Positions 1 to 64,000 of a stretch of DNA of 64,000 bases are shown piece by piece (position 1 is the stretch's first letter; every line of letters starts with the position of its first letter). The translations under genes and the position numbers were made by a program. Location: positions 1 to 64,000 of the IMG/VR virus record IMGVR_UViG_3300032294_002797. One strand, given 5' to 3'. Below the pieces are notes generated by a model, which ran no database searches, had not been told where the DNA came from, and saw only the letters and a list, made by a program, of their open reading frames with translations.

Positions 1-131
1 TAAAAAATATCTACAGGACGATCACTAGCATTAAAATCTGTGGTACAAACATACTTAATAGGAACGCCATCTTTCTCAGAATAATGGCTTACAACAAAAT
101 CTATATTAGTGACCGGAAAATGCTTAATCAT
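1..131 (-). CDS. hypothetical phage protein (partial, runs off window)
   Basis: ATG at 131 overlaps the end of the upstream gene; open frame MIKHFPVTNIDFVVSHYSEKDGVP... to window edge. Confidence 0.6.
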   Translation of the reverse strand, partial: MIKHFPVTNIDFVVSHYSEKDGVPIKYVCTTDFNASDRPVDIF

Positions 132-417
132 TTTTAGATTTCTCTAATTGTTCTATTAATTCATTTCGCCTATGATGCCATAACCTAGCCAATCCTAGAC
201 AGTTATCAGTATATCCTGTTGTGTTGGGATTGTCAAATACAAAATCGGCCAACGCCTCACTTAACTTTAAAATATCATCCTGTCCCAATCTGTGAGTAGT
301 ATATCCATCATATCCATAAATTCTCAAATCATATGGCTTATTAGTGATATTAGGATTATGATGAATTTCCACTAACAGATCATCAATAACTATAGTTTGT
401 TTTTTATAGTCGCTCAT
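124..417 (-). CDS. hypothetical protein
   Basis: ORF in packed leftward run; start moved to MSDYKK. Confidence 0.65.
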   Translation of the reverse strand: MSDYKKQTIVIDDLLVEIHHNPNITNKPYDLRIYGYDGYTTHRLGQDDILKLSEALADFVFDNPNTTGYTDNCLGLARLWHHRRNELIEQLEKSKND

Positions 418-649
418 TATGTTTTTTCCCAAGAACTTTTTCACTATAATCTAAAACCTTTTCTCCATTTTTAAATTCTATCAAAGAGTTAAAGTTAGAC
501 AATAATTTAATTTCTATATCTTCGGCTGTAATCTTGTAGTCTTTAAATTTTTTAGGATTCTTTTTGTTATAGACCCTAAAAAAATGACACTTATCAAAAG
601 GACTATAAAGTAAAAAGCCCTTTACTCCTTTGGCAGATTTTTCTTTCAT
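404..649 (-). CDS. hypothetical protein
   Basis: ORF in packed leftward run. Confidence 0.65.
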   Translation of the reverse strand: MKEKSAKGVKGFLLYSPFDKCHFFRVYNKKNPKKFKDYKITAEDIEIKLLSNFNSLIEFKNGEKVLDYSEKVLGKKHNERL

Positions 650-685
650 ATAATTTTATTCTAAAACTTAGTTTGAATATTTTTC

Positions 686-697
686 GGTGTAATACTA
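686..697 (+). promoter_or_regulatory. putative late promoter (GGTGTA motif)
   Basis: Same motif precedes all four antisense HNH genes and several structural genes. Confidence 0.5.
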
Positions 698-701
698 TAC
701 T

Positions 702-795
702 AGGGTGTGGGTAGACACTCTTATAACAGATCAATTTATGATACTGGACGCCCAAATGATTGTCAACTACCCTTGACTTTTGTTTGGGTTGTCTT
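702..795 (+). ncRNA. structured RNA leader, kissing-loop motif copy 1
   Basis: Hairpin 702-721 (loop GGGTAG) and hairpin 746-795 (loop CTACCC); loops are complementary; homologous covarying copy at 10603. Confidence 0.7.
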
Positions 796-810
796 GTTTA
801 TATAGATAAA

Positions 811-1536
811 ATGAAAACAAAAATTTGTGGATCATGTAAAGTTGAGAAATCTATTGAAAGATTTTGTAAAGATAGTAGAAAAAAATCTGGATTATGTAGT
901 CAGTGTAAAGATTGTCGAAAAAAATATAATGATAACAATAAAGAAAAAAGACAAAAATATTATGAAGAAAACAAAGAACTAATATCTTTAAAAAATAAAA
1001 TATATAGATGTTCTAATAAAGAAAAATTAGATAAATACTATCAAAAACATAAAAAAAGACACAATGAATATTCTAAACGATGGTATCATTCTCATAAAGA
1101 ATCACAATCAAAATACAATAAAGAATGGAGAGAAAAAAACAAAGATAGACATCATGCAAATTATATAAAATGGAAAAATAAAAACCAAAAATATTTAAAA
1201 AAATATAGAAGAAAAAGAAGAAAACAGCCAACAGTTAAATTGATAGATAATGTAAGAAGAAGAATCAATAGTATGATTAAAAATAAGAGTAAACATTCAA
1301 TAGATTATTTAGGTATAGATATAAAATCATATAAGAAATATTTAGAAAATTTATTCCAAAAAGGTATGACTTGGAAAAATTATGGAGTTAAAGGATGGCA
1401 TATCGACCACATTATCCCACTATCTTCTGCAAAAAATGAAAAAGAATTGATTAAATTATTCCACTATTCAAATACTAGGCCTTTGTGGGCTAAAGATAAT
1501 CTAATTAAATCAAATCGTCATCCTCATACTTTTTAA
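811..1536 (+). CDS. HNH/endonuclease VII-like homing endonuclease with N-terminal Zn finger
   Basis: CxxC...CxxC N-terminus, Lys/Arg-rich linker, WHIDHIIPL...FHYSNTRPLWAKDN His-Me motif; antisense to neighbours. Confidence 0.85.
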   Translation: MKTKICGSCKVEKSIERFCKDSRKKSGLCSQCKDCRKKYNDNNKEKRQKYYEENKELISLKNKIYRCSNKEKLDKYYQKHKKRHNEYSKRWYHSHKESQSKYNKEWREKNKDRHHANYIKWKNKNQKYLKKYRRKRRKQPTVKLIDNVRRRINSMIKNKSKHSIDYLGIDIKSYKKYLENLFQKGMTWKNYGVKGWHIDHIIPLSSAKNEKELIKLFHYSNTRPLWAKDNLIKSNRHPHTF

Positions 1537-1813
1537 TAAGCCAACCTAATTTCATTAAATCAAACCGTACTTCATCGGTAACTTTCCCCTCGCAGCCACA
1601 TGCATACCAATCCATATAATCTCCTTTTTTTATAAGATCAGATATAATTCCACCGGCATATCGCCATGAGCAAGTCCATTCTTTATCATTGTAAAAAAAT
1701 CTATTATTACACAAAGAACAGTATAGGTCTTTACAATATCTAAATGAGTTTATACATTTATCTTGTATCTCTTTGCTATTAATCAAATCTTTTTCTAAGT
1801 CTGGTTGATTCAT
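1505..1813 (-). CDS. hypothetical protein
   Basis: ORF in leftward run; 3' end overlaps the HNH gene convergently. Confidence 0.7.
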   Translation of the reverse strand: MNQPDLEKDLINSKEIQDKCINSFRYCKDLYCSLCNNRFFYNDKEWTCSWRYAGGIISDLIKKGDYMDWYACGCEGKVTDEVRFDLMKLGWLIKKYEDDDLI

Positions 1814-2037
1814 AAGTCAATATTAATATTATGTTCGTTCAATAGTCTATAAAACTCTTCACGAATTTTATCTAAAGCATCATCTGCATCTTTAAAATCA
1901 TGATGATACTTGTACCAACTTCTTAATTGCTGACTAAAATCCCACAAAAAAGACTGTACTTTGGGTGCTTGAGTAGCAATTTCATACTCTCTTTGATCTT
2001 CTGGCAAATTAAATTCTAATATACTTTTCATGTCCAA
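1810..2037 (-). CDS. hypothetical protein
   Basis: Overlapping start/stop coupling. Confidence 0.7.
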   Translation of the reverse strand: MDMKSILEFNLPEDQREYEIATQAPKVQSFLWDFSQQLRSWYKYHHDFKDADDALDKIREEFYRLLNEHNINIDL

Positions 2038-2813
2038 ATACTGTGTCTTATCTTGATTAATTCGATAAGTTTTTCAGTATCCTCGTTGTCGTATTGTTCT
2101 TCTATTTTTTCTAATTTAGCTAAAGCGTTTTTAAGTTTTTTAGTATCTTTGGTAGATTTTCTATCAAAACATTCGTCTACTTTAGTATATCCGCTCAAAT
2201 CTTGAGGGTCTTTTCTTTTTGGTCTAGTAACTGTCCACCAAGTATAAAGTTCTTTAATTTGTTTAGCGGCTATTGCTTGCGGGGTTGGTTTATTATAATT
2301 TGGATCGGTTTTATCTTTGCACCAATCTTTTCCATAGGTCAATCTTGACGCCCAGTTTAAATGATCTAATCCGGCTTTTGGACAGCGACCATTAACGAAC
2401 TTATATTTATTTTTGTTTTTGCTGCTCCATCTGCTCATAGATGCCAGTTCTACTTCTACATAATCAACCAGTTCATAGAAAAGACCGTGCAATATTTTTG
2501 TGTCAAAATCATAATACTGTCCCGGTTTGAGTCCTGTATTAACAAGATGACACTTATCTATCCATCGATTTTTTACATAGGTCTTTATGGAATAATAAAG
2601 ATCACTAGGATAATAAACAATGTCTTGAAGTTTCTTGAAGCCGGTTTCAACAATCCAATATCGTATAGGATGCTTTTGTGCAGCGTCTTTGTGCCATTCA
2701 TCCCACTCTGCCCAGCCAAGAGCATACGGTTTTTTTGATCCGCGAATATAATCCGCAAATTTTCCACTGTTCCAGTAATGTATTCGGCTTCTACGCATAT
2801 TCATTTTCTTCAA
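2028..2813 (-). CDS. hypothetical protein
   Basis: 261-aa ORF; start uncertain (2813/2804/2798). Confidence 0.8.
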   Translation of the reverse strand: MKKMNMRRSRIHYWNSGKFADYIRGSKKPYALGWAEWDEWHKDAAQKHPIRYWIVETGFKKLQDIVYYPSDLYYSIKTYVKNRWIDKCHLVNTGLKPGQYYDFDTKILHGLFYELVDYVEVELASMSRWSSKNKNKYKFVNGRCPKAGLDHLNWASRLTYGKDWCKDKTDPNYNKPTPQAIAAKQIKELYTWWTVTRPKRKDPQDLSGYTKVDECFDRKSTKDTKKLKNALAKLEKIEEQYDNEDTEKLIELIKIRHSIWT

Positions 2814-2976
2814 AAATTATTTCGACAAATTCATTACCATCCTCATCCTTTTGGATAAGTTCATTGTCTATAGTCTGAACCATATCATAGTCTCGTATAA
2901 CTACCTCTATTCCTTCTGGAATATTAATAGGATCAACAATACCACCATCAACTTTAAGAATAATTTGTTTGGTCAT
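2791..2976 (-). CDS. hypothetical protein
   Basis: Small acidic ORF in packed run. Confidence 0.65.
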   Translation of the reverse strand: MTKQIILKVDGGIVDPINIPEGIEVVIRDYDMVQTIDNELIQKDEDGNEFVEIIFEENEYA

Positions 2977-3184
2977 AGTTCTCGCTTTCGTTTTGACTGT
3001 TGATAAACTCTCTTATATCATTATTAAATTCTTCTTGTTCTTTACCTAAAACAACAGCAGCATGATACAAAATATGATCTCTGGGATCATTACCTTCCTC
3101 AATATATTCTTGATAACTAATTTGCTCACAATCGCTGTCAAAAATATAATGAGCACATTCTTCAGCAGCAGTTCTAAAGTTCAT
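2954..3184 (-). CDS. hypothetical protein
   Basis: RBS GGAGA, directly downstream of promoter 3211-3239. Confidence 0.7.
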   Translation of the reverse strand: MNFRTAAEECAHYIFDSDCEQISYQEYIEEGNDPRDHILYHAAVVLGKEQEEFNNDIREFINSQNESENYDQTNYS

Positions 3185-3210
3185 AATCTGTTCTCCAAGG
3201 GTTTAGGATT

Positions 3211-3239
3211 AGTATACCATACTTATCGGCTACTGTCAA
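3211..3239 (-). promoter_or_regulatory. sigma70-type early promoter with CCGATA spacer box
   Basis: TTGACA-gtagCCGATAagtatgg-TATACT (17-bp spacer). Confidence 0.8.
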
Positions 3240-3249
3240 GAGAAACTTT

Positions 3250-3283
3250 AAAAAATAGCGGGAGACAGTGAATCCCCCGCTAT
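3250..3283 (-). terminator. intrinsic terminator
   Basis: ATAGCGGG...CCCGCTAT hairpin followed by T-run, just after the Hsp20 stop. Confidence 0.75.
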
Positions 3284-3297
3284 CTTTATTACAATAC

Positions 3298-3798
3298 TCA
3301 TCCTTCTTTAATTTTCAATCGCTTAACTTTACTTTGAGGCTGTTCAGTTGCGGCCAAAGCAAATGTTAGTGTTAATATACCATCTTTTAATGTGGTAACT
3401 GGATCTTTATTTTCTAAATCAGACGGCAATCTAACAACACGCCTAAATTCTTGACCACTCAATTCTCTAATTTGATAATCTTCTGTTTTCCCGAGATAAT
3501 CTTCATGCAAAAATCCGCTAACAGTCAATAATCGTCCCTGTTCATCCTCTGATAATTCTACTGTCAAATCATCCAACTTCACACCGGGAACGGTATATCT
3601 CAAAATTAAATCAGATTCATTTCTTACAGCATCCATCAAGGGATAGCCCCGTCCCTTTTTGCTCAATCCTGCAAAAAAATCATGCCCAAAAATATTATTC
3701 ATAGCATGATCTAGTTCTTTACTAATCTCAGAAAAAAGATCAACACGGCGAGGGGCAAGATAGCCGTTAGAATTAGTAGGACGATATAGCATATTCAT
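3298..3798 (-). CDS. small heat shock protein (Hsp20/alpha-crystallin)
   Basis: YPLMDAVR...VPGVKLDDLTVE...FRRVVRLP...LKDGILTLT signature; GGAGG RBS. Confidence 0.9.
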   Translation of the reverse strand: MNMLYRPTNSNGYLAPRRVDLFSEISKELDHAMNNIFGHDFFAGLSKKGRGYPLMDAVRNESDLILRYTVPGVKLDDLTVELSEDEQGRLLTVSGFLHEDYLGKTEDYQIRELSGQEFRRVVRLPSDLENKDPVTTLKDGILTLTFALAATEQPQSKVKRLKIKEG

Positions 3799-3911
3799 AT
3801 TAACCTCCGTTACAAACTAAAACTTAGTTTAACATTGTAAAATTAGCCCATTATTATGGCACTAATAGATTCACGCGAATCCGAAATATAATATATACTC
3901 AAAATACTTTG

Positions 3912-4586
3912 TCAAGATACTATCAAATTGACTTGACCATTTTTAATGGTAATATATGAACAATTCTTATCTGTCCATGATCCTGTATTATAGTATTCAA
4001 TCTGACCATTAGTATTTACTAGAGGTAAATGAGTATGTCCACAAATCACACCGTTTACATTGTGTAATGATCCGTACAATTTAGCCTTTTCGCAAATTAT
4101 TTCAGAACATCTTAAAAATGTTTTGCTGTTATTTTTTGCTAGAGTTGAATAATAAAAATCTGTAGAAAAATAAGCGTCTATATACTGTATCGCTCTATAA
4201 AAATAGTCAGCACATTTTGTTAATACGGGATGGTTAGTAATGAATCTATCGAAAATATCACCATGCAATATTAAAAAAACTTTGTCTCTGCTTTTGATTG
4301 TATATTCATTAACAAATAATGAACCTATCAAATGAGAAATATCTTCTGACCCATCGTGATTACCTTTAATCCACACTATTTTTGTGTGTTTAGAAATTTT
4401 ACGAAAAGTTGCCAATATATCCCAATGGTTTTGTTTTAATCTTTTAAAGTTAAGGCTGTCAAACAAGTCTCCATTTATAATTAGTTCTTTTGTGGGCGGC
4501 AATGAGGATAAAAATTGTTGTATTTGCTTAACTCTGCAAATATTACTACCCAAATGCAGATCACTAATAATAATAGAATCGTACAT
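3912..4586 (-). CDS. calcineurin-like metallophosphoesterase (LpxH-like)
   Basis: SDLHLG, NGDLFD, GNHD, HGD, GHTH and NTGSW motifs. Confidence 0.85.
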   Translation of the reverse strand: MYDSIIISDLHLGSNICRVKQIQQFLSSLPPTKELIINGDLFDSLNFKRLKQNHWDILATFRKISKHTKIVWIKGNHDGSEDISHLIGSLFVNEYTIKSRDKVFLILHGDIFDRFITNHPVLTKCADYFYRAIQYIDAYFSTDFYYSTLAKNNSKTFLRCSEIICEKAKLYGSLHNVNGVICGHTHLPLVNTNGQIEYYNTGSWTDKNCSYITIKNGQVNLIVS

Positions 4587-4761
4587 TATTTATTTTCTAG
4601 AAATCTGCTAATAAAACCAACTAATGTTTTAAGTTCTTCTTCACTTAGTTGTATAGTTTCCAGTTTAGCAGTATCTCTATCGTGAATCCACAAAGTAAAA
4701 TAATTTTCGCCTCTGGTTAATTTAATAACCTTATTGCATACTTCAAGAGTATCTAAGTATT

Positions 4762-5142
4762 TCATACTTTACAATTCTTAACGTAGATAATTCCACGCTT
4801 CTTAGGAGGATCAACAGGATTTTCAAATTTAGTAATATTACTAACTACCCACCCATATTTCTTTTTATCTTCATTCCAGTTATAAGATTTATCGTTTTCT
4901 TCTACTTTATGTCTATTATAGTCATCAGTCCAAGATTGTTTATCTGGATATTGAAAAGAATGACTAAAGGTTATAGTGCCGATTATTCTACTTTTAAATC
5001 GACCGTATTTCCCCGGAGTTTCTATTAGTGCTAACTCAATACCTTCCAGTCTTTTAGGCAGTGGGTACGAGCGTGTTTCAACGCTTTTCTCGCCATTGAT
5101 TAAAAGGGATGACCACGGTATTTGAATATTTAAACCTGTCAT
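4762..5142 (-). CDS. ASCH domain protein
   Basis: LNIQIPWSSLLINGEKSVETR matches the ASCH GxKxxExR motif. Confidence 0.8.
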   Translation of the reverse strand: MTGLNIQIPWSSLLINGEKSVETRSYPLPKRLEGIELALIETPGKYGRFKSRIIGTITFSHSFQYPDKQSWTDDYNRHKVEENDKSYNWNEDKKKYGWVVSNITKFENPVDPPKKRGIIYVKNCKV

Positions 5143-5143
5143 G

Positions 5144-5344
5144 TTACCAGTGACGTATGGTATTGGCTATGATAAAACCACACGTTATAAAATTGATTAG
5201 GATTATACATAATTTGATCCAAAATGCCGTCCATGCTTCTATTTGTGTTAAAATAGGAACATCTGGAGCATCATCATCTGTCTGACCAACTCTATGATCT
5301 ATTGCTCTTGCTAAAATCAGCAAAAACTTTTTTCTACTACGCAT
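5144..5344 (-). CDS. small membrane protein
   Basis: C-terminal hydrophobic helix. Confidence 0.65.
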   Translation of the reverse strand: MRSRKKFLLILARAIDHRVGQTDDDAPDVPILTQIEAWTAFWIKLCIILINFITCGFIIANTIRHW

Positions 5345-5525
5345 ATTTCTTTTGTTTATTCAGATGATTGAGGATGTTTATATATTTTTCAGCATCTTCC
5401 CTAGAATCAAACTCCGTAACAATAGTTTGTCCGTTACTCTTAGGAAGAAGAATGGGCTCGCCATTCTTTGTAACCACAAACTTATTACCCTTACTAATCA
5501 CGCCAAGTTTAGCACTCATTATCAA
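5337..5525 (-). CDS. hypothetical protein
   Basis: Packed ORF. Confidence 0.6.
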   Translation of the reverse strand: MIMSAKLGVISKGNKFVVTKNGEPILLPKSNGQTIVTEFDSREDAEKYINILNHLNKQKKYA

Positions 5526-5549
5526 CTTTCTCTAGTTAAAGGAATAAAA

Positions 5550-6032
5550 TTAACCGAATTGGGTCCATCTACGTTCTGTAATAATATCTTTAAATTTTTG
5601 TCCGGCAGGAGTTAGTTGAACCATACCTTCGACACAAAAAATACAACCATCCTTATCGCCAGGATTATCATAACGGTCGCCACCTTCTGTATCATAACTA
5701 TCAAAATACAAAGTCAAACCAGTCTTTTTGTTAAAGGACTTTTTTAGATTAGTAACGAGCATTTCATACTCTTGAAAAATATCTTCCACAATACTATCAA
5801 TATCCTTTTCAAGTCTAATAACAGGCTTAGACTTATCTTCCTCTATAGAAATATAAATTTCTTCTTTAATTTGGTCAGGATCATCCCAACTCAACCATTG
5901 ACCAATGCTTCCCCAACCAATATCTTTAAAATATTTAGCATTTTCAATAGCCTTAATTTCGTTAGGACAAATATTCTTCAAATCCTTATATTCAACAACA
6001 AAACTCCCAACTGCAAAACTTCCCATTCCCAT
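5550..6032 (-). CDS. hypothetical protein
   Basis: 160-aa ORF with GGAG RBS. Confidence 0.75.
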   Translation of the reverse strand: MGMGSFAVGSFVVEYKDLKNICPNEIKAIENAKYFKDIGWGSIGQWLSWDDPDQIKEEIYISIEEDKSKPVIRLEKDIDSIVEDIFQEYEMLVTNLKKSFNKKTGLTLYFDSYDTEGGDRYDNPGDKDGCIFCVEGMVQLTPAGQKFKDIITERRWTQFG

Positions 6033-6170
6033 AATATTTTACTCCAATTTACTTTGTAACTTCAATGCGCCACTTGTTGCCGTGCAATTCAGCAACAACG
6101 CCCATATTCAACTTAACAAGTTCTGCTACAATTTCAGCCAACTTTTGTGTCTCGTTCAGATATAGAAAAA

Positions 6171-6389
6171 TCACTGATTATTCTCCTTAGTCCAAGCCCG
6201 ACTATCTCGTATATAAAGAGCCACAGTATTAGCAGTGTTGTTTATACTATCATTTGCATCGTAATGAGCGGCTATAATATTCTTAATGGTATATTTTTCA
6301 TCGTCTGTAATATAACCATCATCAATATTACCATATTCCATATCAATATAATCAGCCACTTGATACATATATTCTTTAAGAGATTTCAT
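6171..6389 (-). CDS. hypothetical protein
   Basis: Packed ORF. Confidence 0.65.
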   Translation of the reverse strand: MKSLKEYMYQVADYIDMEYGNIDDGYITDDEKYTIKNIIAAHYDANDSINNTANTVALYIRDSRAWTKENNQ

Positions 6390-6576
6390 CTGTACTTTCC
6401 ATCAAACGATTGTCCAAATTATGAAAAAGATTATTAACATCATCAATCAAATAAGGATACCGATTTGGCAAACCAAATGCTTCTGTATTTTTCATAGAAA
6501 GAGATAAATTGTCCAAAGCATCTAAAATTATTTCCATATCATGTTTTTCGATGTAGTAATTCATAACATCCTCCAA
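6376..6576 (-). CDS. hypothetical protein
   Basis: Follows promoter 6589-6617; shares the DMEIILDAL motif with 15351..15536; true start probably a downstream ATG. Confidence 0.65.
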   Translation of the reverse strand: MEDVMNYYIEKHDMEIILDALDNLSLSMKNTEAFGLPNRYPYLIDDVNNLFHNLDNRLMESTDEIS

Positions 6577-6588
6577 GGTATGCGTTCA

Positions 6589-6617
6589 AGTATACCACTC
6601 TTATCGGCATTTGTCAA
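6589..6617 (-). promoter_or_regulatory. sigma70-type early promoter with CCGATA box
   Basis: TTGACA-aatgCCGATAagagtgg-TATACT. Confidence 0.8.
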
Positions 6618-6762
6618 CTGCCGTCTTTAGGGATTTTCTCTGTCCTCTAACTCATTCAGTTTAGTCTGTAAACTCTGAACCACAATAATATTCATTTCTA
6701 GTCTGTGTTTAATATCGGCCAATCACCATAAACACAAACAAATAAGACCAAATAAAACTATA

Positions 6763-6975
6763 TCAAATAGTAGTTGACTCATTCTCTCTTTTCCATTCAT
6801 TAAAACAAATCTCTGCTCTTTCTGGGGTTTGACATTGATATATTACTTCATAGATTGGTCTACGTACTCCAAAATCACCTAGAGTAAAATAATTGGTAAC
6901 TCTTACAATCTCACTATAAAAAACAGTCTCATTACCTTGATGAACCCCAAGTATTTCTGTCCAAGATTTACTCAT
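6763..6975 (-). CDS. hypothetical protein
   Basis: GGAGA RBS. Confidence 0.6.
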   Translation of the reverse strand: MSKSWTEILGVHQGNETVFYSEIVRVTNYFTLGDFGVRRPIYEVIYQCQTPERAEICFNEWKRENESTTI

Positions 6976-7401
6976 TTCTTTTCTCCGTTAGGATTATAAA
7001 GAGTGGTACTCATTAGAAAATATTCTTTACTATCAAAATGTTCTTCGCCCCAATCTAATGCTTTTTCGCCATCGTCAAATGGACCAAAGTATTTTGTTTT
7101 TTCTTTTTCATCGACAACTATTAGTATAAATTTCATTTGTTTTCACCATATTTTTTAAAGGTCGCATAAATAGTAACACAAATAGCAATAGATTGAATAG
7201 CGTACCAGAAGTATAGTTCGTTCATTATCTCATCAAGGCCCATACTTACCATCGCTAAATCCCTCCTTATACCCATCATCGTATGCTTTTTCTATAACTA
7301 TTCTGAGTAAAGCCAATAATTCTTTAGGAATAGTTAGATTCTTGTTTCCTACAACAATTTGATTTATATTATGCTTTTCTATCCAATCGTCAAATTCTTT
7401 A

Positions 7402-7590
7402 TTATTCATTTATTACTCCAAACTCAGGATCATATATAGTTTTACCAAACCATTCATAAATTCTAAACCATCTCCAATTTTCTTTTCTATATTCTTTTTG
7501 ATGAGCCGCATTATATTTTAAAGTCATACCATTGGGACCAAACTGCCAATGATAAGTACCAAATCTTATATTAAACCATAAATTACTCAT
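7402..7590 (-). CDS. hypothetical protein
   Basis: Packed ORF. Confidence 0.6.
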   Translation of the reverse strand: MSNLWFNIRFGTYHWQFGPNGMTLKYNAAHQKEYRKENWRWFRIYEWFGKTIYDPEFGVINE

Positions 7591-7618
7591 AATGTATTCC
7601 CTATTTTATTGTCAAATT

Positions 7619-7834
7619 TTAGTAAACCCACTCATTTAAATTAATTATTTCATACCAATCATAAACTTCGCCAGTTGGAATATATACATAGGCTTTTTCA
7701 TAATTATCATTTTGGCGAATAATTTCTACAACAGAATCTTGGGCTTCTTTTAGAGAAGAAAATGTTGATATCCAACTTTCACTTCCTAATCTTAGGTAAC
7801 GATTTTTTCCCATAGTTAATAGATAAAGTTTCAT
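7619..7834 (-). CDS. hypothetical protein
   Basis: ATGA coupling with upstream gene. Confidence 0.65.
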   Translation of the reverse strand: MKLYLLTMGKNRYLRLGSESWISTFSSLKEAQDSVVEIIRQNDNYEKAYVYIPTGEVYDWYEIINLNEWVY

Positions 7835-8055
7835 TTGTTTTTCTTATAAGTTAGGGGTGCTGGATGCTGTTTCCATTCTGTTGCTGCAACCAATTCGCCC
7901 GCCTCATTAATTACCATTTTAGTTTTGTTGTCTTCTTCTTTCACAATATAAACTGCCTCACCAGTTTCAGTATCAGCCCAAACTACCCAATTTAATGGAT
8001 AACCATTAGCATCAAAAACGGAATATAAACAATGTTCGGGAACTTTAAGTATCAT
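7831..8055 (-). CDS. hypothetical protein
   Basis: GGAGA RBS. Confidence 0.65.
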   Translation of the reverse strand: MILKVPEHCLYSVFDANGYPLNWVVWADTETGEAVYIVKEEDNKTKMVINEAGELVAATEWKQHPAPLTYKKNK

Positions 8056-8063
8056 TTTTTCTC

Positions 8064-8591
8064 CTATTGATTCACAGAATTAATGAAATTCTCAAGATTT
8101 TGAATATAATCTACTAATTCTGGAATAGTATTTAAATATCCGTGTCTAATAACAGCACTATACATATTAGTATTTTTTGCTCCTTCAATATCTCCAAATG
8201 TTGGATTAGCAGTAACCATCAATGTTTCTGTTGGCTTAAAGTTTGTGTCTTTTTCTATGGTCTTATAAGCATCAAAATGAGGTTTGTACACTTTGTGTTT
8301 ATTTAAGTTAATAATATAGTTCCAATAAATATTGTTAGATTCTGATATGCTTTTGATTAAATCATAAGAACCATTGCTTAATGCTACACAATAATATCCA
8401 TTACCTTGCAAGAGTTTTATTCCTGCTGCACTATCTTCGTGGGCTGTTAAAGCATACCAACTATTAGGGAAAGAATATGGGGAAAAATCTTTTTTATTTA
8501 CATGATCTACATAGTCTTGTATTTCTTGTCTAGATATATTTCTCATATCAAAAACAGTACCAAAACAATCAAAAGCAATACATTTAATCAT
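8064..8591 (-). CDS. HAD-superfamily hydrolase (haloacid dehalogenase-like)
   Basis: FDCFGT motif I, LSNG, YKP, GDIEGA. Confidence 0.85.
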   Translation of the reverse strand: MIKCIAFDCFGTVFDMRNISRQEIQDYVDHVNKKDFSPYSFPNSWYALTAHEDSAAGIKLLQGNGYYCVALSNGSYDLIKSISESNNIYWNYIINLNKHKVYKPHFDAYKTIEKDTNFKPTETLMVTANPTFGDIEGAKNTNMYSAVIRHGYLNTIPELVDYIQNLENFINSVNQ

Positions 8592-8793
8592 TATTTTTTT
8601 TCAACATAAAAACAGAATCATTAATTATTCCCTTGGTCATATAAACGGTATCACCGTTGTCCGTTGCAAAATGCAAATAGTCCATTTTATGGAGTTCTTT
8701 AACAAGATTCAACATTTCATCATGTGTTTTTTCATCATATTCTGCACTTTTACCATGAAACACACCATGCTTTGTATAAACTTCAAGTCTCAT
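8584..8793 (-). CDS. hypothetical protein
   Basis: Start moved to MRLEVY. Confidence 0.6.
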   Translation of the reverse strand: MRLEVYTKHGVFHGKSAEYDEKTHDEMLNLVKELHKMDYLHFATDNGDTVYMTKGIINDSVFMLKKNND

Positions 8794-9019
8794 TTTTTCC
8801 CTTTTGTTGTTCTGGACTAAAATAATCACATGCTGAATCAATAATAGTTTGTGCGGCCTCTTTGGCAATTTCAACAGTAGCAAGTTTGTCTATAGTCTTT
8901 GATGCTTTCTCAAACGCAAGAGAATATATTTTTTCTGAAAAACGCGATACAAGACCATCGATCCAATCTACTGCTTCTCTGGACATGCGTAGTTCTTTAG
9001 TTTTATTGAATTCAGTCAT
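8783..9019 (-). CDS. hypothetical protein
   Basis: Packed ORF, predicted helical. Confidence 0.6.
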   Translation of the reverse strand: MTEFNKTKELRMSREAVDWIDGLVSRFSEKIYSLAFEKASKTIDKLATVEIAKEAAQTIIDSACDYFSPEQQKGKNET

Positions 9020-9300
9020 CTATTTTTTCCTTTTAATCAACAGAATTTCTTTAAAATATAAGTTATAGCAGTCATATATACTAGCGCCCATAAAAGATTA
9101 TATTCTAATTTAGAAATAGTTATTGTATTCGTTGGTTTATTCGTTGTTTTATACATAACACTTGATTTCTTCGCCATTTTTCATAGTAATTAGCATATAG
9201 TTTTCGGCTAATGGTCCGTCTTGGAAAACATAATGAACAGACTGAATAGGACAATTTTCTGTTTTGGTTAATAGGATTAGATAATCGTATAGTTCATTCA

Positions 9301-9666
9301 TTAATAATCCTGTCTGTCATACAATTCTGGATATTCTTTAGTTAGTTTATCTCTAGGATCAAAATCTTGATTAAATTCTTCACAAACAAAAGCGTAAAAT
9401 TCATATCCTTCATATTCGCTCTCTTGATAACGCCCTTCTTGTTTGTCATATTTAACAACAAGTTCTTTTAGTTTATTTAGGAATTCGTTTTGATGAATAT
9501 GTTTTTCAACCTTTTCTCTATAAAGTTGTATTTCTTCTTCATTTAATTGATGCCAATAAATATCCGCCTCGTCCCTAATTTTGTCGGCTTTTGCACCCTC
9601 TAATTCTTCATCATTCATAGAGTATAATAGTTTCCAACATTCAAAAAGTTTATTTAGATTGCTCAT
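9301..9666 (-). CDS. hypothetical protein
   Basis: 121-aa ORF. Confidence 0.7.
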   Translation of the reverse strand: MSNLNKLFECWKLLYSMNDEELEGAKADKIRDEADIYWHQLNEEEIQLYREKVEKHIHQNEFLNKLKELVVKYDKQEGRYQESEYEGYEFYAFVCEEFNQDFDPRDKLTKEYPELYDRQDY

Positions 9667-9669
9667 GAT

Positions 9670-9852
9670 TTATAGTATTGCTTTGTTTAGAGATGTTTTG
9701 TCTATGATAGATATATTACCATCGCTATCTTCCTCAATGTATAGATTTTTGGACTCATAGATTTTTATTGGATTCTTAGGTGGGCCATTGTTCAGTTTGT
9801 CCCACTCTTGTTTAAGTTTATCAATATGATATTGAACAGTTTTATCGATCAT
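9670..9852 (-). CDS. hypothetical protein
   Basis: Packed ORF. Confidence 0.55.
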   Translation of the reverse strand: MIDKTVQYHIDKLKQEWDKLNNGPPKNPIKIYESKNLYIEEDSDGNISIIDKTSLNKAIL

Positions 9853-10332
9853 AATCCATATCCTTTAAGAATATTTGTAACATAATTTTGTGTTTTAATA
9901 ATATCTATGGCTCTGATAGCATCTTCTAAAGATATAAATTCATATGGCATATCGGGCAAAACTATAGGGACGCCATTTTGTAAGACAACAAATTTATTGT
10001 CTTGTTTAGTAATAGATAGATTCATTTCTTTTCCTCTATTTTAGATTTTACCCACTCAAACCATTGATCTGGAGTAAAATTATAGTATCCTTATAATCTT
10101 GAACACAAGAGATAGCATAAGCAATATCTTCAGCCAGTGTTGGTTTAGTCATTATTTTCTTGCAACACTCCATTCAAATATTTAGCCAAATTCTCCACAT
10201 CATCTTCAGTCCAAACATATTCATGACCATTAGCATTACCATGCTCAATATCAAGTTGGTAACTTTCCAGAGAGTCAAGAATTAGGCCAATTTCATGCTT
10301 ATCAAGATTAATGTTCATTACTTTTCTCCATA

Positions 10333-10512
10333 ATATTGACCATGATGTACCAACTGCACCCGTCCCTACAATTTATTCCACTAAAAGAGGGCCGCTTTAA
10401 TAATAGGATATTTGGAACTATTATTTCACGATTCGGTCTGGTTTAGTCTCCCGTAGGTAAGTATATGACTTATCATCATGGAAAGTCCCATGCGACTCAT
10501 CATAGTCAATAT
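10333..10512 (-). ncRNA. candidate structured RNA (~180 nt)
   Basis: 15-bp closing helix (one G-U on minus strand) with internal hairpins, just downstream of promoter 10532-10559; no ORF of 60 aa or more. Confidence 0.5.
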
Positions 10513-10531
10513 CTAGTTTTGGTCTGACGGC

Positions 10532-10559
10532 AGTTTACCATAACATCGGCACTTGTCAA
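10532..10559 (-). promoter_or_regulatory. sigma70-type early promoter
   Basis: TTGACA-agtgCCGATgttatgg-TAAACT. Confidence 0.7.
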
Positions 10560-10602
10560 CACCAACCTTTAGAAAATATGCCAATATGGTGTATTTATTA
10601 GA

Positions 10603-10699
10603 GTTGAGAGTGTGGTCAGACATTTTCAATACTACAATATAATATCTATCAAACGCCCAGATAATTGTCAACTGACCTTGACGTTATTTGGGCTGTTTG
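10603..10699 (+). ncRNA. structured RNA leader, kissing-loop motif copy 2
   Basis: Hairpin 10603-10630 (loop GGTCAG) and hairpin 10650-10699 (loop CTGACC); complementary loops with compensatory change versus copy 1. Confidence 0.7.
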
Positions 10700-10715
10700 T
10701 TTTAATGGGTCAATT

Positions 10716-11429
10716 ATGACAAATAAAACTTGTAGTAAATGTAACAAAGAGTTTCCAGCAACAAACAAATACTTTCATAAAAATAAAGACCATAAAGATG
10801 GATTAAGAACATGGTGTAAGATTTGTGTTAAAACTTACCAAAATGACCACAAAAAAATTCGTAAATGTTTAGTTTGTCAAGATGACCTAGAACTATATTC
10901 CAAAAAACGATGCAAAAAATGTCAACAAAATTATACTAAACAATGTAGTAAAGAAAGAGATAAATCGGTTAAACGAAAACAGCAAAGTAAATTAAGAACA
11001 AAGAAATTTCATGAAAATAATCCAAATAAATTAAGTGAATATAATAAAAAATATAGAGAAAGATATAATAAATGGAAAAATAGTAAATATAAAAATGATC
11101 TCAATTTTAAATTGCAAAAAGCATTAAGAGACAGACTTTATCATGCTCTGGCTTCTAATATCAAATCTCAACACACAATGGAACTATTAGGATGCTCTAC
11201 AGAACAATTAAAGGTTCATATAGAGTCACAATTTAAAGATGGTATGAGTTGGGATAATTGGTCTATTAAAGGGTGGCATATTGACCATATTCGCCCATGT
11301 TCTTCGTTCGATCTTTCTGATCCTGTTCAACAAAAACAGTGCTTTCATTACTCTAATCTTCAACCATTATGGGCTAGTGAAAACCTAAAAAAGAATAATA
11401 AATGGGTTTCAGACCCAATAGTATTTTGA
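10716..11429 (+). CDS. HNH/endonuclease VII-like homing endonuclease
   Basis: Zn-finger N-terminus; GWHIDHIRPC...FHYSNLQPLWASEN; paralog of 811..1536. Confidence 0.85.
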   Translation: MTNKTCSKCNKEFPATNKYFHKNKDHKDGLRTWCKICVKTYQNDHKKIRKCLVCQDDLELYSKKRCKKCQQNYTKQCSKERDKSVKRKQQSKLRTKKFHENNPNKLSEYNKKYRERYNKWKNSKYKNDLNFKLQKALRDRLYHALASNIKSQHTMELLGCSTEQLKVHIESQFKDGMSWDNWSIKGWHIDHIRPCSSFDLSDPVQQKQCFHYSNLQPLWASENLKKNNKWVSDPIVF

Positions 11430-11465
11430 TTCTTTGATTTTGATGGGATTTAATCCCGATTTCAT

Positions 11466-11633
11466 TCAATTAATGGTTTGATTATACTTTTTAATAGGAA
11501 CAATAGCCCTTAGACGATTATGAATAATGGTCAAATTATTACGGTCAATGCTAACTTTATCGTTCAAAGTTTGACTAATAACAGACTTCAACAGGGCTAT
11601 TTCTTTATCGGTCAATAAAACATTTCTATACAT
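11466..11633 (-). CDS. hypothetical protein
   Basis: Start moved to MYRNVL, downstream of a TTGACA-17-TATAGT promoter at 11680-11708. Confidence 0.55.
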   Translation of the reverse strand: MYRNVLLTDKEIALLKSVISQTLNDKVSIDRNNLTIIHNRLRAIVPIKKYNQTIN

Positions 11634-12340
11634 AAATCCCCTATAAAACACAACATTAGTACCATTACCAGTAGTATCCACTATACCAGACGATACGGTA
11701 GTTGTCAATAGGGTTTATCGACCATTCCTACTTGGCCCCTTTAATCAATTTTCACCACGGGCAAAAGCAATAAGTAAAAATCGATCACTTTTAACTAATA
11801 ATAGAATCTATTAGCTTTTATTGTGATGCTTTCGCCTCATTGTAGGATGGTTGAGAGGTATATTGTGGGGAATTTGAGGGGACAGAAAAGATATTTACTA
11901 AAAAATAATGAACAGAAATCATGGAAACTATTGTTACCAGACCTATAAAAGCTAGATTTTTGATAAAAGGAATATGGAATTGATCATTTTTCATTTTTCG
12001 TTCCTAACTATGAAAATGGTAAAGATTGTACAGAATAAAAAAACAATACCTAATATTATCCATGTGCTTAATTCGTTGTTACTCATTTTTCAAACTCATA
12101 AATGGTGCAGAGATAAGAAAATAATAGGCCATAAAATATTAAAACCCCACTTAATATCCAATGACCATAATCCCTGAGATACCCCAACTCATCGTCCATA
12201 GTATTTTCCTATGTGGTATAGGACTGATAGTACTAATAGTAATCCTATTGCACAAATATAGATTCTTGTAATTGGATCATGAACCAAAGTTGGTAATAGT
12301 GGCTTCCTAACTATTGTAACAACTTGGCCGAATAACCCAA

Positions 12341-12580
12341 TCATTGGGGGCCAAATCCAAATGTGGAAAATACCTTATCCTTAATACTCTTTAGTCGATC
12401 TATAAGTTTAAGATCAGTAGGAATAGTAACAGGAATACTAATAGGAATAGGGGCCGGAATAGGAACAACAACATTAATATCTTTTACTAGTTTAGTCGCA
12501 CACTTGTTACTACAAGATTTTTTCCCACACTTTTTCTTGGGCGAAGCTTTTTTGCTAATTTTCTTTTTCTTTTCTGACAT
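12341..12580 (-). CDS. Lys-rich hypothetical protein
   Basis: Basic N-terminus, Pro/Ile-rich middle. Confidence 0.6.
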   Translation of the reverse strand: MSEKKKKISKKASPKKKCGKKSCSNKCATKLVKDINVVVPIPAPIPISIPVTIPTDLKLIDRLKSIKDKVFSTFGFGPQ

Positions 12581-12646
12581 AATAATCTTTCTACTTTTGG
12601 CTGACTATTTCCATAATTTCCAAATAACTAGGATTAGATGAGACAA

Positions 12647-13048
12647 TTATATTCCAAAGCAAATCTTGCTGGCTGCTTTAAAATGTTGATCACTTCCTAT
12701 TTTAAGAAATTCTAAGTATGAATTAAACGCGCTTTCATTAACTTTGATCCATCTCATTTGGTCTTTACATACTTTTTCTATAAATGTAGGTTTATTGTCA
12801 GATAAAGAGTATGTTGTCCTAGGATCATAAATTTTACCATTATCTATTCTAACATAGTAGACATATGATAGATCCTTAGACAAAAAATCTTTCATATTTT
12901 TAGGCTCCAAACCTTTTCTAGCAAATACATATTCATCCCATTGATTTCTTAATGAACAACCGGACTCATCGGTATTCTCAGAATAATCGGATGTTGTATA
13001 GTAGAAATATGGTTTTTTACCAGTAGACGATGGCGAAAATATGGTCAT
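12647..13048 (-). CDS. hypothetical protein
   Basis: 133-aa ORF with ATGA coupling. Confidence 0.7.
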   Translation of the reverse strand: MTIFSPSSTGKKPYFYYTTSDYSENTDESGCSLRNQWDEYVFARKGLEPKNMKDFLSKDLSYVYYVRIDNGKIYDPRTTYSLSDNKPTFIEKVCKDQMRWIKVNESAFNSYLEFLKIGSDQHFKAASKICFGI

Positions 13049-13221
13049 GATAATTCTTTATAAGTTAATTTAGGTTGTAATGATATATCTTCTGTTATGT
13101 CCACAATATCTATAATTAAGATTTTATTAGTCAAATTTTCATTTTTAGGTATAATTTTTTGTATATCAGCACATAGTTTTTCGCACAATATCTGATGATC
13201 CAATTTGTAGGCAAGTTTCAT
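13045..13221 (-). CDS. hypothetical protein
   Basis: Start moved to MKLAYKL. Confidence 0.55.
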   Translation of the reverse strand: MKLAYKLDHQILCEKLCADIQKIIPKNENLTNKILIIDIVDITEDISLQPKLTYKELS

Positions 13222-13256
13222 GATATTATAGAAATAACTGTAGCCGGTAACAAGTG

Positions 13257-13598
13257 TTATCTCCAACTGCGTACTCTGTACCAACGTCCATTATTTCCTT
13301 GAGCACTAGCATCTCCTGTTAATTTCATATTATTACTAGGCACACAAGTATTACAGTTAGGACTATTACCATAACCAACTCCTTCAAAGTTTCCTATAGT
13401 ACCCCAGACATGACCGCTGATATTATTAGCTGCCATATGATTTGCTTCTGCCTGACATCTTTCTTGGTCACTACCAAAACTATTAGTATACGAATAAGTC
13501 TTTACTGTTGGCTGACTATAATTGTACACTCTTGGTTTTGCTGCTTGTGCTACATTAACAAATAGTAATAGTACTAACAATCCATTTAATAGTTTCAT
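13257..13598 (-). CDS. secreted protein (signal peptide, Cys-containing)
   Basis: MKLLNGLLVLLLFVNVAQA signal peptide; AGGAGG RBS. Confidence 0.75.
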   Translation of the reverse strand: MKLLNGLLVLLLFVNVAQAAKPRVYNYSQPTVKTYSYTNSFGSDQERCQAEANHMAANNISGHVWGTIGNFEGVGYGNSPNCNTCVPSNNMKLTGDASAQGNNGRWYRVRSWR

Positions 13599-13616
13599 AT
13601 TTCCTCCTTGAGAGTA

Positions 13617-13648
13617 TAAAATAAACCCCCGAGTTTTTTCGGGGGATT
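13617..13648 (-). terminator. intrinsic terminator
   Basis: CCCCCGA-AAAAAC-TCGGGGG hairpin plus T-rich tail. Confidence 0.65.
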
Positions 13649-13676
13649 ATAATGTATTGTAAATATTGGTTAAGTA

Positions 13677-13892
13677 TTAACGCACAACACTACGGCAGCG
13701 ATTAACTACCTTGCTACCAACATTACGGGTAGCCTGAACTGTGCGACGAGTTACTGTTACTGGAACATTAATAATTTCACGAGTAACATTAACAGTACGA
13801 CTACGCAGCGTACAATTGCCAGTAGGACATTCTCCAGCAATTGCTGATGTTCCGGCAATCATTAGTAAAAGCATCATAACAAACTTAATCAT
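13677..13892 (-). CDS. small secreted protein
   Basis: Signal peptide, then CPTGNC and a Val/Arg/Thr-rich tail. Confidence 0.75.
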   Translation of the reverse strand: MIKFVMMLLLMIAGTSAIAGECPTGNCTLRSRTVNVTREIINVPVTVTRRTVQATRNVGSKVVNRCRSVVR

Positions 13893-13996
13893 AGTTTTCT
13901 CCTATTAAAGTAATGTCGCATCCCTGCGACCGATTTATCCTATACTAACGACTGAGACATAAGGGTCAACTTAGAATATCTTAAGGGGCTCGTATT

Positions 13997-14044
13997 CTCG
14001 CTGACTACAACCACAAAAACCAAATCCGGCGGATTAGCTAAGAC
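13997..14044. repeat. dispersed repeat family B copy 1
   Basis: GCTGACTA-N14-AAATCCGNNGGATTA-N5-GAC. Confidence 0.8.
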
Positions 14045-14224
14045 TAATCGCCGGACCTGATTATCTCTAAAGATTGATAAAAATCGTTTATAGATTTTTA
14101 CTACCTATATGTGGATTCCAAAAATAACTATACCAAACTCCTAACCCAATCAATGTTAGCAGAGTAAATGTTAATCCACCAATCCAATACCAATTAACTA
14201 AAGGAATGTCTATCATAAGTCACC

Positions 14225-14467
14225 TCATATAGTAATGTATTCAGTATCTTTTATTTTAGATTTACTAATTTTGGGTCTGTGACCAACCTTAGTAATCTTG
14301 CCTCTATGATCCTTATGTTCCAAAGACATAAAGCAACGCTCCCCGCGATCATCGTAGTCTTTGAAGTGAAAGTCATAATTTTTTAAAACATCCTCTGGTG
14401 ATGTGTCGGAGTCATAAATCTCTCCCTCTACATCGAAAGCCAGAGTTCTATGGAAGGTTCTAGGCAT
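14225..14467 (-). CDS. hypothetical protein
   Basis: GAGGAG RBS. Confidence 0.7.
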   Translation of the reverse strand: MPRTFHRTLAFDVEGEIYDSDTSPEDVLKNYDFHFKDYDDRGERCFMSLEHKDHRGKITKVGHRPKISKSKIKDTEYITI

Positions 14468-14756
14468 GATGATACTCCTCTTCTGAAGATGGACTATCTT
14501 GATAGAATTTAGACTCTTTGTTTTTAGTTAAAGTAGCGGGTTGATTAAAATCTTCCCAATTTTCTACTAAAACTTCAGGAGCTTCTTTTCTTATCTCAGA
14601 TTCCAAAGCATAATCAGATGACTTATCTTTTTCTTTAGATAGATAGTCTCTTAACCGATCCTTAATCTGCATGAAATCTAGCTCACCCAGAATTTGATCT
14701 ATATACTTTCTCTGAATCTCTTTCCTATTAACCTCTCTGATATATCGGCTCTTCAT
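14460..14756 (-). CDS. hypothetical protein
   Basis: GAGGTG RBS; weak resemblance to 15690..15887. Confidence 0.7.
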   Translation of the reverse strand: MKSRYIREVNRKEIQRKYIDQILGELDFMQIKDRLRDYLSKEKDKSSDYALESEIRKEAPEVLVENWEDFNQPATLTKNKESKFYQDSPSSEEEYHHA

Positions 14757-14921
14757 AAATCACCTCATGGTTTCAAAGTTAAAAAACACTTTAGCCCATG
14801 ATTCCATCGTCCCTCACAGTATGGTCTGTGATTGATTATCAGCCCCGTGGACAAGTGTCATTATACCACACGAGGTTATGGACGCAAATTTTTAAAAGAG
14901 AGAGTTTTTCGGTCAGACTAT

Positions 14922-15107
14922 CTATTTAGAATCGTTTACAATCACTTTTGGAATGACATCATTAAGATCAAAAATATTTTCGTTGGTTATCAACTCTGTT
15001 TTAGAAAACCAAGCTTGTGGCTTATGAAAGTTTGGGTTGTTGTCAACGAAGTATCTTTGTCCTAACAAAAGATAAAAGCATAAAACTGGATCAAGAGGTA
15101 TAAGCAT
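14922..15107 (-). CDS. hypothetical protein
   Basis: Small ORF. Confidence 0.45.
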   Translation of the reverse strand: MLIPLDPVLCFYLLLGQRYFVDNNPNFHKPQAWFSKTELITNENIFDLNDVIPKVIVNDSK

Positions 15108-15350
15108 TGTTATTTAAAAAAATAGTGTCTTGACCATACAAATGATAACCTTATATATTATGCAGAGGGGGTGATAATTACTAGTAGAGGCGGTTACTTA
15201 ATACTTATATAACTACTATACTCTAGAGATCACCAAGCCGTCAATCATACCGCAAATAATACAACCTATAAAAATAGCATACAGCATCTGTAAAATTTCC
15301 TCAAGGTGTTGACAAGACCAATGTTGTTCGTATAATACTGCGTAGGCCGA

Positions 15351-15536
15351 TTATCCTGTTGTTACATTCATATTTGCTCCTGAGTTGTCAAGTGATTGAT
15401 ACAAACCATCAATATAATCCCGGTCAGACTCAGACAGGGACTTATCATTCCAATGAGCATATGAAAGGGCATCAAGAATAATCTCCATATCTTTGGTGCT
15501 AAATTTATATGAACCGTATTCTTCGTCGTATTTCAT
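15351..15536 (-). CDS. hypothetical protein
   Basis: GAGG RBS; DMEIILDAL motif shared with 6376..6576. Confidence 0.65.
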   Translation of the reverse strand: MKYDEEYGSYKFSTKDMEIILDALSYAHWNDKSLSESDRDYIDGLYQSLDNSGANMNVTTG

Positions 15537-15660
15537 AAACTAACCTCTCTTGTAAACAAGATAAATAGAACTAATGAAGCAACCGTAAACTAAACAGATC
15601 AGAGTAAAATATATCACTTGCACTCCTCCATACTACCAGTATACCAGACCTATCGGTCGC

Positions 15661-15689
15661 CGCAACCCCTTGACTATAAAGAACTTACA
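15661..15689. repeat. family A single 29-bp site (degenerate)
   Basis: CGCAACCCCTT-N7-AAGAACTTACA; abuts the stop codon at 15690. Confidence 0.6.
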
Positions 15690-15887
15690 TCATTCGGCCA
15701 GAATATCAGGATAAAATTCTTTGATCTCATTCTCCAAAGGCTCATTATCCATCAAGTCTTTACTTTCCACTAACTTTTCATAAGCCCAACTATAAAGAGT
15801 ATCCAAATCCATACCATCTAAGATACTAGAAGCATAAACTCTAATAATATCATCACGATTTTTATCAGTAACAGTAATTATTCCCAT
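15690..15887 (-). CDS. hypothetical protein
   Basis: GGAGA RBS. Confidence 0.7.
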   Translation of the reverse strand: MGIITVTDKNRDDIIRVYASSILDGMDLDTLYSWAYEKLVESKDLMDNEPLENEIKEFYPDILAE

Positions 15888-16170
15888 TCTTTAATCTCCA
15901 CAATATTTTCAGGACCAAAATCCCCAAAGAACTCAGGGTCGGTATATAGTTTATTATTCAGATAATTAGCGATCCTATCCTTATCATAGTCAAGATCATC
16001 GTCTACAATAAGTTCCATACTAATCTTAATTACTTTCATCAGGAACATCTCCAATTACTTCATCAATATACCAATCATAACCCTTATCATCCATCACCCG
16101 TAATTCCTCACTAAGAATCTCAATAGCATTAGTAGCCTCTTGACTATCAGGGTCTTTAATAGAGGGCTCG

Positions 16171-16353
16171 TCAAATATTACAACAATCTTCATGCTTTTT
16201 TCCCTTATTAATTTCAGTCATATAAATATTAGCAACCCTCAAATACATCTCACAATCAGTAAGATACTTCTCATTACCAGTATCCATATACCACTTGAGT
16301 CTTTGACTAGAACAATCTAAGGTATAATTAAGTGATCGAATAATATCCTCCAT
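16171..16353 (-). CDS. hypothetical protein
   Basis: Purine-rich RBS. Confidence 0.55.
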   Translation of the reverse strand: MEDIIRSLNYTLDCSSQRLKWYMDTGNEKYLTDCEMYLRVANIYMTEINKGKKHEDCCNI

Positions 16354-16502
16354 CCTCTTCCTTTCTGCACAATTAAGGTCCGTACAATAACAAAAACTGA
16401 ACCCATAGATATACTATCAGATAGTACAGAAAATTAGGAGGGGGTTCTAATATTTTCATAATACATGCTCCTTAGAACATATATTATAATATACCCCTAA
16501 AA

Positions 16503-16550
16503 CTCGCTGACTATCACTAAGACCGCCAAATCTGTAGGATTAGGTGAGAC
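16503..16550. repeat. dispersed repeat family B copy 2
   Basis: GCTGACTA-N14-AAATCTGTAGGATTA-N5-GAC. Confidence 0.8.
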
Positions 16551-16649
16551 TATAAAAATATCTTATATTGAGAACTAATCTCAACTAATTATTTACTATA
16601 TCTTTTACAACCTTGTTACTATTACAGTATACCACACTCTAAAGGTTGT

Positions 16650-16678
16650 CGCAAGTGGTTGACTCATAAGAACTTAGA
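16650..16678. repeat. family A single 29-bp site
   Basis: CGCAAGTGGTT-N7-AAGAACTTAGA. Confidence 0.6.
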
Positions 16679-16708
16679 ATCAGTAGTTCTTGTTACTATA
16701 TCAATATT

Positions 16709-16755
16709 CTCGCTGACTATCGCCAAGACCGCAAATCCGCTGGATTAGGCGAGAC
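16709..16755. repeat. dispersed repeat family B copy 3
   Basis: GCTGACTA-N13-AAATCCGCTGGATTA-N5-GAC. Confidence 0.8.
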
Positions 16756-16799
16756 AAATTAAAAGATTCTACTCTTTATATTTATAGTTAAGATTTTAA

Positions 16800-16828
16800 C
16801 CTAACCCTTTGTCCCATAAAGACTTACA
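16800..16828. repeat. family A single 29-bp site
   Basis: CCTAACCCTTT-N7-AAAGACTTACA. Confidence 0.65.
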
Positions 16829-16884
16829 TCCACACACCTATCCATTATATCGGCACTGTGGCGTTTTGTCTATAACTTTTTTGA

Positions 16885-16966
16885 CGTAACCCGTTGTGGC
16901 ACTTAAACTTACGACAAAATTTCGGGGCCCGATTTGCCCTAAGTCCTTTGATACCAAGCACTTACG
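16885..16966. repeat. 82-bp double-palindrome element (family A) copy 1
   Basis: 29+24+29 bp architecture. Confidence 0.9.
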
Positions 16967-16984
16967 TCAAATGATGTTGAATCA

Positions 16985-17031
16985 AAAGAGAAAGCCGCAG
17001 CCGGTTTCCCAGCCACGGCTCTCCCCCTTTT
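16985..17031 (-). terminator. intrinsic terminator
   Basis: Long GC-rich hairpin with GAAA-type loop and T-rich tail after the DUF932 gene. Confidence 0.7.
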
Positions 17032-17049
17032 CATCGTGACACGAAAAGA

Positions 17050-17997
17050 TCAGACGGCGTTCGCAAACTCCACTGCGGTATTGAGTGCCTTGAGATTATC
17101 AACTCCGTTCTGGCCGAACCAGAGAGAGTCAAGGCGATTGCTCACATTGCGACCCTTAGTATAATTCAGGTATTCATTGTAGCCGTTATAAGCAGCCCAC
17201 CATGTACCCCGAACCCCCGTTGCACTCTGCTTCGGGCCTTCAACAAGGGCGAGAATCTCGTCCATGATATTGCGGGTACGGGTTTTGATATCCTCGTCGG
17301 GAGTCTTATCAATACCCAGCACCACCTTCACATAACGCTTGATATCTGCTTGATTGAAGTCCTTACTGGCGAGGAACCGATACTGTTCCGCAGTAGCCTC
17401 AAACTGAGCATTGATATTGTCCATAATATCACGCACGTTTTCCAGATTGGTCTTGCTGGAACGAGTGTGACGAATACGAATCAACTGGCTATCCTTACTG
17501 GAGTGAGCAGCCGCAAGCGTATTCACGCACACGACGCGAATCGGAGTATATCCGACGCGAATCGACGTGGTGCCGTCATGGCTGTTCGACAGCAGAATGA
17601 ACTTGCTCACCTCGTCACCGGGAACAATCTCGCTGTTCGAGCGGTTGAGTTGAGCCAGAACCCAAACCTTTTCACCTTCGGAGAGAGAGCCAGCCGTATG
17701 CAACTGGCACTCACCAGCGTCGAGAAACGGCTGGAACCAATCGAAAGCGGCTTGATTCTGGAGCGGCGTATAACGCGGCCCCACAACACCCAGCACGCGA
17801 TTATCATCCTTACGATAGGTAGCCTTGGCATTGACCAATGTACCCTCTGCGGTAAACAAATCCTTTGTGCCAACTTCCCAATCCAGACCAGCAGCGGTAA
17901 TCGCTTCGCCGATAGAGGGATTTTCGTCCAACTGCGTACCCTCACCATGCCAAGGGGTAGCACCAACAAACATCATCTTTTCAACCATAGCAGGCAT
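17050..17997 (-). CDS. DUF932 family phage/plasmid-like protein
   Basis: PWHGEG, AGLDWEV, LGVVGPRYTPLQN, LLSNSHDGT, TPIRVVCVNT and GTWWAAYN motifs. Confidence 0.9.
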   Translation of the reverse strand: MPAMVEKMMFVGATPWHGEGTQLDENPSIGEAITAAGLDWEVGTKDLFTAEGTLVNAKATYRKDDNRVLGVVGPRYTPLQNQAAFDWFQPFLDAGECQLHTAGSLSEGEKVWVLAQLNRSNSEIVPGDEVSKFILLSNSHDGTTSIRVGYTPIRVVCVNTLAAAHSSKDSQLIRIRHTRSSKTNLENVRDIMDNINAQFEATAEQYRFLASKDFNQADIKRYVKVVLGIDKTPDEDIKTRTRNIMDEILALVEGPKQSATGVRGTWWAAYNGYNEYLNYTKGRNVSNRLDSLWFGQNGVDNLKALNTAVEFANAV

Positions 17998-18039
17998 AAT
18001 CAACCCTTTCGTGTTATCGTTCTTCGTTCAACTGTACTG

Positions 18040-18068
18040 ATTCTACACTATAGATATCGGCCTGTCAA
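18040..18068 (-). promoter_or_regulatory. sigma70-type early promoter with CCGATA box
   Basis: TTGACA-ggCCGATAtctatagtg-TAGAAT. Confidence 0.8.
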
Positions 18069-18096
18069 GCAGAAAACTTGCGAAAAAATTTCGTGA

Positions 18097-18178
18097 CGCA
18101 AACCCTTGTCGCACAAGCACTTACGTCAAAATCGGCCCGCCCGATTTGCCCTAAGTCTTTGCTGGGGCAGGATTTAGG
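18097..18178. repeat. 82-bp element copy 2
   Basis: 29+24+29; contains the stop codon of 18151..18657. Confidence 0.9.
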
Positions 18179-18657
18179 AGAGGCACCCGGAAATCCTTCT
18201 CAAACATTTTAACCGTGTCTGAGCGATAAGCACATTCGTCTGGCATATAGCAATAAACACCTACACACTGTGCTTTGGGACAATCTTCATGGATAGTATT
18301 TTTAATATGCCTAATGGTTGAGCCAGAGCAAACTAGATCATCAACAATAATGTATCTGAATGGAGTTACTCCCTCCATAGGAAAATCGCTGTAGCATTTC
18401 TCATCTGGCTTACGAATAAGAACAATATGTTTTTTCAGTAATTCAGCAATTTGTGGAACAACAACAAGTCCACTCACACCACAACAAGCAATACTATCAA
18501 ACTCGTTAGCAATCTTTCTTAGATCACAAACAGCCTTGATAATAACTTTGTTTCTGGCCTGATGATTTAATACCCTGCAAGTGTGGCTAGCACCTTGAAT
18601 AATCTTACCATCTTCGGTGCGTCTAAAGTCTTCAACCATATTATTCATCACATTCAT
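18151..18657 (-). CDS. phosphoribosyltransferase-like protein
   Basis: PRPP-binding motif YIIVDDLVCSGST; IACCGVSG; LIRK. Confidence 0.8.
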   Translation of the reverse strand: MNVMNNMVEDFRRTEDGKIIQGASHTCRVLNHQARNKVIIKAVCDLRKIANEFDSIACCGVSGLVVVPQIAELLKKHIVLIRKPDEKCYSDFPMEGVTPFRYIIVDDLVCSGSTIRHIKNTIHEDCPKAQCVGVYCYMPDECAYRSDTVKMFEKDFRVPLLNPAPAKT

Positions 18658-18748
18658 AAAAACGGACGGTACGATTTGAACGTACTAGAAAGAAAGGAAA
18701 GAAAGAATAGATACTTGTCCCACCAAGTTGCGTCCGTTCAGAAAAGAT

Positions 18749-18943
18749 TCAATCGTCAATTAGTTCGTCTGTGATATTATGATAATAGTTTTCCCAGCCA
18801 GCATTATCCATAGTCTCAGTCTCGTCTTCATCAAGACCAGCCCAAGGCTCATCAGTGCCATCATTATAGTAGCACTCGTCTTCATACAATTCTTCAGAAT
18901 TGTCTAGAATATTATGATAGTCATATTCAAAATCTCTACTCAT
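18749..18943 (-). CDS. acidic hypothetical protein
   Basis: AGGAG RBS; very Asp/Glu-rich. Confidence 0.6.
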   Translation of the reverse strand: MSRDFEYDYHNILDNSEELYEDECYYNDGTDEPWAGLDEDETETMDNAGWENYYHNITDELIDD

Positions 18944-18993
18944 CTCTTTTCTCCTTTGAAAACTATCATACACCAATCAGCCGGTTTGTCAAG

Positions 18994-19066
18994 TGGGGCC
19001 TGTGGGACTCGAACCCACGACCAAAGGTTTAAAAGACCCTTGCTCTACCAACTGAGCTAAAGCCCC
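18994..19066 (-). tRNA. trnK: tRNA-Lys(TTT)
   Basis: Full cloverleaf, anticodon loop CT-TTT-AA, TTCGA T-loop; own promoter. Confidence 0.95.
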
Positions 19067-19106
19067 TACTTTGTATAGTTTATCCTATCGCTTCCATATT
19101 GTCAAG

Positions 19107-19178
19107 TGACCCCAATGAGAATCGAACTCATATTAACAGATTGAAAGTCTGCTTTCCTAACCATTAGAAGATGGGGCC
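19107..19178 (-). tRNA. trnE: tRNA-Glu(TTC)
   Basis: Cloverleaf, loop CT-TTC-AA. Confidence 0.9.
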
Positions 19179-19309
19179 ACTCCCGCAACTCAACGTCAGC
19201 CTCCGTTTTGCTATTGTACATAATCGGTATTCTGTTGTCAAGACTTGAGTTGTTTTTGAATCGAAATGGTGTATAATGACTTAGTGAGTTGTACTACAGG
19301 AGTTCCATT

Positions 19310-19798
19310 ATGAAATGTATTAATTGTAATAAAGATACAGATAACCCTAAATTTTGCTCTAGATCATGCGGAGTGTCTTATAACAACAGAGTAAAACCAA
19401 AAAGAATTAAAAGAATGCAAACATGTATATTTTGTAAAAATCAATTTCATTCTTTACATAGTTATAATCAAAAATATTGTAATAAAAAATGTTTACAAAA
19501 TCATAGAGAGCACAATATCCAAACCAATGGTTTTGGAGAAGGTCATTATCATAATAATTCTATTAGAAAATACCTAATTAAAAAACATGGTAATCATTGT
19601 ATGATCTGTAACCAGTCTGGAGATAATTGGAACGGTAAGCCAATTACTTTAATTGTGGATCATATTGATGGTAAATCTAATAACAATAAACTAGATAACC
19701 TTAGAATTGTTTGTCCTAATTGCGATAGTCAACTACCTACATACAAAGCAAAAAACAAAGGAAATAGCACTCGTAGTTATTTTATAGTCCAAAAGTAA
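19310..19798 (+). CDS. HNH endonuclease inserted in tRNA cluster
   Basis: FCSRSC and YCNKKC Zn motifs; VDHIDGKSNNNKLDNLRIVCPNC; GGTGTA upstream; AGGAG RBS. Confidence 0.9.
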   Translation: MKCINCNKDTDNPKFCSRSCGVSYNNRVKPKRIKRMQTCIFCKNQFHSLHSYNQKYCNKKCLQNHREHNIQTNGFGEGHYHNNSIRKYLIKKHGNHCMICNQSGDNWNGKPITLIVDHIDGKSNNNKLDNLRIVCPNCDSQLPTYKAKNKGNSTRSYFIVQK

Positions 19799-19799
19799 A

Positions 19800-19874
19800 T
19801 AGGGCGTGGAGGAGTCGAACCTTCCCTTTTTTTCACCTTATAAGAGTGACTGCCACTACCGGCGGCAACGCCCC
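19800..19874 (-). tRNA. trnI: atypical tRNA-Ile(TAT)
   Basis: Acceptor GGGGCGT/ACGCCCT, anticodon arm TCACT-CTTATAA-GGTGA, TTCGA; short D-loop and T-stem mismatch. Confidence 0.65.
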
Positions 19875-19924
19875 ATATGAGTATCATACACTATCTATCG
19901 TCAGTTGTCAACCCCAATCTTTAG

Positions 19925-20009
19925 CGGAATCTGAGGGATTCGAACCCCCGGAGGATTTCTCCTCGTCGGTTTAGTAAACCGGTGCATTAGACCACTCTGC
20001 CAAGATTCC
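19925..20009 (-). tRNA. trnS: tRNA-Ser(ACT)
   Basis: Type II cloverleaf with long variable arm, G73, loop TT-ACT-AA. Confidence 0.85.
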
Positions 20010-20012
20010 AAA

Positions 20013-20084
20013 CTGGCGAGACAGGATTCGAACCTGTAACCTAGCGGTTAACAGCCGCTTGCACTACCGTTGTGCTACCCGCCA
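20013..20084 (-). tRNA. trnN: tRNA-Asn(GTT)
   Basis: Cloverleaf, AGCGG-CTGTTAA-CCGCT. Confidence 0.92.
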
Positions 20085-20089
20085 TCAAT

Positions 20090-20161
20090 TTCCGGAGCAT
20101 GGGTACGATCCATGAATAAACGGACCAAAGCCGTTTGTGATACCAGTTTCACCACTCCGGA
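20090..20161 (-). tRNA. trnQ: tRNA-Gln(TTG)
   Basis: Cloverleaf, AACGG-CTTTGGT-CCGTT; atypical T-loop ATCGTAC. Confidence 0.8.
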
Positions 20162-20164
20162 GCA

Positions 20165-20235
20165 AGCCCACAACTAGAATCGAACTAGTATTAGATGATT
20201 ACAAATCAACTGTATTACCATTATACTATGCGGGC
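20165..20235 (-). tRNA. trnT: tRNA-Thr(TGT)
   Basis: Cloverleaf, loop TT-TGT-AA. Confidence 0.85.
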
Positions 20236-20240
20236 GAAGC

Positions 20241-20429
20241 CTACATATCATAGTCCTGACGCCAACCCCTGTCAATATCACGACGGGTACGCTGACGCTT
20301 GGGACGGTTATCAAACAACGTATTACGTTCTTCTCGGTGTCCAGTAGCCAACTCCCACGGTTGCTTGACCTTGACCTTGATCTTATTGTGGTTGCGTTGG
20401 GGTCGAGTATCGTCGTTGAGGTGGTGCAT
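20241..20429 (-). CDS. basic hypothetical protein
   Basis: Arg-rich small ORF; start uncertain. Confidence 0.55.
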   Translation of the reverse strand: MHHLNDDTRPQRNHNKIKVKVKQPWELATGHREERNTLFDNRPKRQRTRRDIDRGWRQDYDM

Positions 20430-20637
20430 AGTCAAACCATTGTCCATTATCGTGTAAATAAAAAACCTTGTCAATATTAGGATCGTACGCCATTAAACAG
20501 TATTGTACCGGATAAACTGGTTTTGTCAACTGTTTTTGTGGAAGTTTAGGAAGTTTAATATCGCCCTTTTGATAGTCTTTTACACCAGTATAGGCTAAAC
20601 CTAATAGTGCAACGATTACCCCAATCCATTGGATCAT
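20383..20637 (-). CDS. membrane-anchored hypothetical protein
   Basis: AGGAGA RBS, N-terminal TM segment; follows promoter 20660-20688. Confidence 0.7.
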   Translation of the reverse strand: MIQWIGVIVALLGLAYTGVKDYQKGDIKLPKLPQKQLTKPVYPVQYCLMAYDPNIDKVFYLHDNGQWFDYAPPQRRYSTPTQPQ

Positions 20638-20659
20638 CAATTCTCCTTTGCGTCTAACT

Positions 20660-20688
20660 AGCATACCATACTTATCGGCAATTGTCAA
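20660..20688 (-). promoter_or_regulatory. sigma70-type early promoter with CCGATA box
   Basis: TTGACA-attgCCGATAagtatgg-TATGCT. Confidence 0.8.
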
Positions 20689-20705
20689 GCGACTCTTTAG
20701 TTTTT

Positions 20706-20787
20706 CCTAAGTACTTGAGACATAAGCACTTACGTCAAATTTTCGCCGCCCCGTTCGTCCTAAGTGGTTACCCACAAAGGACTTAGG
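20706..20787. repeat. 82-bp element copy 3
   Basis: 29+24+29. Confidence 0.9.
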
Positions 20788-20794
20788 AAGAGTT

Positions 20795-21031
20795 TTATTC
20801 TTCTTCCAGGCTCCAACCGGCTTTTCTTACCACCTTAGTAGTTTTATATACTTTAGTATCTGGTAATGCAGTAGCGTAGTCTTTGAATCCTCTTTCATCA
20901 AGATAAAAATGTTCGTCGAGCGTGTCAAATTTATTAGTCTCCCATAATGCTGCTACAGCAGCGTCCAGAGGTTTTTGATTAGTAGAGTAAATAAGTTGTA
21001 GTGTGCCAGATTGTATATAATACTTAGCCAC
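20795..21031 (-). CDS. hypothetical protein
   Basis: GTG start with GGAGG RBS, overlapping the upstream stop. Confidence 0.65.
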   Translation of the reverse strand: MAKYYIQSGTLQLIYSTNQKPLDAAVAALWETNKFDTLDEHFYLDERGFKDYATALPDTKVYKTTKVVRKAGWSLEEE

Positions 21032-21623
21032 TATACCCTCCACCACATTTGTAGCATGAGCAATATTCATATTCGTCCCCGCCCGTTCCTTCGGCCCAAC
21101 AAGGTTCCTCATACTCACCAATATCACCAAGGCTTTCACGACCAACATCTACAATAACCAATACTTTATGCTTACCTCTTTTTACATATCCAAGATTAGC
21201 ATTATGAGCATCTGTATAGGTTATCCCAAACATTTCTTCAATATCAACTATCATTCTGTTGATAACTTCGAAATTTTCGCACAGGTCATTCTCATAACAG
21301 TAGCCATCGCATTGCCTACACTTGAGCGGTGAAGCAATTTCGGTCAAGTATCCCCACTCGCTCAGTACCAATTTTTCCTCGGCTTTATAACCACCCTTGC
21401 CGTCTGATACTGCAAAATAGTTAGGAATCCGTATTCTGCAAACTGGACTATAAACACGCGGAGTAAAAGTACACGGTTCAGATAGTTCGCTCTGTATATG
21501 ATGAGCAAACTCGGCTAAACTTTTATTAGGAAAACTTTTGAATCCGTATCGGCTACCTTTCATTTTATAGAAAGAGTTTTTGCTTCCCCCATCGGCATAT
21601 TTACCAATATATTTAGTAGTCAT
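21024..21623 (-). CDS. protein kinase-like fold protein
   Basis: Gly loop DGGSK, beta3 Lys (GFKSF), catalytic DAHNAN, DFG-like DVG. Confidence 0.65.
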   Translation of the reverse strand: MTTKYIGKYADGGSKNSFYKMKGSRYGFKSFPNKSLAEFAHHIQSELSEPCTFTPRVYSPVCRIRIPNYFAVSDGKGGYKAEEKLVLSEWGYLTEIASPLKCRQCDGYCYENDLCENFEVINRMIVDIEEMFGITYTDAHNANLGYVKRGKHKVLVIVDVGRESLGDIGEYEEPCWAEGTGGDEYEYCSCYKCGGGYSG

Positions 21624-21632
21624 TACATTCTC

Positions 21633-22343
21633 CTAATGAGAGGGAAACAAAACATTAGCCAGACCACGAACACAAAGATCACAGTGTACGCTATTTTTGC
21701 TTTTTGTACAAGTCACAACGCCACGACCACGACGGATTTCCGGGCAAGTGATAAACTTCTCACCCTCTAATACAACGAGTTTAGGCAACGCTTCTCTCCA
21801 TGCGGCGGCTTTAGCCTTGCCGCGAGGACGCTTGGGAGCGATTTTAGTATCACTATCGCACCATGCGAAAAGTTTGAAACCAGCCGCTTTCGCTTGTTTC
21901 ATATCTTCACCGTCGTGGATACTAGCATACATATTTATATACTTGCCAAGTTGAGTAGACAATTTAGTATCATAAATATGGGTATAAGCCCACATAGTCG
22001 GCAGACTACCGCCACTGGCAAGAATACTCTCACAAGCCCACAATACATTATCTACATACTCATGGTCGAGTTCGCCATACTTGAAAAAGTCTCCACGCTC
22101 ATGCCAGCGAACATCTTTATTTTTCTTGACAGCATCCACAAGCATGGCACGGATACGATTTTTTTCCGTGATAAGATTTTGCATACCGGCAGGACGCACA
22201 CCGGGATAGATATTTTCCAAGTCCTCGGCATAGCATCCGTTCCCGAGAAAATCACAATCGCTAGGGCAAGTATCGCCAACGGGGCGACTCACTACGATGC
22301 AATTTTCTTTGCCCAACTTGTCATTACCATTTGCTGTTTTCAT
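21633..22343 (-). CDS. Gp88-like Cys-rich (putative Fe-S) phage protein
   Basis: TCPSDC...GCYA, VRWHERGDF, WAYTH and C-terminal CP...C...CxxC. Confidence 0.7.
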   Translation of the reverse strand: MKTANGNDKLGKENCIVVSRPVGDTCPSDCDFLGNGCYAEDLENIYPGVRPAGMQNLITEKNRIRAMLVDAVKKNKDVRWHERGDFFKYGELDHEYVDNVLWACESILASGGSLPTMWAYTHIYDTKLSTQLGKYINMYASIHDGEDMKQAKAAGFKLFAWCDSDTKIAPKRPRGKAKAAAWREALPKLVVLEGEKFITCPEIRRGRGVVTCTKSKNSVHCDLCVRGLANVLFPSH

Positions 22344-22364
22344 ATTCTTTCTCCTGTGCTACTG

Positions 22365-22393
22365 ATTCTACATTAGAGTATCGGCAGTGTCAA
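22365..22393 (-). promoter_or_regulatory. sigma70-type early promoter with CCGATA box
   Basis: TTGACA-ctgCCGATActctaatg-TAGAAT. Confidence 0.8.
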
Positions 22394-22421
22394 GAGAAAA
22401 ACTTTGGCAAAAATATTTTGA

Positions 22422-22503
22422 TGCAAGTCCTTGCTGCATCAGCAGTTACGTCAAAATCGGCCCCGCGAATTCGCCCTAAGTCTTTATGCTGCAACAACTT
22501 AGC
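22422..22503. repeat. 82-bp element copy 4
   Basis: 29+24+29; abuts the tRNA-Asp 3' end. Confidence 0.9.
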
Positions 22504-22576
22504 GAGAGCGACGGGACTTGAACCCGCAACCTCCAGCGTGACAGGCTGGCGATCTAACCAATTGATCTACGCTCCC
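22503..22576 (-). tRNA. trnD: tRNA-Asp(GTC)
   Basis: Cloverleaf, CCAGC-CTGTCAC-GCTGG. Confidence 0.95.
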
Positions 22577-22579
22577 AAA

Positions 22580-22651
22580 TAGCCCCAAGAGGAATCGAAC
22601 CTCTAACCAGTGCTTAGAAGGCACTTGTTATATCCATTTAACTATAGGGCC
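22580..22651 (-). tRNA. trnR: tRNA-Arg(TCT)
   Basis: Cloverleaf, AGTGC-CTTCTAA-GCACT. Confidence 0.92.
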
Positions 22652-22717
22652 ATAATACCGATAGCCGCCAGTTATTCACCAGCGGCATCTCGGTTTATTA
22701 TAGCATATCGTAGATGC

Positions 22718-22966
22718 TTAGGCAACAGCCTCGGCTTCCACCTTGGCATTGTGAGCGTCACCGGCCTGCTCGGCAGTAACACCCGTGACGCGGGCACGCC
22801 ACACCTTATAACCCTGCTCGCTGAAACTCTTGATTTCGCCAGCCTTGACATTAGCATGAACATCACCAGGCAGCGAACCACTCAGACACTCACGAATCGA
22901 ATCCACAACCGAGTCACGATCAAGTTCATCGGCAACAATATCAACCGCAAACGCAAACTTCTTCAT
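22718..22966 (-). CDS. hypothetical protein
   Basis: GGAGA RBS; GC-rich codon usage; tandem promoters at 23011-23039 and 23099-23127. Confidence 0.75.
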   Translation of the reverse strand: MKKFAFAVDIVADELDRDSVVDSIRECLSGSLPGDVHANVKAGEIKSFSEQGYKVWRARVTGVTAEQAGDAHNAKVEAEAVA

Positions 22967-23098
22967 GTTACATTCTCCAAAAGTGTTACAGTTCCAATCG
23001 TCATAGTATCAGTATACGCTACAGATACTTACTTGTCAAGAGTGCCATGAGGGTTTCTATTGTTGGCTTCGTGGCAGCGTCTTGCGTCGTACTCTATC

Positions 23099-23127
23099 AT
23101 TCTACAGTATAGTATCGGCATTGTCAA
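23099..23127 (-). promoter_or_regulatory. sigma70-type early promoter with CCGATA box
   Basis: TTGACA-atgCCGATActatactg-TAGAAT. Confidence 0.8.
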
Positions 23128-23165
23128 CCCAGCACTTGAGTTAGCCTCAAAAAATTTTTAGTCTT

Positions 23166-23247
23166 CCTAAGTCGTTGAGTATCAAGCACTTACGTCGAAT
23201 TTTCGCGGCCCGCCTCGCCCTAAGTTCTTTAGGGACAAGGCTTTAGG
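23166..23247. repeat. 82-bp element copy 5
   Basis: 29+24+29; abuts the stop at 23248; contains an exact IHF consensus TATCAAGCACTTA. Confidence 0.9.
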
Positions 23248-23619
23248 TTACGAGAGATAACCCTCACAACCCAAACCCGCAAGATCACGCAGCAGATTTT
23301 CCGCCGCTTCGGGAGTCTTGAGCGTGATGCTCTGCTTGGTGTTTGTAGCAGCAGGATACCACCTATCGCCCTTCCAACCACCCACCAGAAAATCCGTCCA
23401 CTCCTTACTTTCCTTCAGACCCCAGCCGGTGTGGAGTCGAATAGCCTTGATGCAAGGAATCCGGTTGTCAAGACTCATACCGCCCGTGATAGTAACGGTC
23501 TTGAGTTGATTCACGCCCAACGCAACCTCAAAAGCATTCACGATCCTGTCGTAAATGTCACGGTTGCAATTGTTGGACAGTTCAAAAGCCTCACGGACGC
23601 TCAGTTGCAGATTAATCAT
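23248..23619 (-). CDS. ribosomal protein bL12 (L7/L12) C-terminal-like domain protein
   Basis: RIPCIKAIRLHTGWGLKESKEW resembles KIxVIKxVRxxTGLGLKEAK. Confidence 0.7.
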   Translation of the reverse strand: MINLQLSVREAFELSNNCNRDIYDRIVNAFEVALGVNQLKTVTITGGMSLDNRIPCIKAIRLHTGWGLKESKEWTDFLVGGWKGDRWYPAATNTKQSITLKTPEAAENLLRDLAGLGCEGYLS

Positions 23620-24098
23620 ATTCCAAAACTTTCTGTATATTTAGGTTCAATCTCGTAAATGCCGTCAAAATTTCCGTTTCGTTCTTCTAGGACATATACC
23701 TGTTTACCATCAGTAATCAAGGTATCGTATTCACTATTGTCCCAAATGAACTCATTGTTATCACTTTCTCGTCGCCAGTGTGGATCACGAAGCGGATTAT
23801 AATACAACTTTTCCAGATTGTCAACAGGTAAAGAGGGATAAAAATCCTTACGCAACATAAACTCATTACATCTAACCCATCCACTCACATCATGCACACC
23901 AGCCTCAAATACCTGTTTAGCCTTATTCGGCCTATTCCACAACTTACAACCCCGCATCTCCAATTGATATTCAGACGGATCAAAATAGCAAACCTCCACG
24001 GTTTTGCCACCTTGCTTAATTTTCAGTTGCCAAAACATATAGTTAGGCCCGTTACTCAAATGAAAGCGAACTTCGCCGTATGGTGGTCTAGGTTTCAT
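23616..24098 (-). CDS. hypothetical phage protein
   Basis: 160-aa ORF; ATG only about 6 nt below a TAGAAT -10, so probably leaderless. Confidence 0.75.
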   Translation of the reverse strand: MKPRPPYGEVRFHLSNGPNYMFWQLKIKQGGKTVEVCYFDPSEYQLEMRGCKLWNRPNKAKQVFEAGVHDVSGWVRCNEFMLRKDFYPSLPVDNLEKLYYNPLRDPHWRRESDNNEFIWDNSEYDTLITDGKQVYVLEERNGNFDGIYEIEPKYTESFGI

Positions 24099-24145
24099 AT
24101 CGACATTCTACCTTAAAAACTTTAATTGTCAAGTACACCTTAGTC

Positions 24146-24192
24146 TGGCTGACTATCAGCAACGGCAGCAAATCCGTAGGATTAGGCAAGAC
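24146..24192. repeat. dispersed repeat family B copy 4
   Basis: GCTGACTA-N14-AAATCCGTAGGATTA-N5-GAC. Confidence 0.85.
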
Positions 24193-24279
24193 AAGCAGAT
24201 TGGGTTATGCCATACTCGGCCTTACATTTAACCGTGGCTTCTTTGATATCATTCTGCCAGCGGCCCTCATCTACTTATC
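24190..24279 (-). ncRNA. candidate small RNA (~90 nt)
   Basis: Own promoter 24287-24315; 11-bp closing helix with two G-U pairs on minus strand; no ORF. Confidence 0.5.
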
Positions 24280-24333
24280 GTGTTCTAGTATACCTCTATT
24301 ATCGGATATTGTCAAGGTTAGTCTTTAAAAAAT

Positions 24334-24415
24334 CCTAAGTGCTTGTCCCATAAGAAGTTACGACAAATTTTAGCCGCCGAATTTGCCCTAAGTCCTTATC
24401 CTACAATGAGTTACC
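24334..24415. repeat. 82-bp element copy 6
   Basis: 29+24+29. Confidence 0.9.
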
Positions 24416-24515
24416 GATATACCACCAATGGCATTGTTGGCAAAATATCCAGATTATACCATTTTTGTCATATTTCCAACACAATTCGTCACAAGCCCCA
24501 CACGGGCAAATATCA

Positions 24516-24689
24516 CTAAGAGTTTTCATATACAAACTTTATATATCTATCTACAAGTTCTGATACAGCAATCTCATGAGTACTGATTAGTTCTTTTACT
24601 TGGCTTACATTATGCTTATTTACAGCAGCCATCTTATTTCTGAAAAAACTCAGAATAAGAATCATAGCCTTATCACGATCATTAACCAT
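24516..24689 (-). CDS. hypothetical protein
   Basis: Start moved to MVNDRDK, overlapping the upstream stop. Confidence 0.55.
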   Translation of the reverse strand: MVNDRDKAMILILSFFRNKMAAVNKHNVSQVKELISTHEIAVSELVDRYIKFVYENS

Positions 24690-24939
24690 GTGGATAATCC
24701 TTTGGGTAATCAGTCTCTGGACGTTGTGGCTTGGGTTGTCCCTCGTATGGCATCCACCACGGAGCATCCATACGATCTACTATACCGGGACTTTCTTCAC
24801 AAATCAAGATATGTTCACTCACAGGATCGTCCCAATGAATCTCATATCTTCCCTGCCACACACCAATATACTCGCCAAAATAGTAAACTTTCTGACCATT
24901 AATAGGGCGACGAGGACCGAAAAAACTAATCCATTCCAT
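24682..24939 (-). CDS. hypothetical protein
   Basis: MEWIS...P...WWMP pattern common in small phage proteins. Confidence 0.7.
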   Translation of the reverse strand: MEWISFFGPRRPINGQKVYYFGEYIGVWQGRYEIHWDDPVSEHILICEESPGIVDRMDAPWWMPYEGQPKPQRPETDYPKDYPHG

Positions 24940-25133
24940 TAAGATTTTACCTTATGATTAAAAGCCGTATCATATGCTTCCTCTGCCTCTTCGATTTTTT
25001 TCAACACGCTATTTTGCATCTTCTGAAACTGGGCTTTATTGCCCCAGTAATAACCTTCTTCAATATGGTCATGGACAAGGCTCAAGAGATAATCAAGTTC
25101 AGTCTTAGTAAATTCAATAGTTTCGGTTTTCAT
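24939..25133 (-). CDS. hypothetical protein
   Basis: TAATG coupling. Confidence 0.65.
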   Translation of the reverse strand: MKTETIEFTKTELDYLLSLVHDHIEEGYYWGNKAQFQKMQNSVLKKIEEAEEAYDTAFNHKVKS

Positions 25134-25366
25134 TACCAATTCTCCGGCATAGAAATCTCATCAAAACCAATATAGCATATCACTAACGAATTGTCAAACT
25201 GATCCCATTCCAAAGCACCATCATCATATTCTCCATGCCACCAATCACCCCAACCACCTTCTTCTTGATTCCAAGTAAGATCAATAGGAGACGAATATCC
25301 CTTCACGCAACAAAGATATTTCTGATTCACAATAGGATCACCATAATGCCAGTTCATTATTTCCAC
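25133..25366 (-). CDS. hypothetical protein
   Basis: Packed ORF. Confidence 0.65.
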   Translation of the reverse strand: MEIMNWHYGDPIVNQKYLCCVKGYSSPIDLTWNQEEGGWGDWWHGEYDDGALEWDQFDNSLVICYIGFDEISMPENW

Positions 25367-25518
25367 CTAAAACTAAAGTGAGTAGCCTCGTTATCACAAA
25401 TAAACGTAAAATATGCCAGAAAGAACATAGTCAAAGATGGGAAAAATAAAATGATTTTACGAAAGATTCTCATCATGTTTCCTTTTCCACCATTATACCA
25501 TTCTTTATCGTCAAGTCA

Positions 25519-26040
25519 AGTACCGACACACTGATAGTTTTACGAATAACACTCGGTACTATGTTAGTTCAACCTCAAGGTTTTACCTTATCTAAGGAAA
25601 CTATCAGCAGATTTATAACCAGCGAATCTTTTACGCCCCGATTCTATAATCCATATTAGCCTAAATACTCTAGTGCGAATATCTTCGGGAATATGGAAAC
25701 CGTCCACGGAACTCCTCCCTAGAATCGAGTTAAACTTCCGGAATGTTTTTCGATTCATCTGGCTCTTGGAAACGGTTACTGGTATATTTTATATGGCAGA
25801 GTTTTTAGCCTATCACAAAGGATGGGAAGGGCGAACTCTTTTAATCCTAACCTATTATCTAGGAACCATAATATTGTTTATGGGTGTCACCTATTTCTAC
25901 TCATGCTATCGCATTTTCGGAGGCCACATGGAAGGATCGTCACCGGTAACTCCTCTTCGCTCTGTTGTGCTTTGCCTCGTCATACGGAAAACCGTCACCC
26001 ATAAAGTATTGGTCGTGGTGAGGACGCTATCCCCCATAGA
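25519..26040 (-). ncRNA. candidate large structured ncRNA (~520 nt)
   Basis: Own promoter 26049-26076; no minus-strand ORF of 60 aa or more; several 7-10 bp perfect helices and a 3' pseudoknot. Confidence 0.6.
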
Positions 26041-26076
26041 TTGGTATTACTATACAGCATATAACCTTGCTGTCAA

Positions 26077-26260
26077 CCCCGGCGATGATTACGTCTTCGC
26101 TGAACGGGAGGTTTATCGTAATAGGTTATCCAATCTAGTCCCTGAGCATGGACCCACGAAAGTTTGTCATAGTACGCTAGGTTTAGTGCTGCTTCTCTAT
26201 CCTAGCACGGCTTAGTATGATGTTATCTCTGGCACTCAACCGCTATGATTTGTTTTGTCT
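26077..26260 (-). ncRNA. candidate structured RNA (~185 nt)
   Basis: Own promoter 26270-26297; multi-stem junction; no ORF of 60 aa or more. Confidence 0.45.
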
Positions 26261-26326
26261 TACTCAGTCATTCTACAATATATTATCGACTTGTCAAGAG
26301 GGTTTCTTGAAAAAATATTTTTTTGA

Positions 26327-26408
26327 TGTAAGGTGTTGGAGGATAAAGACTTACGACAAATCCGGCGGCGCAAATTCGCCCTAAGTCCCCTTGGGCAAAG
26401 AACTTAGA
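26327..26408. repeat. 82-bp element copy 7
   Basis: 29+24+29. Confidence 0.9.
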
Positions 26409-26419
26409 GCGAACCGCGT

Positions 26420-26902
26420 TTAGGTAGTTGCTTCTTCTGTATCGTCTTTGAAGAATTCTTCCATACCAAACTCATTCCACAATGCGACAGGAATCATATC
26501 CTTACTCGGATATTCCACATAGTTATCAGCACCATTATCCCAAATACCACAGAAAGCCATGCCCGGCTCCCAATAACTAGCCTTTACATCATATCCCAAC
26601 TCAACCAGTTTATCATACAAACCAATAGGAGGACTCCACGCACTATCAAACGAACAACTTACTTGGTTTCCTACCCTAGTAGCCTTCAAGCCGTGATATT
26701 CTTCCCTATCTGTACCCATATCGGCCCCAATATCCCATTTGGTTCCCCAATTATCTATTTGCCAGCCGTACCAATCTTCACCTTCTGGTAGAGGCAGAAA
26801 TTCTTCACAAGCCTTACCCAGATTATAGGCTTTCTCAAATCGGTCAACCATAGAAACATCAGTATGCTCAACCGTCAATTTATTCAAACACCAATTAGGC
26901 AT
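26420..26902 (-). CDS. DUF1281/YubB-like ferredoxin-fold protein
   Basis: MPNWCxNxL, WYGWQIDNWGTKWD, FDSAWSPP and EPGMAFCG motifs. Confidence 0.8.
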   Translation of the reverse strand: MPNWCLNKLTVEHTDVSMVDRFEKAYNLGKACEEFLPLPEGEDWYGWQIDNWGTKWDIGADMGTDREEYHGLKATRVGNQVSCSFDSAWSPPIGLYDKLVELGYDVKASYWEPGMAFCGIWDNGADNYVEYPSKDMIPVALWNEFGMEEFFKDDTEEATT

Positions 26903-26912
26903 CTTTTTTCCT

Positions 26913-27071
26913 TTATTCTATTTCCAAAATCTCATAGACCCCAATCTTAGGATCCATACAATGTTCATCATATTCTTTTTCTTGACGAACCCACTCCCTA
27001 GCATCCTCTATATCGTCAAAATCATAGTTTCTACTTGACCCATTTTCAGTTCTAATCACACGATAGACCAT
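26913..27071 (-). CDS. hypothetical protein
   Basis: Start moved to MVYRVI (GAGG RBS, promoter 27094-27122). Confidence 0.6.
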   Translation of the reverse strand: MVYRVIRTENGSSRNYDFDDIEDAREWVRQEKEYDEHCMDPKIGVYEILEIE

Positions 27072-27135
27072 ACAGACCTCTCTTTCTGCACCAATCATAT
27101 CATAATACAGACTATTTGTCAAGAGCCCATTATTT

Positions 27136-27182
27136 TGGCTGACTATCGCCCATAACCGCAAATCCGTAGGATTAGGAGGGAC
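27136..27182. repeat. dispersed repeat family B copy 5
   Basis: Consensus match; contains the stop of 27172..27333. Confidence 0.85.
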
Positions 27183-27333
27183 AGGATATACGTTCAACTA
27201 AAATATAGTCGCCATATTTTTCTTTGGCTTTTCGTAGAGCATCATATTCGCTCATAGCAACAACGTATCCAACAAAACGATTGTGTTGGAAAACTCGCCA
27301 TGAAATACCGGAATAGCAAAATGTAGTGTTCAT
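27172..27333 (-). CDS. hypothetical protein
   Basis: Probably leaderless, under promoter 27340-27367; ends CPS-stop inside repeat B. Confidence 0.6.
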   Translation of the reverse strand: MNTTFCYSGISWRVFQHNRFVGYVVAMSEYDALRKAKEKYGDYILVERISCPS

Positions 27334-27386
27334 AGAGTTATTGTACCGTATTATCGGCAAGAGTCAAGAGCAAACTTTAGATTATT

Positions 27387-27468
27387 CGTAAAGTCTTGTG
27401 GTATAAGGAGTTAGATCAAATTTTGCGGCGCGCCCTCGCCCTAAGTGCTGCCGTAGCAACAACTTAGG
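27387..27468. repeat. 82-bp element copy 8
   Basis: 29+24+29. Confidence 0.9.
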
Positions 27469-27496
27469 GGAAGGGTTCAACTTTTTAGATTATGAA

Positions 27497-27904
27497 TCAA
27501 GCAAACATAAGTGCCAGATTCGTGGAAAACAGTGCCTTACCACCAATTGGCTTACGCACGTTCGTGGTACGTTCTGCATAGAAGTTACGCACAGTACCAT
27601 TCGGCATTTCGCAAGTCACAAGATGGCGAGTACGCTGAAACTGCGGATCGTTTGCACGATACCGGCTACGGACATTCAAACGGCGGATACTATTATCATC
27701 CAACGTGTGAACTTCCAGAACCTTAGCAAGATAACGCTCAGGATCGCCGTGATGGGGCTGCTCATAAATGAAGTTATAAACTTCGCCGGGAGCAGCATTC
27801 CCCAGACTACCATGAACACCACCATAGATGCTATACAGCGTAAAAGCAATCAGAAGACCAGCAACAACAGCAAACAAACCACCAACCAGAATAAAATCGT
27901 TCAT
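27497..27904 (-). CDS. membrane-anchored protein, possible WYL/SH3-like domain
   Basis: N-terminal TM; C-terminal VRNFYAER resembles WYL RxFxxxR (weak). Confidence 0.6.
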   Translation of the reverse strand: MNDFILVGGLFAVVAGLLIAFTLYSIYGGVHGSLGNAAPGEVYNFIYEQPHHGDPERYLAKVLEVHTLDDNSIRRLNVRSRYRANDPQFQRTRHLVTCEMPNGTVRNFYAERTTNVRKPIGGKALFSTNLALMFA

Positions 27905-28003
27905 ATGAACCCTTTTTGTTGTGAAAACTTTCCCTTATGTCTCACGATTCTACACTACTTATCGGCAAGAGTCAAGTGCTAAGTTTAGAAAAAATATTTT
28001 CGC

Positions 28004-28085
28004 CATAAGTCGTTGCAGCATAAGGAGTTGCGTCAAATTTTGCGGCACCCGCTCGTCCTAAGTGCTTACACACCAAGGGCTTACG
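28004..28085. repeat. 82-bp element copy 9
   Basis: 29+24+29; contains the stop at 28081. Confidence 0.9.
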
Positions 28086-28287
28086 TCAGTACGACAGGCT
28101 CGCTCCTGAACGAACATACAGGCTGGCCGCTTGCCGCAACCAAAACGTCAAGCATTGCACCAACCTGTTCCATACGTTCAACAGGCTGATCCATATCGTA
28201 CTCGGGAATCTCAAGAACAAATTCACGATCCAAACCCACATCACCATTATCGGTTTCGATCACAATATCAAAAAAACGGTGTTGCAT
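28081..28287 (-). CDS. hypothetical protein
   Basis: Single-gene cassette with promoter 28311-28339 and GAGG RBS. Confidence 0.7.
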   Translation of the reverse strand: MQHRFFDIVIETDNGDVGLDREFVLEIPEYDMDQPVERMEQVGAMLDVLVAASGQPVCSFRSEPVVLT

Positions 28288-28366
28288 CTAATCCTCTCTT
28301 TCGTATGCTAATCCTACACTATACTTATCGGCTTGTCAAGCGGGTCTCTTGAAAAATTTTATTTGA

Positions 28367-28448
28367 CGTAAAGCGTTGAGACATAAGGAGTTACGTTAAA
28401 TTTTGCGGCGCCCCCTCGCTCTAAGTTCTTTGGCGGTAAGGGTTTGCG
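28367..28448. repeat. 82-bp element copy 10
   Basis: 29+24+29; contains the stop at 28421. Confidence 0.9.
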
Positions 28449-28972
28449 ACAGGAGGATAAAACTTCATAAAATTCTCAATATGATCGTCATATGCCATAT
28501 TCATATTGTCACAAGTTTCATCAAAACCAATAGAATATCCTTCCTTACCTCTCTTACGGCTATATTCCTGAACATACCTAGTAACATACTTGCTTTCTGT
28601 CCATTTGAAAATCGTACCTTTTGGAGTAATAAAAACCATGAACAAAATATCAAAAAGTTCAGGTTTGATTTTTTGCAAAGTATAATACTTATATTTGTTT
28701 TGATGCAAAGTCAATTTAGCGGTTTTTACTTCGCACCTAATACTATCATTCAAAAGAATATCAAAAATTTTACCGTGACCGTGCCGTTTCACATCATACT
28801 TAGCCCTACTCAAACGATCACACATCAGGCACTCACCAGCATCCCCCATTCCGGTAGAATCCAGATTGGAGATTTTCCAGCATAGATAATTTTTCTTACG
28901 CGAATAAAAATTGTCTGGACGGGAAATTTTGAGATTATGCTTGATCCTGTTGAAATCTCTCATCGTAAACAT
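28421..28972 (-). CDS. PD-(D/E)xK restriction-endonuclease-like protein
   Basis: GDAGE...FDILLN...CEVKTA catalytic pattern; AGGAGG RBS. Confidence 0.7.
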   Translation of the reverse strand: MFTMRDFNRIKHNLKISRPDNFYSRKKNYLCWKISNLDSTGMGDAGECLMCDRLSRAKYDVKRHGHGKIFDILLNDSIRCEVKTAKLTLHQNKYKYYTLQKIKPELFDILFMVFITPKGTIFKWTESKYVTRYVQEYSRKRGKEGYSIGFDETCDNMNMAYDDHIENFMKFYPPVANPYRQRT

Positions 28973-29058
28973 TGCTTTTCCTCCTTATTGGAATACGCTT
29001 AGTCTACAATGCTTATCGGCTAATGTCAATAGATTTAGCCATAAAATTATTTTTTGAT

Positions 29059-29140
29059 CATAAGTCTATATCCCATAACAACTTACGTCAAATTTTCGCC
29101 GCCCCGCTCGCCCTAAGTGCTTACGCACCAAGGGTTTGCG
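29059..29140. repeat. 82-bp element copy 11
   Basis: 29+24+29. Confidence 0.9.
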
Positions 29141-29147
29141 GCGAGTT

Positions 29148-29381
29148 TTATTCAAAGTCTACGAAAATAACTTGATTATATCCACGAGGCTTAATAGTAA
29201 GGCTCTCGCTGTAATCGTAGGTATCGGCCTTTACACCCGTCATACCCGCGAGCAACTTGGCCTTTCGCACAATATTACGCTGAGACGCCCCGCTATTAAT
29301 AGCAAACTCATAACGGTTAGCCCAAGAGTAGTTTGCCTCACCATTAAATGTGTCGGTCTGCGTAACGGTAACCTTCATCAT
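29148..29381 (-). CDS. hypothetical phage protein
   Basis: TDTFNGEANYSW; start moved to MMKVTV. Confidence 0.7.
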   Translation of the reverse strand: MMKVTVTQTDTFNGEANYSWANRYEFAINSGASQRNIVRKAKLLAGMTGVKADTYDYSESLTIKPRGYNQVIFVDFE

Positions 29382-29495
29382 CTTATTATTCCTTTTAGAG
29401 AGAAAAGTGTCGATCCAATTTTTAACGTTTTTAGTAAGCATTTTAACAATTCTGTGTATAATATAGTATACATCAACTATCAGGAGATGAATACT

Positions 29496-29897
29496 ATGTC
29501 AAAATATGATCCTCAAGAATACCAAAGAAACAAACAGGCCTATTTAGAAAGACAGAAACGATACAAGAACAAACACAAGGATACCATCAATGAGCGTCAA
29601 CGTCAATACCGTGAGTCAAATAAATCCCAACTCAATGTTTATGCCAATAGGCGTAAAAATAAAATTAGAGAAAAATATGATGAATATATGCAAGATAAAA
29701 AATGTAGCCATTGTGGATACTCTGATCCTAGATCGTTAGTTTGGCATCATACTGATTCGTCTAACAAAAAGAATGGCGTTGTTCAATTAGTTGGCAAGAA
29801 ACATGGATGGGATACTATTTTAGCAGAAATTAATAAGTGTATATGTTTATGCCATAATTGCCACAATATATTGCATAATCACCAATCATCTCCGTAG
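29496..29897 (+). CDS. HNH endonuclease
   Basis: CSHCG...LVWHH...EINKCICLCHNCH; AGGAG RBS; TGTGTA late-type motif upstream; start moved from 29136. Confidence 0.85.
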   Translation: MSKYDPQEYQRNKQAYLERQKRYKNKHKDTINERQRQYRESNKSQLNVYANRRKNKIREKYDEYMQDKKCSHCGYSDPRSLVWHHTDSSNKKNGVVQLVGKKHGWDTILAEINKCICLCHNCHNILHNHQSSP

Positions 29898-30154
29898 TCG
29901 GAATCGTGGTTATAGTATTCGTCCACACCCCATCCACATGAGCCGAACGCAGATTCAGCATCACCATCCATACTATCATCGTACGAATCATCCCAACCGT
30001 TCTCCAAATCTTCGGCGGTAACATCACCGTAAAAATCTTTATGGTCATCATACAGGTACTCGGCCAAAAGGGCGTCACTAGGATCATGCTCAACAACCAT
30101 ATCATCATCCTCATAAGCGTTATCGGGATCGAACAGTGGATCAGGGTGGCTCAT
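29879..30154 (-). CDS. highly acidic protein
   Basis: Strongly Asp/Glu-rich; AGGAGA RBS. Confidence 0.7.
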   Translation of the reverse strand: MSHPDPLFDPDNAYEDDDMVVEHDPSDALLAEYLYDDHKDFYGDVTAEDLENGWDDSYDDSMDGDAESAFGSCGWGVDEYYNHDSDYGDDW

Positions 30155-30177
30155 TTGTTTTCTCCTTTTCACCAATC

Positions 30178-30360
30178 CTACCAAATAAAATCGTTCGCGT
30201 CAAGAGGCTCGGGATACATTTCTTCCCACAAGCCAGTAACTTCTGCGTAATCAAACGGACTGCAATCGCTAGAGTCAATCGGCTCGGCCAGGGGCTCCAA
30301 GATACCATCTTCGGTCATCTCGTTCAGAATCCGGTTGATTTCATCAAAATCGTTCAGCAT
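30178..30360 (-). CDS. acidic hypothetical protein
   Basis: GGGAGA RBS; promoter 30387-30414. Confidence 0.7.
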   Translation of the reverse strand: MLNDFDEINRILNEMTEDGILEPLAEPIDSSDCSPFDYAEVTGLWEEMYPEPLDANDFIW

Positions 30361-30451
30361 AATTGATTCTCCCTTGTGATACGCTGATTCTATACTAATT
30401 ATCGGTCATGTCAAGCCCGCTCTATAGAAAATCTCTAAAAAAATTTCTTGA

Positions 30452-30533
30452 TGTAAGTCTATGGCAGATAAGGAGTTACGTCGCGGCGGGCGGCGCCGCC
30501 TTGTCCTAAGTACTTTAGGCTCAAGGCTTTACG
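30452..30533. repeat. 82-bp element copy 12
   Basis: 29+24+29; abuts the stop at 30534. Confidence 0.9.
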
Positions 30534-30845
30534 TCAATTTCCCACAACCATACCGTCTATAAACGGATAGGATTTATCGTTGATTTTCACAAACCATTCG
30601 AAATTCTTTTGATAAACATAACGTGGGCTATACTGGTTAATTCGATCTTTAGTAGTCAGAGTTTGCCAGCCACCACTATTCAGTGTATAGGTATCATCCT
30701 CATGAATCTTCACCACATAGGTGCTGTGTAGTCTAATTCCTACGCTACCATCATGCAGAATTTCAGCGTAAGTATTATTACCAACCTTGCGAGTATCCCG
30801 ATTAGTCTTACCACGAACCATACTAACTGCTTCGGAATGATTCAT
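30534..30845 (-). CDS. hypothetical phage protein
   Basis: LNSGGWQTLTTKDRIN motif typical of small phage early proteins. Confidence 0.75.
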   Translation of the reverse strand: MNHSEAVSMVRGKTNRDTRKVGNNTYAEILHDGSVGIRLHSTYVVKIHEDDTYTLNSGGWQTLTTKDRINQYSPRYVYQKNFEWFVKINDKSYPFIDGMVVGN

Positions 30846-30994
30846 TACTTGTTTTCCTTTTTCTTGGACTCGACCATCTCACGATACAGATTTTCCAGAA
30901 ACCTAACTTGTGCAACTGCACGGCCAGTTTCTTGCTTCATGCGAGTTTCTGTTTTCTGGTACTCGCTAACCGGCTTTCTCTTGGTTTTCATCAT
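30845..30994 (-). CDS. basic hypothetical protein
   Basis: AGGAGA RBS; promoter 31011-31039. Confidence 0.6.
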   Translation of the reverse strand: MMKTKRKPVSEYQKTETRMKQETGRAVAQVRFLENLYREMVESKKKENK

Positions 30995-31069
30995 CTTTCT
31001 CCTGCGATTGATTCTACAGTATAGATCGGCAAGAGTCAAGCATAATCTTTAGCAGATTTTTATTTTGTT

Positions 31070-31151
31070 CTTAAGTCGTTGGAATATAAGGAGTTACGTC
31101 GAATTTTGCGGCGCAAATTTTCCCTAAGTGCTTATGCAGTAAGGGTTTGCG
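31070..31151. repeat. 82-bp element copy 13
   Basis: 29+24+29; contains the stop of 31132..31293. Confidence 0.9.
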
Positions 31152-31293
31152 TCTCTTTTATCCATCGCCTTTTCAACTGTTTTGCAAGATGTTGTATTCG
31201 GTTCATAATAGCGGCCCGCTGTAACGGATGTTGTACAGTGGACAAACGTATCTGTTCGATTCGCAGAATATCTTGAAGCACTCGCGTTTTCAT
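31132..31293 (-). CDS. hypothetical protein (53 aa, below ORF-track cutoff)
   Basis: MKTRVLQDILRIEQIRL... starts 3 nt after the upstream stop. Confidence 0.55.
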   Translation of the reverse strand: MKTRVLQDILRIEQIRLSTVQHPLQRAAIMNRIQHLAKQLKRRWIKETQTLTA

Positions 31294-31295
31294 TT

Positions 31296-31664
31296 TTATT
31301 CCTTCCAAGCAAACGGAGAAATTTCCTCACCACAAGCCAGAATCGCAGCGTACTGGTGAGCAAGAGCCTCAACCCTTTCACGAGAACCCGGCTTGCCAGC
31401 CTTCACGATCATACTATCCTCACCACCCACAAATCGCGGGTCGTTGGTTTCCTTTTTAATCTTGCCCAGATTCTTGAGAGCCTTACGATTAAACTTGAGC
31501 ACCTTTTCGCTCACAACATACCTACCATGATCCTGCACACCGGACACATAGTCCACACCTTCCACAACCCGAGAGTCAGGAACCGGAACCAGAGTAGGAA
31601 TCGCAATTCCCTTGAAAACCATTCGTGCTTGACGCTTCGCATTTTCGATAATTTCAAACTTCAT
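31296..31664 (-). CDS. hypothetical protein, paralog of 34771..35085
   Basis: Shared NAKRQARMVFxGIAIPT...GKPGSxERVxALAxQYAAI...CGEExSPF. Confidence 0.85.
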   Translation of the reverse strand: MKFEIIENAKRQARMVFKGIAIPTLVPVPDSRVVEGVDYVSGVQDHGRYVVSEKVLKFNRKALKNLGKIKKETNDPRFVGGEDSMIVKAGKPGSRERVEALAHQYAAILACGEEISPFAWKE

Positions 31665-31703
31665 TTTCTTTCTCCTTTGGATTGGTTGGATTCTAGCAAA
31701 ATT

Positions 31704-31940
31704 TCAAGAGGCTGTCAACTCCATTTCCTCGATCATTTCCGCAAACGGAATCATCTTGGAAACGAGCGTCTGCTCAGTATTGTCATCATGGAAGAACGTT
31801 TGTACACTGTCGTTTTCCAGAAACACCGTAACTTGGAATCCGCAGATACTAGCGAAACCGCCGGTCGTGCGACGAATCCACATATCCTTCTCACCAAGAA
31901 ACCTAGCAGCAACCTTTTCAACCATCTCTTGCGTAATCAT
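31704..31940 (-). CDS. hypothetical protein
   Basis: Polypurine leader; promoter near 31966-31994. Confidence 0.7.
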   Translation of the reverse strand: MITQEMVEKVAARFLGEKDMWIRRTTGGFASICGFQVTVFLENDSVQTFFHDDNTEQTLVSKMIPFAEMIEEMELTAS

Positions 31941-32013
31941 CTCTTTCTCTCTTTCTTATACGGGAATTATACCTTAGTTATCGGCAAAAGTCAAGCAGAA
32001 TATTTAGAGAATT

Positions 32014-32042
32014 TTTAAATCCTTATTTCTCAACACTTTACG
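32014..32042. repeat. family A single 29-bp site
   Basis: TTTAAATCCTT-N7-AACACTTTACG. Confidence 0.65.
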
Positions 32043-32086
32043 TCAAGACCGGCCTGAATGGACACTTAGAATCTTGAGAAACTGAT

Positions 32087-32168
32087 CGTAAACCCTTGGC
32101 AGATAAGGAGTTACGTCAAATTTTGCGGCGCCGCCTCGCCGTAAGTGCTTATACAGCAAGGCTTTGCG
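32087..32168. repeat. 82-bp element copy 14
   Basis: 29+24+29. Confidence 0.9.
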
Positions 32169-32543
32169 TCAACTATTTACAACCCAGGCCGCTATACATC
32201 CGATCACGAATGAACAAAACAGCATAATCTGATCATTCTTTATCATTTTTTCTATGATCCTTTGAAGGGTAAACCAAATCAGAAACAAGCCAACTGCACC
32301 CAATACCCACCACAAATCCCACAAACATCCAAATCCATTCTACATTTAGATCGGCCATCCCTAGCACCCCTCTTTAGTTTTTATTCTACAGGAATTTTAC
32401 TGATCATGTACCCTAAGAAAAACCCTAGAGTCACAATAAAATTTAGACCCATCAAATATACAAGAATATTCATAAACCTTCACCTCTCTTTTCCACATTC
32501 TATACTATTATCGGCCTGCGTCAAGCCCAAGGTACAGTCTTTT

Positions 32544-32590
32544 TGGCTGACTAAACCCACTCAGCCCAAATCCGCAGGATTACCTGGGAC
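32544..32590. repeat. dispersed repeat family B copy 6
   Basis: Consensus match; contains the stop of 32580..32750. Confidence 0.85.
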
Positions 32591-32750
32591 ACTTATCCAT
32601 CACAGTATCCAGATATATCCCATCTTTACTCACAACCCATCCATATTCTACATCTTGCCCATAGACCCCAATATAACACCGACCTTTATCACACCCTTCG
32701 ATCTTGCACTCATAACCCACCAGACCCATCAACATAACCCAAATTGCCAT
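32580..32750 (-). CDS. hypothetical protein (56 aa)
   Basis: MAIWVMLMGLVGYECK...DKCPR-stop; AAGGA upstream. Confidence 0.5.
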   Translation of the reverse strand: MAIWVMLMGLVGYECKIEGCDKGRCYIGVYGQDVEYGWVVSKDGIYLDTVMDKCPR

Positions 32751-32788
32751 AGTTATCCAGAATCCTTTCTTTGACCAGACTATGTTTT

Positions 32789-32835
32789 TCGCTGACTATA
32801 CCCAACCTACCCAAATCCGTAGGATTACGTGGGAC
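32789..32835. repeat. dispersed repeat family B copy 7
   Basis: Consensus match; contains the stop of 32825..33031. Confidence 0.85.
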
Positions 32836-33031
32836 AAGAGAACAGTTCTACATCCGAAATAACTCGCACACACTTTTTGTTTTCGTCTACTTCATAGACT
32901 GAGCAATCGTACTGATATAAAAAACGATTACCGATATCTCTTTGCCAGACTACCCTTGCTTCATCCAGACTATCATACAGACGGTAATCTTGAATGAAAC
33001 CATCAAACACTATTGCAAACTTATTTTTCAT
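32825..33031 (-). CDS. hypothetical protein
   Basis: Ends CPT-stop inside repeat B. Confidence 0.65.
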   Translation of the reverse strand: MKNKFAIVFDGFIQDYRLYDSLDEARVVWQRDIGNRFLYQYDCSVYEVDENKKCVRVISDVELFSCPT

Positions 33032-33042
33032 TTTCTAACTTT

Positions 33043-33270
33043 CTACGAAACCGAAACCATAGAGGGATTCTTACGAAACTCCATAGCATACAATTCATCG
33101 ACCACAACCCGGACTACAGTATCCATGTTTACGTTTTTATGAGTGTGGTATCCGATCACGTTTGACCAGACATTGTATGTTCCATCCAAATTGTGCATGA
33201 TAGTCATATCAGCCTTTTTTGCATAGGCATGGATTTTGCTACGAATCGTACTAGACTTAGGAATTTTCAT
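33043..33270 (-). CDS. hypothetical protein
   Basis: Start moved to MKIPKS; polypurine leader; TTGACG/TATAAT promoter upstream. Confidence 0.65.
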   Translation of the reverse strand: MKIPKSSTIRSKIHAYAKKADMTIMHNLDGTYNVWSNVIGYHTHKNVNMDTVVRVVVDELYAMEFRKNPSMVSVS

Positions 33271-33347
33271 TTTCTTTTTCTTTCTTTCTCTTTCGACTAT
33301 TATACCAAACTTTTTCGCCGCCGTCAACCCCCTTATCGGGGGAGACA

Positions 33348-33551
33348 CTAGATTTTCCAACAGGCAAAAACCAGCGTAAACTGTGCATTCGGATACTTCG
33401 ACCGAATGTACGCTTCTGCTGTAGACTTCCTATTGTCCGTAGCACTCACACCTTGCACAGTCTTACCATCTATCACAACATTCCAGATTCGACGCTTGCG
33501 AATCTTAGGGAGACTACCGATAAAACTGTTGACACTGATAACTTTTTCCAT
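33348..33551 (-). CDS. hypothetical protein
   Basis: Polypurine leader. Confidence 0.65.
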   Translation of the reverse strand: MEKVISVNSFIGSLPKIRKRRIWNVVIDGKTVQGVSATDNRKSTAEAYIRSKYPNAQFTLVFACWKI

Positions 33552-33610
33552 TTTCTTTCTCTAACTTTCTAAACTTACCTAACTTACCAAAATCCCCCGG
33601 ATAGAGCAGA

Positions 33611-33772
33611 CTATGCTGCTTCACCATCATCGTAACCGGGAATATAGTCGGCATCGTCTGCGACTAATTCACAATGTTCACCACAATCGGGACAAATACC
33701 GTAGTCCATTCGGATACCGGTCATCTCAACTCCACAGCAATCCGAAACGTAATCAAAATCAGGATTTCTCAT
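33611..33772 (-). CDS. small Zn-ribbon protein (53 aa)
   Basis: MRNPDFDYVSDCCG...ICPDCGEHC; directly below the sigma54-type promoter. Confidence 0.65.
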   Translation of the reverse strand: MRNPDFDYVSDCCGVEMTGIRMDYGICPDCGEHCELVADDADYIPGYDDGEAA

Positions 33773-33804
33773 TCTAACTCTCTCTTTCTTATGCCATATA
33801 TAAA

Positions 33805-33820
33805 TGCACTTCCCGTGCCA
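33805..33820 (-). promoter_or_regulatory. sigma54 (-24/-12) promoter
   Basis: TGGCACGGGAAGTGCA = GG-N10-GC; no sigma70 promoter seen in this cassette head. Confidence 0.6.
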
Positions 33821-33842
33821 AACCCAAAAATATTTTTTGTGT

Positions 33843-33871
33843 CGTAAAGTGTTGCCCCATAAGGGTTTACG
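33843..33871. repeat. family A single 29-bp site
   Basis: CGTAAAGTGTT-N7-AAGGGTTTACG, between the sigma54 promoter and enhancer-like boxes. Confidence 0.75.
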
Positions 33872-33903
33872 ATTTTGCTTAGTTCGTGAGCAGCGTCTGC
33901 CTA

Positions 33904-33983
33904 TGTAGCATTATGCAACAGTGCTGTAGCATTTTGCGTCGCGTATTTCGGCCTAAAACATTAAAGTGAAGCAAATTGCAACA
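33904..33983. promoter_or_regulatory. three phased palindromic boxes (enhancer/UAS-like)
   Basis: TGTAGCA-N3-TGCAACA-like at 33904, 33925 and 33967 (21 and 42 bp apart). Confidence 0.55.
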
Positions 33984-33999
33984 CCACAATATATAGTGT
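33984..33999. promoter_or_regulatory. NrdR-box-like operator
   Basis: CCACAATATATAGTGT, 15/16 match to consensus acaCwAtATaTwGtgt. Confidence 0.55.
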
Positions 34000-34030
34000 G
34001 CCTCAAAATTAGGCACCACAAGGCACTTGC

Positions 34031-34112
34031 CGTAAGTCGTTACCACATAAGCACTTACGTCAAATTTTTGGGCGAAAATTCGTCGTAACTCCTTACATAG
34101 CAAGGGTTTACG
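34031..34112. repeat. 82-bp element copy 15
   Basis: 29+24+29. Confidence 0.9.
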
Positions 34113-34131
34113 TCGAACTTTTTAGGCTTTA

Positions 34132-34344
34132 TTACTTATTCCAATTAACATACCACTCTTGCCCATCTTGGCTCATCGTGCGAAGGAACCCACGCTTCCT
34201 CCAGTACCTATCTTGCATATACTGGTCATATATTCCCCATACCTTAGCAAATACCCAAAATCCCACATTACCCACAAGGTATAGAAACCCAAACATGAGA
34301 GAGATGGTCACAACCCACATACCCATAATCCAAAGCGTAGTCAT
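34132..34344 (-). CDS. small membrane protein
   Basis: Hydrophobic N-terminal half. Confidence 0.7.
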   Translation of the reverse strand: MTTLWIMGMWVVTISLMFGFLYLVGNVGFWVFAKVWGIYDQYMQDRYWRKRGFLRTMSQDGQEWYVNWNK

Positions 34345-34358
34345 TTGTTTTTCCTTAG

Positions 34359-34544
34359 TTAGTTAGCAAAACCAATATAGTCGCAAACCACACACTTGTC
34401 AAGATACATGGATCGGAAACCCACATTCTCGATTTCCATGGTAAACAGGAGACGGTTTCCATTCATATACTTGAACGAAACCACCTTACCCGTAAACTTC
34501 TCACCCGTACCGTACTCAACCGAAAGAATGTTTCCAATCGTCAT
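34359..34544 (-). CDS. hypothetical protein (SH3-like)
   Basis: Start moved to MTIGNI; TTGAAT/TATAAT promoter upstream. Confidence 0.65.
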   Translation of the reverse strand: MTIGNILSVEYGTGEKFTGKVVSFKYMNGNRLLFTMEIENVGFRSMYLDKCVVCDYIGFAN

Positions 34545-34660
34545 TTTCTTTTTCCTTTTCTCTTGTGTGTTTCTATTATACATACTTAATCGACCAATTC
34601 AAGAGAAAAATCCAGAAAATTTCAAATATAATTTCATGCCAAAGTTTAAAAAAATCTTGC

Positions 34661-34742
34661 TGTAAGTCGTTACGTAGCAAGTACTTACGTCAAATTTTTG
34701 GGCAAAAATTCGTCGTAACTCCTTATGCTGTAAGGGTTTACA
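34661..34742. repeat. 82-bp element copy 16
   Basis: 29+24+29; linker nearly identical to copy 15. Confidence 0.9.
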
Positions 34743-34770
34743 TCGAGTTTTTTGTACAGTGTACAGAAGA

Positions 34771-35085
34771 TTACCCCTCTGAGAAGGGGGATACTTCTTC
34801 TCCACACTCCATAATCGCGGCATATTGTGAGGCGAGAGCCTGCACACGCTCAGATGAGCCAGGCTTTCCCACACGCATGATCATATGATCAGTACCCCCC
34901 ACAAAGCGGGGATCGTTCTTTTCCACCTTACGCTTGCCCATATTCTTCAGGGCGGTTCGGTTGAATTTGATCACCTTCTCAACTTGGATATCTTCACCAT
35001 CTATGTTTTTCACTTCGGTAGGGATTGCTATTCCCAGGAAAACCATTCTGGCTTGTCGTTTTGCATTTCGGATAATCGGATACAT
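34771..35085 (-). CDS. hypothetical protein, paralog of 31296..31664
   Basis: Clear end-to-end similarity. Confidence 0.85.
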   Translation of the reverse strand: MYPIIRNAKRQARMVFLGIAIPTEVKNIDGEDIQVEKVIKFNRTALKNMGKRKVEKNDPRFVGGTDHMIMRVGKPGSSERVQALASQYAAIMECGEEVSPFSEG

Positions 35086-35126
35086 TTCTTTTTCTTTCTG
35101 TTTAGAGTGTAGGATTGTTGGATAAC

Positions 35127-35357
35127 TTAGGGAAGCCAGGCATCATCCACAACATAGCCCATCTCGTCAACTTCAATCCAACCACCATCATCACAGAATC
35201 CAATTTCCTCATCTATGTTAATCTGGTTAAACTTATTAACCCTTGCCAGAAGATCACCAGCAAAAGCAACCCTATTCACCAGAGTATCGAGCGAAGTCTT
35301 ATTGAGGAACTCGGTCAACTCAGTCACAGTATTCAGAACAATCAGGTTAGCAAACAT
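35127..35357 (-). CDS. hypothetical protein
   Basis: First gene of the leftward region; polypurine leader; TTGAAG/TATAAT promoter. Confidence 0.7.
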   Translation of the reverse strand: MFANLIVLNTVTELTEFLNKTSLDTLVNRVAFAGDLLARVNKFNQINIDEEIGFCDDGGWIEVDEMGYVVDDAWLP

Positions 35358-35487
35358 TTTTCTTTCTCTCTTTTTTCTCTTTTTCTTATATCGACATTAT
35401 ACCATGCTTTCTTGAAACTTCAAGAGAAAAATAGGAATTTTTATGTCAAGAGATTTTGACAAAACTTTTACGATTTATCGGCCCGAT

Positions 35488-35521
35488 TGGCACACCTTTT
35501 GCTATCGCAAGAGTCATGCCA
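35488..35521. promoter_or_regulatory. face-to-face pair of sigma54-type sites
   Basis: + TGGCACACCTTTTGCT (35488-35503) and - TGGCATGACTCTTGCG (35521-35506), both GG-N10-GC. Confidence 0.55.
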
Positions 35522-35532
35522 AAAAAAGTTGT

Positions 35533-35614
35533 TGTAAGTGCTTGTGGCATAAGGAGTTACATCAAATTTTTGGGGGCAAATATACCCTAAGTCCTTATAC
35601 CACAATAGGTTAGG
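35533..35614. repeat. 82-bp element copy 17
   Basis: 29+24+29; rightmost copy, no adjacent gene end. Confidence 0.9.
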
Positions 35615-35811
35615 GGGTTTTTTCGTTTATGTTACCCATTTCCCCCAAACTTCGAAAATCGCCCGGTGGTACAAACATAATAAGGACACAATAAAGTAAA
35701 TGTATCACCTAAACCACCCCTATAGACCCACTTTAATGATAAACTTAAATAATTTATGGGTTGTTGCTAGTAACCAGAGTAGCTTTTATTGTCTAAAAAT
35801 ACAGTTAATAT

Positions 35812-35842
35812 ACAACAAAAGGCGAGTTTCCCCGCCTTTGCT
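35812..35842 (-). terminator. intrinsic terminator
   Basis: AAAGGCGGGGAAACTCGCCTTTTGTT hairpin after the 35873 gene. Confidence 0.7.
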
Positions 35843-35872
35843 GCAACACACATTAGTATTTAAATTAAATTA

Positions 35873-36091
35873 TCAAACTGTAGTAGAAGACTTAGTAGTA
35901 TTAATCTTTTTTGGTCTTCCCCTATTCTTTTTCAGAGCCAACTTACGACGCTGTCTACGAATCATAGATGTGCTGATATTTTGCCCTGTCATTTCTGTTA
36001 ACTTGGCCGCTAGTCCGTCATCAGATAATGCAGCATGATTATTCTGAATGTAATCTAATTCACTACTAGACCATTTTTTATAATTAGCCAT
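35873..36091 (-). CDS. small HTH DNA-binding protein with AT-hook-like motif
   Basis: WSSSELDYIQNN...LAAKL...STSMIRRQRRKL; RGRPKK. Confidence 0.75.
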   Translation of the reverse strand: MANYKKWSSSELDYIQNNHAALSDDGLAAKLTEMTGQNISTSMIRRQRRKLALKKNRGRPKKINTTKSSTTV

Positions 36092-36174
36092 TTTTTATTT
36101 CCTTTGTAAAGTTGACAAATTGCCACAACAACCTATTATAATAGGTATTGACCTATTTTGCGCAAGGTAAAATT

Positions 36175-36360
36175 ATGAGTAATTCCAAAAAAATCACCAA
36201 TGTTGCTTCTGTGCTGTGTACTAAAGCTTCAGGATGTATCGAAAATATAGCGGATGATCTTAACCAACCAGATGGAAAGTGTATAGCAGAGCTTATAAAT
36301 GACCAAGAAAAATCTCAAGCCCAAGAAATGCCCATCAACACTTCCGAACAATGTAAATGA
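36175..36360 (+). CDS. hypothetical protein
   Basis: First rightward ORF, after TTGACA-17-TATTAT at about 36112-36140. Confidence 0.5.
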   Translation: MSNSKKITNVASVLCTKASGCIENIADDLNQPDGKCIAELINDQEKSQAQEMPINTSEQCK

Positions 36361-36955
36361 GCAAGAATTTTTGACAGTATTGGATAATATTAGTAAAAGA
36401 TTGGCCTATAAATTCCAGTTCGGCTATCATAGTTTTGAGGATATGAAACAGCAGGCAGCCATATTTGCTCTAGAAGGCCTGGAAAAATATGACAAAAAAC
36501 GCCCCTTAGAAAACTTCTTATGGACCCACGTAAGAAATAGGCTATTTAACTATAAACGAGATAATTATCAAAGACCCGATAAACCCTGTATTAGTTGTAG
36601 ATTTTTTGATAAACATTGTAAGAACTCTACTAATCAGTGTTTAGAATATACAAATAAAGATGACTGCGAAGAATATGCAGCATGGAATAATAGAAACTCT
36701 AGAAAAAAGAACATAATGAAACCGGTAGGAATAGACGATCTGTCTGAAAGTCTCACCAGTGGAAATGCCAAACATTCAATATTAGATATTGTAGCTAATG
36801 AACAAATAATCACCCTGTTAGACAAACATATTCCTGCACAATACAGAGAAACATACTTGAGATTGAAGCATGGAGATAAAGTCTATAAGTCAGATCTCGT
36901 TAAATTAACCAAAGTTATTAAAAATATTTTATCTGAAAATAATTATGACATCTAA
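36299..36955 (+). CDS. phage RNA polymerase sigma-factor-like protein
   Basis: Sigma region 2 pattern (EDMKQ...LEKYD...FLWTHVRNRLFNYKR), Cys-rich insert, degenerate region 4. Confidence 0.75.
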   Translation: MTKKNLKPKKCPSTLPNNVNEQEFLTVLDNISKRLAYKFQFGYHSFEDMKQQAAIFALEGLEKYDKKRPLENFLWTHVRNRLFNYKRDNYQRPDKPCISCRFFDKHCKNSTNQCLEYTNKDDCEEYAAWNNRNSRKKNIMKPVGIDDLSESLTSGNAKHSILDIVANEQIITLLDKHIPAQYRETYLRLKHGDKVYKSDLVKLTKVIKNILSENNYDI

Positions 36956-37781
36956 TTCTAAAATACCTAAAAAAAGAGGACAATTAAGTTTAGATGAAGA
37001 AAAATATATTAGAGATAATATTACAACATTAAGTATTGATGAAATTGCTCAACATTTAAATCGAAGCTCAACTCCTATCGAGAGATACATTAGAGAATCT
37101 AAAATCAATTTATCGTCTCACGAAGAACAAATTAATGATCGAATACTTAGACAAAAACTATATACAAAAACATTTTGGCCAGAAATAGAAAAACAATTTG
37201 ATAAAGATAGCGGAGAATTAGCATATTTTGAAAATACATGGATAGGACTCATCAAACAATTTAGAGAAGACGTTTTAGCAGCAGAAGAATTACAAATTAA
37301 ACAGTTTATTACAATAGATATTCTCATCAATCGCAGTATGAAAGAAAGAAAGCGACACATAGCTGACACTGAAAAGCTTCAGGTACAAGTCGATAAAGAA
37401 TATACTAAACCAGAGGACCAAAGAGATATTGCTAAATTGTCTAATTTAGAAACACAACTAAGTTTCGCTAGAAATAGTATTGCTAATTATACTAATGAAT
37501 ATACTAAACTATTAAATGAACAACAAAAGATAAGCAAAGATTTAAAAGCTACGCGAGAACAGCGCATAAAACGCATAGAAGATGGTAAAAGCTCTTGGAT
37601 AGGCTTAATACGAATGTTAGAAGATGAAAATATTAGAGAAAAAGAAGGAAGACAAATGGAAATTATGGCTATGGCGGTAGAAAAAAGTAAAAATAAACTA
37701 GCTGAATACCACGAATATGCAGATCAAATAGTAGACAGCCCATTACTCACACCAGAAATCATTTTAGACAGAGGAGAATAG
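36945..37781 (+). CDS. HTH plus coiled-coil protein (possible terminase small subunit)
   Basis: N-terminal HTH (SIDEIAQHLNRS), long coiled coil, lies upstream of terL. Confidence 0.55.
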   Translation: MTSNSKIPKKRGQLSLDEEKYIRDNITTLSIDEIAQHLNRSSTPIERYIRESKINLSSHEEQINDRILRQKLYTKTFWPEIEKQFDKDSGELAYFENTWIGLIKQFREDVLAAEELQIKQFITIDILINRSMKERKRHIADTEKLQVQVDKEYTKPEDQRDIAKLSNLETQLSFARNSIANYTNEYTKLLNEQQKISKDLKATREQRIKRIEDGKSSWIGLIRMLEDENIREKEGRQMEIMAMAVEKSKNKLAEYHEYADQIVDSPLLTPEIILDRGE

Positions 37782-37786
37782 TACAG

Positions 37787-38761
37787 ATGAAAACAGCTAT
37801 TATTACAGGAATAACAGGTCAGGATGGATCATATTTAGCTGAACTACTACTAGACAAGGAATATAAAGTAATAGGATGTTATCGTAGATCTAGTATTAAT
37901 AGTTTTGAAAGAATTAAGCACATAATAAAAGCCCCCAATTTAATTTTAGAAGAATTTGACCTCACAGACTCATCATGTTCTCATACATTAATTAATAAAT
38001 ATAGTCCTGATGAGATATACAATCTTGCAGCACAAAGCCATGTAGGAACCAGCTTCAAGCAACCATCTACCACTTTCGAGATAGATACTATAGGAGTTGT
38101 ACACTGGCTAGAAGCCATACGAAGTCATGGCTCAGCCATAAAGTTTTATCAGGCTAGTACTAGCGAAATGTTTGGTCGTAATTTTAGCATATCTAATGAT
38201 GGGAAAAAATATCAAGATGAAAATACCGAATTAATACCTCAGAGCCCATACGGAGTAGCCAAAGTAGCAAGTCACAGAATGTTGCAGATTTATCGTGAAG
38301 CATATGGTATTTTTGCTTGTTCTGGAATATTGTTTAATCACGAAAGTCCACGACGCGGGGACAATTTTGTTACTCGTAAAATCACAAAATATATAGGAGA
38401 CTTAGTGAAAGGTAAAACCAATGATACCTTAAAATTAGGCAATTTAAATGCTAGTAGAGATTGGGGACATGCTAAAGACTATGTATATGCTATGCATCTT
38501 ATGTTGCAACATAAAGTAGCTGATGACTATGTTATTTGCACCGGCTCTACATATACTGTGTTAGACTTTTTAAAGAAAGCCTTTGAAATAGTCAATCTTG
38601 ATTATAAGAAGTATGTAGATATTGATCCTTCATTATATAGACCAGCAGAGGTTCAGTATCTTAGGGGAGTCAATACTAAAGCACAACAGCAATTAGGCTG
38701 GAAACCATCTACAACTTTTGATGATTTGGTAAAAGAAATGGTTTTACACGATACTAATTAG
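37787..38761 (+). CDS. gmd: GDP-mannose 4,6-dehydratase
   Basis: ITGITGQDGSYLAELLL, NLAAQSHV, YQASTSEMFG, SPYGVAK, FNHESPRRG, RDWGHAKDYV. Confidence 0.97.
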   Translation: MKTAIITGITGQDGSYLAELLLDKEYKVIGCYRRSSINSFERIKHIIKAPNLILEEFDLTDSSCSHTLINKYSPDEIYNLAAQSHVGTSFKQPSTTFEIDTIGVVHWLEAIRSHGSAIKFYQASTSEMFGRNFSISNDGKKYQDENTELIPQSPYGVAKVASHRMLQIYREAYGIFACSGILFNHESPRRGDNFVTRKITKYIGDLVKGKTNDTLKLGNLNASRDWGHAKDYVYAMHLMLQHKVADDYVICTGSTYTVLDFLKKAFEIVNLDYKKYVDIDPSLYRPAEVQYLRGVNTKAQQQLGWKPSTTFDDLVKEMVLHDTN

Positions 38762-38763
38762 CT

Positions 38764-39033
38764 ATGTTTAGAAATTTTAAAGATCCTGCCTATAAAAAAT
38801 GGAGAGAACAAGTATATCAAAGAGATAAGTATAAATGCAGATGGCCTAATTGTAATATGAAAAAAAAATTAAACGCCCATCACATCAAAACTTGGTCAAA
38901 TTATCCCGGTTTGAGATTTAACACAGAAAATGGTATTACATTGTGTAAATATCATCATGATTTAATTAAGGGTATGGAAGAAATATATGCTGCAACTTTT
39001 TTAAGAATTTTAGCTAATGATAGACTTCAGTAA
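38764..39033 (+). CDS. small HNH endonuclease (packaging-associated type)
   Basis: RDKYKCRWPNC...AHHIK...NGITLCKYHH near the terminase. Confidence 0.85.
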   Translation: MFRNFKDPAYKKWREQVYQRDKYKCRWPNCNMKKKLNAHHIKTWSNYPGLRFNTENGITLCKYHHDLIKGMEEIYAATFLRILANDRLQ

Positions 39034-39496
39034 TTTTCATATAATTATAGATACCAGAGAACAACATCCATGGTCTTTCGATCACATGGAAAAAAGTATA
39101 TCTAAATTAGATACTGGGGATTATTCCTTAAAAGGATTAGAACATATTTTTTGTATAGAGCGTAAAGGTAGTGTAAGTGAATTTGCTAATAATATTACAG
39201 AAAAAAGATTTAAAGATGTTATTGAAAGAATGAATAAAATACCTAATTCTTTCTTACTATGTGAATTTGATCTAGAAGATGTTTTAATATATCCTGTGGG
39301 ATCTAATGTTCCTAAACGCATGTGGGATAAGTTAAAAATATCGCCTAAATTTATTTTGAAACACATGATAGAATTACAAATAATATATAATATTAAACTG
39401 GTATTTTGTGGTAATGCATCTAATGCCGAAAAGATGGCTATCAGTATCATGAGAAAAATTTATGAATATCACGGACAGCCAAAAACAGATCTTTGA
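39017..39496 (+). CDS. ERCC4/XPF-domain nuclease
   Basis: IIIDTREQ, LDTGDYS and IERKGSVSE motifs. Confidence 0.85.
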   Translation: MIDFSNFHIIIDTREQHPWSFDHMEKSISKLDTGDYSLKGLEHIFCIERKGSVSEFANNITEKRFKDVIERMNKIPNSFLLCEFDLEDVLIYPVGSNVPKRMWDKLKISPKFILKHMIELQIIYNIKLVFCGNASNAEKMAISIMRKIYEYHGQPKTDL

Positions 39497-41495
39497 CGAT
39501 GCTTGGCTAGACCTAGGAGATCTTAATTCTCTTAGTATAGCAAGCAATCCAATGATTGGTAGATCAGAACAGGATATAGAAAATCCAGATTTACATCTTA
39601 TAAAGTTATTAAAAAGTCCTAGATACATAGCAACAACATGTAAATTACTATTTAATATAGAATTGCATCCTATGCAAGTAGTAATTCTACAAGAATTTTG
39701 GGAAAGACCATTTCCTATGTATATCGCTAGTCGTGGTTGGGGTAAATCTTTTCTTTTAGCTTTATATTCTATATTACGATGTATTTTTAATCCTGGTACT
39801 AAAATTGTAATAGTTGGCGCAGCTTTTAGGCAGAGTAAAATTATTTTTGAGTATATGGAAACTATCTGGAGAGGCAGTCCTATTCTGAGAAGTATTTTTA
39901 ATGGTAATGATGATGGTCCTCGTCGAGATGTTGATAGATGTACTATTAGATTAGGAGATAGTTGGACCATAGCTGTTCCTATGGGAGATGGTAGCAAAAT
40001 CAGAGGTTTAAGAGCTCATATTATTATTGCGGACGAGTTTGCATCTATATCTCCGGATATTTATGAAACAGTAGTCGCTGGTTTCGCAGCAGTTTCAGCT
40101 AGTCCTATCCAGAATGTTAAAGAACAAGCCAAAAAAAGAGCCATGATCGAAGCAGGAGTATGGAATGAAGAACTAGAACAGCTAAGTCAAAAAATGGGTA
40201 ATCAGGCTATTATATCAGGAACAGCAGACTATTCATTCAAACATTTTGCTAATTATTGGAAACGATATAAAACTATTATAGAAAGCAAAGGAGATAATAA
40301 AAAATTAGAAGAAATTTTTAATGGTGAAGTACCAGAAAATTTTAATTGGAAAGACTATAGTATTATTAGAATACCATATGAACTCATACCTAAAGGCTTC
40401 ATGGATGACAAACAGGTTGCTAGAGCAAAAGCCACCATTCATACTGGCATATATAATATGGAATATGCAGCATGCTTTACGGCTGACAGCGATGGGTTTT
40501 TTAAGAGAAGTTTAATCGAAAGTTGTGTCACTAGCGATACACGACCCATTATATTAAATAACCAGATCATTGTCTTTGATTCTGTTACTACTGGCAATAA
40601 TTTTAGTAAATATATCTATGGTATCGACCCAGCCTCTGAAAGAGATAATTTTAGTATTGTAGTCTTAGAACTACATCCTGATCATGCTAGAATTGTTTAT
40701 TGTTGGACTACTAATAGAACTAATTTTAAAGAGCGTCAAAAAACTGGTTTAATTAATGAATATGATTTTTATAGTTTTTGCGCTCGTAAAATCCGAAACT
40801 TAATGAAAGTATTTCCTCCTTTGAAAATAGGAATGGATGCTCAGGGTGGTGGTATAGCTATCGAAGAGTCGCTGCATGATCCGTCAAAATTAGAAAATGG
40901 AGAAATATTGATATGGCCTACTATCAATAGAGACAAGCCTAAGGATACAGATGATCAGCCAGGACATCATATATTAGAGCTGGTACAATTTGCTAAAGCA
41001 GACTGGACTAGTCAAGCTAATCATGGCTTACGAAAAGATTTAGAAGATAAAGTATTATTATTTCCTAGATTTGATCCTCTTACATTGGGCTTAGCTTTAG
41101 ATCAAGAGGGCAAAAATATTCTAGACACCGATCTTAATCCTTTATATGATAGCTTAAGTGAGTGCATATTGGAAATAGAAGAATTAAAGAATGAACTTAC
41201 CACTATTGTAATGACACAAACAAGTACAGGATCTGGAGGTCGTGATCGTTGGGATACTCCAGAGGTTAAATTACAAAATGGAAAAAAGGGTAGACTACGT
41301 AAAGACAGATATAGCGCACTATTAATAGCTAATATGATAGCTAGACAATTAAAGACATATTTGGTAGCACCATCTTATGATGTTATTGGAGGAAATAGAA
41401 CGGAAATAGTGAAACAAGATGGTCAATTATACAAAGGCCCTGAATGGTTTACTTCTGGAGCTAATGAAGACCTATATAATGGCATATATCGATAA
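39462..41495 (+). CDS. terL: terminase large subunit
   Basis: LHPMQ Q-motif, Walker A SRGWGKS, IRGLR, Walker B IIIADEF, nuclease GIDPA...KDRYSA. Confidence 0.9.
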   Translation: MNITDSQKQIFDDAWLDLGDLNSLSIASNPMIGRSEQDIENPDLHLIKLLKSPRYIATTCKLLFNIELHPMQVVILQEFWERPFPMYIASRGWGKSFLLALYSILRCIFNPGTKIVIVGAAFRQSKIIFEYMETIWRGSPILRSIFNGNDDGPRRDVDRCTIRLGDSWTIAVPMGDGSKIRGLRAHIIIADEFASISPDIYETVVAGFAAVSASPIQNVKEQAKKRAMIEAGVWNEELEQLSQKMGNQAIISGTADYSFKHFANYWKRYKTIIESKGDNKKLEEIFNGEVPENFNWKDYSIIRIPYELIPKGFMDDKQVARAKATIHTGIYNMEYAACFTADSDGFFKRSLIESCVTSDTRPIILNNQIIVFDSVTTGNNFSKYIYGIDPASERDNFSIVVLELHPDHARIVYCWTTNRTNFKERQKTGLINEYDFYSFCARKIRNLMKVFPPLKIGMDAQGGGIAIEESLHDPSKLENGEILIWPTINRDKPKDTDDQPGHHILELVQFAKADWTSQANHGLRKDLEDKVLLFPRFDPLTLGLALDQEGKNILDTDLNPLYDSLSECILEIEELKNELTTIVMTQTSTGSGGRDRWDTPEVKLQNGKKGRLRKDRYSALLIANMIARQLKTYLVAPSYDVIGGNRTEIVKQDGQLYKGPEWFTSGANEDLYNGIYR

Positions 41496-41550
41496 TTAGT
41501 GTATGAATAGATAATTCAATTACAATACTATTACATTTAGAATATAAATT

Positions 41551-43737
41551 ATGGCCAATAAAAAGTATCCAAAAAGTTCAGCTATAGACGATCAATCTAT
41601 TATCGGCCAAGAAGCATATGTTACATGGGGAGATGATTTATCGTCAAAAAGAGAAGCTCTAAATAAATCTTCTGAATCTATGTCAGAATATACACTTATA
41701 GAGCATCAACATGCTAATGCTAATAGACGATATGGGTTAAATTATTCCAATCTAGATGGTAGCACCGGCGGCCGCCCAGGCTTAACCAGATCTGACTATG
41801 ATTTTTTTCGTCCAGACGAAGCAGTACCCAAACACATCAAAGGTATTATCAAAAGAGCAGAAGATATTTATCAGAGAGTAGGACTAGTTAAAAATGTCAT
41901 AGATCTTATGGGTGATTTTGGTTCTCAAGGAATTCGATTAGTACATAAAAACAAAAGAATAGAAAGATTCTATAGAAGTTGGTTTAAAAAAATAAAAGGA
42001 AAAGAACGTAGCGAAAGATTTCTTAATAATCTGTATAAAACAGGTAATATAGTAATTAATAGACAAACAGGTAAATTAAGCTTAAAAGTTTCTGATAATT
42101 TATATAGAGCAGTAGGCTCTCCTGATTTAACTGTAGACGACTTGGATTCTATTAAACTAGAAAAAAGAGAGATACCGTGGAAATATACTTTTATAGACCC
42201 ATTCTATGTTGATGTGTCTGCTGGTGCTCTAGCATCTTTTAGTTCGCTTAAAACTTATGAACTATCTTTGCCAGCTAATCTTAGAAGAACTATTAATAGT
42301 CCTAAAAGCACTCAAGAGCAAGAAATTGTAAATAATTTACCATCACAAATTCTGGAAGCAGCTAAAAGTAAAAAGCCGTTTCCTTTGTCCGCAGACAAAA
42401 CACTTGTTTTTCACTACAAAAAAGACGATTGGCAACCTTGGGCTTATCCCATGGTATACTCTATCATGGATGATATTACAGTTATCGAAAAATTAAAATT
42501 AGCTGATATGGCAGCGCTCGACGGAGCAATATCAAATATCCGTATTTTTAAATTAGGTAGTTTAGAGCATAAAATAGCTCCTACCAAAGCAGCAGCTGGT
42601 AAATTAGCTCAGATTCTAGGAAATAATGTTGGTGGAGGCACAATGGACTTAGTTTGGGGGCCTGATATAGAGTTGTTAGAATCCAATACTAATGTTCATC
42701 AATTTTTAGGCGAAGCTAAATATATACCACATCTTAATAGTGTCTATGCTGGTCTTGGCATTCCTCCCACCCTAACAGGTACTTTTGGGGCAGCAGGAAC
42801 AACCAATAATTTTATTAGTCTAAAGACACTAACTCAAAGATTACAGTATGGAAGAGATTTATTGACAGAATTTTGGGATAAAGAAATTGCATTAGTACAA
42901 AAGGCTATGGGTTTTAAATATCCTGCAAAGATAGAATTTGATAGAATGGATCTTAGTAACGAAGATTCTGAAAAAGCATTATTAATTCAATTGGCTGATC
43001 GTAATCTTATTAGTGACGAACTCTTACAAACTCGTTTTGGTTTTGATCCAGATATAGAAAAATCTCGTCTCAATAGAGAACATAGAGATCGAAAGGGTTC
43101 AAGAATGATAAATAAATCTGGTCCGTGGCATGATCCTCAGCCAGACAATAGTTTGAAAAAAATAGCTTTACAAACAGGTATAGTTACGCCGAGCCAGGTG
43201 GGTTTGCAACTCGATACTAAAAAAAATGGAGAGAAGAATTCTCTAGAACTCAGACAAGCTTTTAAACCAACCCAGTTGGTCAAAGATTCGCCAGAATCTT
43301 TGCCAGGCGAACCACAGCAAGGCCGACCCCCATCATCTAAAGATTCCAGTAAAAGATCTCCCAAAAAATTTGCCCCACAAACCGGAGCTAAATTAATCTT
43401 ATGGTGCGCCCAAGCTCAAGAACAAATCAATAAAATTGTAAATCCTATCATGCTAGAGTTTTTCAACAAAAAAAATCTACGTAGTTTATCCAATCAAGAG
43501 ATCGAAGAACTAGAAAAGCTTAAAAGCTCCATATTCTTTAACTTGGATCCTTTCTGCACCATATCCCAAGAAAAAATCTTAAATACTATTAATTCTCCGT
43601 TAAATAACACAATTATTAATGAATATAGTGTATGGTTAAAGCAGTTGTCTTTATCTATTGGTAAAGAAATTAGTACTGATGAAATTAAACACGCTAAAAC
43701 CTCATTTTATCATTTTTTATACAGTGATAAGGTTTAA
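41551..43737 (+). CDS. portal protein
   Basis: Size and position between terL and protease; portal-like helical content. Confidence 0.75.
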   Translation: MANKKYPKSSAIDDQSIIGQEAYVTWGDDLSSKREALNKSSESMSEYTLIEHQHANANRRYGLNYSNLDGSTGGRPGLTRSDYDFFRPDEAVPKHIKGIIKRAEDIYQRVGLVKNVIDLMGDFGSQGIRLVHKNKRIERFYRSWFKKIKGKERSERFLNNLYKTGNIVINRQTGKLSLKVSDNLYRAVGSPDLTVDDLDSIKLEKREIPWKYTFIDPFYVDVSAGALASFSSLKTYELSLPANLRRTINSPKSTQEQEIVNNLPSQILEAAKSKKPFPLSADKTLVFHYKKDDWQPWAYPMVYSIMDDITVIEKLKLADMAALDGAISNIRIFKLGSLEHKIAPTKAAAGKLAQILGNNVGGGTMDLVWGPDIELLESNTNVHQFLGEAKYIPHLNSVYAGLGIPPTLTGTFGAAGTTNNFISLKTLTQRLQYGRDLLTEFWDKEIALVQKAMGFKYPAKIEFDRMDLSNEDSEKALLIQLADRNLISDELLQTRFGFDPDIEKSRLNREHRDRKGSRMINKSGPWHDPQPDNSLKKIALQTGIVTPSQVGLQLDTKKNGEKNSLELRQAFKPTQLVKDSPESLPGEPQQGRPPSSKDSSKRSPKKFAPQTGAKLILWCAQAQEQINKIVNPIMLEFFNKKNLRSLSNQEIEELEKLKSSIFFNLDPFCTISQEKILNTINSPLNNTIINEYSVWLKQLSLSIGKEISTDEIKHAKTSFYHFLYSDKV

Positions 43738-43743
43738 TATTAT

Positions 43744-45294
43744 ATGATTATATATGACCAAGAAATTAATGATGGATTAAATAATCAAATTTTATCATCC
43801 TCTACTATAGCATATGCTTCCATAGCATGCCCTCTGATAAATAACGACCCGTCTACTCGTATTAAAGATCAATTTATTAGTTTAGCTTCTTTAGATGATG
43901 CAGACTTGTATTATGTACAATCTATATTAGTTAGTTCATCATGGAATAAAAATGATGATATTTTTGATAAACTTGAAGTATGGAAAGCTAGGCACACACC
44001 AGAAGATAAGCCGACAAATCTTGAACACGATGAAAATCTTATTATAGGTCACATTACAGCTAATTGGCCGATTGATGAGAATGGTAGTCGTATAGATGAA
44101 AACATAGATATTAATAGTATTCCAGATAAATTTCATATTCTAACCGGCTCTGTAATATATCGAGCTTTTACAGATCCTACTCTCAAAGAACGTGCTGAAA
44201 ACCTCATCACAGAGATAGAAAATGGTACCAAATATGTTAGCATGGAATGTTATTTTGATGGATTCGATTACGGCTTAATTCATAAGAACACTGGAGAATA
44301 TAAAATATTGCAGCGAAATAATAGTACTGCATATTTAACTAAATATTTAAGATCATATGGCGGAGCCGGTGAGCATGAGATCTATAAGATTGGTCGTGTA
44401 CTTAGAAATATTACTTTTAGTGGTAAGGGATTTGTGGACAAACCCGCTAATCCAGATAGTATAATTTTTACAAAAGAAAATATTTCTAGTTTATTCGATA
44501 AAAAAAATGATGATTTATCAAAATCAGGTGTAATATTAAATCAGTCTACTTCAACCGTGGAGAATATAATTATGAGCGAAATTTTAGAAAAGCAAGTCGC
44601 AGAACTAGGCGCTAAAATCGATACAGTATCATCTGCTTGCGCCGAAACTGTTAAAGAAGCATACAGTATTGCTTCGGAACTTAAGGATTCTAATCAGAAT
44701 CTTTCTAGTACACTTCAGGCCAAAGAAGAAGAACTTGCTTCACTTCAAGCCGCCAAGAAACTACAAGAAGAAGAAACAGAAAAAATGAAAGCATCTTTTG
44801 ACGAACAGCTCGAAGCAGCTATGAAAAAATGGCAAGCAGAAAAAGATTCTATGGAAGAAGAATCCAAGAAAACCAAGGCAGAATTAGAAGCCTTAGTCGA
44901 AACTTTAGCGGGCTATAAGTCTAAAGAAGAAGAAATGCTCAAGAAAGAAAAGAAAATGAAAAGAATGGCAGCATTACTTTCTGCTGGTTTAGACAATGAT
45001 ACCGCAACTTCCACCGTCGATAAATTTGATAGTATTGACGATGAGTCGTTCGAAGCTATGACTACAATTCTGGCCGCTGTTAAGCCTTCAATGAAAAAAG
45101 AAGAAGAGGCCATGATGATGAAACCTTCTAAGAAAATGGCTGCAGAAGAAGCTGTTGCTGCTCTTGAAACAGTAGAAACAGAAGAAGCTATTGAACTTAG
45201 TGTTGGTAGTGATTCCACAGAATCACCAGTAGAAGCTATTCGTTCTGAACTTGTAGAATTTGTTAGTGCTAGATTAAGTAAAAACTCAAAATAA
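43744..45294 (+). CDS. prohead protease-scaffold fusion
   Basis: NLEH...IIGHI, VSMEC and GFVDKPA protease motifs; acidic coiled-coil C-terminal half. Confidence 0.8.
   Translation: MIIYDQEINDGLNNQILSSSTIAYASIACPLINNDPSTRIKDQFISLASLDDADLYYVQSILVSSSWNKNDDIFDKLEVWKARHTPEDKPTNLEHDENLIIGHITANWPIDENGSRIDENIDINSIPDKFHILTGSVIYRAFTDPTLKERAENLITEIENGTKYVSMECYFDGFDYGLIHKNTGEYKILQRNNSTAYLTKYLRSYGGAGEHEIYKIGRVLRNITFSGKGFVDKPANPDSIIFTKENISSLFDKKNDDLSKSGVILNQSTSTVENIIMSEILEKQVAELGAKIDTVSSACAETVKEAYSIASELKDSNQNLSSTLQAKEEELASLQAAKKLQEEETEKMKASFDEQLEAAMKKWQAEKDSMEEESKKTKAELEALVETLAGYKSKEEEMLKKEKKMKRMAALLSAGLDNDTATSTVDKFDSIDDESFEAMTTILAAVKPSMKKEEEAMMMKPSKKMAAEEAVAALETVETEEAIELSVGSDSTESPVEAIRSELVEFVSARLSKNSK
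44572..45294 (+). CDS. probable nested scaffolding protein
   Basis: In-frame ATG with GGAGA RBS, and GGTGTA motif at 44527. Confidence 0.55.
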   Translation: MSEILEKQVAELGAKIDTVSSACAETVKEAYSIASELKDSNQNLSSTLQAKEEELASLQAAKKLQEEETEKMKASFDEQLEAAMKKWQAEKDSMEEESKKTKAELEALVETLAGYKSKEEEMLKKEKKMKRMAALLSAGLDNDTATSTVDKFDSIDDESFEAMTTILAAVKPSMKKEEEAMMMKPSKKMAAEEAVAALETVETEEAIELSVGSDSTESPVEAIRSELVEFVSARLSKNSK

Positions 45295-45307
45295 GGGAGA
45301 ATAAAAC

Positions 45308-45790
45308 ATGGCTCTTAAACCAGATCGTATTGAACTTCAAACAGATATCTCTTACTTCATGAACAATTCTACTACTTCTACTATAGAACGTGGTGGTGTT
45401 GCTTCTATCAGCACCGGTGGTTCGGGAGTAGCTATGGATGATAGCTCGGCTGTAGTAGCATATGCTACCACTGCTAGTGGCTGCAAACCAGTAGGTGTAC
45501 TCTTAAATGACGTAGTGAATATTGATTTGACTAGACAACACATCAATTGGCACAAAGATGAAGTGCAAGGTGGTGGCAAAGTTACTTTGCTACAAGTTGG
45601 TCAAATTACTACAAATAGAGTAGTAGGCTCTCCAACTGCTGGCGCTACCGCTTATGTTGGTGCCAGCGGAAACTTCTCTGCCACACCACCCAGTGATGCT
45701 GGCACAGAAGATGAAGCTTATCGCGTTGGTCGTTTCTTGAGTGCAAAAGATGCAGATGGTTACGCAAAAGTAGCAGTCAACATTGCCTAA
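45308..45790 (+). CDS. capsid decoration/cement-like protein
   Basis: Small Gly/Ala/Thr-rich protein between scaffold and MCP; GGGAGA RBS. Confidence 0.65.
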   Translation: MALKPDRIELQTDISYFMNNSTTSTIERGGVASISTGGSGVAMDDSSAVVAYATTASGCKPVGVLLNDVVNIDLTRQHINWHKDEVQGGGKVTLLQVGQITTNRVVGSPTAGATAYVGASGNFSATPPSDAGTEDEAYRVGRFLSAKDADGYAKVAVNIA

Positions 45791-45811
45791 TAACAAACGG
45801 AGAAAATAAAC

Positions 45812-46825
45812 ATGTCAGCAGTAAATAGTAAACCTTTTCAAGCAACACCAGAACTTACAGATCTTTTGATCAAGTCTGGTTCACAACACAGAGAAACTTC
45901 TTTAGCTGCCAACGCAGAATTTGCCAAAGCTCTAGAGCAGCCTCTTCGTCAGGCCGTACTTAGCGGCAATATTCTAGACGGTATCTTTGAACCTATTCGT
46001 TTAGCTCAAAGCGCTACTCCAGAATTTCCATTAGATTTCTTGGCTCCTGGTACAGAAAAGGACTTTGTCGCCTATACTGTACCCAACCACGGTTATATCC
46101 CAGAGCGACATGTAGAAGGCGATTACGTTATGGTACCAACATTTGATATTGGTGCTAGTATCGACTATCTCCTAAAATACGCTAGAGACGCCCGTTGGGA
46201 CGTTGTTGGTCGCGCAATGGAAGTTCTAGAAGCTTCATTTGTTAAAAAGATGAACGATGATGGCTGGCATACTCTTCTAGCCGCTGGCGTTGATCGTAAT
46301 ATCGTTGTTTATGATAGCGATGCCGCTAGTGGTCAGTTTACAAAGAGATTGGTTTCTCTTATGAAAACAGTTATGCGTCGTAACGGAGGCGGTAACTCAG
46401 CTAGTAACAATAGAGGTCTATTAACAGATCTTTATATTTCTCCCGAGGCAATGGAAGATATCCGTAATTGGGGTCTCGATCAGGTTGATGAAGTAACACG
46501 CAGAGAGATTTACACAGCTGCCGATGGCACAGTAAATCGCGTTTTCGGCGTTAATCTTCATGATCTAGATGAACTTGGCGAAGGTCAAGAATACCAGTTA
46601 TTCTTCAATAACACACTCTCAGCTACTTTACCGGGTGGCGACAATGAGCTTGTTGTTGGTCTTGATCTACGCAAGAGAGATAGTTTCATTATGCCAATCC
46701 GTGAAGAAGTTCAGATTTTTGAAGATGATACTCTTCATCGTCAAAAGAGAGCTGGTTTTTACGGCTGGGCAGAACAGGGCTTTGCTGTTCTAGACAACCG
46801 CAGAGTGATTTTAGGCTCTCTATAA
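45812..46825 (+). CDS. major capsid protein (HK97-like fold)
   Basis: 337 aa; position, strong RBS, biased codons, followed by a terminator. Confidence 0.8.
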   Translation: MSAVNSKPFQATPELTDLLIKSGSQHRETSLAANAEFAKALEQPLRQAVLSGNILDGIFEPIRLAQSATPEFPLDFLAPGTEKDFVAYTVPNHGYIPERHVEGDYVMVPTFDIGASIDYLLKYARDARWDVVGRAMEVLEASFVKKMNDDGWHTLLAAGVDRNIVVYDSDAASGQFTKRLVSLMKTVMRRNGGGNSASNNRGLLTDLYISPEAMEDIRNWGLDQVDEVTRREIYTAADGTVNRVFGVNLHDLDELGEGQEYQLFFNNTLSATLPGGDNELVVGLDLRKRDSFIMPIREEVQIFEDDTLHRQKRAGFYGWAEQGFAVLDNRRVILGSL

Positions 46826-46855
46826 TAGTTCTTGACTTTGATATAGCTAAAATAA

Positions 46856-46889
46856 AAGAGGGACCAGTTTATCTGGTCCTTCTTTTTTT
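46856..46889 (+). terminator. intrinsic terminator
   Basis: AGGGACCAG-TTTAT-CTGGTCCTT plus T7. Confidence 0.85.
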
Positions 46890-46954
46890 ATATACCTAGC
46901 AAAAGGTGTATATCTTCTATATAAGCAGCATTTTTTCTTATAGGAATTATTATT

Positions 46955-47470
46955 ATGTCTTGGCAAACAGAAATACCTATTATTGTGCGCACGCTAATCA
47001 ACGATTTAAGTGATCAACCTACTTATAGCGACGAAAGGATACTGCAAGTTATAACAGTAGCAGCAAAATATGTTCAATTTGACGTGGTTCTTGAACATCA
47101 ATATCTGGTCGATGTTACCAATCCAAACATTAGTCCAGATCCTACTTCTGATAGAGATGAAATTTTTATTAGTTTAGTCAGCTTGAAAGCTGCTTGTATT
47201 GTTGATCAAAGTACTTTTAGAACCAAAGCTGCCAATGAGGGTATAAGAGCAGCACTCGGTCCAGCTCAATTATCTATAGCGGGCAGTTTAGCGGGATGGA
47301 AAACTATACTAGAACAAGGTCCTTGTGCAGCATACGATGAACTAGTTTCTCATTGGGATGTTGGGCAAGCTACCACTGCTAAGGCTATTCTCAGTCCATT
47401 CGTTGGAAATAATTTTGATCCCAGATATTTACAAACCTATACTGATAGATCACGATATTTCTATTCTTGA
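46955..47470 (+). CDS. head-tail connector/neck-like protein
   Basis: VRTLIND...YSDERI adaptor-like pattern; follows MCP; GGTGTA at 46905. Confidence 0.55.
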   Translation: MSWQTEIPIIVRTLINDLSDQPTYSDERILQVITVAAKYVQFDVVLEHQYLVDVTNPNISPDPTSDRDEIFISLVSLKAACIVDQSTFRTKAANEGIRAALGPAQLSIAGSLAGWKTILEQGPCAAYDELVSHWDVGQATTAKAILSPFVGNNFDPRYLQTYTDRSRYFYS

Positions 47471-47485
47471 TCATAGGAGACAACC

Positions 47486-47938
47486 ATGGCAGCTGCTGAA
47501 TACAGTTTTACAATGGAAAAAGGAACAGCTTTTGTTATTGCTTTTGAATATAAGAACGATAATAATACTGCTATTAATTTGACAAATTGGTGTGCAAGAC
47601 TCAGATGGATAGAAGATCAACCAGAAAATCCCATTATACGTACTTTTGTGACAGATACACGAAATAGTCAATATGAGTTTTATATAGATCCATTATTAGG
47701 TAAACTAATTTTAAGAATACCAGCTAGTCAAACAGCTCAATATACCTTCGGTGGTGCAAGATATGATCTAGAATTACAAGAGCCGAACGATTTATATTCT
47801 GGTGGAGGGAAAAAAGTATTTAGAATTTTACAAGGCTCTATTGGATTGATATCAAGAAATGTTCCTGGTACTGAAGCATTTCAGTGTGATATTAATACGC
47901 AAGATGATTGTGGACAATGTTCGTCATTAGGCAATTAA
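47486..47938 (+). CDS. Ig-like virion structural protein (BppU/fibre-adaptor-like)
   Basis: INLTNWCAR...YDLEL...RILQG pattern; AGGAGA RBS. Confidence 0.55.
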   Translation: MAAAEYSFTMEKGTAFVIAFEYKNDNNTAINLTNWCARLRWIEDQPENPIIRTFVTDTRNSQYEFYIDPLLGKLILRIPASQTAQYTFGGARYDLELQEPNDLYSGGGKKVFRILQGSIGLISRNVPGTEAFQCDINTQDDCGQCSSLGN

Positions 47939-47945
47939 TAATCAA

Positions 47946-50900
47946 ATGAGTATAGTATCCGTTCAAGAGCAATTTCAACCATCTAGATATCTTGTAATAT
48001 CTAATTTATCTAATTCACAAGAGATATCTACAACCAGAGTTCTAGTATCTGATTTAAGAACTAATACTATTAATTTGGTCACCATAGAAAAAGGTCCAGT
48101 CGGCGATACTGGACCACAAGGACCTAAAGGAGAACCCGGTAAAGATGGTTTAATTTTTAATGTATTGCCAATTACTAGTGGAGGTACCAATAATACTAAT
48201 TTTGATACCAATTATTTGATCTCATATGATGGAAATAAACTTGTTAGCTCTCCGTATACCGTTAATGATATAGTTAATCTGAGTAATGCTACTAATAATA
48301 GTATAACTGGTATAATAGCCGGTTCTGGAATACAACGCACAATCGGTCCCAATAATACTTCTATTTTAGATGTAAAAATCGGAGATGGTCTAAGAATTTC
48401 CAACTCTACTATTGTAGTAGATGATAGTGTCGTTAGAGCTACTGGCGTTAATATAAATCAATTGATCGGCACGCTCCCAATTTCTAAGGGAGGCACAAGT
48501 AATTCTTCGTATTCTGTTAATAGATTAATTTATTACAATGGTTCTAGTTTTAGTTCTTTTCCTTTGAATACTGGAAATATTGTAGTTAGCGGATCCACTA
48601 TAAATATTGTAGCTGGTTCTGGTCTTATTGGCGGAGGACTGACCACAGTACCAAACGGCACGGTGGTTTTGGAAATTGGTCCTTCTTCAGATATTTTAGT
48701 TGAAGAAAATTCTATATCTTTAACTCCTGTAGGATCTCCAGGAACATATACCAAAATTACGACAGATGATAAAGGAAGAGTCATATCTGGATCATCATTA
48801 ACTATTCAAGATATTATTGCATTGTTGGGATATACTCCTTGGCATGCCGGTAACGACGGAGAATCATCCGGACTGGATGCTGATTTATTAGATGGGAGGC
48901 ATGGATCTTTTTATCAAAATGCTAACAATTTATCTGGCACATTAAATTTAGATAGACTGCCCAATTTACACAGTCAATCCCAAGTAGGAACCAAATTTGT
49001 TATCAATACCAAAGGCCTGATAGAAGATGTATATCTCGCTGATTCTCAAGATATTATTTCTTCTCTTGGCTATAGGCCGCTAAATGCTGAATCAGATGAC
49101 ACAAAATTAGGATCATTAAATATTATTGGTAATTTAATTACTAGTGCTGGAGATGTTAGCCTATATGACAATCTTCCTCTGTTAGGTACAAACAGACCTA
49201 ATATATTACCCTCCGAGCCAAGAGGATTTACTTTTAATTATGGTGGATCTTTTACTAATAAAACAGGTATCTTAGCATATTATCCTACAGATAATCAACT
49301 TAGATTGATTACTAATATTTTTGGATCGGGTTCTAGTATAGATGCTAATGATATAAATCAGGACGATATTAATGGAGGAGATGCTCAATCTATTTATATA
49401 ATAGAGAATCTACAGGGAGATACTAGTACAGTTTTATTTAGAGAAATTGCAGATCAACTATATATTAGTACAAATACATCTCAAACTATATATGGCTTTA
49501 AAAGATTCTTAGCAGACTTAGAGGTTGCATCACAATTACGTATACTGGGAGACAATGCTACTCCTACTAGACCTCCGTTGTCTGTTGGTAATAATAATTT
49601 ATTAGTAACTAATTTAAATGCGGACTTATTAGATAATGCGCACGGATCATTTTATCGTAATGCAGCAAATATCACTGGGTCTTTTAGTTATAATAATGTT
49701 ACCTTTGATCACATTCAGGGCGAAAATAATTTTATACCTAAGTTTACAGATCCCAGAGAACCTTCTCGTCAAATCACAGCATCTAATATTTTACAAAGAT
49801 CTAATGGCGACATAGAAATTAGTAATGAAAGGAATCTGATTGTTGGACTAGATGATAATGTTACTGATAGTGCTTCTATTAATACGCTCACTGTTGGAGA
49901 AAACAATTTCACCAGTTCTGAAAATAGCATATCAATAGGTCAACATAATATATTAGCCGGCTTTAATTCTGCTACTATCGGCAGTCGCAATATGGCAAGT
50001 GGCGATAATTCTATTGCTACTAATTTAGGTTCTACTACCAGAAGTGATCAGTCAGTAGCTATGGGTTCTTATGGCATAACAGAGGTGCCTAACCAGTTTG
50101 CTTTTGGAGCTTTTAGAACAGTGGGTTCTGGTAATCAAATTTTGGAACACGGACAGTATTCAACTGTTGCAGCTTATTTAAGGGGCACAGAGACGGATGG
50201 TAATTGGCGCTCTATGACACCTATTATTAATTTACCTAAAGATAAAACTATAGCATTCAATATAGAACTATTAATTAATAAAGGTCTAAGTAGCGGTGTT
50301 GGACATTTTCTTTTTGAAAGTGGTATTATTAATAATGCAACCTATCGTAATCCTTTAAATATTACAGAAATACTAAATAGTACAACTGTTCCCAATAGCG
50401 GAACTAAAATACAAGTATTTAATAACTCTCAACTACGTAGACATTATCATTTTTGGAACTATACAAATCCAGTAAGACCAGAATCGCCAACCCGAGTCGG
50501 ACAATATATAAATTGTCTGGATGCTCCTAATAGAGAACTTGATATATCTATTCGACATTTACCTACTTATCATATGTATACTCCAACACAGGTACATATA
50601 AGTGGCATATTCGAAAAAACTTTTGATGGTAATCTCATTCTAGATGTATCTAAACCTAGATATAGCGGTATTTTTACCCAGTCGTTTACAAGTCCTCATA
50701 TCTCCATATACAGTAAAAATCATGGCGTGGTACAAGACTCAGAAGTAGATATAGAATTTGTAAGCAGCTCTAAATATTTTTTACCCAAAAAGAGATATAA
50801 AGCTCTGCTAAGTGGTCAAGACTCCTTTTTTGTATCATCACCAGAATGGAGAGGAGTCAAACAAACACTAAATAACGAAACTAAAATTTATATTCAAAAT

Positions 50901-53900
50901 ACTAGTGAATATAATAAATTATTTGCATTTGATTTTATTGCTTCTATTAGTAATAATATCATTACTTTACCCATCGGTACGGTAAATAATGCCGGCTATA
51001 GAATAGATCAAATTGCTAAAAATAATATGAATATTAAGCTTGTACAACCTTATTCTAATATAGCCTATAATCGAATTATACAATCTATTAGTGGCAATAA
51101 ATTATTTATTAACTATCCATTATACTCAGATAGTCCTAATCCACAACAATTTACTGGAGATATTCGTGTTATTCTAGATAATTACTCTTTTTTTGTATAT
51201 AAAGAATGCGATAGTCTTTATATTAATTCTGAGTTTCAAAATATCAAAGATGCAAAAGCCACAAATACTGCGCAGTTTTTCCCTGATGCGAGATTTTCAT
51301 TTGTAAATGACGGCGGATCAGGCACGGTGATCAATCCCCAAGATGCTCTTTTATACAGCAATCAAAATAATTCTATAGAGATAGCTGTTGATGATATTGA
51401 TCAAAATGGAATATTTGATTTAGATGATGTAACAAATGTGGCCACAAACAATAATCCTTTTATATTTTCTATATCTATACCATACAACATTACTAATATT
51501 TCAGATGGCTCCGTTGTTTCTGTAAGACCCGTTTTTAATAATAATACAGGAACATTAAATTTATATCATAGAAATACATATAATTGTAGTTATAGCTCTA
51601 CATACTCTGATCTCAATAAACATAGTGGCTGTTATATTAGATGGAAAGATGATAGTAATTATCACAGAATATCTATTTTTGATTCTGGAAATAAACCTGT
51701 CAATTTTATATCCAATCCTCCGTCATTTGAGTTATCTAACGGATATTTATCTGATAATAATAAATTTTTTAATATTCAACAAAGTGGTAATAGATATTAT
51801 TTATATACTAATACATCTTTTGATTATGAAACTAATAATATAATTCCCATTAGAGTTAAAGCATCATCACACAAAGATAATATTGCTCCTAATTTTGAAA
51901 AAATTCTTTATATCTATATACAGAATCAACAAGAAAATCCTTTAGTAGCTAAACCTATTGGTAATTTTAATATTTATGCTAATGATATTTTTGAATATAA
52001 TGTTCCTAGTGATACTTTTTCTGATTCAGATCATGGAGAACTAAAATATTCCGCAGAGATAAAAGGTGGACACTCCTTACCAAGATGGTTAGTATTTAAT
52101 AGCCAAACTATTAGTTTTAGCGGAACGCCGGATATATGCGATATAGGAGCTTATTCTATAGATTTAATAGCTACAGACGAAGATGGCTTGAGTATTACAG
52201 ATAATTTTATTATCGAGGTTGCCGATAATCCTGTATCAACCATGGAAGTCTTCGCTTATGACGTGAGCAATATTCTAAGAACAGAAAATATTTATCTTAC
52301 ACAAAATCATTTGGAGGAAAACGCACCTCCGGCTACACTTGTTGGAGAATTGCGTCATATCGGAGGATATAATCCATACATAACATTTTTGACTGCAGAA
52401 AATAATTTTTCCGGCATCTTGAATAAAAATAGCGATATCGTCACAAAATGTAAGCCCATTTTACAACATTATATCCCAGCATCTATATCAGGATCTCCAG
52501 AGTTTCTATCTATTTATTCTGATGTATCTCTTAAAGACAATCTTAACAATACTTTGGGATCTGGATATAAAGTAAAAAATGTATATAAGCCAACTATTTT
52601 TAGCGGAACACCTATTAATAATGGCAAAATTATTTTTGATAATACTAATTTTGATTATTCTGTATCTACATTATTTACAAATCAGTTATTACCCATGAGG
52701 AATGTTAATCCGTCTTTTGGTTCTAGGATGAGAATCGGCTCATTTAATGATTATAGCGCCACGTTGACGAATGGATTATTACAAGAAAAAAGAGGTTCAG
52801 ATATAGAGCTTATTTTGACCGAGAATAATGAAGTTATAAATCATAATATGAATGAACTTTTAATTTCTTATTATATTGAGGAAGAAGACCGATTTAATGA
52901 TATATGTTCAGAGAATGAAGTAGATAAATTAATATATACTAACTATCATGAATATAAAAATATTTCATGGTCCACCAAAAATATGTACTCTTGGTTATTC
53001 ACAGAGTCTGAAGATTCTAATTTGGTGCCAGAAAATAATGTTCTCCAGAACCTACAAAGCGAAAATATATCTAACCTAGAGAGTATTTCGTATCCACCCA
53101 CTTATACAAATATAGAATTATTAACAGAAAATTACGAGAATATAAATGATGAAGCTTATTTTTCATTAACGGATAATATTGTAGATTATGTGTGGTACTC
53201 TGATGATCCTATAAAAATTTATCGACAATTTCATAACAATATTGATAGATCTTTTATAGACAATAAGAGTCCTAATTATCCGCTAAATCCATTACAACAA
53301 TTATATTACAGTAATGATACTATAGGATTATTACAGTCAAATATAGATTATACTAGAGATAACAATCAATTAAATTATGCTCATGACTACTGGTATTTTG
53401 ATAAAGAACTTAATAATGCTGTCTTATATGTCGATAAATTAGGTTCTGATGATAATGCTCATTTTATTACAGAGCAACGCATTTATGCTGGAGCCTACAT
53501 TGATAGCGCCCCATATGAGTATGGTTTATTAATCACAGAGGATGGCCATGGAATTATTTCTAATACAAAAACTCATCATGGATCAAGAATAGAGTTATCT
53601 GATAGATATGAAATTTTGGAATCAATTAATATATTTAATGATAATGGCAAAATTTTTCTCGATTCTTCTATTGACTCTCTTCTTTGTGAAAATAACGATC
53701 TTGTAGTACACGACTATGCCATTAGCGCTAAGAGTGGTACGGCGTACATCCTATTTCCTGGTAAAAATAATCAGATTAAAATTAATTATCCTAATAGAGC
53801 ATCATTATCTGCTAATAGAATAGGTCATGGTCAACAGGGATATTATGAAGATCAACTGTCTCTATTACCCACAAGTCTAAAATTTACTGAACCAAACTTT

Positions 53901-56900
53901 TTCTATACCTGGGGTAAGCTTATTCCGTATAGACTTTATACAGATGAATATGCTATAAGACTTGATTCTGCTTATAGCGGAATATCTCAAAATGGCAAGA
54001 TTTGCTATTCTGGTAATATTCCTGATTCTGGACATTATTTTCCAGAAATTTTTCAGACCTATAACTTTACTACCTATACAGGTATTTGCCCGATACCTTC
54101 ATTATCTGGAGGCTTTAACGGCTTTGGTATCAGAGAAAATTATAATGATAATGGAGAGTATGTTACGGGACTAGTTACTTTTTATACGGATGTAACATCT
54201 TCTAAGATTTCTATTAGTGCTATAAATGATGAATTTAATTTAGATGAACGAAATACCGATTATCTCAGGATCTATAACCCGGTCACATCCGCGTATAATC
54301 CTCAATTGCCTAGAATAGATACTTATTTCGATATCGATATTTTATCTGACAAAGCTTTTTCTGTAGAAAATTTATTTTTATACCCATCCATATATAATAT
54401 TGTTCATTCCGGTAATATTTCTGTTAATCTAGATCGTAATCATAATCGTAAGAGCTATAGTCCTAAAATAGTAAATAGAATACCCATAGTTTTTGATACT
54501 GTCTATAATTCAAATCAAAATCGCTTACCAAAAAATAACTTTTTTGATATAGAGAGTATCAGCGGAAATAAAATCTACGTTAAGGATGACAGAAGCTATC
54601 TTCTTAAAGAAAGTATTTATCCTGATTATTTTAATCATGCTGTACGAGCATCCTATTTGACCAATGGTTGTTCATTTTTAGGATCTTTATTTCATAATAA
54701 TAATAAGATATATGATATAAGACCCAATTTAAATTTATTTGATCAAGTCTATAATAATGCTACTTTCGAATTTGACAAGAACAAAAAAGAACTCGCTATA
54801 AATTTACCTACTGGTCTTGTAAAAGTATTTGACAATATTGAACTATTCAATTTTGCTGCATTATCTCCTTATATGATTTTTGATACGTCTAAAGTCTACC
54901 ACACAGGCTTCACTGTATTGCAACAAAATATGTCTATCAGAAATACCGATCCCACTCCGGAACAAGATTTTATATTGATGGAAAGATCATTAACAGTTCT
55001 AGCTCCAGATAATATCGAAAGACTAACCTTCAATAGTGATATATTCAGTAATTCGGTGTCAGGGACATGTTCTATTTCGTCTAAATTAGCAAATAGACTT
55101 GCTACCGGATATTTATTAAACTACACAGACAATATATCTAATCAATCTGGTCACCAGGTGTTAAGTATTCAAAACGGATATCAATTATCTGGAGTTATTC
55201 CTCGTAATCATAATATTCTATCATCCACTGGAATTCTTCTAGATGACAGGCTGGGTTTTTCTAGTGTAATATCTACCGGATCTCCGATTCTACTTAGCGG
55301 AGTGAAAACACACAAGATCGTTGACTCCGATGATATTGGGTATACAGAATTTTATAGGATTAATGCCTCTGGATTCCCTGTTCATCACTTGTTATCTAGT
55401 GGTATTTATGGTAAAGGAACTGTTTCTTTGCCATATAAGATTTTTATAGATACAAGCGGATCCAGCACAAATACGAGAATGGTAGAACTTTTATATCTTG
55501 GACATAACCCTAATACTCTAAATTTTTATGGAGTATTGAGCACGTCCGGATCAATGGGAGATTTTTCTATCACACAAATAAAATTAGCTGATCAATTGCA
55601 CATCGATTATTTAAATAAATTAGGTGTTGTTTCCGGCGTAACTCCTGTGATAGATACCGGAACACTAGGCTATGATTCAAATATTAATTGGTCTATACCA
55701 GTTGATAGATATGATATCATTCAGTTGAGAATTGATCCTAATAATATGCCTTCTGGTAATAATGCTTGTTATTTATATGCATATATGCAAGATCCGGCTG
55801 ATCCCTTACCTCTTAAGCTAGATCATCCGTCGCTAGTTAATACTGGCATAGCATACTTTCCTTCTTATAAAGAGATAAATAAATCTTTATTTTATATTTT
55901 ACCAACTATTAATACTACAGTTAAATATTGTAATCTTAATCAACCATATAATAAAAATAATAATATATTTTATAATGGCAATATTATTCAGTTAACTCGC
56001 TTAGATTCTATTAAAAGTTTTCTTAATAAAAATGATCATATTAAATTACAAAAAATTAATGATGTAAATATTATTGGTGGATCGCATATCAATAAAATAA
56101 ATAACAGCAATGAGACCACTCATATAACAGGAATATCTATAGACGGAAAGATCGCCATACCTCCAAATCAATATATGTATGCTAGCAAAGCTTTGTTAGA
56201 AGACACAAACAGACATGTAGACGTATTCTCTACTGGTATTAACACTCGAACTCCTATATCTGGATACATCGATTTTGTAGGGTATAATTCCGGATCGTTT
56301 AACTTAATAGACTATAACAATCTTATAGTGCAGTCTCATGGAGGTTCTACTGCTAGGTGGCCCCAGGATACTGATGGGCATCTTGTTCCTCCTATATTTA
56401 CAGGTATATATTCTGTAGTAGATAATGGTACTTCATCGTGTACCTCTGGAAGATTATGTGTATCAATATCTGGATATAAAAATACTCCTATATCTGATTA
56501 TATGTTATTTGATAAATATTATTATTTTGATTTTATTGATGGTATGCCATCATCTAGTAATCTTTATAAAATTAAAGATAAATTATCATATCAAAAAATA
56601 TCTATAGATATACCATATGATACTAGTTTGATTAATAATTCTGGTCTAGTTTACATAATAGATAGTCACTTTAATATCAAGCCCCACCTGGATCCTAATT
56701 TAAATAATGCCTTTATAAGAAATGTTGCCACGCTTTCTAATGTAAATAATATTGATCTGCTGGAACATACTATACATGCATTTGACGACAGTACTAAAAA
56801 ATGGAACCATATCTTCCATCTGCCTCAAACATTACCAGCATTTTCATCTTATCCCATCTCTGTGTCCATAGGTTCTGCGTTACAATCTGGTAATATTGTC

Positions 56901-59900
56901 AATTATCCAGAAATTCCCAAAATAGGCATTCGTGATGTGTCGGTATTAAAAAATAGAGATTTTGCTATATTTAATCCTGTAACTAATAATATGTCGACCT
57001 ATACTGATACTGATGCGCTTACAGTGAGAGTTAGGATCAGCGGAGGTACTCCTCCATTAAATAGCAATATTTCTATTAATACTCCTAAGATATTTATTAG
57101 CGGAGTAGCGGAATATAGTTTTCTATATTTTGATAGTTTATATGGATATACATCATCTGGCTGGAATATAGGCATCAATATCTATCCGTTTAAAAATACT
57201 GGGGTGTTTCCTATAGCGATTGGTGTCTTTGATGAAACTGGTTCAGATTATAGATATCTTAATTTGAGTATTACTGAAAGACCTATGATAGTACCTACCT
57301 ATCCTACTGGGTATGCATCAGTAACTTCTCCTTATTGGAAGCTATATTTTGATGTTAAAGGTATAGATTTAGGAGTTAATAATCCTAACGATCAAGGATT
57401 ATTCGTTTACGGATCACCCAATGATTTCAGTTATGATTTTGTAAGACATTCATCTTCTGAGCTAGAGCTTATAGGCTATCCAGCTGGTGGTGGATTTTCT
57501 ACTGGTATTTGGAATCCAATAGTTATTGTCAATGATTTTAATAGCGGTCAAATAATAGCTTCGGGTAGTGGTTCTTTACATATATTATCTAGCTTAAATG
57601 ATAGACCTCCATATACTCCACATATTAATAATTTAAATACTAACACATATATAAATTTAGCAAAAGATGAAAATATATCATTTCAGGTGCCGGTTTACGA
57701 AACGGATCAGCAACACTCTTCTATCACCACATCAGTAAATGGAGGAGTATATTTTGGAACAACACGAATCTTTGCTGGTTTTGATCCTGGCCTAAACAGA
57801 TTTAACATAGAATATGTGCCGACTAACACCGGAAATACATCGTATTTATCAGAAACAGCTTATGCTGCTGATAGACTGGTCAATTTCTCGGTATCTCAAC
57901 CTATATATACAAATGGCAATCCGAGTTGGACTACTTATACTTCAGAAAATTATTTGACTAATTTTACTTTTTTCAGACCATTGCTTATAGATACTACTTT
58001 TACCAATACAGTGCCCGAATTTGAAATTGATAAACCGTGGGTATACGAATTTGCTATAGTAGAGGGAGTTTGCAAACATAGGCCCAATCTACCTCCAAGA
58101 GTAACATTATTTAATACTCCTAATTTTGGCACTATAACACACAGATATTTATCTTATAGTTTGTCTTATAGATATGATAATATTAATAAACTGTGGATCG
58201 TAACAGCGCAAGGTAAGCCAGACATATATGGTAAATATGCTCCGTCTACCGGTATATATACTATGAATATTTTTGCTGATGATACATACGGGAGCTATAG
58301 TCGTTCTTCATTCAATATCAAGTACATTCCCACTAATTCTATACAATATATTTTTCCTAATTTATACAATACTCCTAACAATGAATTTTTTATTCAAGCT
58401 GATATCAAGGAGCCAAATAGTGGGGTATACCCGAATATTACATTTGATGGTGAAAATACTATCGATATGAACTATGCTAATATGTACAAAAAGTATAATA
58501 AAGATTTGAATATCTGGGAGGTAGCTGGAACAGGTAATAAATTTGTACAGAAATGGGATTCTAGAATTTTAATAGATAAGACATCTATTAATCCTTCTAT
58601 CACTCTTCAATGCAAAGGCATAGCTACAGATAAGATTACGGCTGTGGCAAAAGTTAATTTACTAGAATTACAAAATACTAATAGAGATATTGTTATTGAT
58701 CAAGCAAAATCAATAAAAATTAGTGGCATTAAAAATTATACCAATCCAGAATCTGGAATTATTATTAAACAAGGTGACGAGCCGTGGACACTGGAATTTG
58801 ATACTATTTTTGGTTTGGAGTCACCATTACATCCTCCTACTATTATTTTACAAAACACTCCAACTTTTTGCACAGGATATGACCCTCGTTTAGATCCCAA
58901 ATATAGCGATGTAATCGATCCGAATTTACAAAATCCATGCTTGTCTTCATCTAGTCCATCTTTCAATGATAATCTTAAAACTTGGCATTTTAAGTTTTCT
59001 GGAGTGCCGTCGTGCTCCTTGTTGGGATCATTACCATTCACGATTACTGCCATAGATACAAATTTGGTATTAGAAAATCCATATATAGAACCACCAGATA
59101 TTGTAGATACTTTATTTACTTATGTTCCTATAGATATTCCTCATCCTGATCCCGTTGTACAAGATAAAGAGGATCCTCAGGAGCAACTATTACTCAAGCC
59201 GCTGTGTGATACATTTTATTTTCGTAAATTAAAATTCGGCCCCAAAGCAAGAGAACAATGTCCACAGCCAACTGGTTTAACTGGGATAATTATTAGCGGC
59301 AGTTTACCATCTGGCTTAAGCTATACTATTAATTATCCATCTTATTTATTAGATAATCCTTTTAACGCTCCGCTATATAATAACTTACAGAGTGGAGAAG
59401 TTATTATCCAAGGATATCCTTTGTCTTTTGCTCCCAATGGTGCTGCATACGATGAAACTTTCGGCATTACAGTGGTAGACGCAAGAAATAATAGCGGATC
59501 TAAGGTTCTAACTTTTAATCAGACAGTTTCTATCAATGATCCTAACATTAGCATAGCAGTTTACTTCGATAGTGATAAGCCGGTATTTACACCATCTACC
59601 GGACTACAAATTTTACCACTACAGGGAACGTATAGATGGAAACCAGAGCCTATTGTTGATGAATTAGAATGTCGTAGTATATTACCTAATAATACATGTC
59701 CAACTAAGATTATCCCATATAGTGGACAAGAAGAACCAGACTCACTTCTATTTTTGCTGATGAATGAAACTAATAATTTTGGTATCCAGTCAGAAGATCT
59801 TGTGATAGGGAATGAAGTTTATATCAGAATAAATCAAGATGTCAGTAATTCGAATAATGGAAGATATTCTTTAAAGAAAACTACTTCGAGTTTTCCTGGA

Positions 59901-62018
59901 TCTCCAGTTCCATCTAATCTGTGGTATGTAAATACAAAAGAAGCTTTTCAACCCAGAACCGGATTAGTTGATATTGTAGTAGGAAATTATAAATTTGAAA
60001 ATATCAGTGACTTGAATAATTTATTTAATGGAGATATACAATATAATTTTGGATGCTTATTGGGTAATGGATCCATAGGAAACGATGGACTGAACAATAA
60101 GCTGGGCATTAAAGGATATCTAAGTCCCGGTTTTAGCGGATATCTGCCCACAAATGGAGCATGGAAGTCGAATGATGTTAGATTAACAGGTCTACGTTTT
60201 ATAAATATTGATTCTTCTAATACTAGAACCAATATAGCATATACTAATTGCTGGGAAACAGGATATTTAAGGATCAGCGGAGTTGTATTGCCGAGGCCGT
60301 ATGTGGAAATAACGGATCCTCCACCAGCGGCTAATAATAATTTTAGTTGGGATGGTTCGTCTTTTGCTTTAGATACTAGACTATCATTTGGTAATACTCA
60401 GCTGGAAAGAGGCATCGTAGAAAATCTGCGTAATGGAACAGCAAACTACTTATTGACCAATATGTATACCAATCAAACAGAATTATCCGGCTCTCAGTCG
60501 ATATCCCTGACTAGCCCAGTGGCTATCAATTTAACATCTGCTATTTTGGGTAATGCCGCTCGTGGCACAGGCACTGTATTTAAATTAGACATAGAATCAC
60601 CATCTAATTCTACTTTTCCAACCTTTAATGTTCAGGCTAGGCCGGGTGCTATCCCATCCACATATTTCTGGGTACATAAGGCTACCGCTACACCAGTTAC
60701 AAAACCTTCTCAATCATCATTACCTCCTATTATCCCTTGCATACCTGAATATATTAGTATAGTTAGTGGAGATATTATTAATAATATTAGTCCATCTATT
60801 TATGGCATAGATGGTTCTGCATACGGAGGATACATTCCTCACGATATTTGTTTTCCAGAGCCTCCTACCTGCTCTAATAACGAATTATATTATACTAGCG
60901 GAGGATCTCCATGGTTAGCTAAGAATTATCTTCCCATTATATCTGGCATTATACTAGAGTCTATAAATACTAAAAATAATTTTAAAACCACAGGTAGTTA
61001 CAACTCTTCGGCTCAAACTGTTTTAATTAGCAATATCAATAATGTATTATTAGAGGGAAATCTAATAAATATAACAATTACCAAAACAGAATGGAATAAC
61101 GAGATAACTGTCGTTGATTCATTTATAACAGAGCTATCTTCAACCAATATAGTCGGAAATAATGTTGTATTCTATAATAAAATTTATACTAATATAGGAC
61201 AGAGCGCTTTGATGATAGATATTAAATTTCTAAATCAAATTAAAGATATAGATACTATTAATAATTTAGTTACTGTTTATCATAATAATCTAAATCTATC
61301 AATTAATGATAATATAGCCATGAGTTCTGTTAGTGGATCTACATCATTAAATGCTATCGATTCTCCTGGAGTGCCCTATATTGCCGTCATAGATAATACA
61401 GGATTAATAATTAGCACTAATCTATATAATAATTTCAACATAGGCAATTATGTAAATATATACAAAATCATAGAAGATAATATTAAAATTATGCCAAATA
61501 ATATATCTTCAGATCAAGAAGGTGTTTATGATTTCAAAATCTCTGGAAGAGCCAATATTTTATATGGTAACTATTTTTATCGTATTATGACTAAAGAAAA
61601 TATAAATATGCCTATATTTAGTAATATTAGTACAAATATTGTTCCTAAAAAATATGAAAAAGACATTCCTATGGTGGTTAGTAAGCCATTAGAGATACTG
61701 TCGGCCTCTGTTACTTGGCCTTCAGCATCTAATAGTTGGACTGTTACCCTAGAGATAGATGGGGGCAGACTGCCAGCTCTGTCTGAAACTATTGATGTCA
61801 GAATAGACCTAGATGGTACTGAAAATTATGTTCGCTGTGGGTTTAGAAGATTTCCTATAAATAAAGATAAAGATATATTTAATCCGATAAATAATACTAC
61901 TATTATTACTTTATCTTCTATTCCTAATACGGTGGATTGGGGTAACCAATCAGCATTTCATATTAGGGTTTCCGATAGCACCGGCACAGATACCGTACTT
62001 ATATTGAAGGATACATGA
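47946..62018 (+). CDS. giant fibre/adhesin-like virion protein (4690 aa)
   Basis: Collagen GXY, two L(D/N)ADLLDxxHGSFY fibre motifs, YadA-like repeats, cadherin (FDYE) and dystroglycan-type CADG (LPRWLVFN...FSGTP) domains. Confidence 0.8.
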   Translation: MSIVSVQEQFQPSRYLVISNLSNSQEISTTRVLVSDLRTNTINLVTIEKGPVGDTGPQGPKGEPGKDGLIFNVLPITSGGTNNTNFDTNYLISYDGNKLVSSPYTVNDIVNLSNATNNSITGIIAGSGIQRTIGPNNTSILDVKIGDGLRISNSTIVVDDSVVRATGVNINQLIGTLPISKGGTSNSSYSVNRLIYYNGSSFSSFPLNTGNIVVSGSTINIVAGSGLIGGGLTTVPNGTVVLEIGPSSDILVEENSISLTPVGSPGTYTKITTDDKGRVISGSSLTIQDIIALLGYTPWHAGNDGESSGLDADLLDGRHGSFYQNANNLSGTLNLDRLPNLHSQSQVGTKFVINTKGLIEDVYLADSQDIISSLGYRPLNAESDDTKLGSLNIIGNLITSAGDVSLYDNLPLLGTNRPNILPSEPRGFTFNYGGSFTNKTGILAYYPTDNQLRLITNIFGSGSSIDANDINQDDINGGDAQSIYIIENLQGDTSTVLFREIADQLYISTNTSQTIYGFKRFLADLEVASQLRILGDNATPTRPPLSVGNNNLLVTNLNADLLDNAHGSFYRNAANITGSFSYNNVTFDHIQGENNFIPKFTDPREPSRQITASNILQRSNGDIEISNERNLIVGLDDNVTDSASINTLTVGENNFTSSENSISIGQHNILAGFNSATIGSRNMASGDNSIATNLGSTTRSDQSVAMGSYGITEVPNQFAFGAFRTVGSGNQILEHGQYSTVAAYLRGTETDGNWRSMTPIINLPKDKTIAFNIELLINKGLSSGVGHFLFESGIINNATYRNPLNITEILNSTTVPNSGTKIQVFNNSQLRRHYHFWNYTNPVRPESPTRVGQYINCLDAPNRELDISIRHLPTYHMYTPTQVHISGIFEKTFDGNLILDVSKPRYSGIFTQSFTSPHISIYSKNHGVVQDSEVDIEFVSSSKYFLPKKRYKALLSGQDSFFVSSPEWRGVKQTLNNETKIYIQNTSEYNKLFAFDFIASISNNIITLPIGTVNNAGYRIDQIAKNNMNIKLVQPYSNIAYNRIIQSISGNKLFINYPLYSDSPNPQQFTGDIRVILDNYSFFVYKECDSLYINSEFQNIKDAKATNTAQFFPDARFSFVNDGGSGTVINPQDALLYSNQNNSIEIAVDDIDQNGIFDLDDVTNVATNNNPFIFSISIPYNITNISDGSVVSVRPVFNNNTGTLNLYHRNTYNCSYSSTYSDLNKHSGCYIRWKDDSNYHRISIFDSGNKPVNFISNPPSFELSNGYLSDNNKFFNIQQSGNRYYLYTNTSFDYETNNIIPIRVKASSHKDNIAPNFEKILYIYIQNQQENPLVAKPIGNFNIYANDIFEYNVPSDTFSDSDHGELKYSAEIKGGHSLPRWLVFNSQTISFSGTPDICDIGAYSIDLIATDEDGLSITDNFIIEVADNPVSTMEVFAYDVSNILRTENIYLTQNHLEENAPPATLVGELRHIGGYNPYITFLTAENNFSGILNKNSDIVTKCKPILQHYIPASISGSPEFLSIYSDVSLKDNLNNTLGSGYKVKNVYKPTIFSGTPINNGKIIFDNTNFDYSVSTLFTNQLLPMRNVNPSFGSRMRIGSFNDYSATLTNGLLQEKRGSDIELILTENNEVINHNMNELLISYYIEEEDRFNDICSENEVDKLIYTNYHEYKNISWSTKNMYSWLFTESEDSNLVPENNVLQNLQSENISNLESISYPPTYTNIELLTENYENINDEAYFSLTDNIVDYVWYSDDPIKIYRQFHNNIDRSFIDNKSPNYPLNPLQQLYYSNDTIGLLQSNIDYTRDNNQLNYAHDYWYFDKELNNAVLYVDKLGSDDNAHFITEQRIYAGAYIDSAPYEYGLLITEDGHGIISNTKTHHGSRIELSDRYEILESINIFNDNGKIFLDSSIDSLLCENNDLVVHDYAISAKSGTAYILFPGKNNQIKINYPNRASLSANRIGHGQQGYYEDQLSLLPTSLKFTEPNFFYTWGKLIPYRLYTDEYAIRLDSAYSGISQNGKICYSGNIPDSGHYFPEIFQTYNFTTYTGICPIPSLSGGFNGFGIRENYNDNGEYVTGLVTFYTDVTSSKISISAINDEFNLDERNTDYLRIYNPVTSAYNPQLPRIDTYFDIDILSDKAFSVENLFLYPSIYNIVHSGNISVNLDRNHNRKSYSPKIVNRIPIVFDTVYNSNQNRLPKNNFFDIESISGNKIYVKDDRSYLLKESIYPDYFNHAVRASYLTNGCSFLGSLFHNNNKIYDIRPNLNLFDQVYNNATFEFDKNKKELAINLPTGLVKVFDNIELFNFAALSPYMIFDTSKVYHTGFTVLQQNMSIRNTDPTPEQDFILMERSLTVLAPDNIERLTFNSDIFSNSVSGTCSISSKLANRLATGYLLNYTDNISNQSGHQVLSIQNGYQLSGVIPRNHNILSSTGILLDDRLGFSSVISTGSPILLSGVKTHKIVDSDDIGYTEFYRINASGFPVHHLLSSGIYGKGTVSLPYKIFIDTSGSSTNTRMVELLYLGHNPNTLNFYGVLSTSGSMGDFSITQIKLADQLHIDYLNKLGVVSGVTPVIDTGTLGYDSNINWSIPVDRYDIIQLRIDPNNMPSGNNACYLYAYMQDPADPLPLKLDHPSLVNTGIAYFPSYKEINKSLFYILPTINTTVKYCNLNQPYNKNNNIFYNGNIIQLTRLDSIKSFLNKNDHIKLQKINDVNIIGGSHINKINNSNETTHITGISIDGKIAIPPNQYMYASKALLEDTNRHVDVFSTGINTRTPISGYIDFVGYNSGSFNLIDYNNLIVQSHGGSTARWPQDTDGHLVPPIFTGIYSVVDNGTSSCTSGRLCVSISGYKNTPISDYMLFDKYYYFDFIDGMPSSSNLYKIKDKLSYQKISIDIPYDTSLINNSGLVYIIDSHFNIKPHLDPNLNNAFIRNVATLSNVNNIDLLEHTIHAFDDSTKKWNHIFHLPQTLPAFSSYPISVSIGSALQSGNIVNYPEIPKIGIRDVSVLKNRDFAIFNPVTNNMSTYTDTDALTVRVRISGGTPPLNSNISINTPKIFISGVAEYSFLYFDSLYGYTSSGWNIGINIYPFKNTGVFPIAIGVFDETGSDYRYLNLSITERPMIVPTYPTGYASVTSPYWKLYFDVKGIDLGVNNPNDQGLFVYGSPNDFSYDFVRHSSSELELIGYPAGGGFSTGIWNPIVIVNDFNSGQIIASGSGSLHILSSLNDRPPYTPHINNLNTNTYINLAKDENISFQVPVYETDQQHSSITTSVNGGVYFGTTRIFAGFDPGLNRFNIEYVPTNTGNTSYLSETAYAADRLVNFSVSQPIYTNGNPSWTTYTSENYLTNFTFFRPLLIDTTFTNTVPEFEIDKPWVYEFAIVEGVCKHRPNLPPRVTLFNTPNFGTITHRYLSYSLSYRYDNINKLWIVTAQGKPDIYGKYAPSTGIYTMNIFADDTYGSYSRSSFNIKYIPTNSIQYIFPNLYNTPNNEFFIQADIKEPNSGVYPNITFDGENTIDMNYANMYKKYNKDLNIWEVAGTGNKFVQKWDSRILIDKTSINPSITLQCKGIATDKITAVAKVNLLELQNTNRDIVIDQAKSIKISGIKNYTNPESGIIIKQGDEPWTLEFDTIFGLESPLHPPTIILQNTPTFCTGYDPRLDPKYSDVIDPNLQNPCLSSSSPSFNDNLKTWHFKFSGVPSCSLLGSLPFTITAIDTNLVLENPYIEPPDIVDTLFTYVPIDIPHPDPVVQDKEDPQEQLLLKPLCDTFYFRKLKFGPKAREQCPQPTGLTGIIISGSLPSGLSYTINYPSYLLDNPFNAPLYNNLQSGEVIIQGYPLSFAPNGAAYDETFGITVVDARNNSGSKVLTFNQTVSINDPNISIAVYFDSDKPVFTPSTGLQILPLQGTYRWKPEPIVDELECRSILPNNTCPTKIIPYSGQEEPDSLLFLLMNETNNFGIQSEDLVIGNEVYIRINQDVSNSNNGRYSLKKTTSSFPGSPVPSNLWYVNTKEAFQPRTGLVDIVVGNYKFENISDLNNLFNGDIQYNFGCLLGNGSIGNDGLNNKLGIKGYLSPGFSGYLPTNGAWKSNDVRLTGLRFINIDSSNTRTNIAYTNCWETGYLRISGVVLPRPYVEITDPPPAANNNFSWDGSSFALDTRLSFGNTQLERGIVENLRNGTANYLLTNMYTNQTELSGSQSISLTSPVAINLTSAILGNAARGTGTVFKLDIESPSNSTFPTFNVQARPGAIPSTYFWVHKATATPVTKPSQSSLPPIIPCIPEYISIVSGDIINNISPSIYGIDGSAYGGYIPHDICFPEPPTCSNNELYYTSGGSPWLAKNYLPIISGIILESINTKNNFKTTGSYNSSAQTVLISNINNVLLEGNLINITITKTEWNNEITVVDSFITELSSTNIVGNNVVFYNKIYTNIGQSALMIDIKFLNQIKDIDTINNLVTVYHNNLNLSINDNIAMSSVSGSTSLNAIDSPGVPYIAVIDNTGLIISTNLYNNFNIGNYVNIYKIIEDNIKIMPNNISSDQEGVYDFKISGRANILYGNYFYRIMTKENINMPIFSNISTNIVPKKYEKDIPMVVSKPLEILSASVTWPSASNSWTVTLEIDGGRLPALSETIDVRIDLDGTENYVRCGFRRFPINKDKDIFNPINNTTIITLSSIPNTVDWGNQSAFHIRVSDSTGTDTVLILKDT

Positions 62019-62019
62019 T

Positions 62020-63186
62020 ATGCCTACTATCAATGTGATTACTCCAGAAAATAAATTACTCATTATCAATACTACAGAAAGCTCTGAAGATGTTCGTTCA
62101 TCCACAGTAAATATAAACGATAATTTTACTAGGACTATTGCTATTGTTGATATAGAAAGAGGTTTACAAGGACCACCAGGATCCGGCCTACCAGGTCCTC
62201 AAGGAGATAAGGGAGAGAAGGGAGACAAGGGTGATAGTATAGTTGGGCCTATTGGACCCATGGGACCACCTGGTTCCGGAATATCTGTGTTAAAATTGAC
62301 TGATTTTATTAATACAATTTCTTTAAGCGGAATATCTGATACATTACGAATAGCTGGTAATAATGGAACATCTATTGCTCTCGACAGTAATAGTAATACA
62401 TTGACTATTTCTTCACCAAATATAGTTGGGATCTATGCTCCTGTGAGTCATCAACACAATGTTGCTCAAATTACAAATTTTAACGAAGGAGTCGATGACA
62501 GAGTTTATAATCTTTTAGAAAGCGGAGATTATATATCATTATCTTATCATGATGATGATTTTAATAAACTACTAATAAGTGTTTCCGGATTAGATATTGG
62601 CACAGACGTACAAGCCCACTCTTCTGCTCTAGATTCTATATCTAGTTTGTCCATCTATTCCGGCGCTATGTTGTATGGAAATAGTAATACAGGCTTCAGA
62701 TTAATTACAGCTACTAGCCAAGCAGTAAAACTATTAAATGATGGTACGGCTCAAGAACAACGCAATACACTCGGCTTAGGCTCGTCCGCGATATATGACC
62801 AATCATATTTTGCAAAAATTAATGGCGGCAATAGTTTCACAGGAACTCAGTCTTTGGGCGACGGTGAACTAAATAGATTTTCTGCCAGTATTAATTATCA
62901 AACTACTAATAATTATATTGTCGAACAAAACGATAACGGTAAAATTATAGCACTAGACCACAATGATAGTTTTATTAATGTGAGTTTTTCAAATAATATT
63001 ACCAATGGATTTAATTGTCTGGTAGCCCAATTAGGGTCGGGGCAAGTGAGATTTTCCGGCACCATATTAAATAGATATAATCACACCAAACTAGTTGGAC
63101 AATACTCTATAGCTACTATTGTTAAAATTGCTACAGCTAAATTATTATTATCGGGAGATACAACAGCATTAAATAGTGGACCATAA
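62020..63186 (+). CDS. collagen-repeat tail-fibre-like protein
   Basis: GXY repeat, HQH...ITNF and IGTDVQAH motifs; N-terminus resembles that of the giant protein. Confidence 0.75.
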   Translation: MPTINVITPENKLLIINTTESSEDVRSSTVNINDNFTRTIAIVDIERGLQGPPGSGLPGPQGDKGEKGDKGDSIVGPIGPMGPPGSGISVLKLTDFINTISLSGISDTLRIAGNNGTSIALDSNSNTLTISSPNIVGIYAPVSHQHNVAQITNFNEGVDDRVYNLLESGDYISLSYHDDDFNKLLISVSGLDIGTDVQAHSSALDSISSLSIYSGAMLYGNSNTGFRLITATSQAVKLLNDGTAQEQRNTLGLGSSAIYDQSYFAKINGGNSFTGTQSLGDGELNRFSASINYQTTNNYIVEQNDNGKIIALDHNDSFINVSFSNNITNGFNCLVAQLGSGQVRFSGTILNRYNHTKLVGQYSIATIVKIATAKLLLSGDTTALNSGP

Positions 63187-63188
63187 TT

Positions 63189-64000
63189 ATGATTCTTCCT
63201 CCATTCTTTGGTTTTATCAATAAAAGAGACACCAGCGAGCTTGAACAGATATTGCTTTCGTATCTTTCTATCGATACTGTATCTTATACTATTCCAACAG
63301 AAAAAATTAATTTATCTTATCTTGCGGCTGATGTTATTTCATATAATAAAAAATCACCTATTATAAATTTAACATATGTCTCTAGCGATGTATTATCTTA
63401 TAATACTCTCAAGGAAGAAAATCGAATATCTTATATAGCAGCAGATGTCTTGGTATATAATTTACCCCCTACTCCTCCTGGTCTTATAGAATATATTTTT
63501 GCAAGAGACAAGGATTCATTAGGTATTTTTAAATGGCCAAAACCTTTTGATGGTAAATCACCCATTACAGACTATTTAGTAGAGTATAGTGACGATTCTG
63601 GAGCTTCTTGGAATACCTATTACGATGGCACTAGTACCAATACAGGATTAAATATTTCCATAACAAATAATGTTCCTTATCAAATTAGAGTAGCCGCAAT
63701 TAATAATATAGGAACCGGATTGTTTACTACTAGTGATATTATTATTCCATCTGGCGGAATAGATAATGATAATGATTTATTGTTCTTTGCAAATATGGAT
63801 CAAGCAGATAGAAATCAAATTGTGGATTATTCTTGTTTAATTAATCAAATTGATACAATAGAAAATGTCGAGCCAAATATATCAGATGGAAGCTGGTATT
63901 TTCCTGGAGATGTTTCATATAGTGACGAATCTTTTATTACTCAAACTTATCCTCATATGAGAGCATACGACCCGGATGGTTTATATAATACACTCTGGTC
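63189..64000 (+). CDS. fibronectin type III domain virion protein (partial)
   Basis: Four ~19-aa SYxxxDVxxY repeats, then WPKPFDGKSPITDYLVEYS...YQIRVAAIN; open to window edge. Confidence 0.8.
   Translation, partial: MILPPFFGFINKRDTSELEQILLSYLSIDTVSYTIPTEKINLSYLAADVISYNKKSPIINLTYVSSDVLSYNTLKEENRISYIAADVLVYNLPPTPPGLIEYIFARDKDSLGIFKWPKPFDGKSPITDYLVEYSDDSGASWNTYYDGTSTNTGLNISITNNVPYQIRVAAINNIGTGLFTTSDIIIPSGGIDNDNDLLFFANMDQADRNQIVDYSCLINQIDTIENVEPNISDGSWYFPGDVSYSDESFITQTYPHMRAYDPDGLYNTLW

What the first reader, a model, noticed from the sequence alone, without database searches (positions are those of the whole stretch)
25519..26040. Candidate large structured ncRNA of about 520 nt with a 3' pseudoknot
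Seen: a gap in an otherwise dense gene run, bounded by its own promoter (26076-26049) and the next promoter (about 25519-25491). Perfect helices are 25996-26005 with 25877-25886 (10 bp), 25750-25756 with 25722-25728, and a terminal stem 25553-25560 with 25519-25526. The loop of that terminal stem (25531-25540) pairs over 10 bp with 25598-25607, forming a pseudoknot. GACGGTTT(T)CC occurs twice. Known: giant phage RNAs (GOLLD, ROOL) occur near tRNA clusters, but I cannot assign this one to either.
Basis: partly seen in the sequence, partly recalled or inferred. Interest (0 to 1): 0.75.

Follow-up and report, generated by a model that had tools for sequence, protein, structure and literature searches.

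The report
Phage operon of folded RNA modules
An uncultured freshwater jumbo phage carries a promoter-driven string of separately folded non-coding RNA modules. One module shows up in lake metatranscriptomes as a ~150-base, apparently circular RNA that matches no described family.

Summary
The region is not one 520-nt RNA that starts at 26040. It is part of a ~745-nt minus-strand unit (promoter 26297-26270, running to about 25519) that encodes six independently folding modules joined by A/C-rich linkers (CAAUACAA).

- **Module A (26162-26009):** a four-way junction with a pseudoknot. Across 51 distinct homologues, 95.5% of cells pair and 28 of 42 pairs show compensatory changes.
this is a covarying hairpin inside module A.
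- **Module BCD (25786-25616):** nearly invariant in 50 homologues.
it closes an optional module, M3.
these form a separate module, E.

Modules come and go between related phages. Freshwater metatranscriptome contigs cover module A specifically, end at 26012, and in two studies form a 149-151-nt head-to-tail cycle. No DNA locus shows that junction.

Rfam 15 (including GOLLD and ROOL) and ARAGORN give no match. The + ORF shows no sign of coding. Function is unknown. My best guess is a processed, stable, protein-binding RNA made early in infection.

The parts
26270..26297 (-). Likely true promoter of the non-coding unit (TTGACA, 16-nt spacer, TAGAAT). It belongs to a ~115-nt promoter cassette repeated through the early region. 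The predicted start is near 26263.
   Evidence: 11 of 12 consensus match. The cassette is repeated at 28311-28426, 22365-22482 and elsewhere. The same promoter and leader sit directly before module A in many relatives.
26167..26248 (-). Module M0: an optional two-hairpin module between the leader and module A.
   Evidence: Present at 88-99% identity only in L013/L083 and L016/L017; absent in most relatives, where module A follows the leader directly. The hairpins appear in the minimum-free-energy fold.
26009..26162 (-). Module A: a ~150-nt four-way junction. Helices: P1 26159-26154 with 26018-26013; D-like hairpin 26153-26138; P3 26137-26130 with 26044-26037; P6 26123-26118 with 26050-26045; P5 hairpin 26073-26054; T-like hairpin 26035-26020. 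A pseudoknot (P4) pairs 26129-26124 with the P5 loop. The RNA species inferred from contigs runs from about 26162/26163 to 26012.
   Evidence: Alignments A1 and A5 and model R1. In 51 distinct sequences, 95.5% of cells pair, against 34-40% in slid controls, and 28 of 42 pairs show compensatory change. The pseudoknot was not in the model yet pairs in 100% of cells. G-U pairs outnumber A-C pairs 164 to 22, which fixes the folding strand as minus. RNA contigs.
26049..26076 (-). It matches the sigma-70 consensus but is hairpin P5 plus its flanks inside module A.
   Evidence: Consensus match. All six P5 stem pairs covary. The hexamers are lost in the TTGCCA/GATAGA and GGGGACG variants. Contigs span it.
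25877..26005 (-).
   Evidence: Found only in L009/L068, L080/L085 and, elsewhere in its genome, L022. In L022 the closing helix is kept with different bases. Most relatives join module A directly to BCD.
25792..25870 (-). Module M4: an optional module closed by 25870-25865 with 25797-25792.
   Evidence: 95% identical in L080/L085 and partly present in L013/L095. Folds as a closed unit in the minimum-free-energy structure.
25616..25786 (-). Module BCD: the most conserved module. P1 pairs 25783-25778 with 25623-25618. P2 pairs 25777-25771 with 25704-25698. A second variable hairpin closes at 25696-25651. The terminal hairpin is 25644-25624, with an invariant 11-nt loop.
   Evidence: Alignments A2 and A6 and model R2. 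In 50 distinct sequences, 99.9% of cells pair and every change preserves pairing. It scores 123 bits even in lineages where module A scores 33 bits.
25519..25607 (-). S1 pairs 25607-25598 with 25540-25531. S2 pairs 25560-25553 with 25526-25519.
   Evidence: Conserved in 8 loci. It is absent from L009 and L011, and in L010 it stands alone after a promoter. Only G-U-compatible changes and one compensatory change were seen. An RNA fragment at 25519-25565 has depth 85 in run X18.
25492..25519 (-). Next promoter (TTGACT, 16-nt spacer, TATAAT). It overlaps the last base of module E and drives the small ORF at 25475-25380 and the 77-aa gene.
   Evidence: 11 of 12 consensus match with a TG extension. 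97-100% identical in L009, L011, L015 and L038.
25673..26215 (+). Antisense 180-aa ORF: not a gene.
   Evidence: No Pfam match. Substitution rates at codon positions 1, 2 and 3 are 0.220, 0.221 and 0.202. 63 of 75 indels are not multiples of three. The open frame is broken in most homologues.

Best explanation
The finding lies inside a ~745-nt non-coding transcription unit on the minus strand of a 223-kb freshwater jumbo phage. One of the phage's standard early sigma-70 promoters (26297-26270) drives a precursor that carries a chain of RNA modules: M0, A, M3, M4, BCD and E. Each module is closed by its own helix, and short A/C-rich linkers (ACAAA / CAAUACAA) separate them.

Shown here:
- Modules A and BCD are deeply conserved structured RNAs, and module A contains a pseudoknot.
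- Modules are gained and lost as whole units between related phages.
- There is one such locus per genome.
- Module A sequences are present in RNA libraries from several freshwater studies. Its contigs repeatedly end one base after helix P1.

Inferred:
- The precursor is cut in the linkers, and module A accumulates as a discrete ~150-nt RNA.
- Its two ends meet at the base of P1 and are probably joined into a circle. The ligase could be the phage's own RNA ligase or a host ligase.
- The four-way-junction base acts as a compact scaffold that resists nucleases, and the pseudoknotted arm is the working part.
- The most likely role is a trans-acting, protein-binding RNA (a decoy or scaffold) used early in infection, not a cis regulator.
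For: Non-coding.

Homology in blocks, with modules independently present or absent, across about 80 IMG/VR contigs.

Covariation in module A, including the pseudoknot.

Near-invariance of BCD, with only pair-preserving changes.

Folding strand (G-U 164 against A-C 22).

Linker consensus.

One locus per genome, in the window's genome and in five complete relatives of 153-233 kb.

RNA evidence:
- Contigs from four metatranscriptome runs (three studies) map to 26011-26159.
- Contig ends fall at 26011-26015 in all four runs. An adapter follows directly at 26012 and 26145 in X16 and at 26015 in X18.
- In X18, module A contigs reach depth 138-288, against 15-18 for the adjacent gene.
- X15 gives a 180-nt contig whose two ends overlap by 29 nt, which implies a 151-nt cycle.
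- X18 gives two contigs that lead into each other, which implies a 149-nt cycle.

Module A words occur in 7 RNA runs.

No A-to-A junction with a short spacer occurs in any of about 40 distinct DNA contexts, nor among the 224 fetched hits to the junction pattern.

The phage encodes an RNA ligase domain (PF09414), and relatives that carry module A keep it.
Against: - Only assembled contigs could be laid, not reads, so there is no strand information and no read-level count of the junction.
- A cycle in an assembly graph can also come from tandem DNA copies in an unsampled strain, or from ligation during library preparation.
- In X15 and X16, module A is no deeper than the neighbouring gene (2-3.5x).
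- The very deep X17 contig (depth 12,554) shares only 26061-26134 with module A. Its 5' flank is found in no DNA locus.
- Nothing identifies a binding partner or a processing nuclease.
- The RNA ligase may serve tRNA repair instead.
- BCD is often followed by a U-run or by a gene's ribosome-binding site, which would also fit a cis role for that module.
Confidence: 0.6

Rival explanations
1. One reading: one ~520-nt structured RNA transcribed from the promoter at 26076-26049, ending in a stem and pseudoknot at 25519, comparable to GOLLD or ROOL.
For: The promoter-like site scores 11 of 12. All the listed helices exist. The minimum-free-energy fold of the region reproduces them.
Against: The promoter-like site sits in the middle of a module conserved from 26162 to 26009, and it is a covarying hairpin. 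The segments 26005-25792 and 25607-25519 are absent from most homologues, or occur alone. RNA contigs cover 26012-26159 and almost nothing between 26010 and 25611. Rfam finds no GOLLD or ROOL match at E <= 10.
Confidence: 0.05
2. The + strand ORF 25673-26215 (180 aa) is a real protein gene, and the conservation is protein-level.
For: It is the longest open frame in the gap, and a 180-codon frame is not very common by chance.
Against: No Pfam match. No third-position excess (0.220 / 0.221 / 0.202). 63 of 75 indels break the frame, and the frame is interrupted in most homologues. Conservation comes in blocks that match RNA helices, with compensatory changes. The + strand here is G-poor, which favours long antisense ORFs; several others occur in this region.
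Confidence: 0.02
3. The modules, BCD especially, are cis-acting. They would act as a riboswitch-like or terminator/antiterminator leader, or as a 3'-end stabiliser, controlling read-through from the early promoter into downstream genes.
For: BCD is the last module in most loci. It is followed by a run of 5-7 U and the next promoter, or within about 20 nt by a gene's ribosome-binding site. BCD is conserved far more strongly than the neighbouring proteins, as ligand- or machinery-binding RNAs are. In the metatranscriptomes, BCD is rare compared with module A.
Against: In the window, BCD is followed by module E and a fresh consensus promoter, so the downstream genes do not depend on read-through. 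No known riboswitch model matches. Module A survives in loci where BCD has been deleted (L004, L016). This rival does not explain module A's discrete ends or its junction.
Confidence: 0.2
4. The modules are decayed or highly derived tRNA genes (tRNA-like pseudogenes) left over from the adjacent tRNA cluster, without a function of their own.
For: The array is 3 kb from a nine-tRNA cluster on the same strand. Module A has a cloverleaf-like four-way junction. BCD stacks a 7-bp stem on a 5-bp hairpin, as the acceptor and T arms do. One variable module in L015/L087 ends in a T-arm-like hairpin, a 7-bp stem and CCA.
Against: ARAGORN and the Rfam tRNA model detect none of them, even at E <= 10. The non-tRNA parts (pseudoknot, P5, P6) are the best-supported helices. 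BCD is nearly invariant over lineages whose proteins are only 50-60% identical, which is the opposite of decay. An encoded CCA is not conserved.
Confidence: 0.05
5. Module A, or the linker together with a module, is a new self-cleaving and self-ligating ribozyme. It would cut itself out of the precursor and leave ends that a host ligase such as RtcB circularises.
For: The ends are defined, and a head-to-tail junction is seen. Conservation is strong and the fold is pseudoknotted. Relatives of this phage use self-cleaving Pistol ribozymes a few kb away. Module A's 3' end is the same whichever module follows it.
Against: No known ribozyme family matches in the window. Two cuts would be needed. 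The phage has no RtcB. The conserved linker also precedes ordinary ribosome-binding sites, which suggests a general nuclease site or leader motif and not a ribozyme substrate.
Confidence: 0.1

Closest known systems
Stable RNAs of the phage T4 tRNA cluster (species 1 and 2, rnaC/rnaD). Recalled from my own knowledge, not tested here.
   Same: Small, stable, structured phage RNAs of unknown function, transcribed with or next to a tRNA cluster and trimmed from a longer precursor.
   Different: No sequence or model relationship was tested or is expected. Here there is a separate promoter, a chain of swappable modules with a conserved linker, a pseudoknotted four-way junction, and a head-to-tail junction.
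GOLLD (RF01998) and ROOL (RF03087), large phage-associated RNAs
   Same: Complex-folded, phage-borne non-coding RNAs found near tRNA genes, with unknown function.
   Different: No match to either covariance model at E <= 10. Those are single RNAs of roughly 600-800 nt. This locus is a chain of 80-170-nt units that vary in number between relatives.
Engineered tRNA scaffolds for recombinant RNA (PMC3753655), and circular-aptamer expression by flanking ribozymes plus RtcB (the 'Tornado' system; recalled from my own knowledge)
   Same: A functional RNA domain is placed on one arm of a tRNA-like junction, or the ends are closed into a circle. The RNA is then processed out of a precursor and accumulates to a high level.
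   Different: Those are man-made. Here the arrangement is natural, the junction is not a true tRNA, and both the processing enzymes and circularity remain unproven.
Bacterial Y RNAs with tRNA-like domains (YrlA). Recalled from my own knowledge.
   Same: Modular non-coding RNAs in which a tRNA-like module is fused to a protein-binding module. Some are phage-encoded.
   Different: No Rfam Y RNA match. The genome has no Ro/TROVE protein. In module A, the paired 5' and 3' ends form the junction's own stem, not a Ro-binding helix.
Ribozymes attached to phage tRNA genes (HDV-like theta ribozymes, PMC10879173; Pistol ribozymes in this phage's relatives)
   Same: Structured RNAs embedded in phage tRNA regions that shape RNA ends.
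   Different: Those are short, known self-cleaving motifs placed directly beside a tRNA. The modules here match no ribozyme family, and they stand under their own promoter.

Membership tests
GOLLD RNA (RF01998) | Match to the family covariance model | tested here: not met
   cmscan of the whole window at gathering score, and of 25000-26800 at E <= 10 with lax filters: no match.
ROOL RNA (RF03087) | Match to the family covariance model | tested here: not met
   Same searches: no match.
tRNA / tRNA-like structure | Detected as a cloverleaf with an anticodon arm by ARAGORN or Rfam RF00005 | tested here: not met
   ARAGORN finds 9 tRNAs elsewhere in the window and none in 25500-26300. It finds none in the homologous stretches of 12 loci. 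There is no RF00005 match at E <= 10.
tRNA / tRNA-like structure | Four-way junction with an end-closing stem, a D-like hairpin, a long arm and a T-like hairpin | tested here: met
   Module A helices P1, P2, P3 and the T-like hairpin are supported by covariation. The topology resembles a tRNA but the loops do not.
tRNA / tRNA-like structure | Encoded or conserved 3' CCA after a discriminator base | tested here: not met
   The bases after P1 read CCAA, GCAA, TCAA, TTCA or CTCTAA in different homologues.
tmRNA | tRNA-like domain plus a tag reading frame, detectable by ARAGORN or Rfam | tested here: not met
   none.
Group I intron | Match to RF00028, and interruption of a host gene whose exons flank the intron | tested here: not met
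   No Rfam match. The flanks are a promoter and leader upstream and a promoter or a U-run downstream, not exons. The 3' end inferred for the module A RNA is C, not G.
Known self-cleaving ribozymes (pistol, hatchet, twister, twister-sister, hammerhead, HDV-like, hairpin) | Match to a family model inside the array | tested here: not met
   No match in the window. Pistol ribozymes are found in relatives, but 1.4-3.4 kb away, just after a protein gene and upstream of tRNA-Arg.
Type III toxin-antitoxin RNA arrays (ToxI-like) | Tandem near-identical short repeats next to an endoribonuclease toxin gene | tested here: not met
   A self-comparison of the region finds no internal repeats. The modules are unrelated to each other in sequence.
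Circular RNA | Head-to-tail junction present in RNA and absent from DNA | tested here: inconclusive
   Cyclic contigs of 151 nt (X15) and 149 nt (X18) come from two studies. No such junction occurs in about 40 DNA contexts or in the fetched pattern hits.
Circular RNA | Resistance to RNase R, and a product from divergent-primer RT-PCR | not testable with these tools
   Bench experiment.
Retron msr-msd RNA | An adjacent reverse transcriptase | tested here: not met
   No RVT_1 match anywhere in the 223-kb genome.

The most novel reading that the evidence does not exclude
Module A is a genome-encoded circular RNA. It is cut out of a multi-module precursor at conserved linkers and ligated, possibly by the phage's own RNA ligase. 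This would be a natural counterpart of engineered tRNA-scaffold and circular aptamers. The array as a whole would be a swappable toolkit of protein-binding RNA modules, for example decoys for host RNA-processing or defence proteins, that jumbo phages exchange cassette by cassette.
Probability: 0.35. Interest if true: 0.9.

Novelty: categorically new. Interest (0 to 1): 0.8.

Why it matters
If this holds, it adds a new class of phage non-coding RNA with three unusual properties.

1. It has an operon-like chain of independently folded RNA modules that are exchanged as cassettes between related phages.
2. One core module (BCD) is conserved more strictly than the surrounding proteins. That implies contact with some invariant machinery.
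3. One product (module A) appears to be circular in nature. Apart from intron circles, I know of no phage-encoded circular RNA; this is from my own knowledge and was not searched exhaustively.

The family is single-copy in at least six complete 153-233-kb genomes. It is present in about 80 freshwater viral contigs and is expressed in several independent metatranscriptomes, so it is not a curiosity of one genome. It gives a concrete, testable entry point into what phages do with complex RNAs during host takeover, and a natural example of a design that synthetic biologists invented for stabilising RNA aptamers.

Tried and rejected
- **DNA search of 50,697 cultured-phage records** with the 1-kb region, and protein searches with the portal: no match. 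The terminase finds only ~26%-identical Bacillus and Microcystis phage hits, so host and taxonomy remain unknown.
- **Rfam** at gathering and at E <= 10: only chance snoRNA and Ocean-VII noise.
- **Thermodynamic stability** of the 745-nt unit: z = -1.4 on the minus strand and -0.8 on the plus strand. Not informative.
- **Pattern scan of 185,579 prokaryote genomes** for the BCD terminal hairpin: four hits. One is a chance match inside an ammonium-transporter gene. Three lie in short or phage-like contigs of metagenome-assembled genomes. So there is no evidence for a cellular homologue.
- **Junction-pattern scans** of viral and metagenome contigs: the pattern was too loose. All 224 fetched hits lacked the module A hallmark.
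- **Family searches of the genome** for RtcB, T4 Rnl1, a CCA-adding enzyme, reverse transcriptase and TROVE/Ro: all absent. The Rnl1 search had no working positive control.
- **Supplement of the 10,006-candidate viral RNA catalogue** (PMC10690425) is not held. I could not check whether these motifs are listed there without a name.
- **The GACGGTTT(T)CC repeat:** the two copies have different structural roles (a hairpin inside M3, and the 3' strand of BCD helix P2), so I treat the repeat as coincidental.
- **The linker as a tRNA-spacer motif:** rejected, because the window's tRNAs are not flanked by it.

Full report
**Context.** The window is the first 64 kb of a single-contig viral record of 223,302 bp, which CheckV rates as complete. 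It has a terminase, portal and head gene at 39-47 kb and a 4,690-aa ORF. From about 17 to 36 kb there is a minus-strand region packed with small genes, nine tRNAs and many near-consensus sigma-70 promoters: 44 are found where 21 are expected. No cultured phage is close. The runs that hold the sequence are freshwater, lake, drinking-water and wastewater samples.

**The observation.** Perfect inverted repeats are modestly enriched over dinucleotide shuffles: two 10-mers against 0.15 expected, and 2.9% of shuffles reach two. The folding energy of the unit is unremarkable, at z = -1.4. The minus-strand frames are full of stops. The only long frame is the antisense + ORF 25673-26215, which has no Pfam match.

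**Homologues change the picture.**
- The two flanking proteins retrieved 50 related IMG/VR loci.
- Comparing the gap with them showed conservation in discrete blocks, not a continuous stretch: 26167-26006, 25783-25758, 25720-25694 and 25653-25612.
- The stretch 26005-25784, which holds the 10-bp helix, is missing from most relatives.
- The stretch 25617-25520, which holds the terminal stem and pseudoknot, is missing from L009 and L011 and stands alone in L010.
- Reading the sequences side by side shows a chain of units, each closed by its own helix and separated by a short A/C-rich linker.
- At least ten unrelated units occupy the slot between the two constant modules in different phages. Each inserted unit brings its own copy of the linker.
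- The linker consensus is ACAAA before module A and CAAUACAA after it.

**Module A (26162-26009).**
- An alignment of 27 sequences folds into a four-way junction.
- I added hairpin P5, helix P6 and a pseudoknot between the P5 loop and the strand after P3. With these, 96.3% of cells pair, against about 36% when partners are slid, and 21 of 42 pairs show changes on both sides.
- A covariance model built without the pseudoknot found one copy in the phage genome and copies in nearly all loci that had been found independently through module BCD.
- On 51 distinct sequences, 95.5% of cells pair and 28 of 42 pairs are compensatory. The pseudoknot pairs in 100% of cells, and one of its pairs splits C-G 27 to G-C 23.
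- G-U pairs outnumber A-C pairs 164 to 22, so the minus strand is the one that folds.
Its six stem pairs all covary, and in about a third of homologues the hexamers are no longer promoter-like.

**Module BCD (25786-25616).** In 50 distinct sequences, the 18 core pairs are formed in 99.9% of cells. Every change preserves pairing, mostly C to U opposite G, and there are three compensatory pairs in the terminal hairpin. Two internal hairpins vary freely in sequence and length, or are absent. BCD stays at about 123 bits in lineages where module A drops to 33 bits, and its terminal hairpin is identical in phages whose neighbouring protein is only 52-57% identical.

**Modules M0, M3, M4 and E.** These have narrower distributions. 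The closing helix of M3 is kept with different bases in L022. Module E is almost invariant in eight loci.

**Coding test.** In the frame of the + ORF, substitution rates are 0.220, 0.221 and 0.202 at codon positions 1 to 3. 63 of 75 indels are not multiples of three, and the frame is broken in most homologues.

**Expression.** Only assembled contigs of public runs could be laid, and only once.
- In four freshwater metatranscriptomes from three studies, matches concentrate on 26011-26159.
- Contig ends fall at 26011-26015 in all four runs, one to two bases after helix P1. In X16, sequencing adapters directly flank 26012-26145.
- In X18, module A contigs have depths of 138-288, against 15-18 for the adjacent gene. 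In X15 and X16, depths are low and similar to the gene.
- Two data sets give a head-to-tail arrangement. In X15, a 180-nt contig has ends that overlap by 29 nt, so position 26011/12 is joined to 26161/62 in a 151-nt cycle. In X18, two contigs lead into each other, so 26012 is followed by the 5' start of a module A variant in a 149-nt cycle.
- In about 40 distinct DNA contexts, module A is always followed by the linker and another module, never by itself at short distance. None of 224 fetched hits to the junction pattern was a module A.
- This points to a circular RNA, or at least an RNA-level ligation. An unsampled tandem DNA copy or a library artefact cannot be excluded.
- One X17 contig of depth 12,554 shares 26061-26134 with module A but continues into a 5' flank absent from every DNA locus. 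I leave this unexplained.

**Enzymes.** The genome encodes an RNA ligase domain (PF09414, with a KxDG motif) at its end. It is conserved in relatives that carry module A. There is no RtcB, reverse transcriptase, CCA-adding enzyme or Ro protein.

**Comparison with known families.** Rfam 15 gives nothing and ARAGORN gives nothing. Module A has a tRNA-like topology but fails every tRNA detector and has no conserved CCA. There are no exons for an intron, no repeats for a ToxI-type array and no cellular homologue. Relatives carry Pistol ribozymes 1.4-3.4 kb away, in the leader of tRNA-Arg, which shows that this phage lineage makes heavy use of RNA devices. Full-text searches found no description of such an array. 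A catalogue of 10,006 unnamed viral RNA candidates (PMC10690425) may contain pieces of it, but its tables are not held.

**Verdict.** What is there is a single-copy, widely conserved, expressed non-coding operon of folded RNA modules. Its leading product is a ~150-nt pseudoknotted four-way junction that is probably circular. Its function is not shown. I rate a trans-acting, protein-binding role as the most likely and a cis role for BCD as the main rival.

Noticed in passing
window 26270-26387; copies at 28311-28426, 22365-22482, 24335-24406, 31072-31129, 16877-16946, 27988-28063 and others: A ~115-nt intergenic cassette is repeated at least a dozen times in the early region. It consists of a partly palindromic GC-rich element followed by a consensus sigma-70 promoter. 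It looks like a standard terminator-plus-promoter unit that punctuates the small early genes.
   Followed up: partly
L037 8421-8483, L018 10339-10401, L006 10613-10675, L052 1735-1797: Related phages carry Pistol self-cleaving ribozymes (54-57 bits, above the gathering score). Each starts within about 10 nt of the stop codon of a protein gene and lies about 150-200 nt upstream of tRNA-Arg(UCU). The window itself has no Pistol match upstream of its tRNA-Arg.
   Followed up: partly
genome 222594-223301 (outside the window), locus L106: An RNA ligase domain ORF (PF09414, KxDG motif) runs off the end of the record. In a 232,683-bp relative, the same gene is split across both contig ends. Both records therefore appear to be cut within this gene.
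   Followed up: partly
run X17, contig matching window 26061-26134: A 182-nt metatranscriptome contig at depth 12,554 matches the pseudoknot arm of module A with one mismatch. It continues upstream into 108 nt that occur in none of the fetched DNA loci or in the phage genome. It may be another RNA-level junction or an unsampled variant.
   Followed up: partly
L015 about 6846-7000; also L087, L066 and L020: One of the variable modules ends in a hairpin with a TTTGAAT loop, a 7-bp end-closing stem, one further base and CCA. That is a clear acceptor/T-arm mimic, and it carries an insert of about 125 nt. ARAGORN does not call it a tRNA or a tmRNA.
   Followed up: no
L026 7253-7328, L018 7151-7234, L006 7326-7398: Weakly scoring tRNA-like genes (38-46 bits; ARAGORN reads a 4-base anticodon in L006) sit under their own promoter directly downstream of module BCD in some relatives. 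In the window, module E occupies that position.
   Followed up: no
window 650-1504, 10319-11465, 16354-17049, 31941-32579, 35358-35872: These are further stretches of 500-1150 nt in the minus-strand region with no ATG-started minus-strand ORF of 45 aa or more. Some are covered only by long antisense + ORFs. They could hold other non-coding units.
   Followed up: no
window 25380-25475 (minus strand): A 31-codon hydrophobic ORF with a ribosome-binding site lies directly after the promoter at 25519-25492 and before the 77-aa gene. The DNA is 85-93% identical in several relatives.
   Followed up: no
window 47946-62018: A single 4,690-aa ORF follows the head genes on the + strand.
   Followed up: no
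window 17001-18000: G+C jumps to 0.52 in this 1 kb, against 0.35 just before it and 0.40 after. Overlapping long ORFs lie on both strands here (17050-18003 minus, 17350-18096 plus).
   Followed up: no
window 19924-20009 and 19799-19875: The tRNA set includes a Ser tRNA with anticodon ACU and an Ile tRNA with anticodon UAU. The phage tRNA genes carry no encoded CCA, and the genome has no CCA-adding enzyme.
   Followed up: no

What the first reader, a model, noticed from the sequence alone, without database searches (positions are those of the whole stretch)
33790..34030. Non-coding hub of host regulator sites: sigma54 promoter, IHF-like site, phased enhancer-like boxes and an NrdR box
Seen, within 240 bp: GG-N10-GC promoter TGGCACGGGAAGTGCA (33820-33805) above a Zn-ribbon gene with no visible sigma70 promoter; a lone family A site (33843-33871); three TGTAGCA-N3-TGCAACA-like boxes 21 and 42 bp apart; CCACAATATATAGTGT; and a GTGCCT-N7-AGGCAC palindrome. 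Known: UAS, then IHF site, then -24/-12 is the classic sigma54 layout, which supports reading family A as IHF-like. The 16-mer matches the NrdR box, yet no nrd gene is adjacent. Inference: either a phage cassette wired to a host enhancer-binding protein, or decoy DNA that soaks up host regulators. NrdR titration would derepress host ribonucleotide reductase.
Basis: partly seen in the sequence, partly recalled or inferred. Interest (0 to 1): 0.75.

Follow-up and report, generated by a model that had tools for sequence, protein, structure and literature searches.

The report
Phage promoter using host sigma-54
An uncultured freshwater jumbo phage carries a textbook sigma-54 promoter with three upstream activator sites in front of two tiny early genes; the module is conserved across its relatives, so the phage probably ties these genes to a host signalling regulator it does not encode.

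Summary
The core reading holds; two side readings do not.

The window is the first 64 kb of a 223-kb uncultured freshwater jumbo phage. The 359-bp gap at 33773-34131 contains:
- a -24/-12 element (33805-33820, minus strand) with one mismatch to YTGGCACG-N4-TTGCW;
- three dyad boxes at 33904, 33925 and 33967, centred about -118, -139 and -181 from the predicted start at 33794.

Neither the promoter motif nor the NrdR-like box is significant in the window alone. In 17 homologous modules from related phages, however, TGGCA and TGC are invariant while the spacer and flanks vary (52% mean identity). The three boxes keep their spacing.

The box core equals the LuxO/NtrC-type site TTGCA-N3-TGCAA. The same two-box layout follows NtrC-family activator genes in two bacterial genomes. 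The phage and four complete relatives encode no sigma-54 and no activator, so host factors are implied.

- **Family A as an IHF site:** not supported.
- **NrdR-like box:** a real, recurrent part of about half the modules, but single here and not next to nrd genes.
- **Decoy reading:** unsupported.
- **Still missing:** the host's identity and a mapped transcription start.

The parts
33805..33820 (-). Sigma-54 type -24/-12 promoter element TGGCACGGGAAGTGCA (GG at 33819-33818, GC at 33807-33806)
   Evidence: One mismatch to TGGCACG-N4-TTGCW. TGGCA and TGC are invariant in 17 homologous modules while the spacer varies. The consensus is cited in PMC3352281.
33792..33796 (-). Predicted transcription start, about 33794 (12 nt below the C of the -12 GC). 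It lies at the end of the conserved TTATATA stretch (33797-33803).
   Evidence: Inferred from sigma-54 promoter geometry. The TATATA stretch is >=70% conserved in alignment A1. No start-site data exist: the metatranscriptome material is contigs only.
33773..33791 (-). Purine-rich leader and ribosome-binding region (..AAGAAAGAGAGAGTTAGA) before the ATG at 33772
   Evidence: Read from the sequence. The same leader follows the motif in the related modules.
33826..33838 (.). A/T tract (AAAAAATATTTTT on the minus strand) just upstream of -24
   Evidence: Conserved in most modules of alignment A1. A role in DNA bending is inferred, not tested.
33843..33871 (.). Lone family A inverted-repeat site in the enhancer-promoter spacer
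   Evidence: Weak member of the family (13.2 bits). Present at this position only here and in L050/L100, where it lengthens the spacer from 80 to 91-92 nt, about one helical turn. No IHF consensus.
33904..33920 (.). Proximal activator box TGTAGCATTATGCAACA (centre about -118)
33925..33941 (.). Middle activator box TGTAGCATTTTGCGTCG (centre about -139), 21 bp from the proximal box
33948..33959 (-). Conserved inter-box segment GTTTTAGGCCGA (minus strand), role unknown
   Evidence: Conserved in most of the modules that have the 42-44 bp box spacing; L050 differs at this segment
33967..33983 (.). Distal activator box TGAAGCAAATTGCAACA (centre about -181), 42 bp from the middle box
33984..33999 (.). 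NrdR-box-like palindrome CCACAATATATAGTGT abutting the distal box
   Evidence: One mismatch to the consensus, and all six highly conserved positions are present. A similar palindrome occurs in 10 of 20 unique modules, against a 0.2% background. It is the only good box in the 223-kb genome.
33998..34016 (-). Inverted repeat GTGCCT-N7-AGGCAC; possible end of the upstream transcription unit
   Evidence: Flagged as terminator-like with a poor T tail. Conserved in the closest modules, but folding across homologues is inconsistent. An RNA-library contig ends next to it (weak).
34026..34123 (.). Family A double element following the stop codon of the upstream gene; not part of the promoter module
   Evidence: Repeat family D2, 10 copies; matrix scan
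33611..33772 (-). First gene of the unit: 53-aa Cys-rich Zn-ribbon-like protein (invariant DCC..C-x2-C-x-EHCE), function unknown
   Evidence: No family match in Pfam, NCBIfam, PHROGs or PDB sequences. It is the first or second gene below 9 of 17 modules.
33348..33551 (-). Second gene of the unit: 67-aa protein of unknown function. Its homologue sits directly below the module in L004 and L005.

Best explanation
The 33790-33985 segment is an enhancer-dependent sigma-54 promoter of a lytic-type jumbo phage. It drives the Zn-ribbon gene (33611-33772) and probably the next small gene (33348-33551).

Proposed mechanism, with status of each step:
1. Host RNA polymerase carrying sigma-54 binds the -24/-12 element at 33805-33820 as a closed complex. 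(Inferred from motif identity and its conservation.)
2. Dimers of a host NtrC-family activator (LuxO/NtrC/AtoC-like, with a Fis-type DNA-binding domain) bind the three dyad boxes, which are set 2 and 4 helical turns apart. Three dimers could form the active hexamer. (Inferred from box sequence, phasing and two bacterial look-alikes.)
3. The roughly 90-bp spacer, with an A/T tract and a short inverted repeat, lets the activator loop onto the polymerase. (Inferred.)
4. ATP hydrolysis opens the AT-rich TTATATA stretch and transcription starts near 33794. (Not shown.)

Because the phage has no sigma-54 and no activator, expression of these early accessory genes would depend on the state of a host two-component signalling pathway. 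The NrdR-like palindrome abutting the distal box may add a second host input, but that is unproven. Family A and the GTGCCT palindrome belong to the general intergenic architecture of the early region, not to the promoter itself.
For: Promoter motif:
- One mismatch to the sigma-54 consensus. No sigma-70 promoter is called in front of the gene.
- In 17 homologous modules with 52% mean column identity, the only invariant blocks near the start are TGGCA and TGC. The 5-7 nt between them vary.

Enhancer boxes:
- Three boxes with a GCA-W3-TGC core precede the motif in those modules. In the group that includes the window they are spaced 20-21 and 42-44 bp apart; other groups use 19+33 or 12+19/20 bp. 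The proximal box centre lies 70-94 nt from TGGCA, and at 79-81 nt in about half of the modules.
- An exact two-box pattern hits only 10 of 2.9 million viral contigs. All 10 belong to this lineage. In 9 the scan found a sigma-54 motif beside the boxes; in the tenth the motif is visibly present but has ATGC at -12, which the scan did not accept.
- The box core equals the LuxO site TTGCA-N3-TGCAA (PMC3352281).
- In bacterial genomes the same two-box pattern lies just after a LuxO-like activator gene (L085). It also lies after an AtoC/NtrC-like activator gene and about 95 nt upstream of CTGGCACGGAATTTGCC (L087).

Genomic context:
- Sigma-54 motifs are enriched more than 100-fold (exact) in relatives. 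They cluster in the early region of complete genomes, with zero hits for the reversed control pattern.
- No sigma-54 DNA-binding or core-binding domain, no Fis-type helix-turn-helix and no GAFTGA motif occur in the genome. The only AAA+ hit is RuvB-like. Four complete relatives lack a sigma-54 DNA-binding domain and an activator AAA+ domain as well.

Weak support:
- RNA-library contigs cover the two downstream genes (33416-33735) and the upstream gene plus family A element (34025-34311), but not the enhancer-promoter segment.

Precedent:
- Pseudomonas phage YuA has a sigma-54-like promoter (PMC10914365).
Against: - No transcription start has been mapped. The RNA evidence is a handful of low-depth contigs from related strains, and DNA carry-over is not excluded.
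- The host is unknown, so the presence of rpoN and of a matching activator is an inference. The one bacterial bin holding a related phage contig shows no sigma-54 domain, although bin membership is not a reliable host call.
- In relatives, most sigma-54 motifs (68 of 114) point against the early genes, abut hairpins and have no local enhancer. The motif therefore may have a second, non-promoter use in this lineage.
- The -14 position is G rather than T in the window, though this variant recurs in eight of the 17 aligned modules.
Confidence: 0.8

Rival explanations
1. Decoy hub. The sites are not used for transcription but titrate host regulators (activator, sigma-54 holoenzyme, NrdR) as the phage genome replicates, for example to derepress host ribonucleotide reductase.
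For: - The sites are good matches to host-factor consensus sequences.
- Many sigma-54 motifs in relatives lack an enhancer and point away from genes.
- Sigma-54 holoenzyme binds promoters stably without firing (general knowledge; see also PMC4591121 listed).
Against: - The module has full promoter geometry and points at a ribosome-binding site and ORF at a fixed distance in 17 modules.
- This genome has only one enhancer module and three sigma-54 motifs in 223 kb.
- A single NrdR box is a poor NrdR ligand.
- The phage carries its own reductase.
Confidence: 0.07
2. Iteron-type origin or operator array. The three phased palindromic boxes plus the A/T tract bind a phage-encoded protein (replication initiator or repressor), and the -24/-12 look-alike is incidental to that.
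For: Phased 17-bp dyads next to an AT-rich stretch and inverted repeats resemble iteron origins such as lambda ori (from memory). The boxes are lineage-specific among viral contigs.
Against: - Some relatives carry two or three modules per early region, each in front of a different small gene.
- TGGCA and TGC are invariant, and the box-to-motif distance is 79-81 nt in about half the modules (70-94 overall), so the motif is not incidental.
- The same boxes sit next to activator genes and a sigma-54 promoter in bacteria.
Confidence: 0.05
3. The NrdR-like palindrome (33984-33999) is a genuine NrdR operator. When NrdR is loaded with dATP and ATP, it blocks the distal activator box, coupling the promoter to the host dNTP pool.
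For: - All six highly conserved NrdR-box positions are present.
- A like palindrome abuts the distal box in 10 of 20 unique modules, against a 0.2% background.
- In a small subclade a second box lies 27 bp away, so the pair brackets the distal box. E. coli NrdR binds pairs with 26-27-bp spacers at 24-27 nM (PMC12051234).
Against: - The window has one box. The candidate partner with a 16-bp linker (34016-34031) lacks A8, T9, T11 and G13.
- Two boxes are needed for high-affinity binding.
- About half of the modules lack the palindrome, and the paired form occurs in only 3 viral contigs.
- It is not in an nrd promoter.
Confidence: 0.25
4. Chance clustering of consensus look-alikes in an AT-rich intergenic region.
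For: Within the window alone, the sigma-54 and NrdR patterns are not more frequent than in shuffles.
Against: Module-level conservation in many diverged relatives, with invariant -24/-12 letters and conserved box phasing.
Confidence: 0.01

Closest known systems
Classical NtrC-type sigma-54 promoters (e.g. enteric glnAp2, from memory) and LuxO-activated qrr promoters of Vibrionaceae (PMC3352281)
   Same: A -24/-12 element matching YTGGCACG-N4-TTGCW. Dyad activator sites of 17 bp with a (T/A)GCA-N3-TGC(A/T) core, about 100-180 bp upstream and phased by whole helical turns. No -35/-10 promoter.
   Different: It lies in a virulent-type jumbo phage genome that has no sigma-54 and no activator. It has three sites spaced 21 and 42 bp apart. 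The half-site TGTAGCA differs from NtrC's TGCACCA, and is closer to LuxO's TTGCA. No IHF consensus is present. The genes served are tiny phage proteins of unknown function.
Sigma-54-like promoter of Pseudomonas phage YuA (Ceyssens et al. 2008, as cited in PMC10914365)
   Same: A phage transcription unit attributed to host sigma-54.
   Different: YuA is a 58-kb siphovirus of a known host (size and morphology from memory), with experimental promoter-trap and start-site support. No enhancer module is mentioned in the passage I read. Here the module is conserved across a large uncultured lineage and comes with a three-site enhancer, but has no experimental support.
Bacterial two-component locus in L087 (histidine kinase, AtoC/NtrC-like activator, two boxes, sigma-54 promoter)
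   Same: Boxes TGTTGCA-N3-TGCAAC spaced 21 bp apart, with a TGGCAC-N5-TTGC promoter about 95 nt downstream.
   Different: It has two boxes rather than three. The activator gene is adjacent. The organism is unclassified (49% GC) and is not shown to be related to the phage's host.
NrdR operators of bacterial nrd operons (PMC13584703, PMC12051234)
   Same: A 16-bp partial palindrome with C4, A6, A8, T9, T11 and G13.
   Different: A single box rather than a pair. It is not in front of nrd genes and abuts an activator site.

Membership tests
Sigma-54 (RpoN) dependent promoter | GG and GC doublets exactly 10 nt apart within YTGGCACG-N4-TTGCW | tested here: met
   One mismatch (G for T at -14). TGGCA and TGC are invariant in 17 homologous modules. 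A logo of 190 sites reproduces the consensus.
Sigma-54 (RpoN) dependent promoter | Transcription starts 11-13 nt downstream of the -12 GC | tested here: inconclusive
   Only assembled contigs of two metatranscriptome runs could be laid. They cover 33416-33735 and 34025-34311 and leave 33761-33957 empty, and they give no 5' ends.
Sigma-54 (RpoN) dependent promoter | Upstream activator sites within about 80-200 bp | tested here: met
   Three dyad boxes centred 92, 113 and 155 nt from the T of TGGCA.
Sigma-54 (RpoN) dependent promoter | The cell in which it acts has rpoN and an AAA+ activator | not testable with these tools
   Host unknown. The phage and four complete relatives lack both.
NtrC/LuxO-type activator binding site | Dyad-symmetric site with a TTGCA-N3-TGCAA-like core, several copies on one face of the helix | tested here: met
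   Cores GCATTATGC, GCATTTTGC and GCAAATTGC, spaced 21 and 42 bp apart. Consensus from PMC3352281.
NtrC/LuxO-type activator binding site | The same site type is associated with NtrC-family activator genes in bacteria | tested here: met
   Two of six genome hits lie directly after activator genes: L085 (LuxO-like) and L087 (AtoC/NtrC-like, with a sigma-54 promoter downstream). At least one other hit (L084) may be a terminator-like hairpin between convergent genes (my reading of the sequence, not tested).
NtrC/LuxO-type activator binding site | Bound by the activator protein | not testable with these tools
   Needs the host protein and a binding assay.
   Zero exact matches to WATCAR-N4-TTR on either strand in the 90-nt spacers of 24 modules, the window's included.
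   About 35 family A sites lie in the early region, and only this one is in an enhancer module. Family A fills the spacer in only 2 of the 17 aligned modules.
NrdR operator | 16-bp box with C4, A6, A8, T9, T11 and G13 | tested here: met
   CCACAATATATAGTGT at 33984-33999.
NrdR operator | Two boxes separated by 15-16 bp (or one helical turn more) | tested here: not met
   The 16-mer after a 16-bp linker (34016-34031, CCACAAGGCACTTGCC) keeps only the left half, and there is no box at 25-27 bp on either side. A 27-bp pair exists only in three related contigs.
NrdR operator | Lies in the promoter region of a ribonucleotide reductase operon | tested here: not met
   The phage reductase gene is at 137-138.6 kb with no box upstream. 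No nrd gene lies near 33984.
Intrinsic terminator (GTGCCT-N7-AGGCAC) | GC-rich hairpin followed by a U run on the transcribed strand | tested here: inconclusive
   A 6-bp stem with tail ACTATATATT. Minimum-energy folds of six homologues disagree.

The most novel reading that the evidence does not exclude
This abundant freshwater jumbo-phage lineage has co-opted host sigma-54 more broadly than as one regulated promoter.

- Enhancer-equipped modules would let early accessory genes read a host two-component signal. In some relatives they may also read the dNTP pool, through NrdR boxes bracketing an activator site.
- The more numerous enhancer-less sigma-54 motifs point against the early genes and abut hairpins. 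They might act as non-initiating polymerase roadblocks or insulators behind transcription-unit ends, as antisense RNA promoters, or as a sink for sigma-54 holoenzyme.
Probability: 0.15. Interest if true: 0.85.

Novelty: new variant of a known kind. Interest (0 to 1): 0.62.

Why it matters
- **Rare wiring.** Virulent phages are usually thought to run early genes from strong sigma-70 promoters and then switch to their own factors. An enhancer-dependent sigma-54 promoter cannot fire without an activated host AAA+ regulator. These phage genes would therefore be conditional on a host signal such as cell density, nitrogen or stress.
- **Few precedents.** Documented phage sigma-54 promoters are very few. 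YuA is the one I found.
- **Host prediction.** The host must carry rpoN. This excludes cyanobacteria and actinobacteria (their lack of rpoN is from my own knowledge).
- **A handle for experiments.** The box sequence can be used to find the cognate host regulator.

Tried and rejected
**Host identification failed.**
- There is no DNA match and only distant (about 26%) terminase matches to cultured phages.
- The genome scan returned a related phage contig inside an unclassified 1.8-Mb bin (about 44% GC in the one 4-kb stretch read, RpoB frame 1145 aa, no sigma-54 domain). I do not trust this for host assignment.
- The protein-atlas look-up of its RpoB gave no usable taxonomy.
- Two freshwater virome papers did not cover this lineage.

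**Transcript evidence was too thin.**
- Only two metatranscriptome runs hold related sequence, and only as assembled contigs, so no 5' ends were available.

**Searches for phage-encoded factors were negative.**
- Phage-encoded activator: the only PF00158 hit is a RuvB-like AAA+ protein, and no frame contains a GAFTGA motif.
- Phage sigma-54, Fis-type DNA-binding domain and ATP-cone/NrdR: none.

**Alternative readings of individual elements were rejected or left open.**
- TATATA below the -12 element as a sigma-70 -10 or a phage late-promoter motif: the spacing to TTGGCA is 12-15 nt, and the motif is not a recurrent upstream element in the genome.
- GTGCCT palindrome as a conserved RNA hairpin: folds of the homologues disagree.
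- Family A as an RNA hairpin versus a protein site: the outer arms co-vary (CGTAAG..CTTACG against CCTAAG..CTTAGG), but symmetric sites for a dimer would do the same, so this is left open.

**The Zn-ribbon protein could not be assigned.**
- No match in Pfam, NCBIfam, PHROGs or PDB sequences. I did not predict its structure.

**One scan hit was discounted.**
- The two-box hit in a 70%-GC deltaproteobacterial genome (L084) lies between convergent genes. I read the two boxes as able to pair into a roughly 13-bp hairpin, so it is not counted as an enhancer (not tested).
Full report
**1. What the window is**

The window is the first 64 kb of a single 223,302-bp viral record rated complete.
- It has no DNA match among cultured phages. 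Its large terminase is only about 26% identical to the nearest cultured ones.
- IMG/VR holds at least 599 terminase relatives at 76-84% identity, several on contigs of 190-230 kb.
- Public runs that hold the sequence are mostly lake and other freshwater or aquatic metagenomes; one is labelled marine.
- From about 16 to 36.1 kb the genome carries small minus-strand genes, nine tRNA genes and higher G+C (0.38-0.46 against 0.28-0.35 over the rest of the window, apart from 44-48 kb at 0.38). It is also dense in intergenic repeats.
- Those repeats include strong sigma-70-type promoters on the minus strand and a roughly 98-nt 'family A' double element.

**2. The observation**

The finding lies in the 359-bp gap between a 70-aa gene (34132-34344, minus) and a 53-aa Cys-rich gene (33611-33772, minus).

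Taken alone in the window, the sigma-54 and NrdR matches are no more frequent than in shuffled sequence. The box pattern is enriched, with 11 matches against 5.2 expected. No sigma-70-type promoter is called in front of the Zn-ribbon gene.

**3. Comparative evidence for a sigma-54 promoter**

The early region is mosaic among relatives, but homologues of the Zn-ribbon gene occur in 15 of 80 terminase-anchored loci. Their upstream regions show the same motif again and again.
- Across 1.22 Mb of related loci there are 52 exact and 146 one-mismatch matches to TGGCAYG-N4-TTGCW. Resampled sequence gives about 0.4 and 12.
- In complete relatives the motifs cluster in a few kb of the early region. The reversed control pattern gives zero hits.
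- A logo of 190 unique sites reads TT-TGGCA-C/T-A/G-..-ATT-TGC-T, which is the sigma-54 consensus (consensus quoted in PMC3352281).
- Seventeen modules have the window's layout: boxes, spacer, motif, TATATA, purine-rich leader, ATG. They align with 52% mean identity, and TGGCA and TGC are the invariant blocks while the nucleotides between them vary.

This is the signature of selection on -24/-12 recognition, not of shared descent alone. The TATATA stretch between -12 and the predicted start is too close to TTGGCA (12-15 nt) to form a sigma-70 promoter. It is also not a recurrent upstream motif elsewhere in the genome.

**4. The boxes are an enhancer**
- Each aligned module has three boxes with a GCA-W3-TGC core, except one copy with two exact cores. 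In the window's group they are spaced 20-21 and 42-44 bp apart, two and four helical turns. Two other groups use 19+33 or 12+19/20 bp.
- The proximal box centre lies 79-81 nt upstream of the T of TGGCA in about half of the modules. It lies 91-92 nt in the window and in L050/L100, the two with a family A site in the spacer (about one extra turn). It lies 70-73 or 94 nt in the rest.
- In the window the box centres fall near -118, -139 and -181.
- An exact two-box pattern occurs in only 10 of 2.9 million viral contigs, all of this lineage. Nine have a sigma-54 motif that the scan picked up beside the boxes; eight of these have it 105-116 nt downstream and pointing into a gene. The tenth (L099) has the motif with ATGC at -12, which the scan did not accept.
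- The box core equals the LuxO site TTGCA-N3-TGCAA. From memory, the 17-bp geometry is that of NtrC sites.
- In bacterial genomes the same pattern gave six hits:
  - one is a related phage contig binned into a MAG;
  - one lies directly after a LuxO-like activator gene (L085);
  - one lies directly after a histidine kinase and AtoC/NtrC-like activator pair and about 95 nt upstream of CTGGCACGGAATTTGCC (L087).

**5. Who supplies the factors**

The phage genome has no sigma-54 DNA-binding or core-binding domain and no Fis-type helix-turn-helix. No reading frame contains a GAFTGA-like motif. Its only hit to the activator AAA+ family is a RuvB-like protein. Four complete relatives lack a sigma-54 DNA-binding domain and an activator AAA+ domain too.

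Host sigma-54 and a host activator are therefore implied. I could not identify the host. The inference predicts a host with rpoN. The early sigma-70 promoters are of the TTGACA-N17-TATAAT type, which argues against Bacteroidota; their different promoter type is from my own knowledge.

**6. Transcript data**

Two metatranscriptome runs hold related sequence, but only as assembled contigs. Pieces cover 33416-33735 (both downstream genes) and 34025-34311 (upstream gene plus family A element). Nothing lies on 33761-33957. This fits a unit that ends near 34020 and another that begins below 33800. However, depth is 3-5, the strains differ by 1-10%, and DNA carry-over cannot be excluded. It is not a start-site map.

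**7. Family A is not an IHF site**
- A matrix built from the double elements finds about 35 sites, nearly all between 15.6 and 35.9 kb. All but the lone site lie away from the single enhancer module.
- The lone site at 33843-33871 is a weak member (13.2 bits).
- In the aligned modules the same spacer position holds unrelated short inverted repeats, and family A occurs there only in the window and L050.
- The IHF consensus is absent from all 24 spacers examined.

What is shared is an A/T tract (AAAAAATATTTTT) next to -24 and some short inverted repeat. This would fit a bendable spacer, but that is inference.

**8. The NrdR-like box**

The 16-mer carries all six highly conserved NrdR-box positions and is the only good match in the genome.
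- For: a similar palindrome directly abuts the distal box in 10 of 20 unique modules, against a background of 0.2%, so it is a real optional part of the module. In a small subclade a second box lies 27 bp away, so the pair brackets the distal activator site. E. coli NrdR binds 26-27-bp-spaced pairs well.
- Against, for the window: there is one box only, and the candidate partner fails. High-affinity binding needs two boxes. No nrd gene is nearby. The phage's own reductase gene has no box.

I put genuine NrdR binding at about 0.25.

**9. The GTGCCT palindrome**

It is conserved in the closest modules and is flagged as terminator-like with a poor tail. Folds of homologues disagree. Together with the RNA contig that ends beside it, the best guess is that it marks the end of the upstream unit. 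This is weak.

**10. What the promoter serves**

The first or second gene below 9 of 17 modules is the Zn-ribbon protein, with invariant DCC..C-x2-C-x-EHCE. In L004 and L005 the 67-aa gene's homologue comes first. Neither protein matches any family.

**11. Comparison with what is known**

The module works like a classical NtrC/LuxO-type sigma-54 promoter, and it passes the sequence-level membership tests for one. Start site, host rpoN and activator binding are untested.

In the literature I could search, the one phage precedent is the sigma-54-like promoter of Pseudomonas phage YuA. Reports of rpoN affecting phage sensitivity in Salmonella work through host physiology.

New here are the lineage-wide conservation of a three-site enhancer module in jumbo phages that lack the factors, its pairing with an NrdR-like palindrome, and the many enhancer-less motifs described next.

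**12. Unexplained**

In relatives, 68 of 114 unique sigma-54 motifs point against the early genes. Most of these sit a few nucleotides before a hairpin-forming element: a family A site, CTGCCA..TGGCAG or CCCC..GGGG. Others form face-to-face pairs. The window has one such pair at 35488-35521, upstream of a strong sigma-70 promoter. Only the gene-directed modules and their divergent partners have a local enhancer. I have no tested explanation.

**13. Verdict**
- Confidence in the promoter reading is 0.8.
- Interest is moderate to high. It is a known kind of element in an unusual carrier, conserved across an abundant uncultured phage lineage, and it makes testable predictions about the host.

Noticed in passing
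window 35488-35521: Two sigma-54-type motifs face to face (TGGCACACCTTTTGCT on plus, TGGCATGACTCTTGCG on minus, 2 nt apart). They lie about 65 nt upstream of a strong sigma-70 promoter (35423-35396) with the conserved TGGTATAATGTCGATATAAGA. The same palindromic arrangement recurs in relatives (L032, L056, L009, L059).
   Followed up: partly
relatives, e.g. L041:488-4202, L009:594-2944, L052:814-5152: Most sigma-54-type motifs in related phages (68 of 114) point against the early genes. Most of these are followed within about 5-20 nt by hairpin-forming elements, and few have a local enhancer. One genome has 8 such sites on one strand within 4 kb.
   Followed up: partly
L004:4619-4888, L005:4252-4521, L005:5543-5812, L105: A subclade has two NrdR-like boxes (CCACAAnATnTAGTGG and CGYCTATATRTAGGTT) 27 bp apart, bracketing the distal activator box. 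Only three viral contigs carry this pair.
   Followed up: partly
window 16880-35625 (14-15 copies, e.g. 34026-34123, 34656-34753): Family A double element of about 98 nt: two inverted-repeat sites (CGTAAG..CTTACG or CCTAAG..CTTAGG) flanking a GC-rich centre. It usually lies just after a stop codon and before the next promoter, is confined to the early region, and is conserved in relatives. Its function is unknown (terminator, RNA processing or protein site).
   Followed up: partly
window 12594-32836 (6-7 copies, e.g. 27132-27183, 32785-32836): A second intergenic repeat family: GCTGACTAT...CAAATCCGTAGGATTAGG..GACA, with an AATCC-N-GGATT hairpin. In relatives the GGATTAGG part follows some antisense sigma-54 motifs.
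   Followed up: no
window 3190-32530 (repeat families D13-D16, D18): Early sigma-70-type promoters on the minus strand share not only TTGAC and TAnnnT but also a conserved spacer (..TGCCGATAAGTA..). This suggests an extra recognition element or a bound factor.
   Followed up: no
window 36299-36955 (+) and 36945-37781 (+): At the point where transcription turns to the plus strand, the phage encodes a small sigma-70-family protein (region 2 only, 26 bits). Next to it is a D5-like transcriptional-regulator-like protein.
   Followed up: no
window 47946-62018 (+): A single open reading frame of 4690 aa downstream of the terminase and structural block.
   Followed up: no
window 18993-22652 (-): Nine tRNA genes, all reading A/T-ending codons, including tRNA-Ile(TAT) and a tRNA-Ser with anticodon ACT.
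   Followed up: no
window 760-1536 and 10665-11429 (+): Two plus-strand ORFs inside the minus-strand region contain 78-nt and 24-nt periodic lysine/asparagine-rich repeats (repeat family D7).
   Followed up: no
L083 (RFTN01000003.1, 141-kb contig of 'MAG: bacterium WB4_3_0875'): A species-representative bacterial MAG contains a 141-kb contig of this phage lineage. The rest of the bin has a bacterial rpoB and no sigma-54 domain. This looks like binning contamination rather than evidence of the host.
   Followed up: partly
G000 137275-138624 (-), outside the window: The phage encodes its own ribonucleotide reductase large subunit (565-aa frame, no ATP-cone), with no NrdR-like box upstream.
   Followed up: yes
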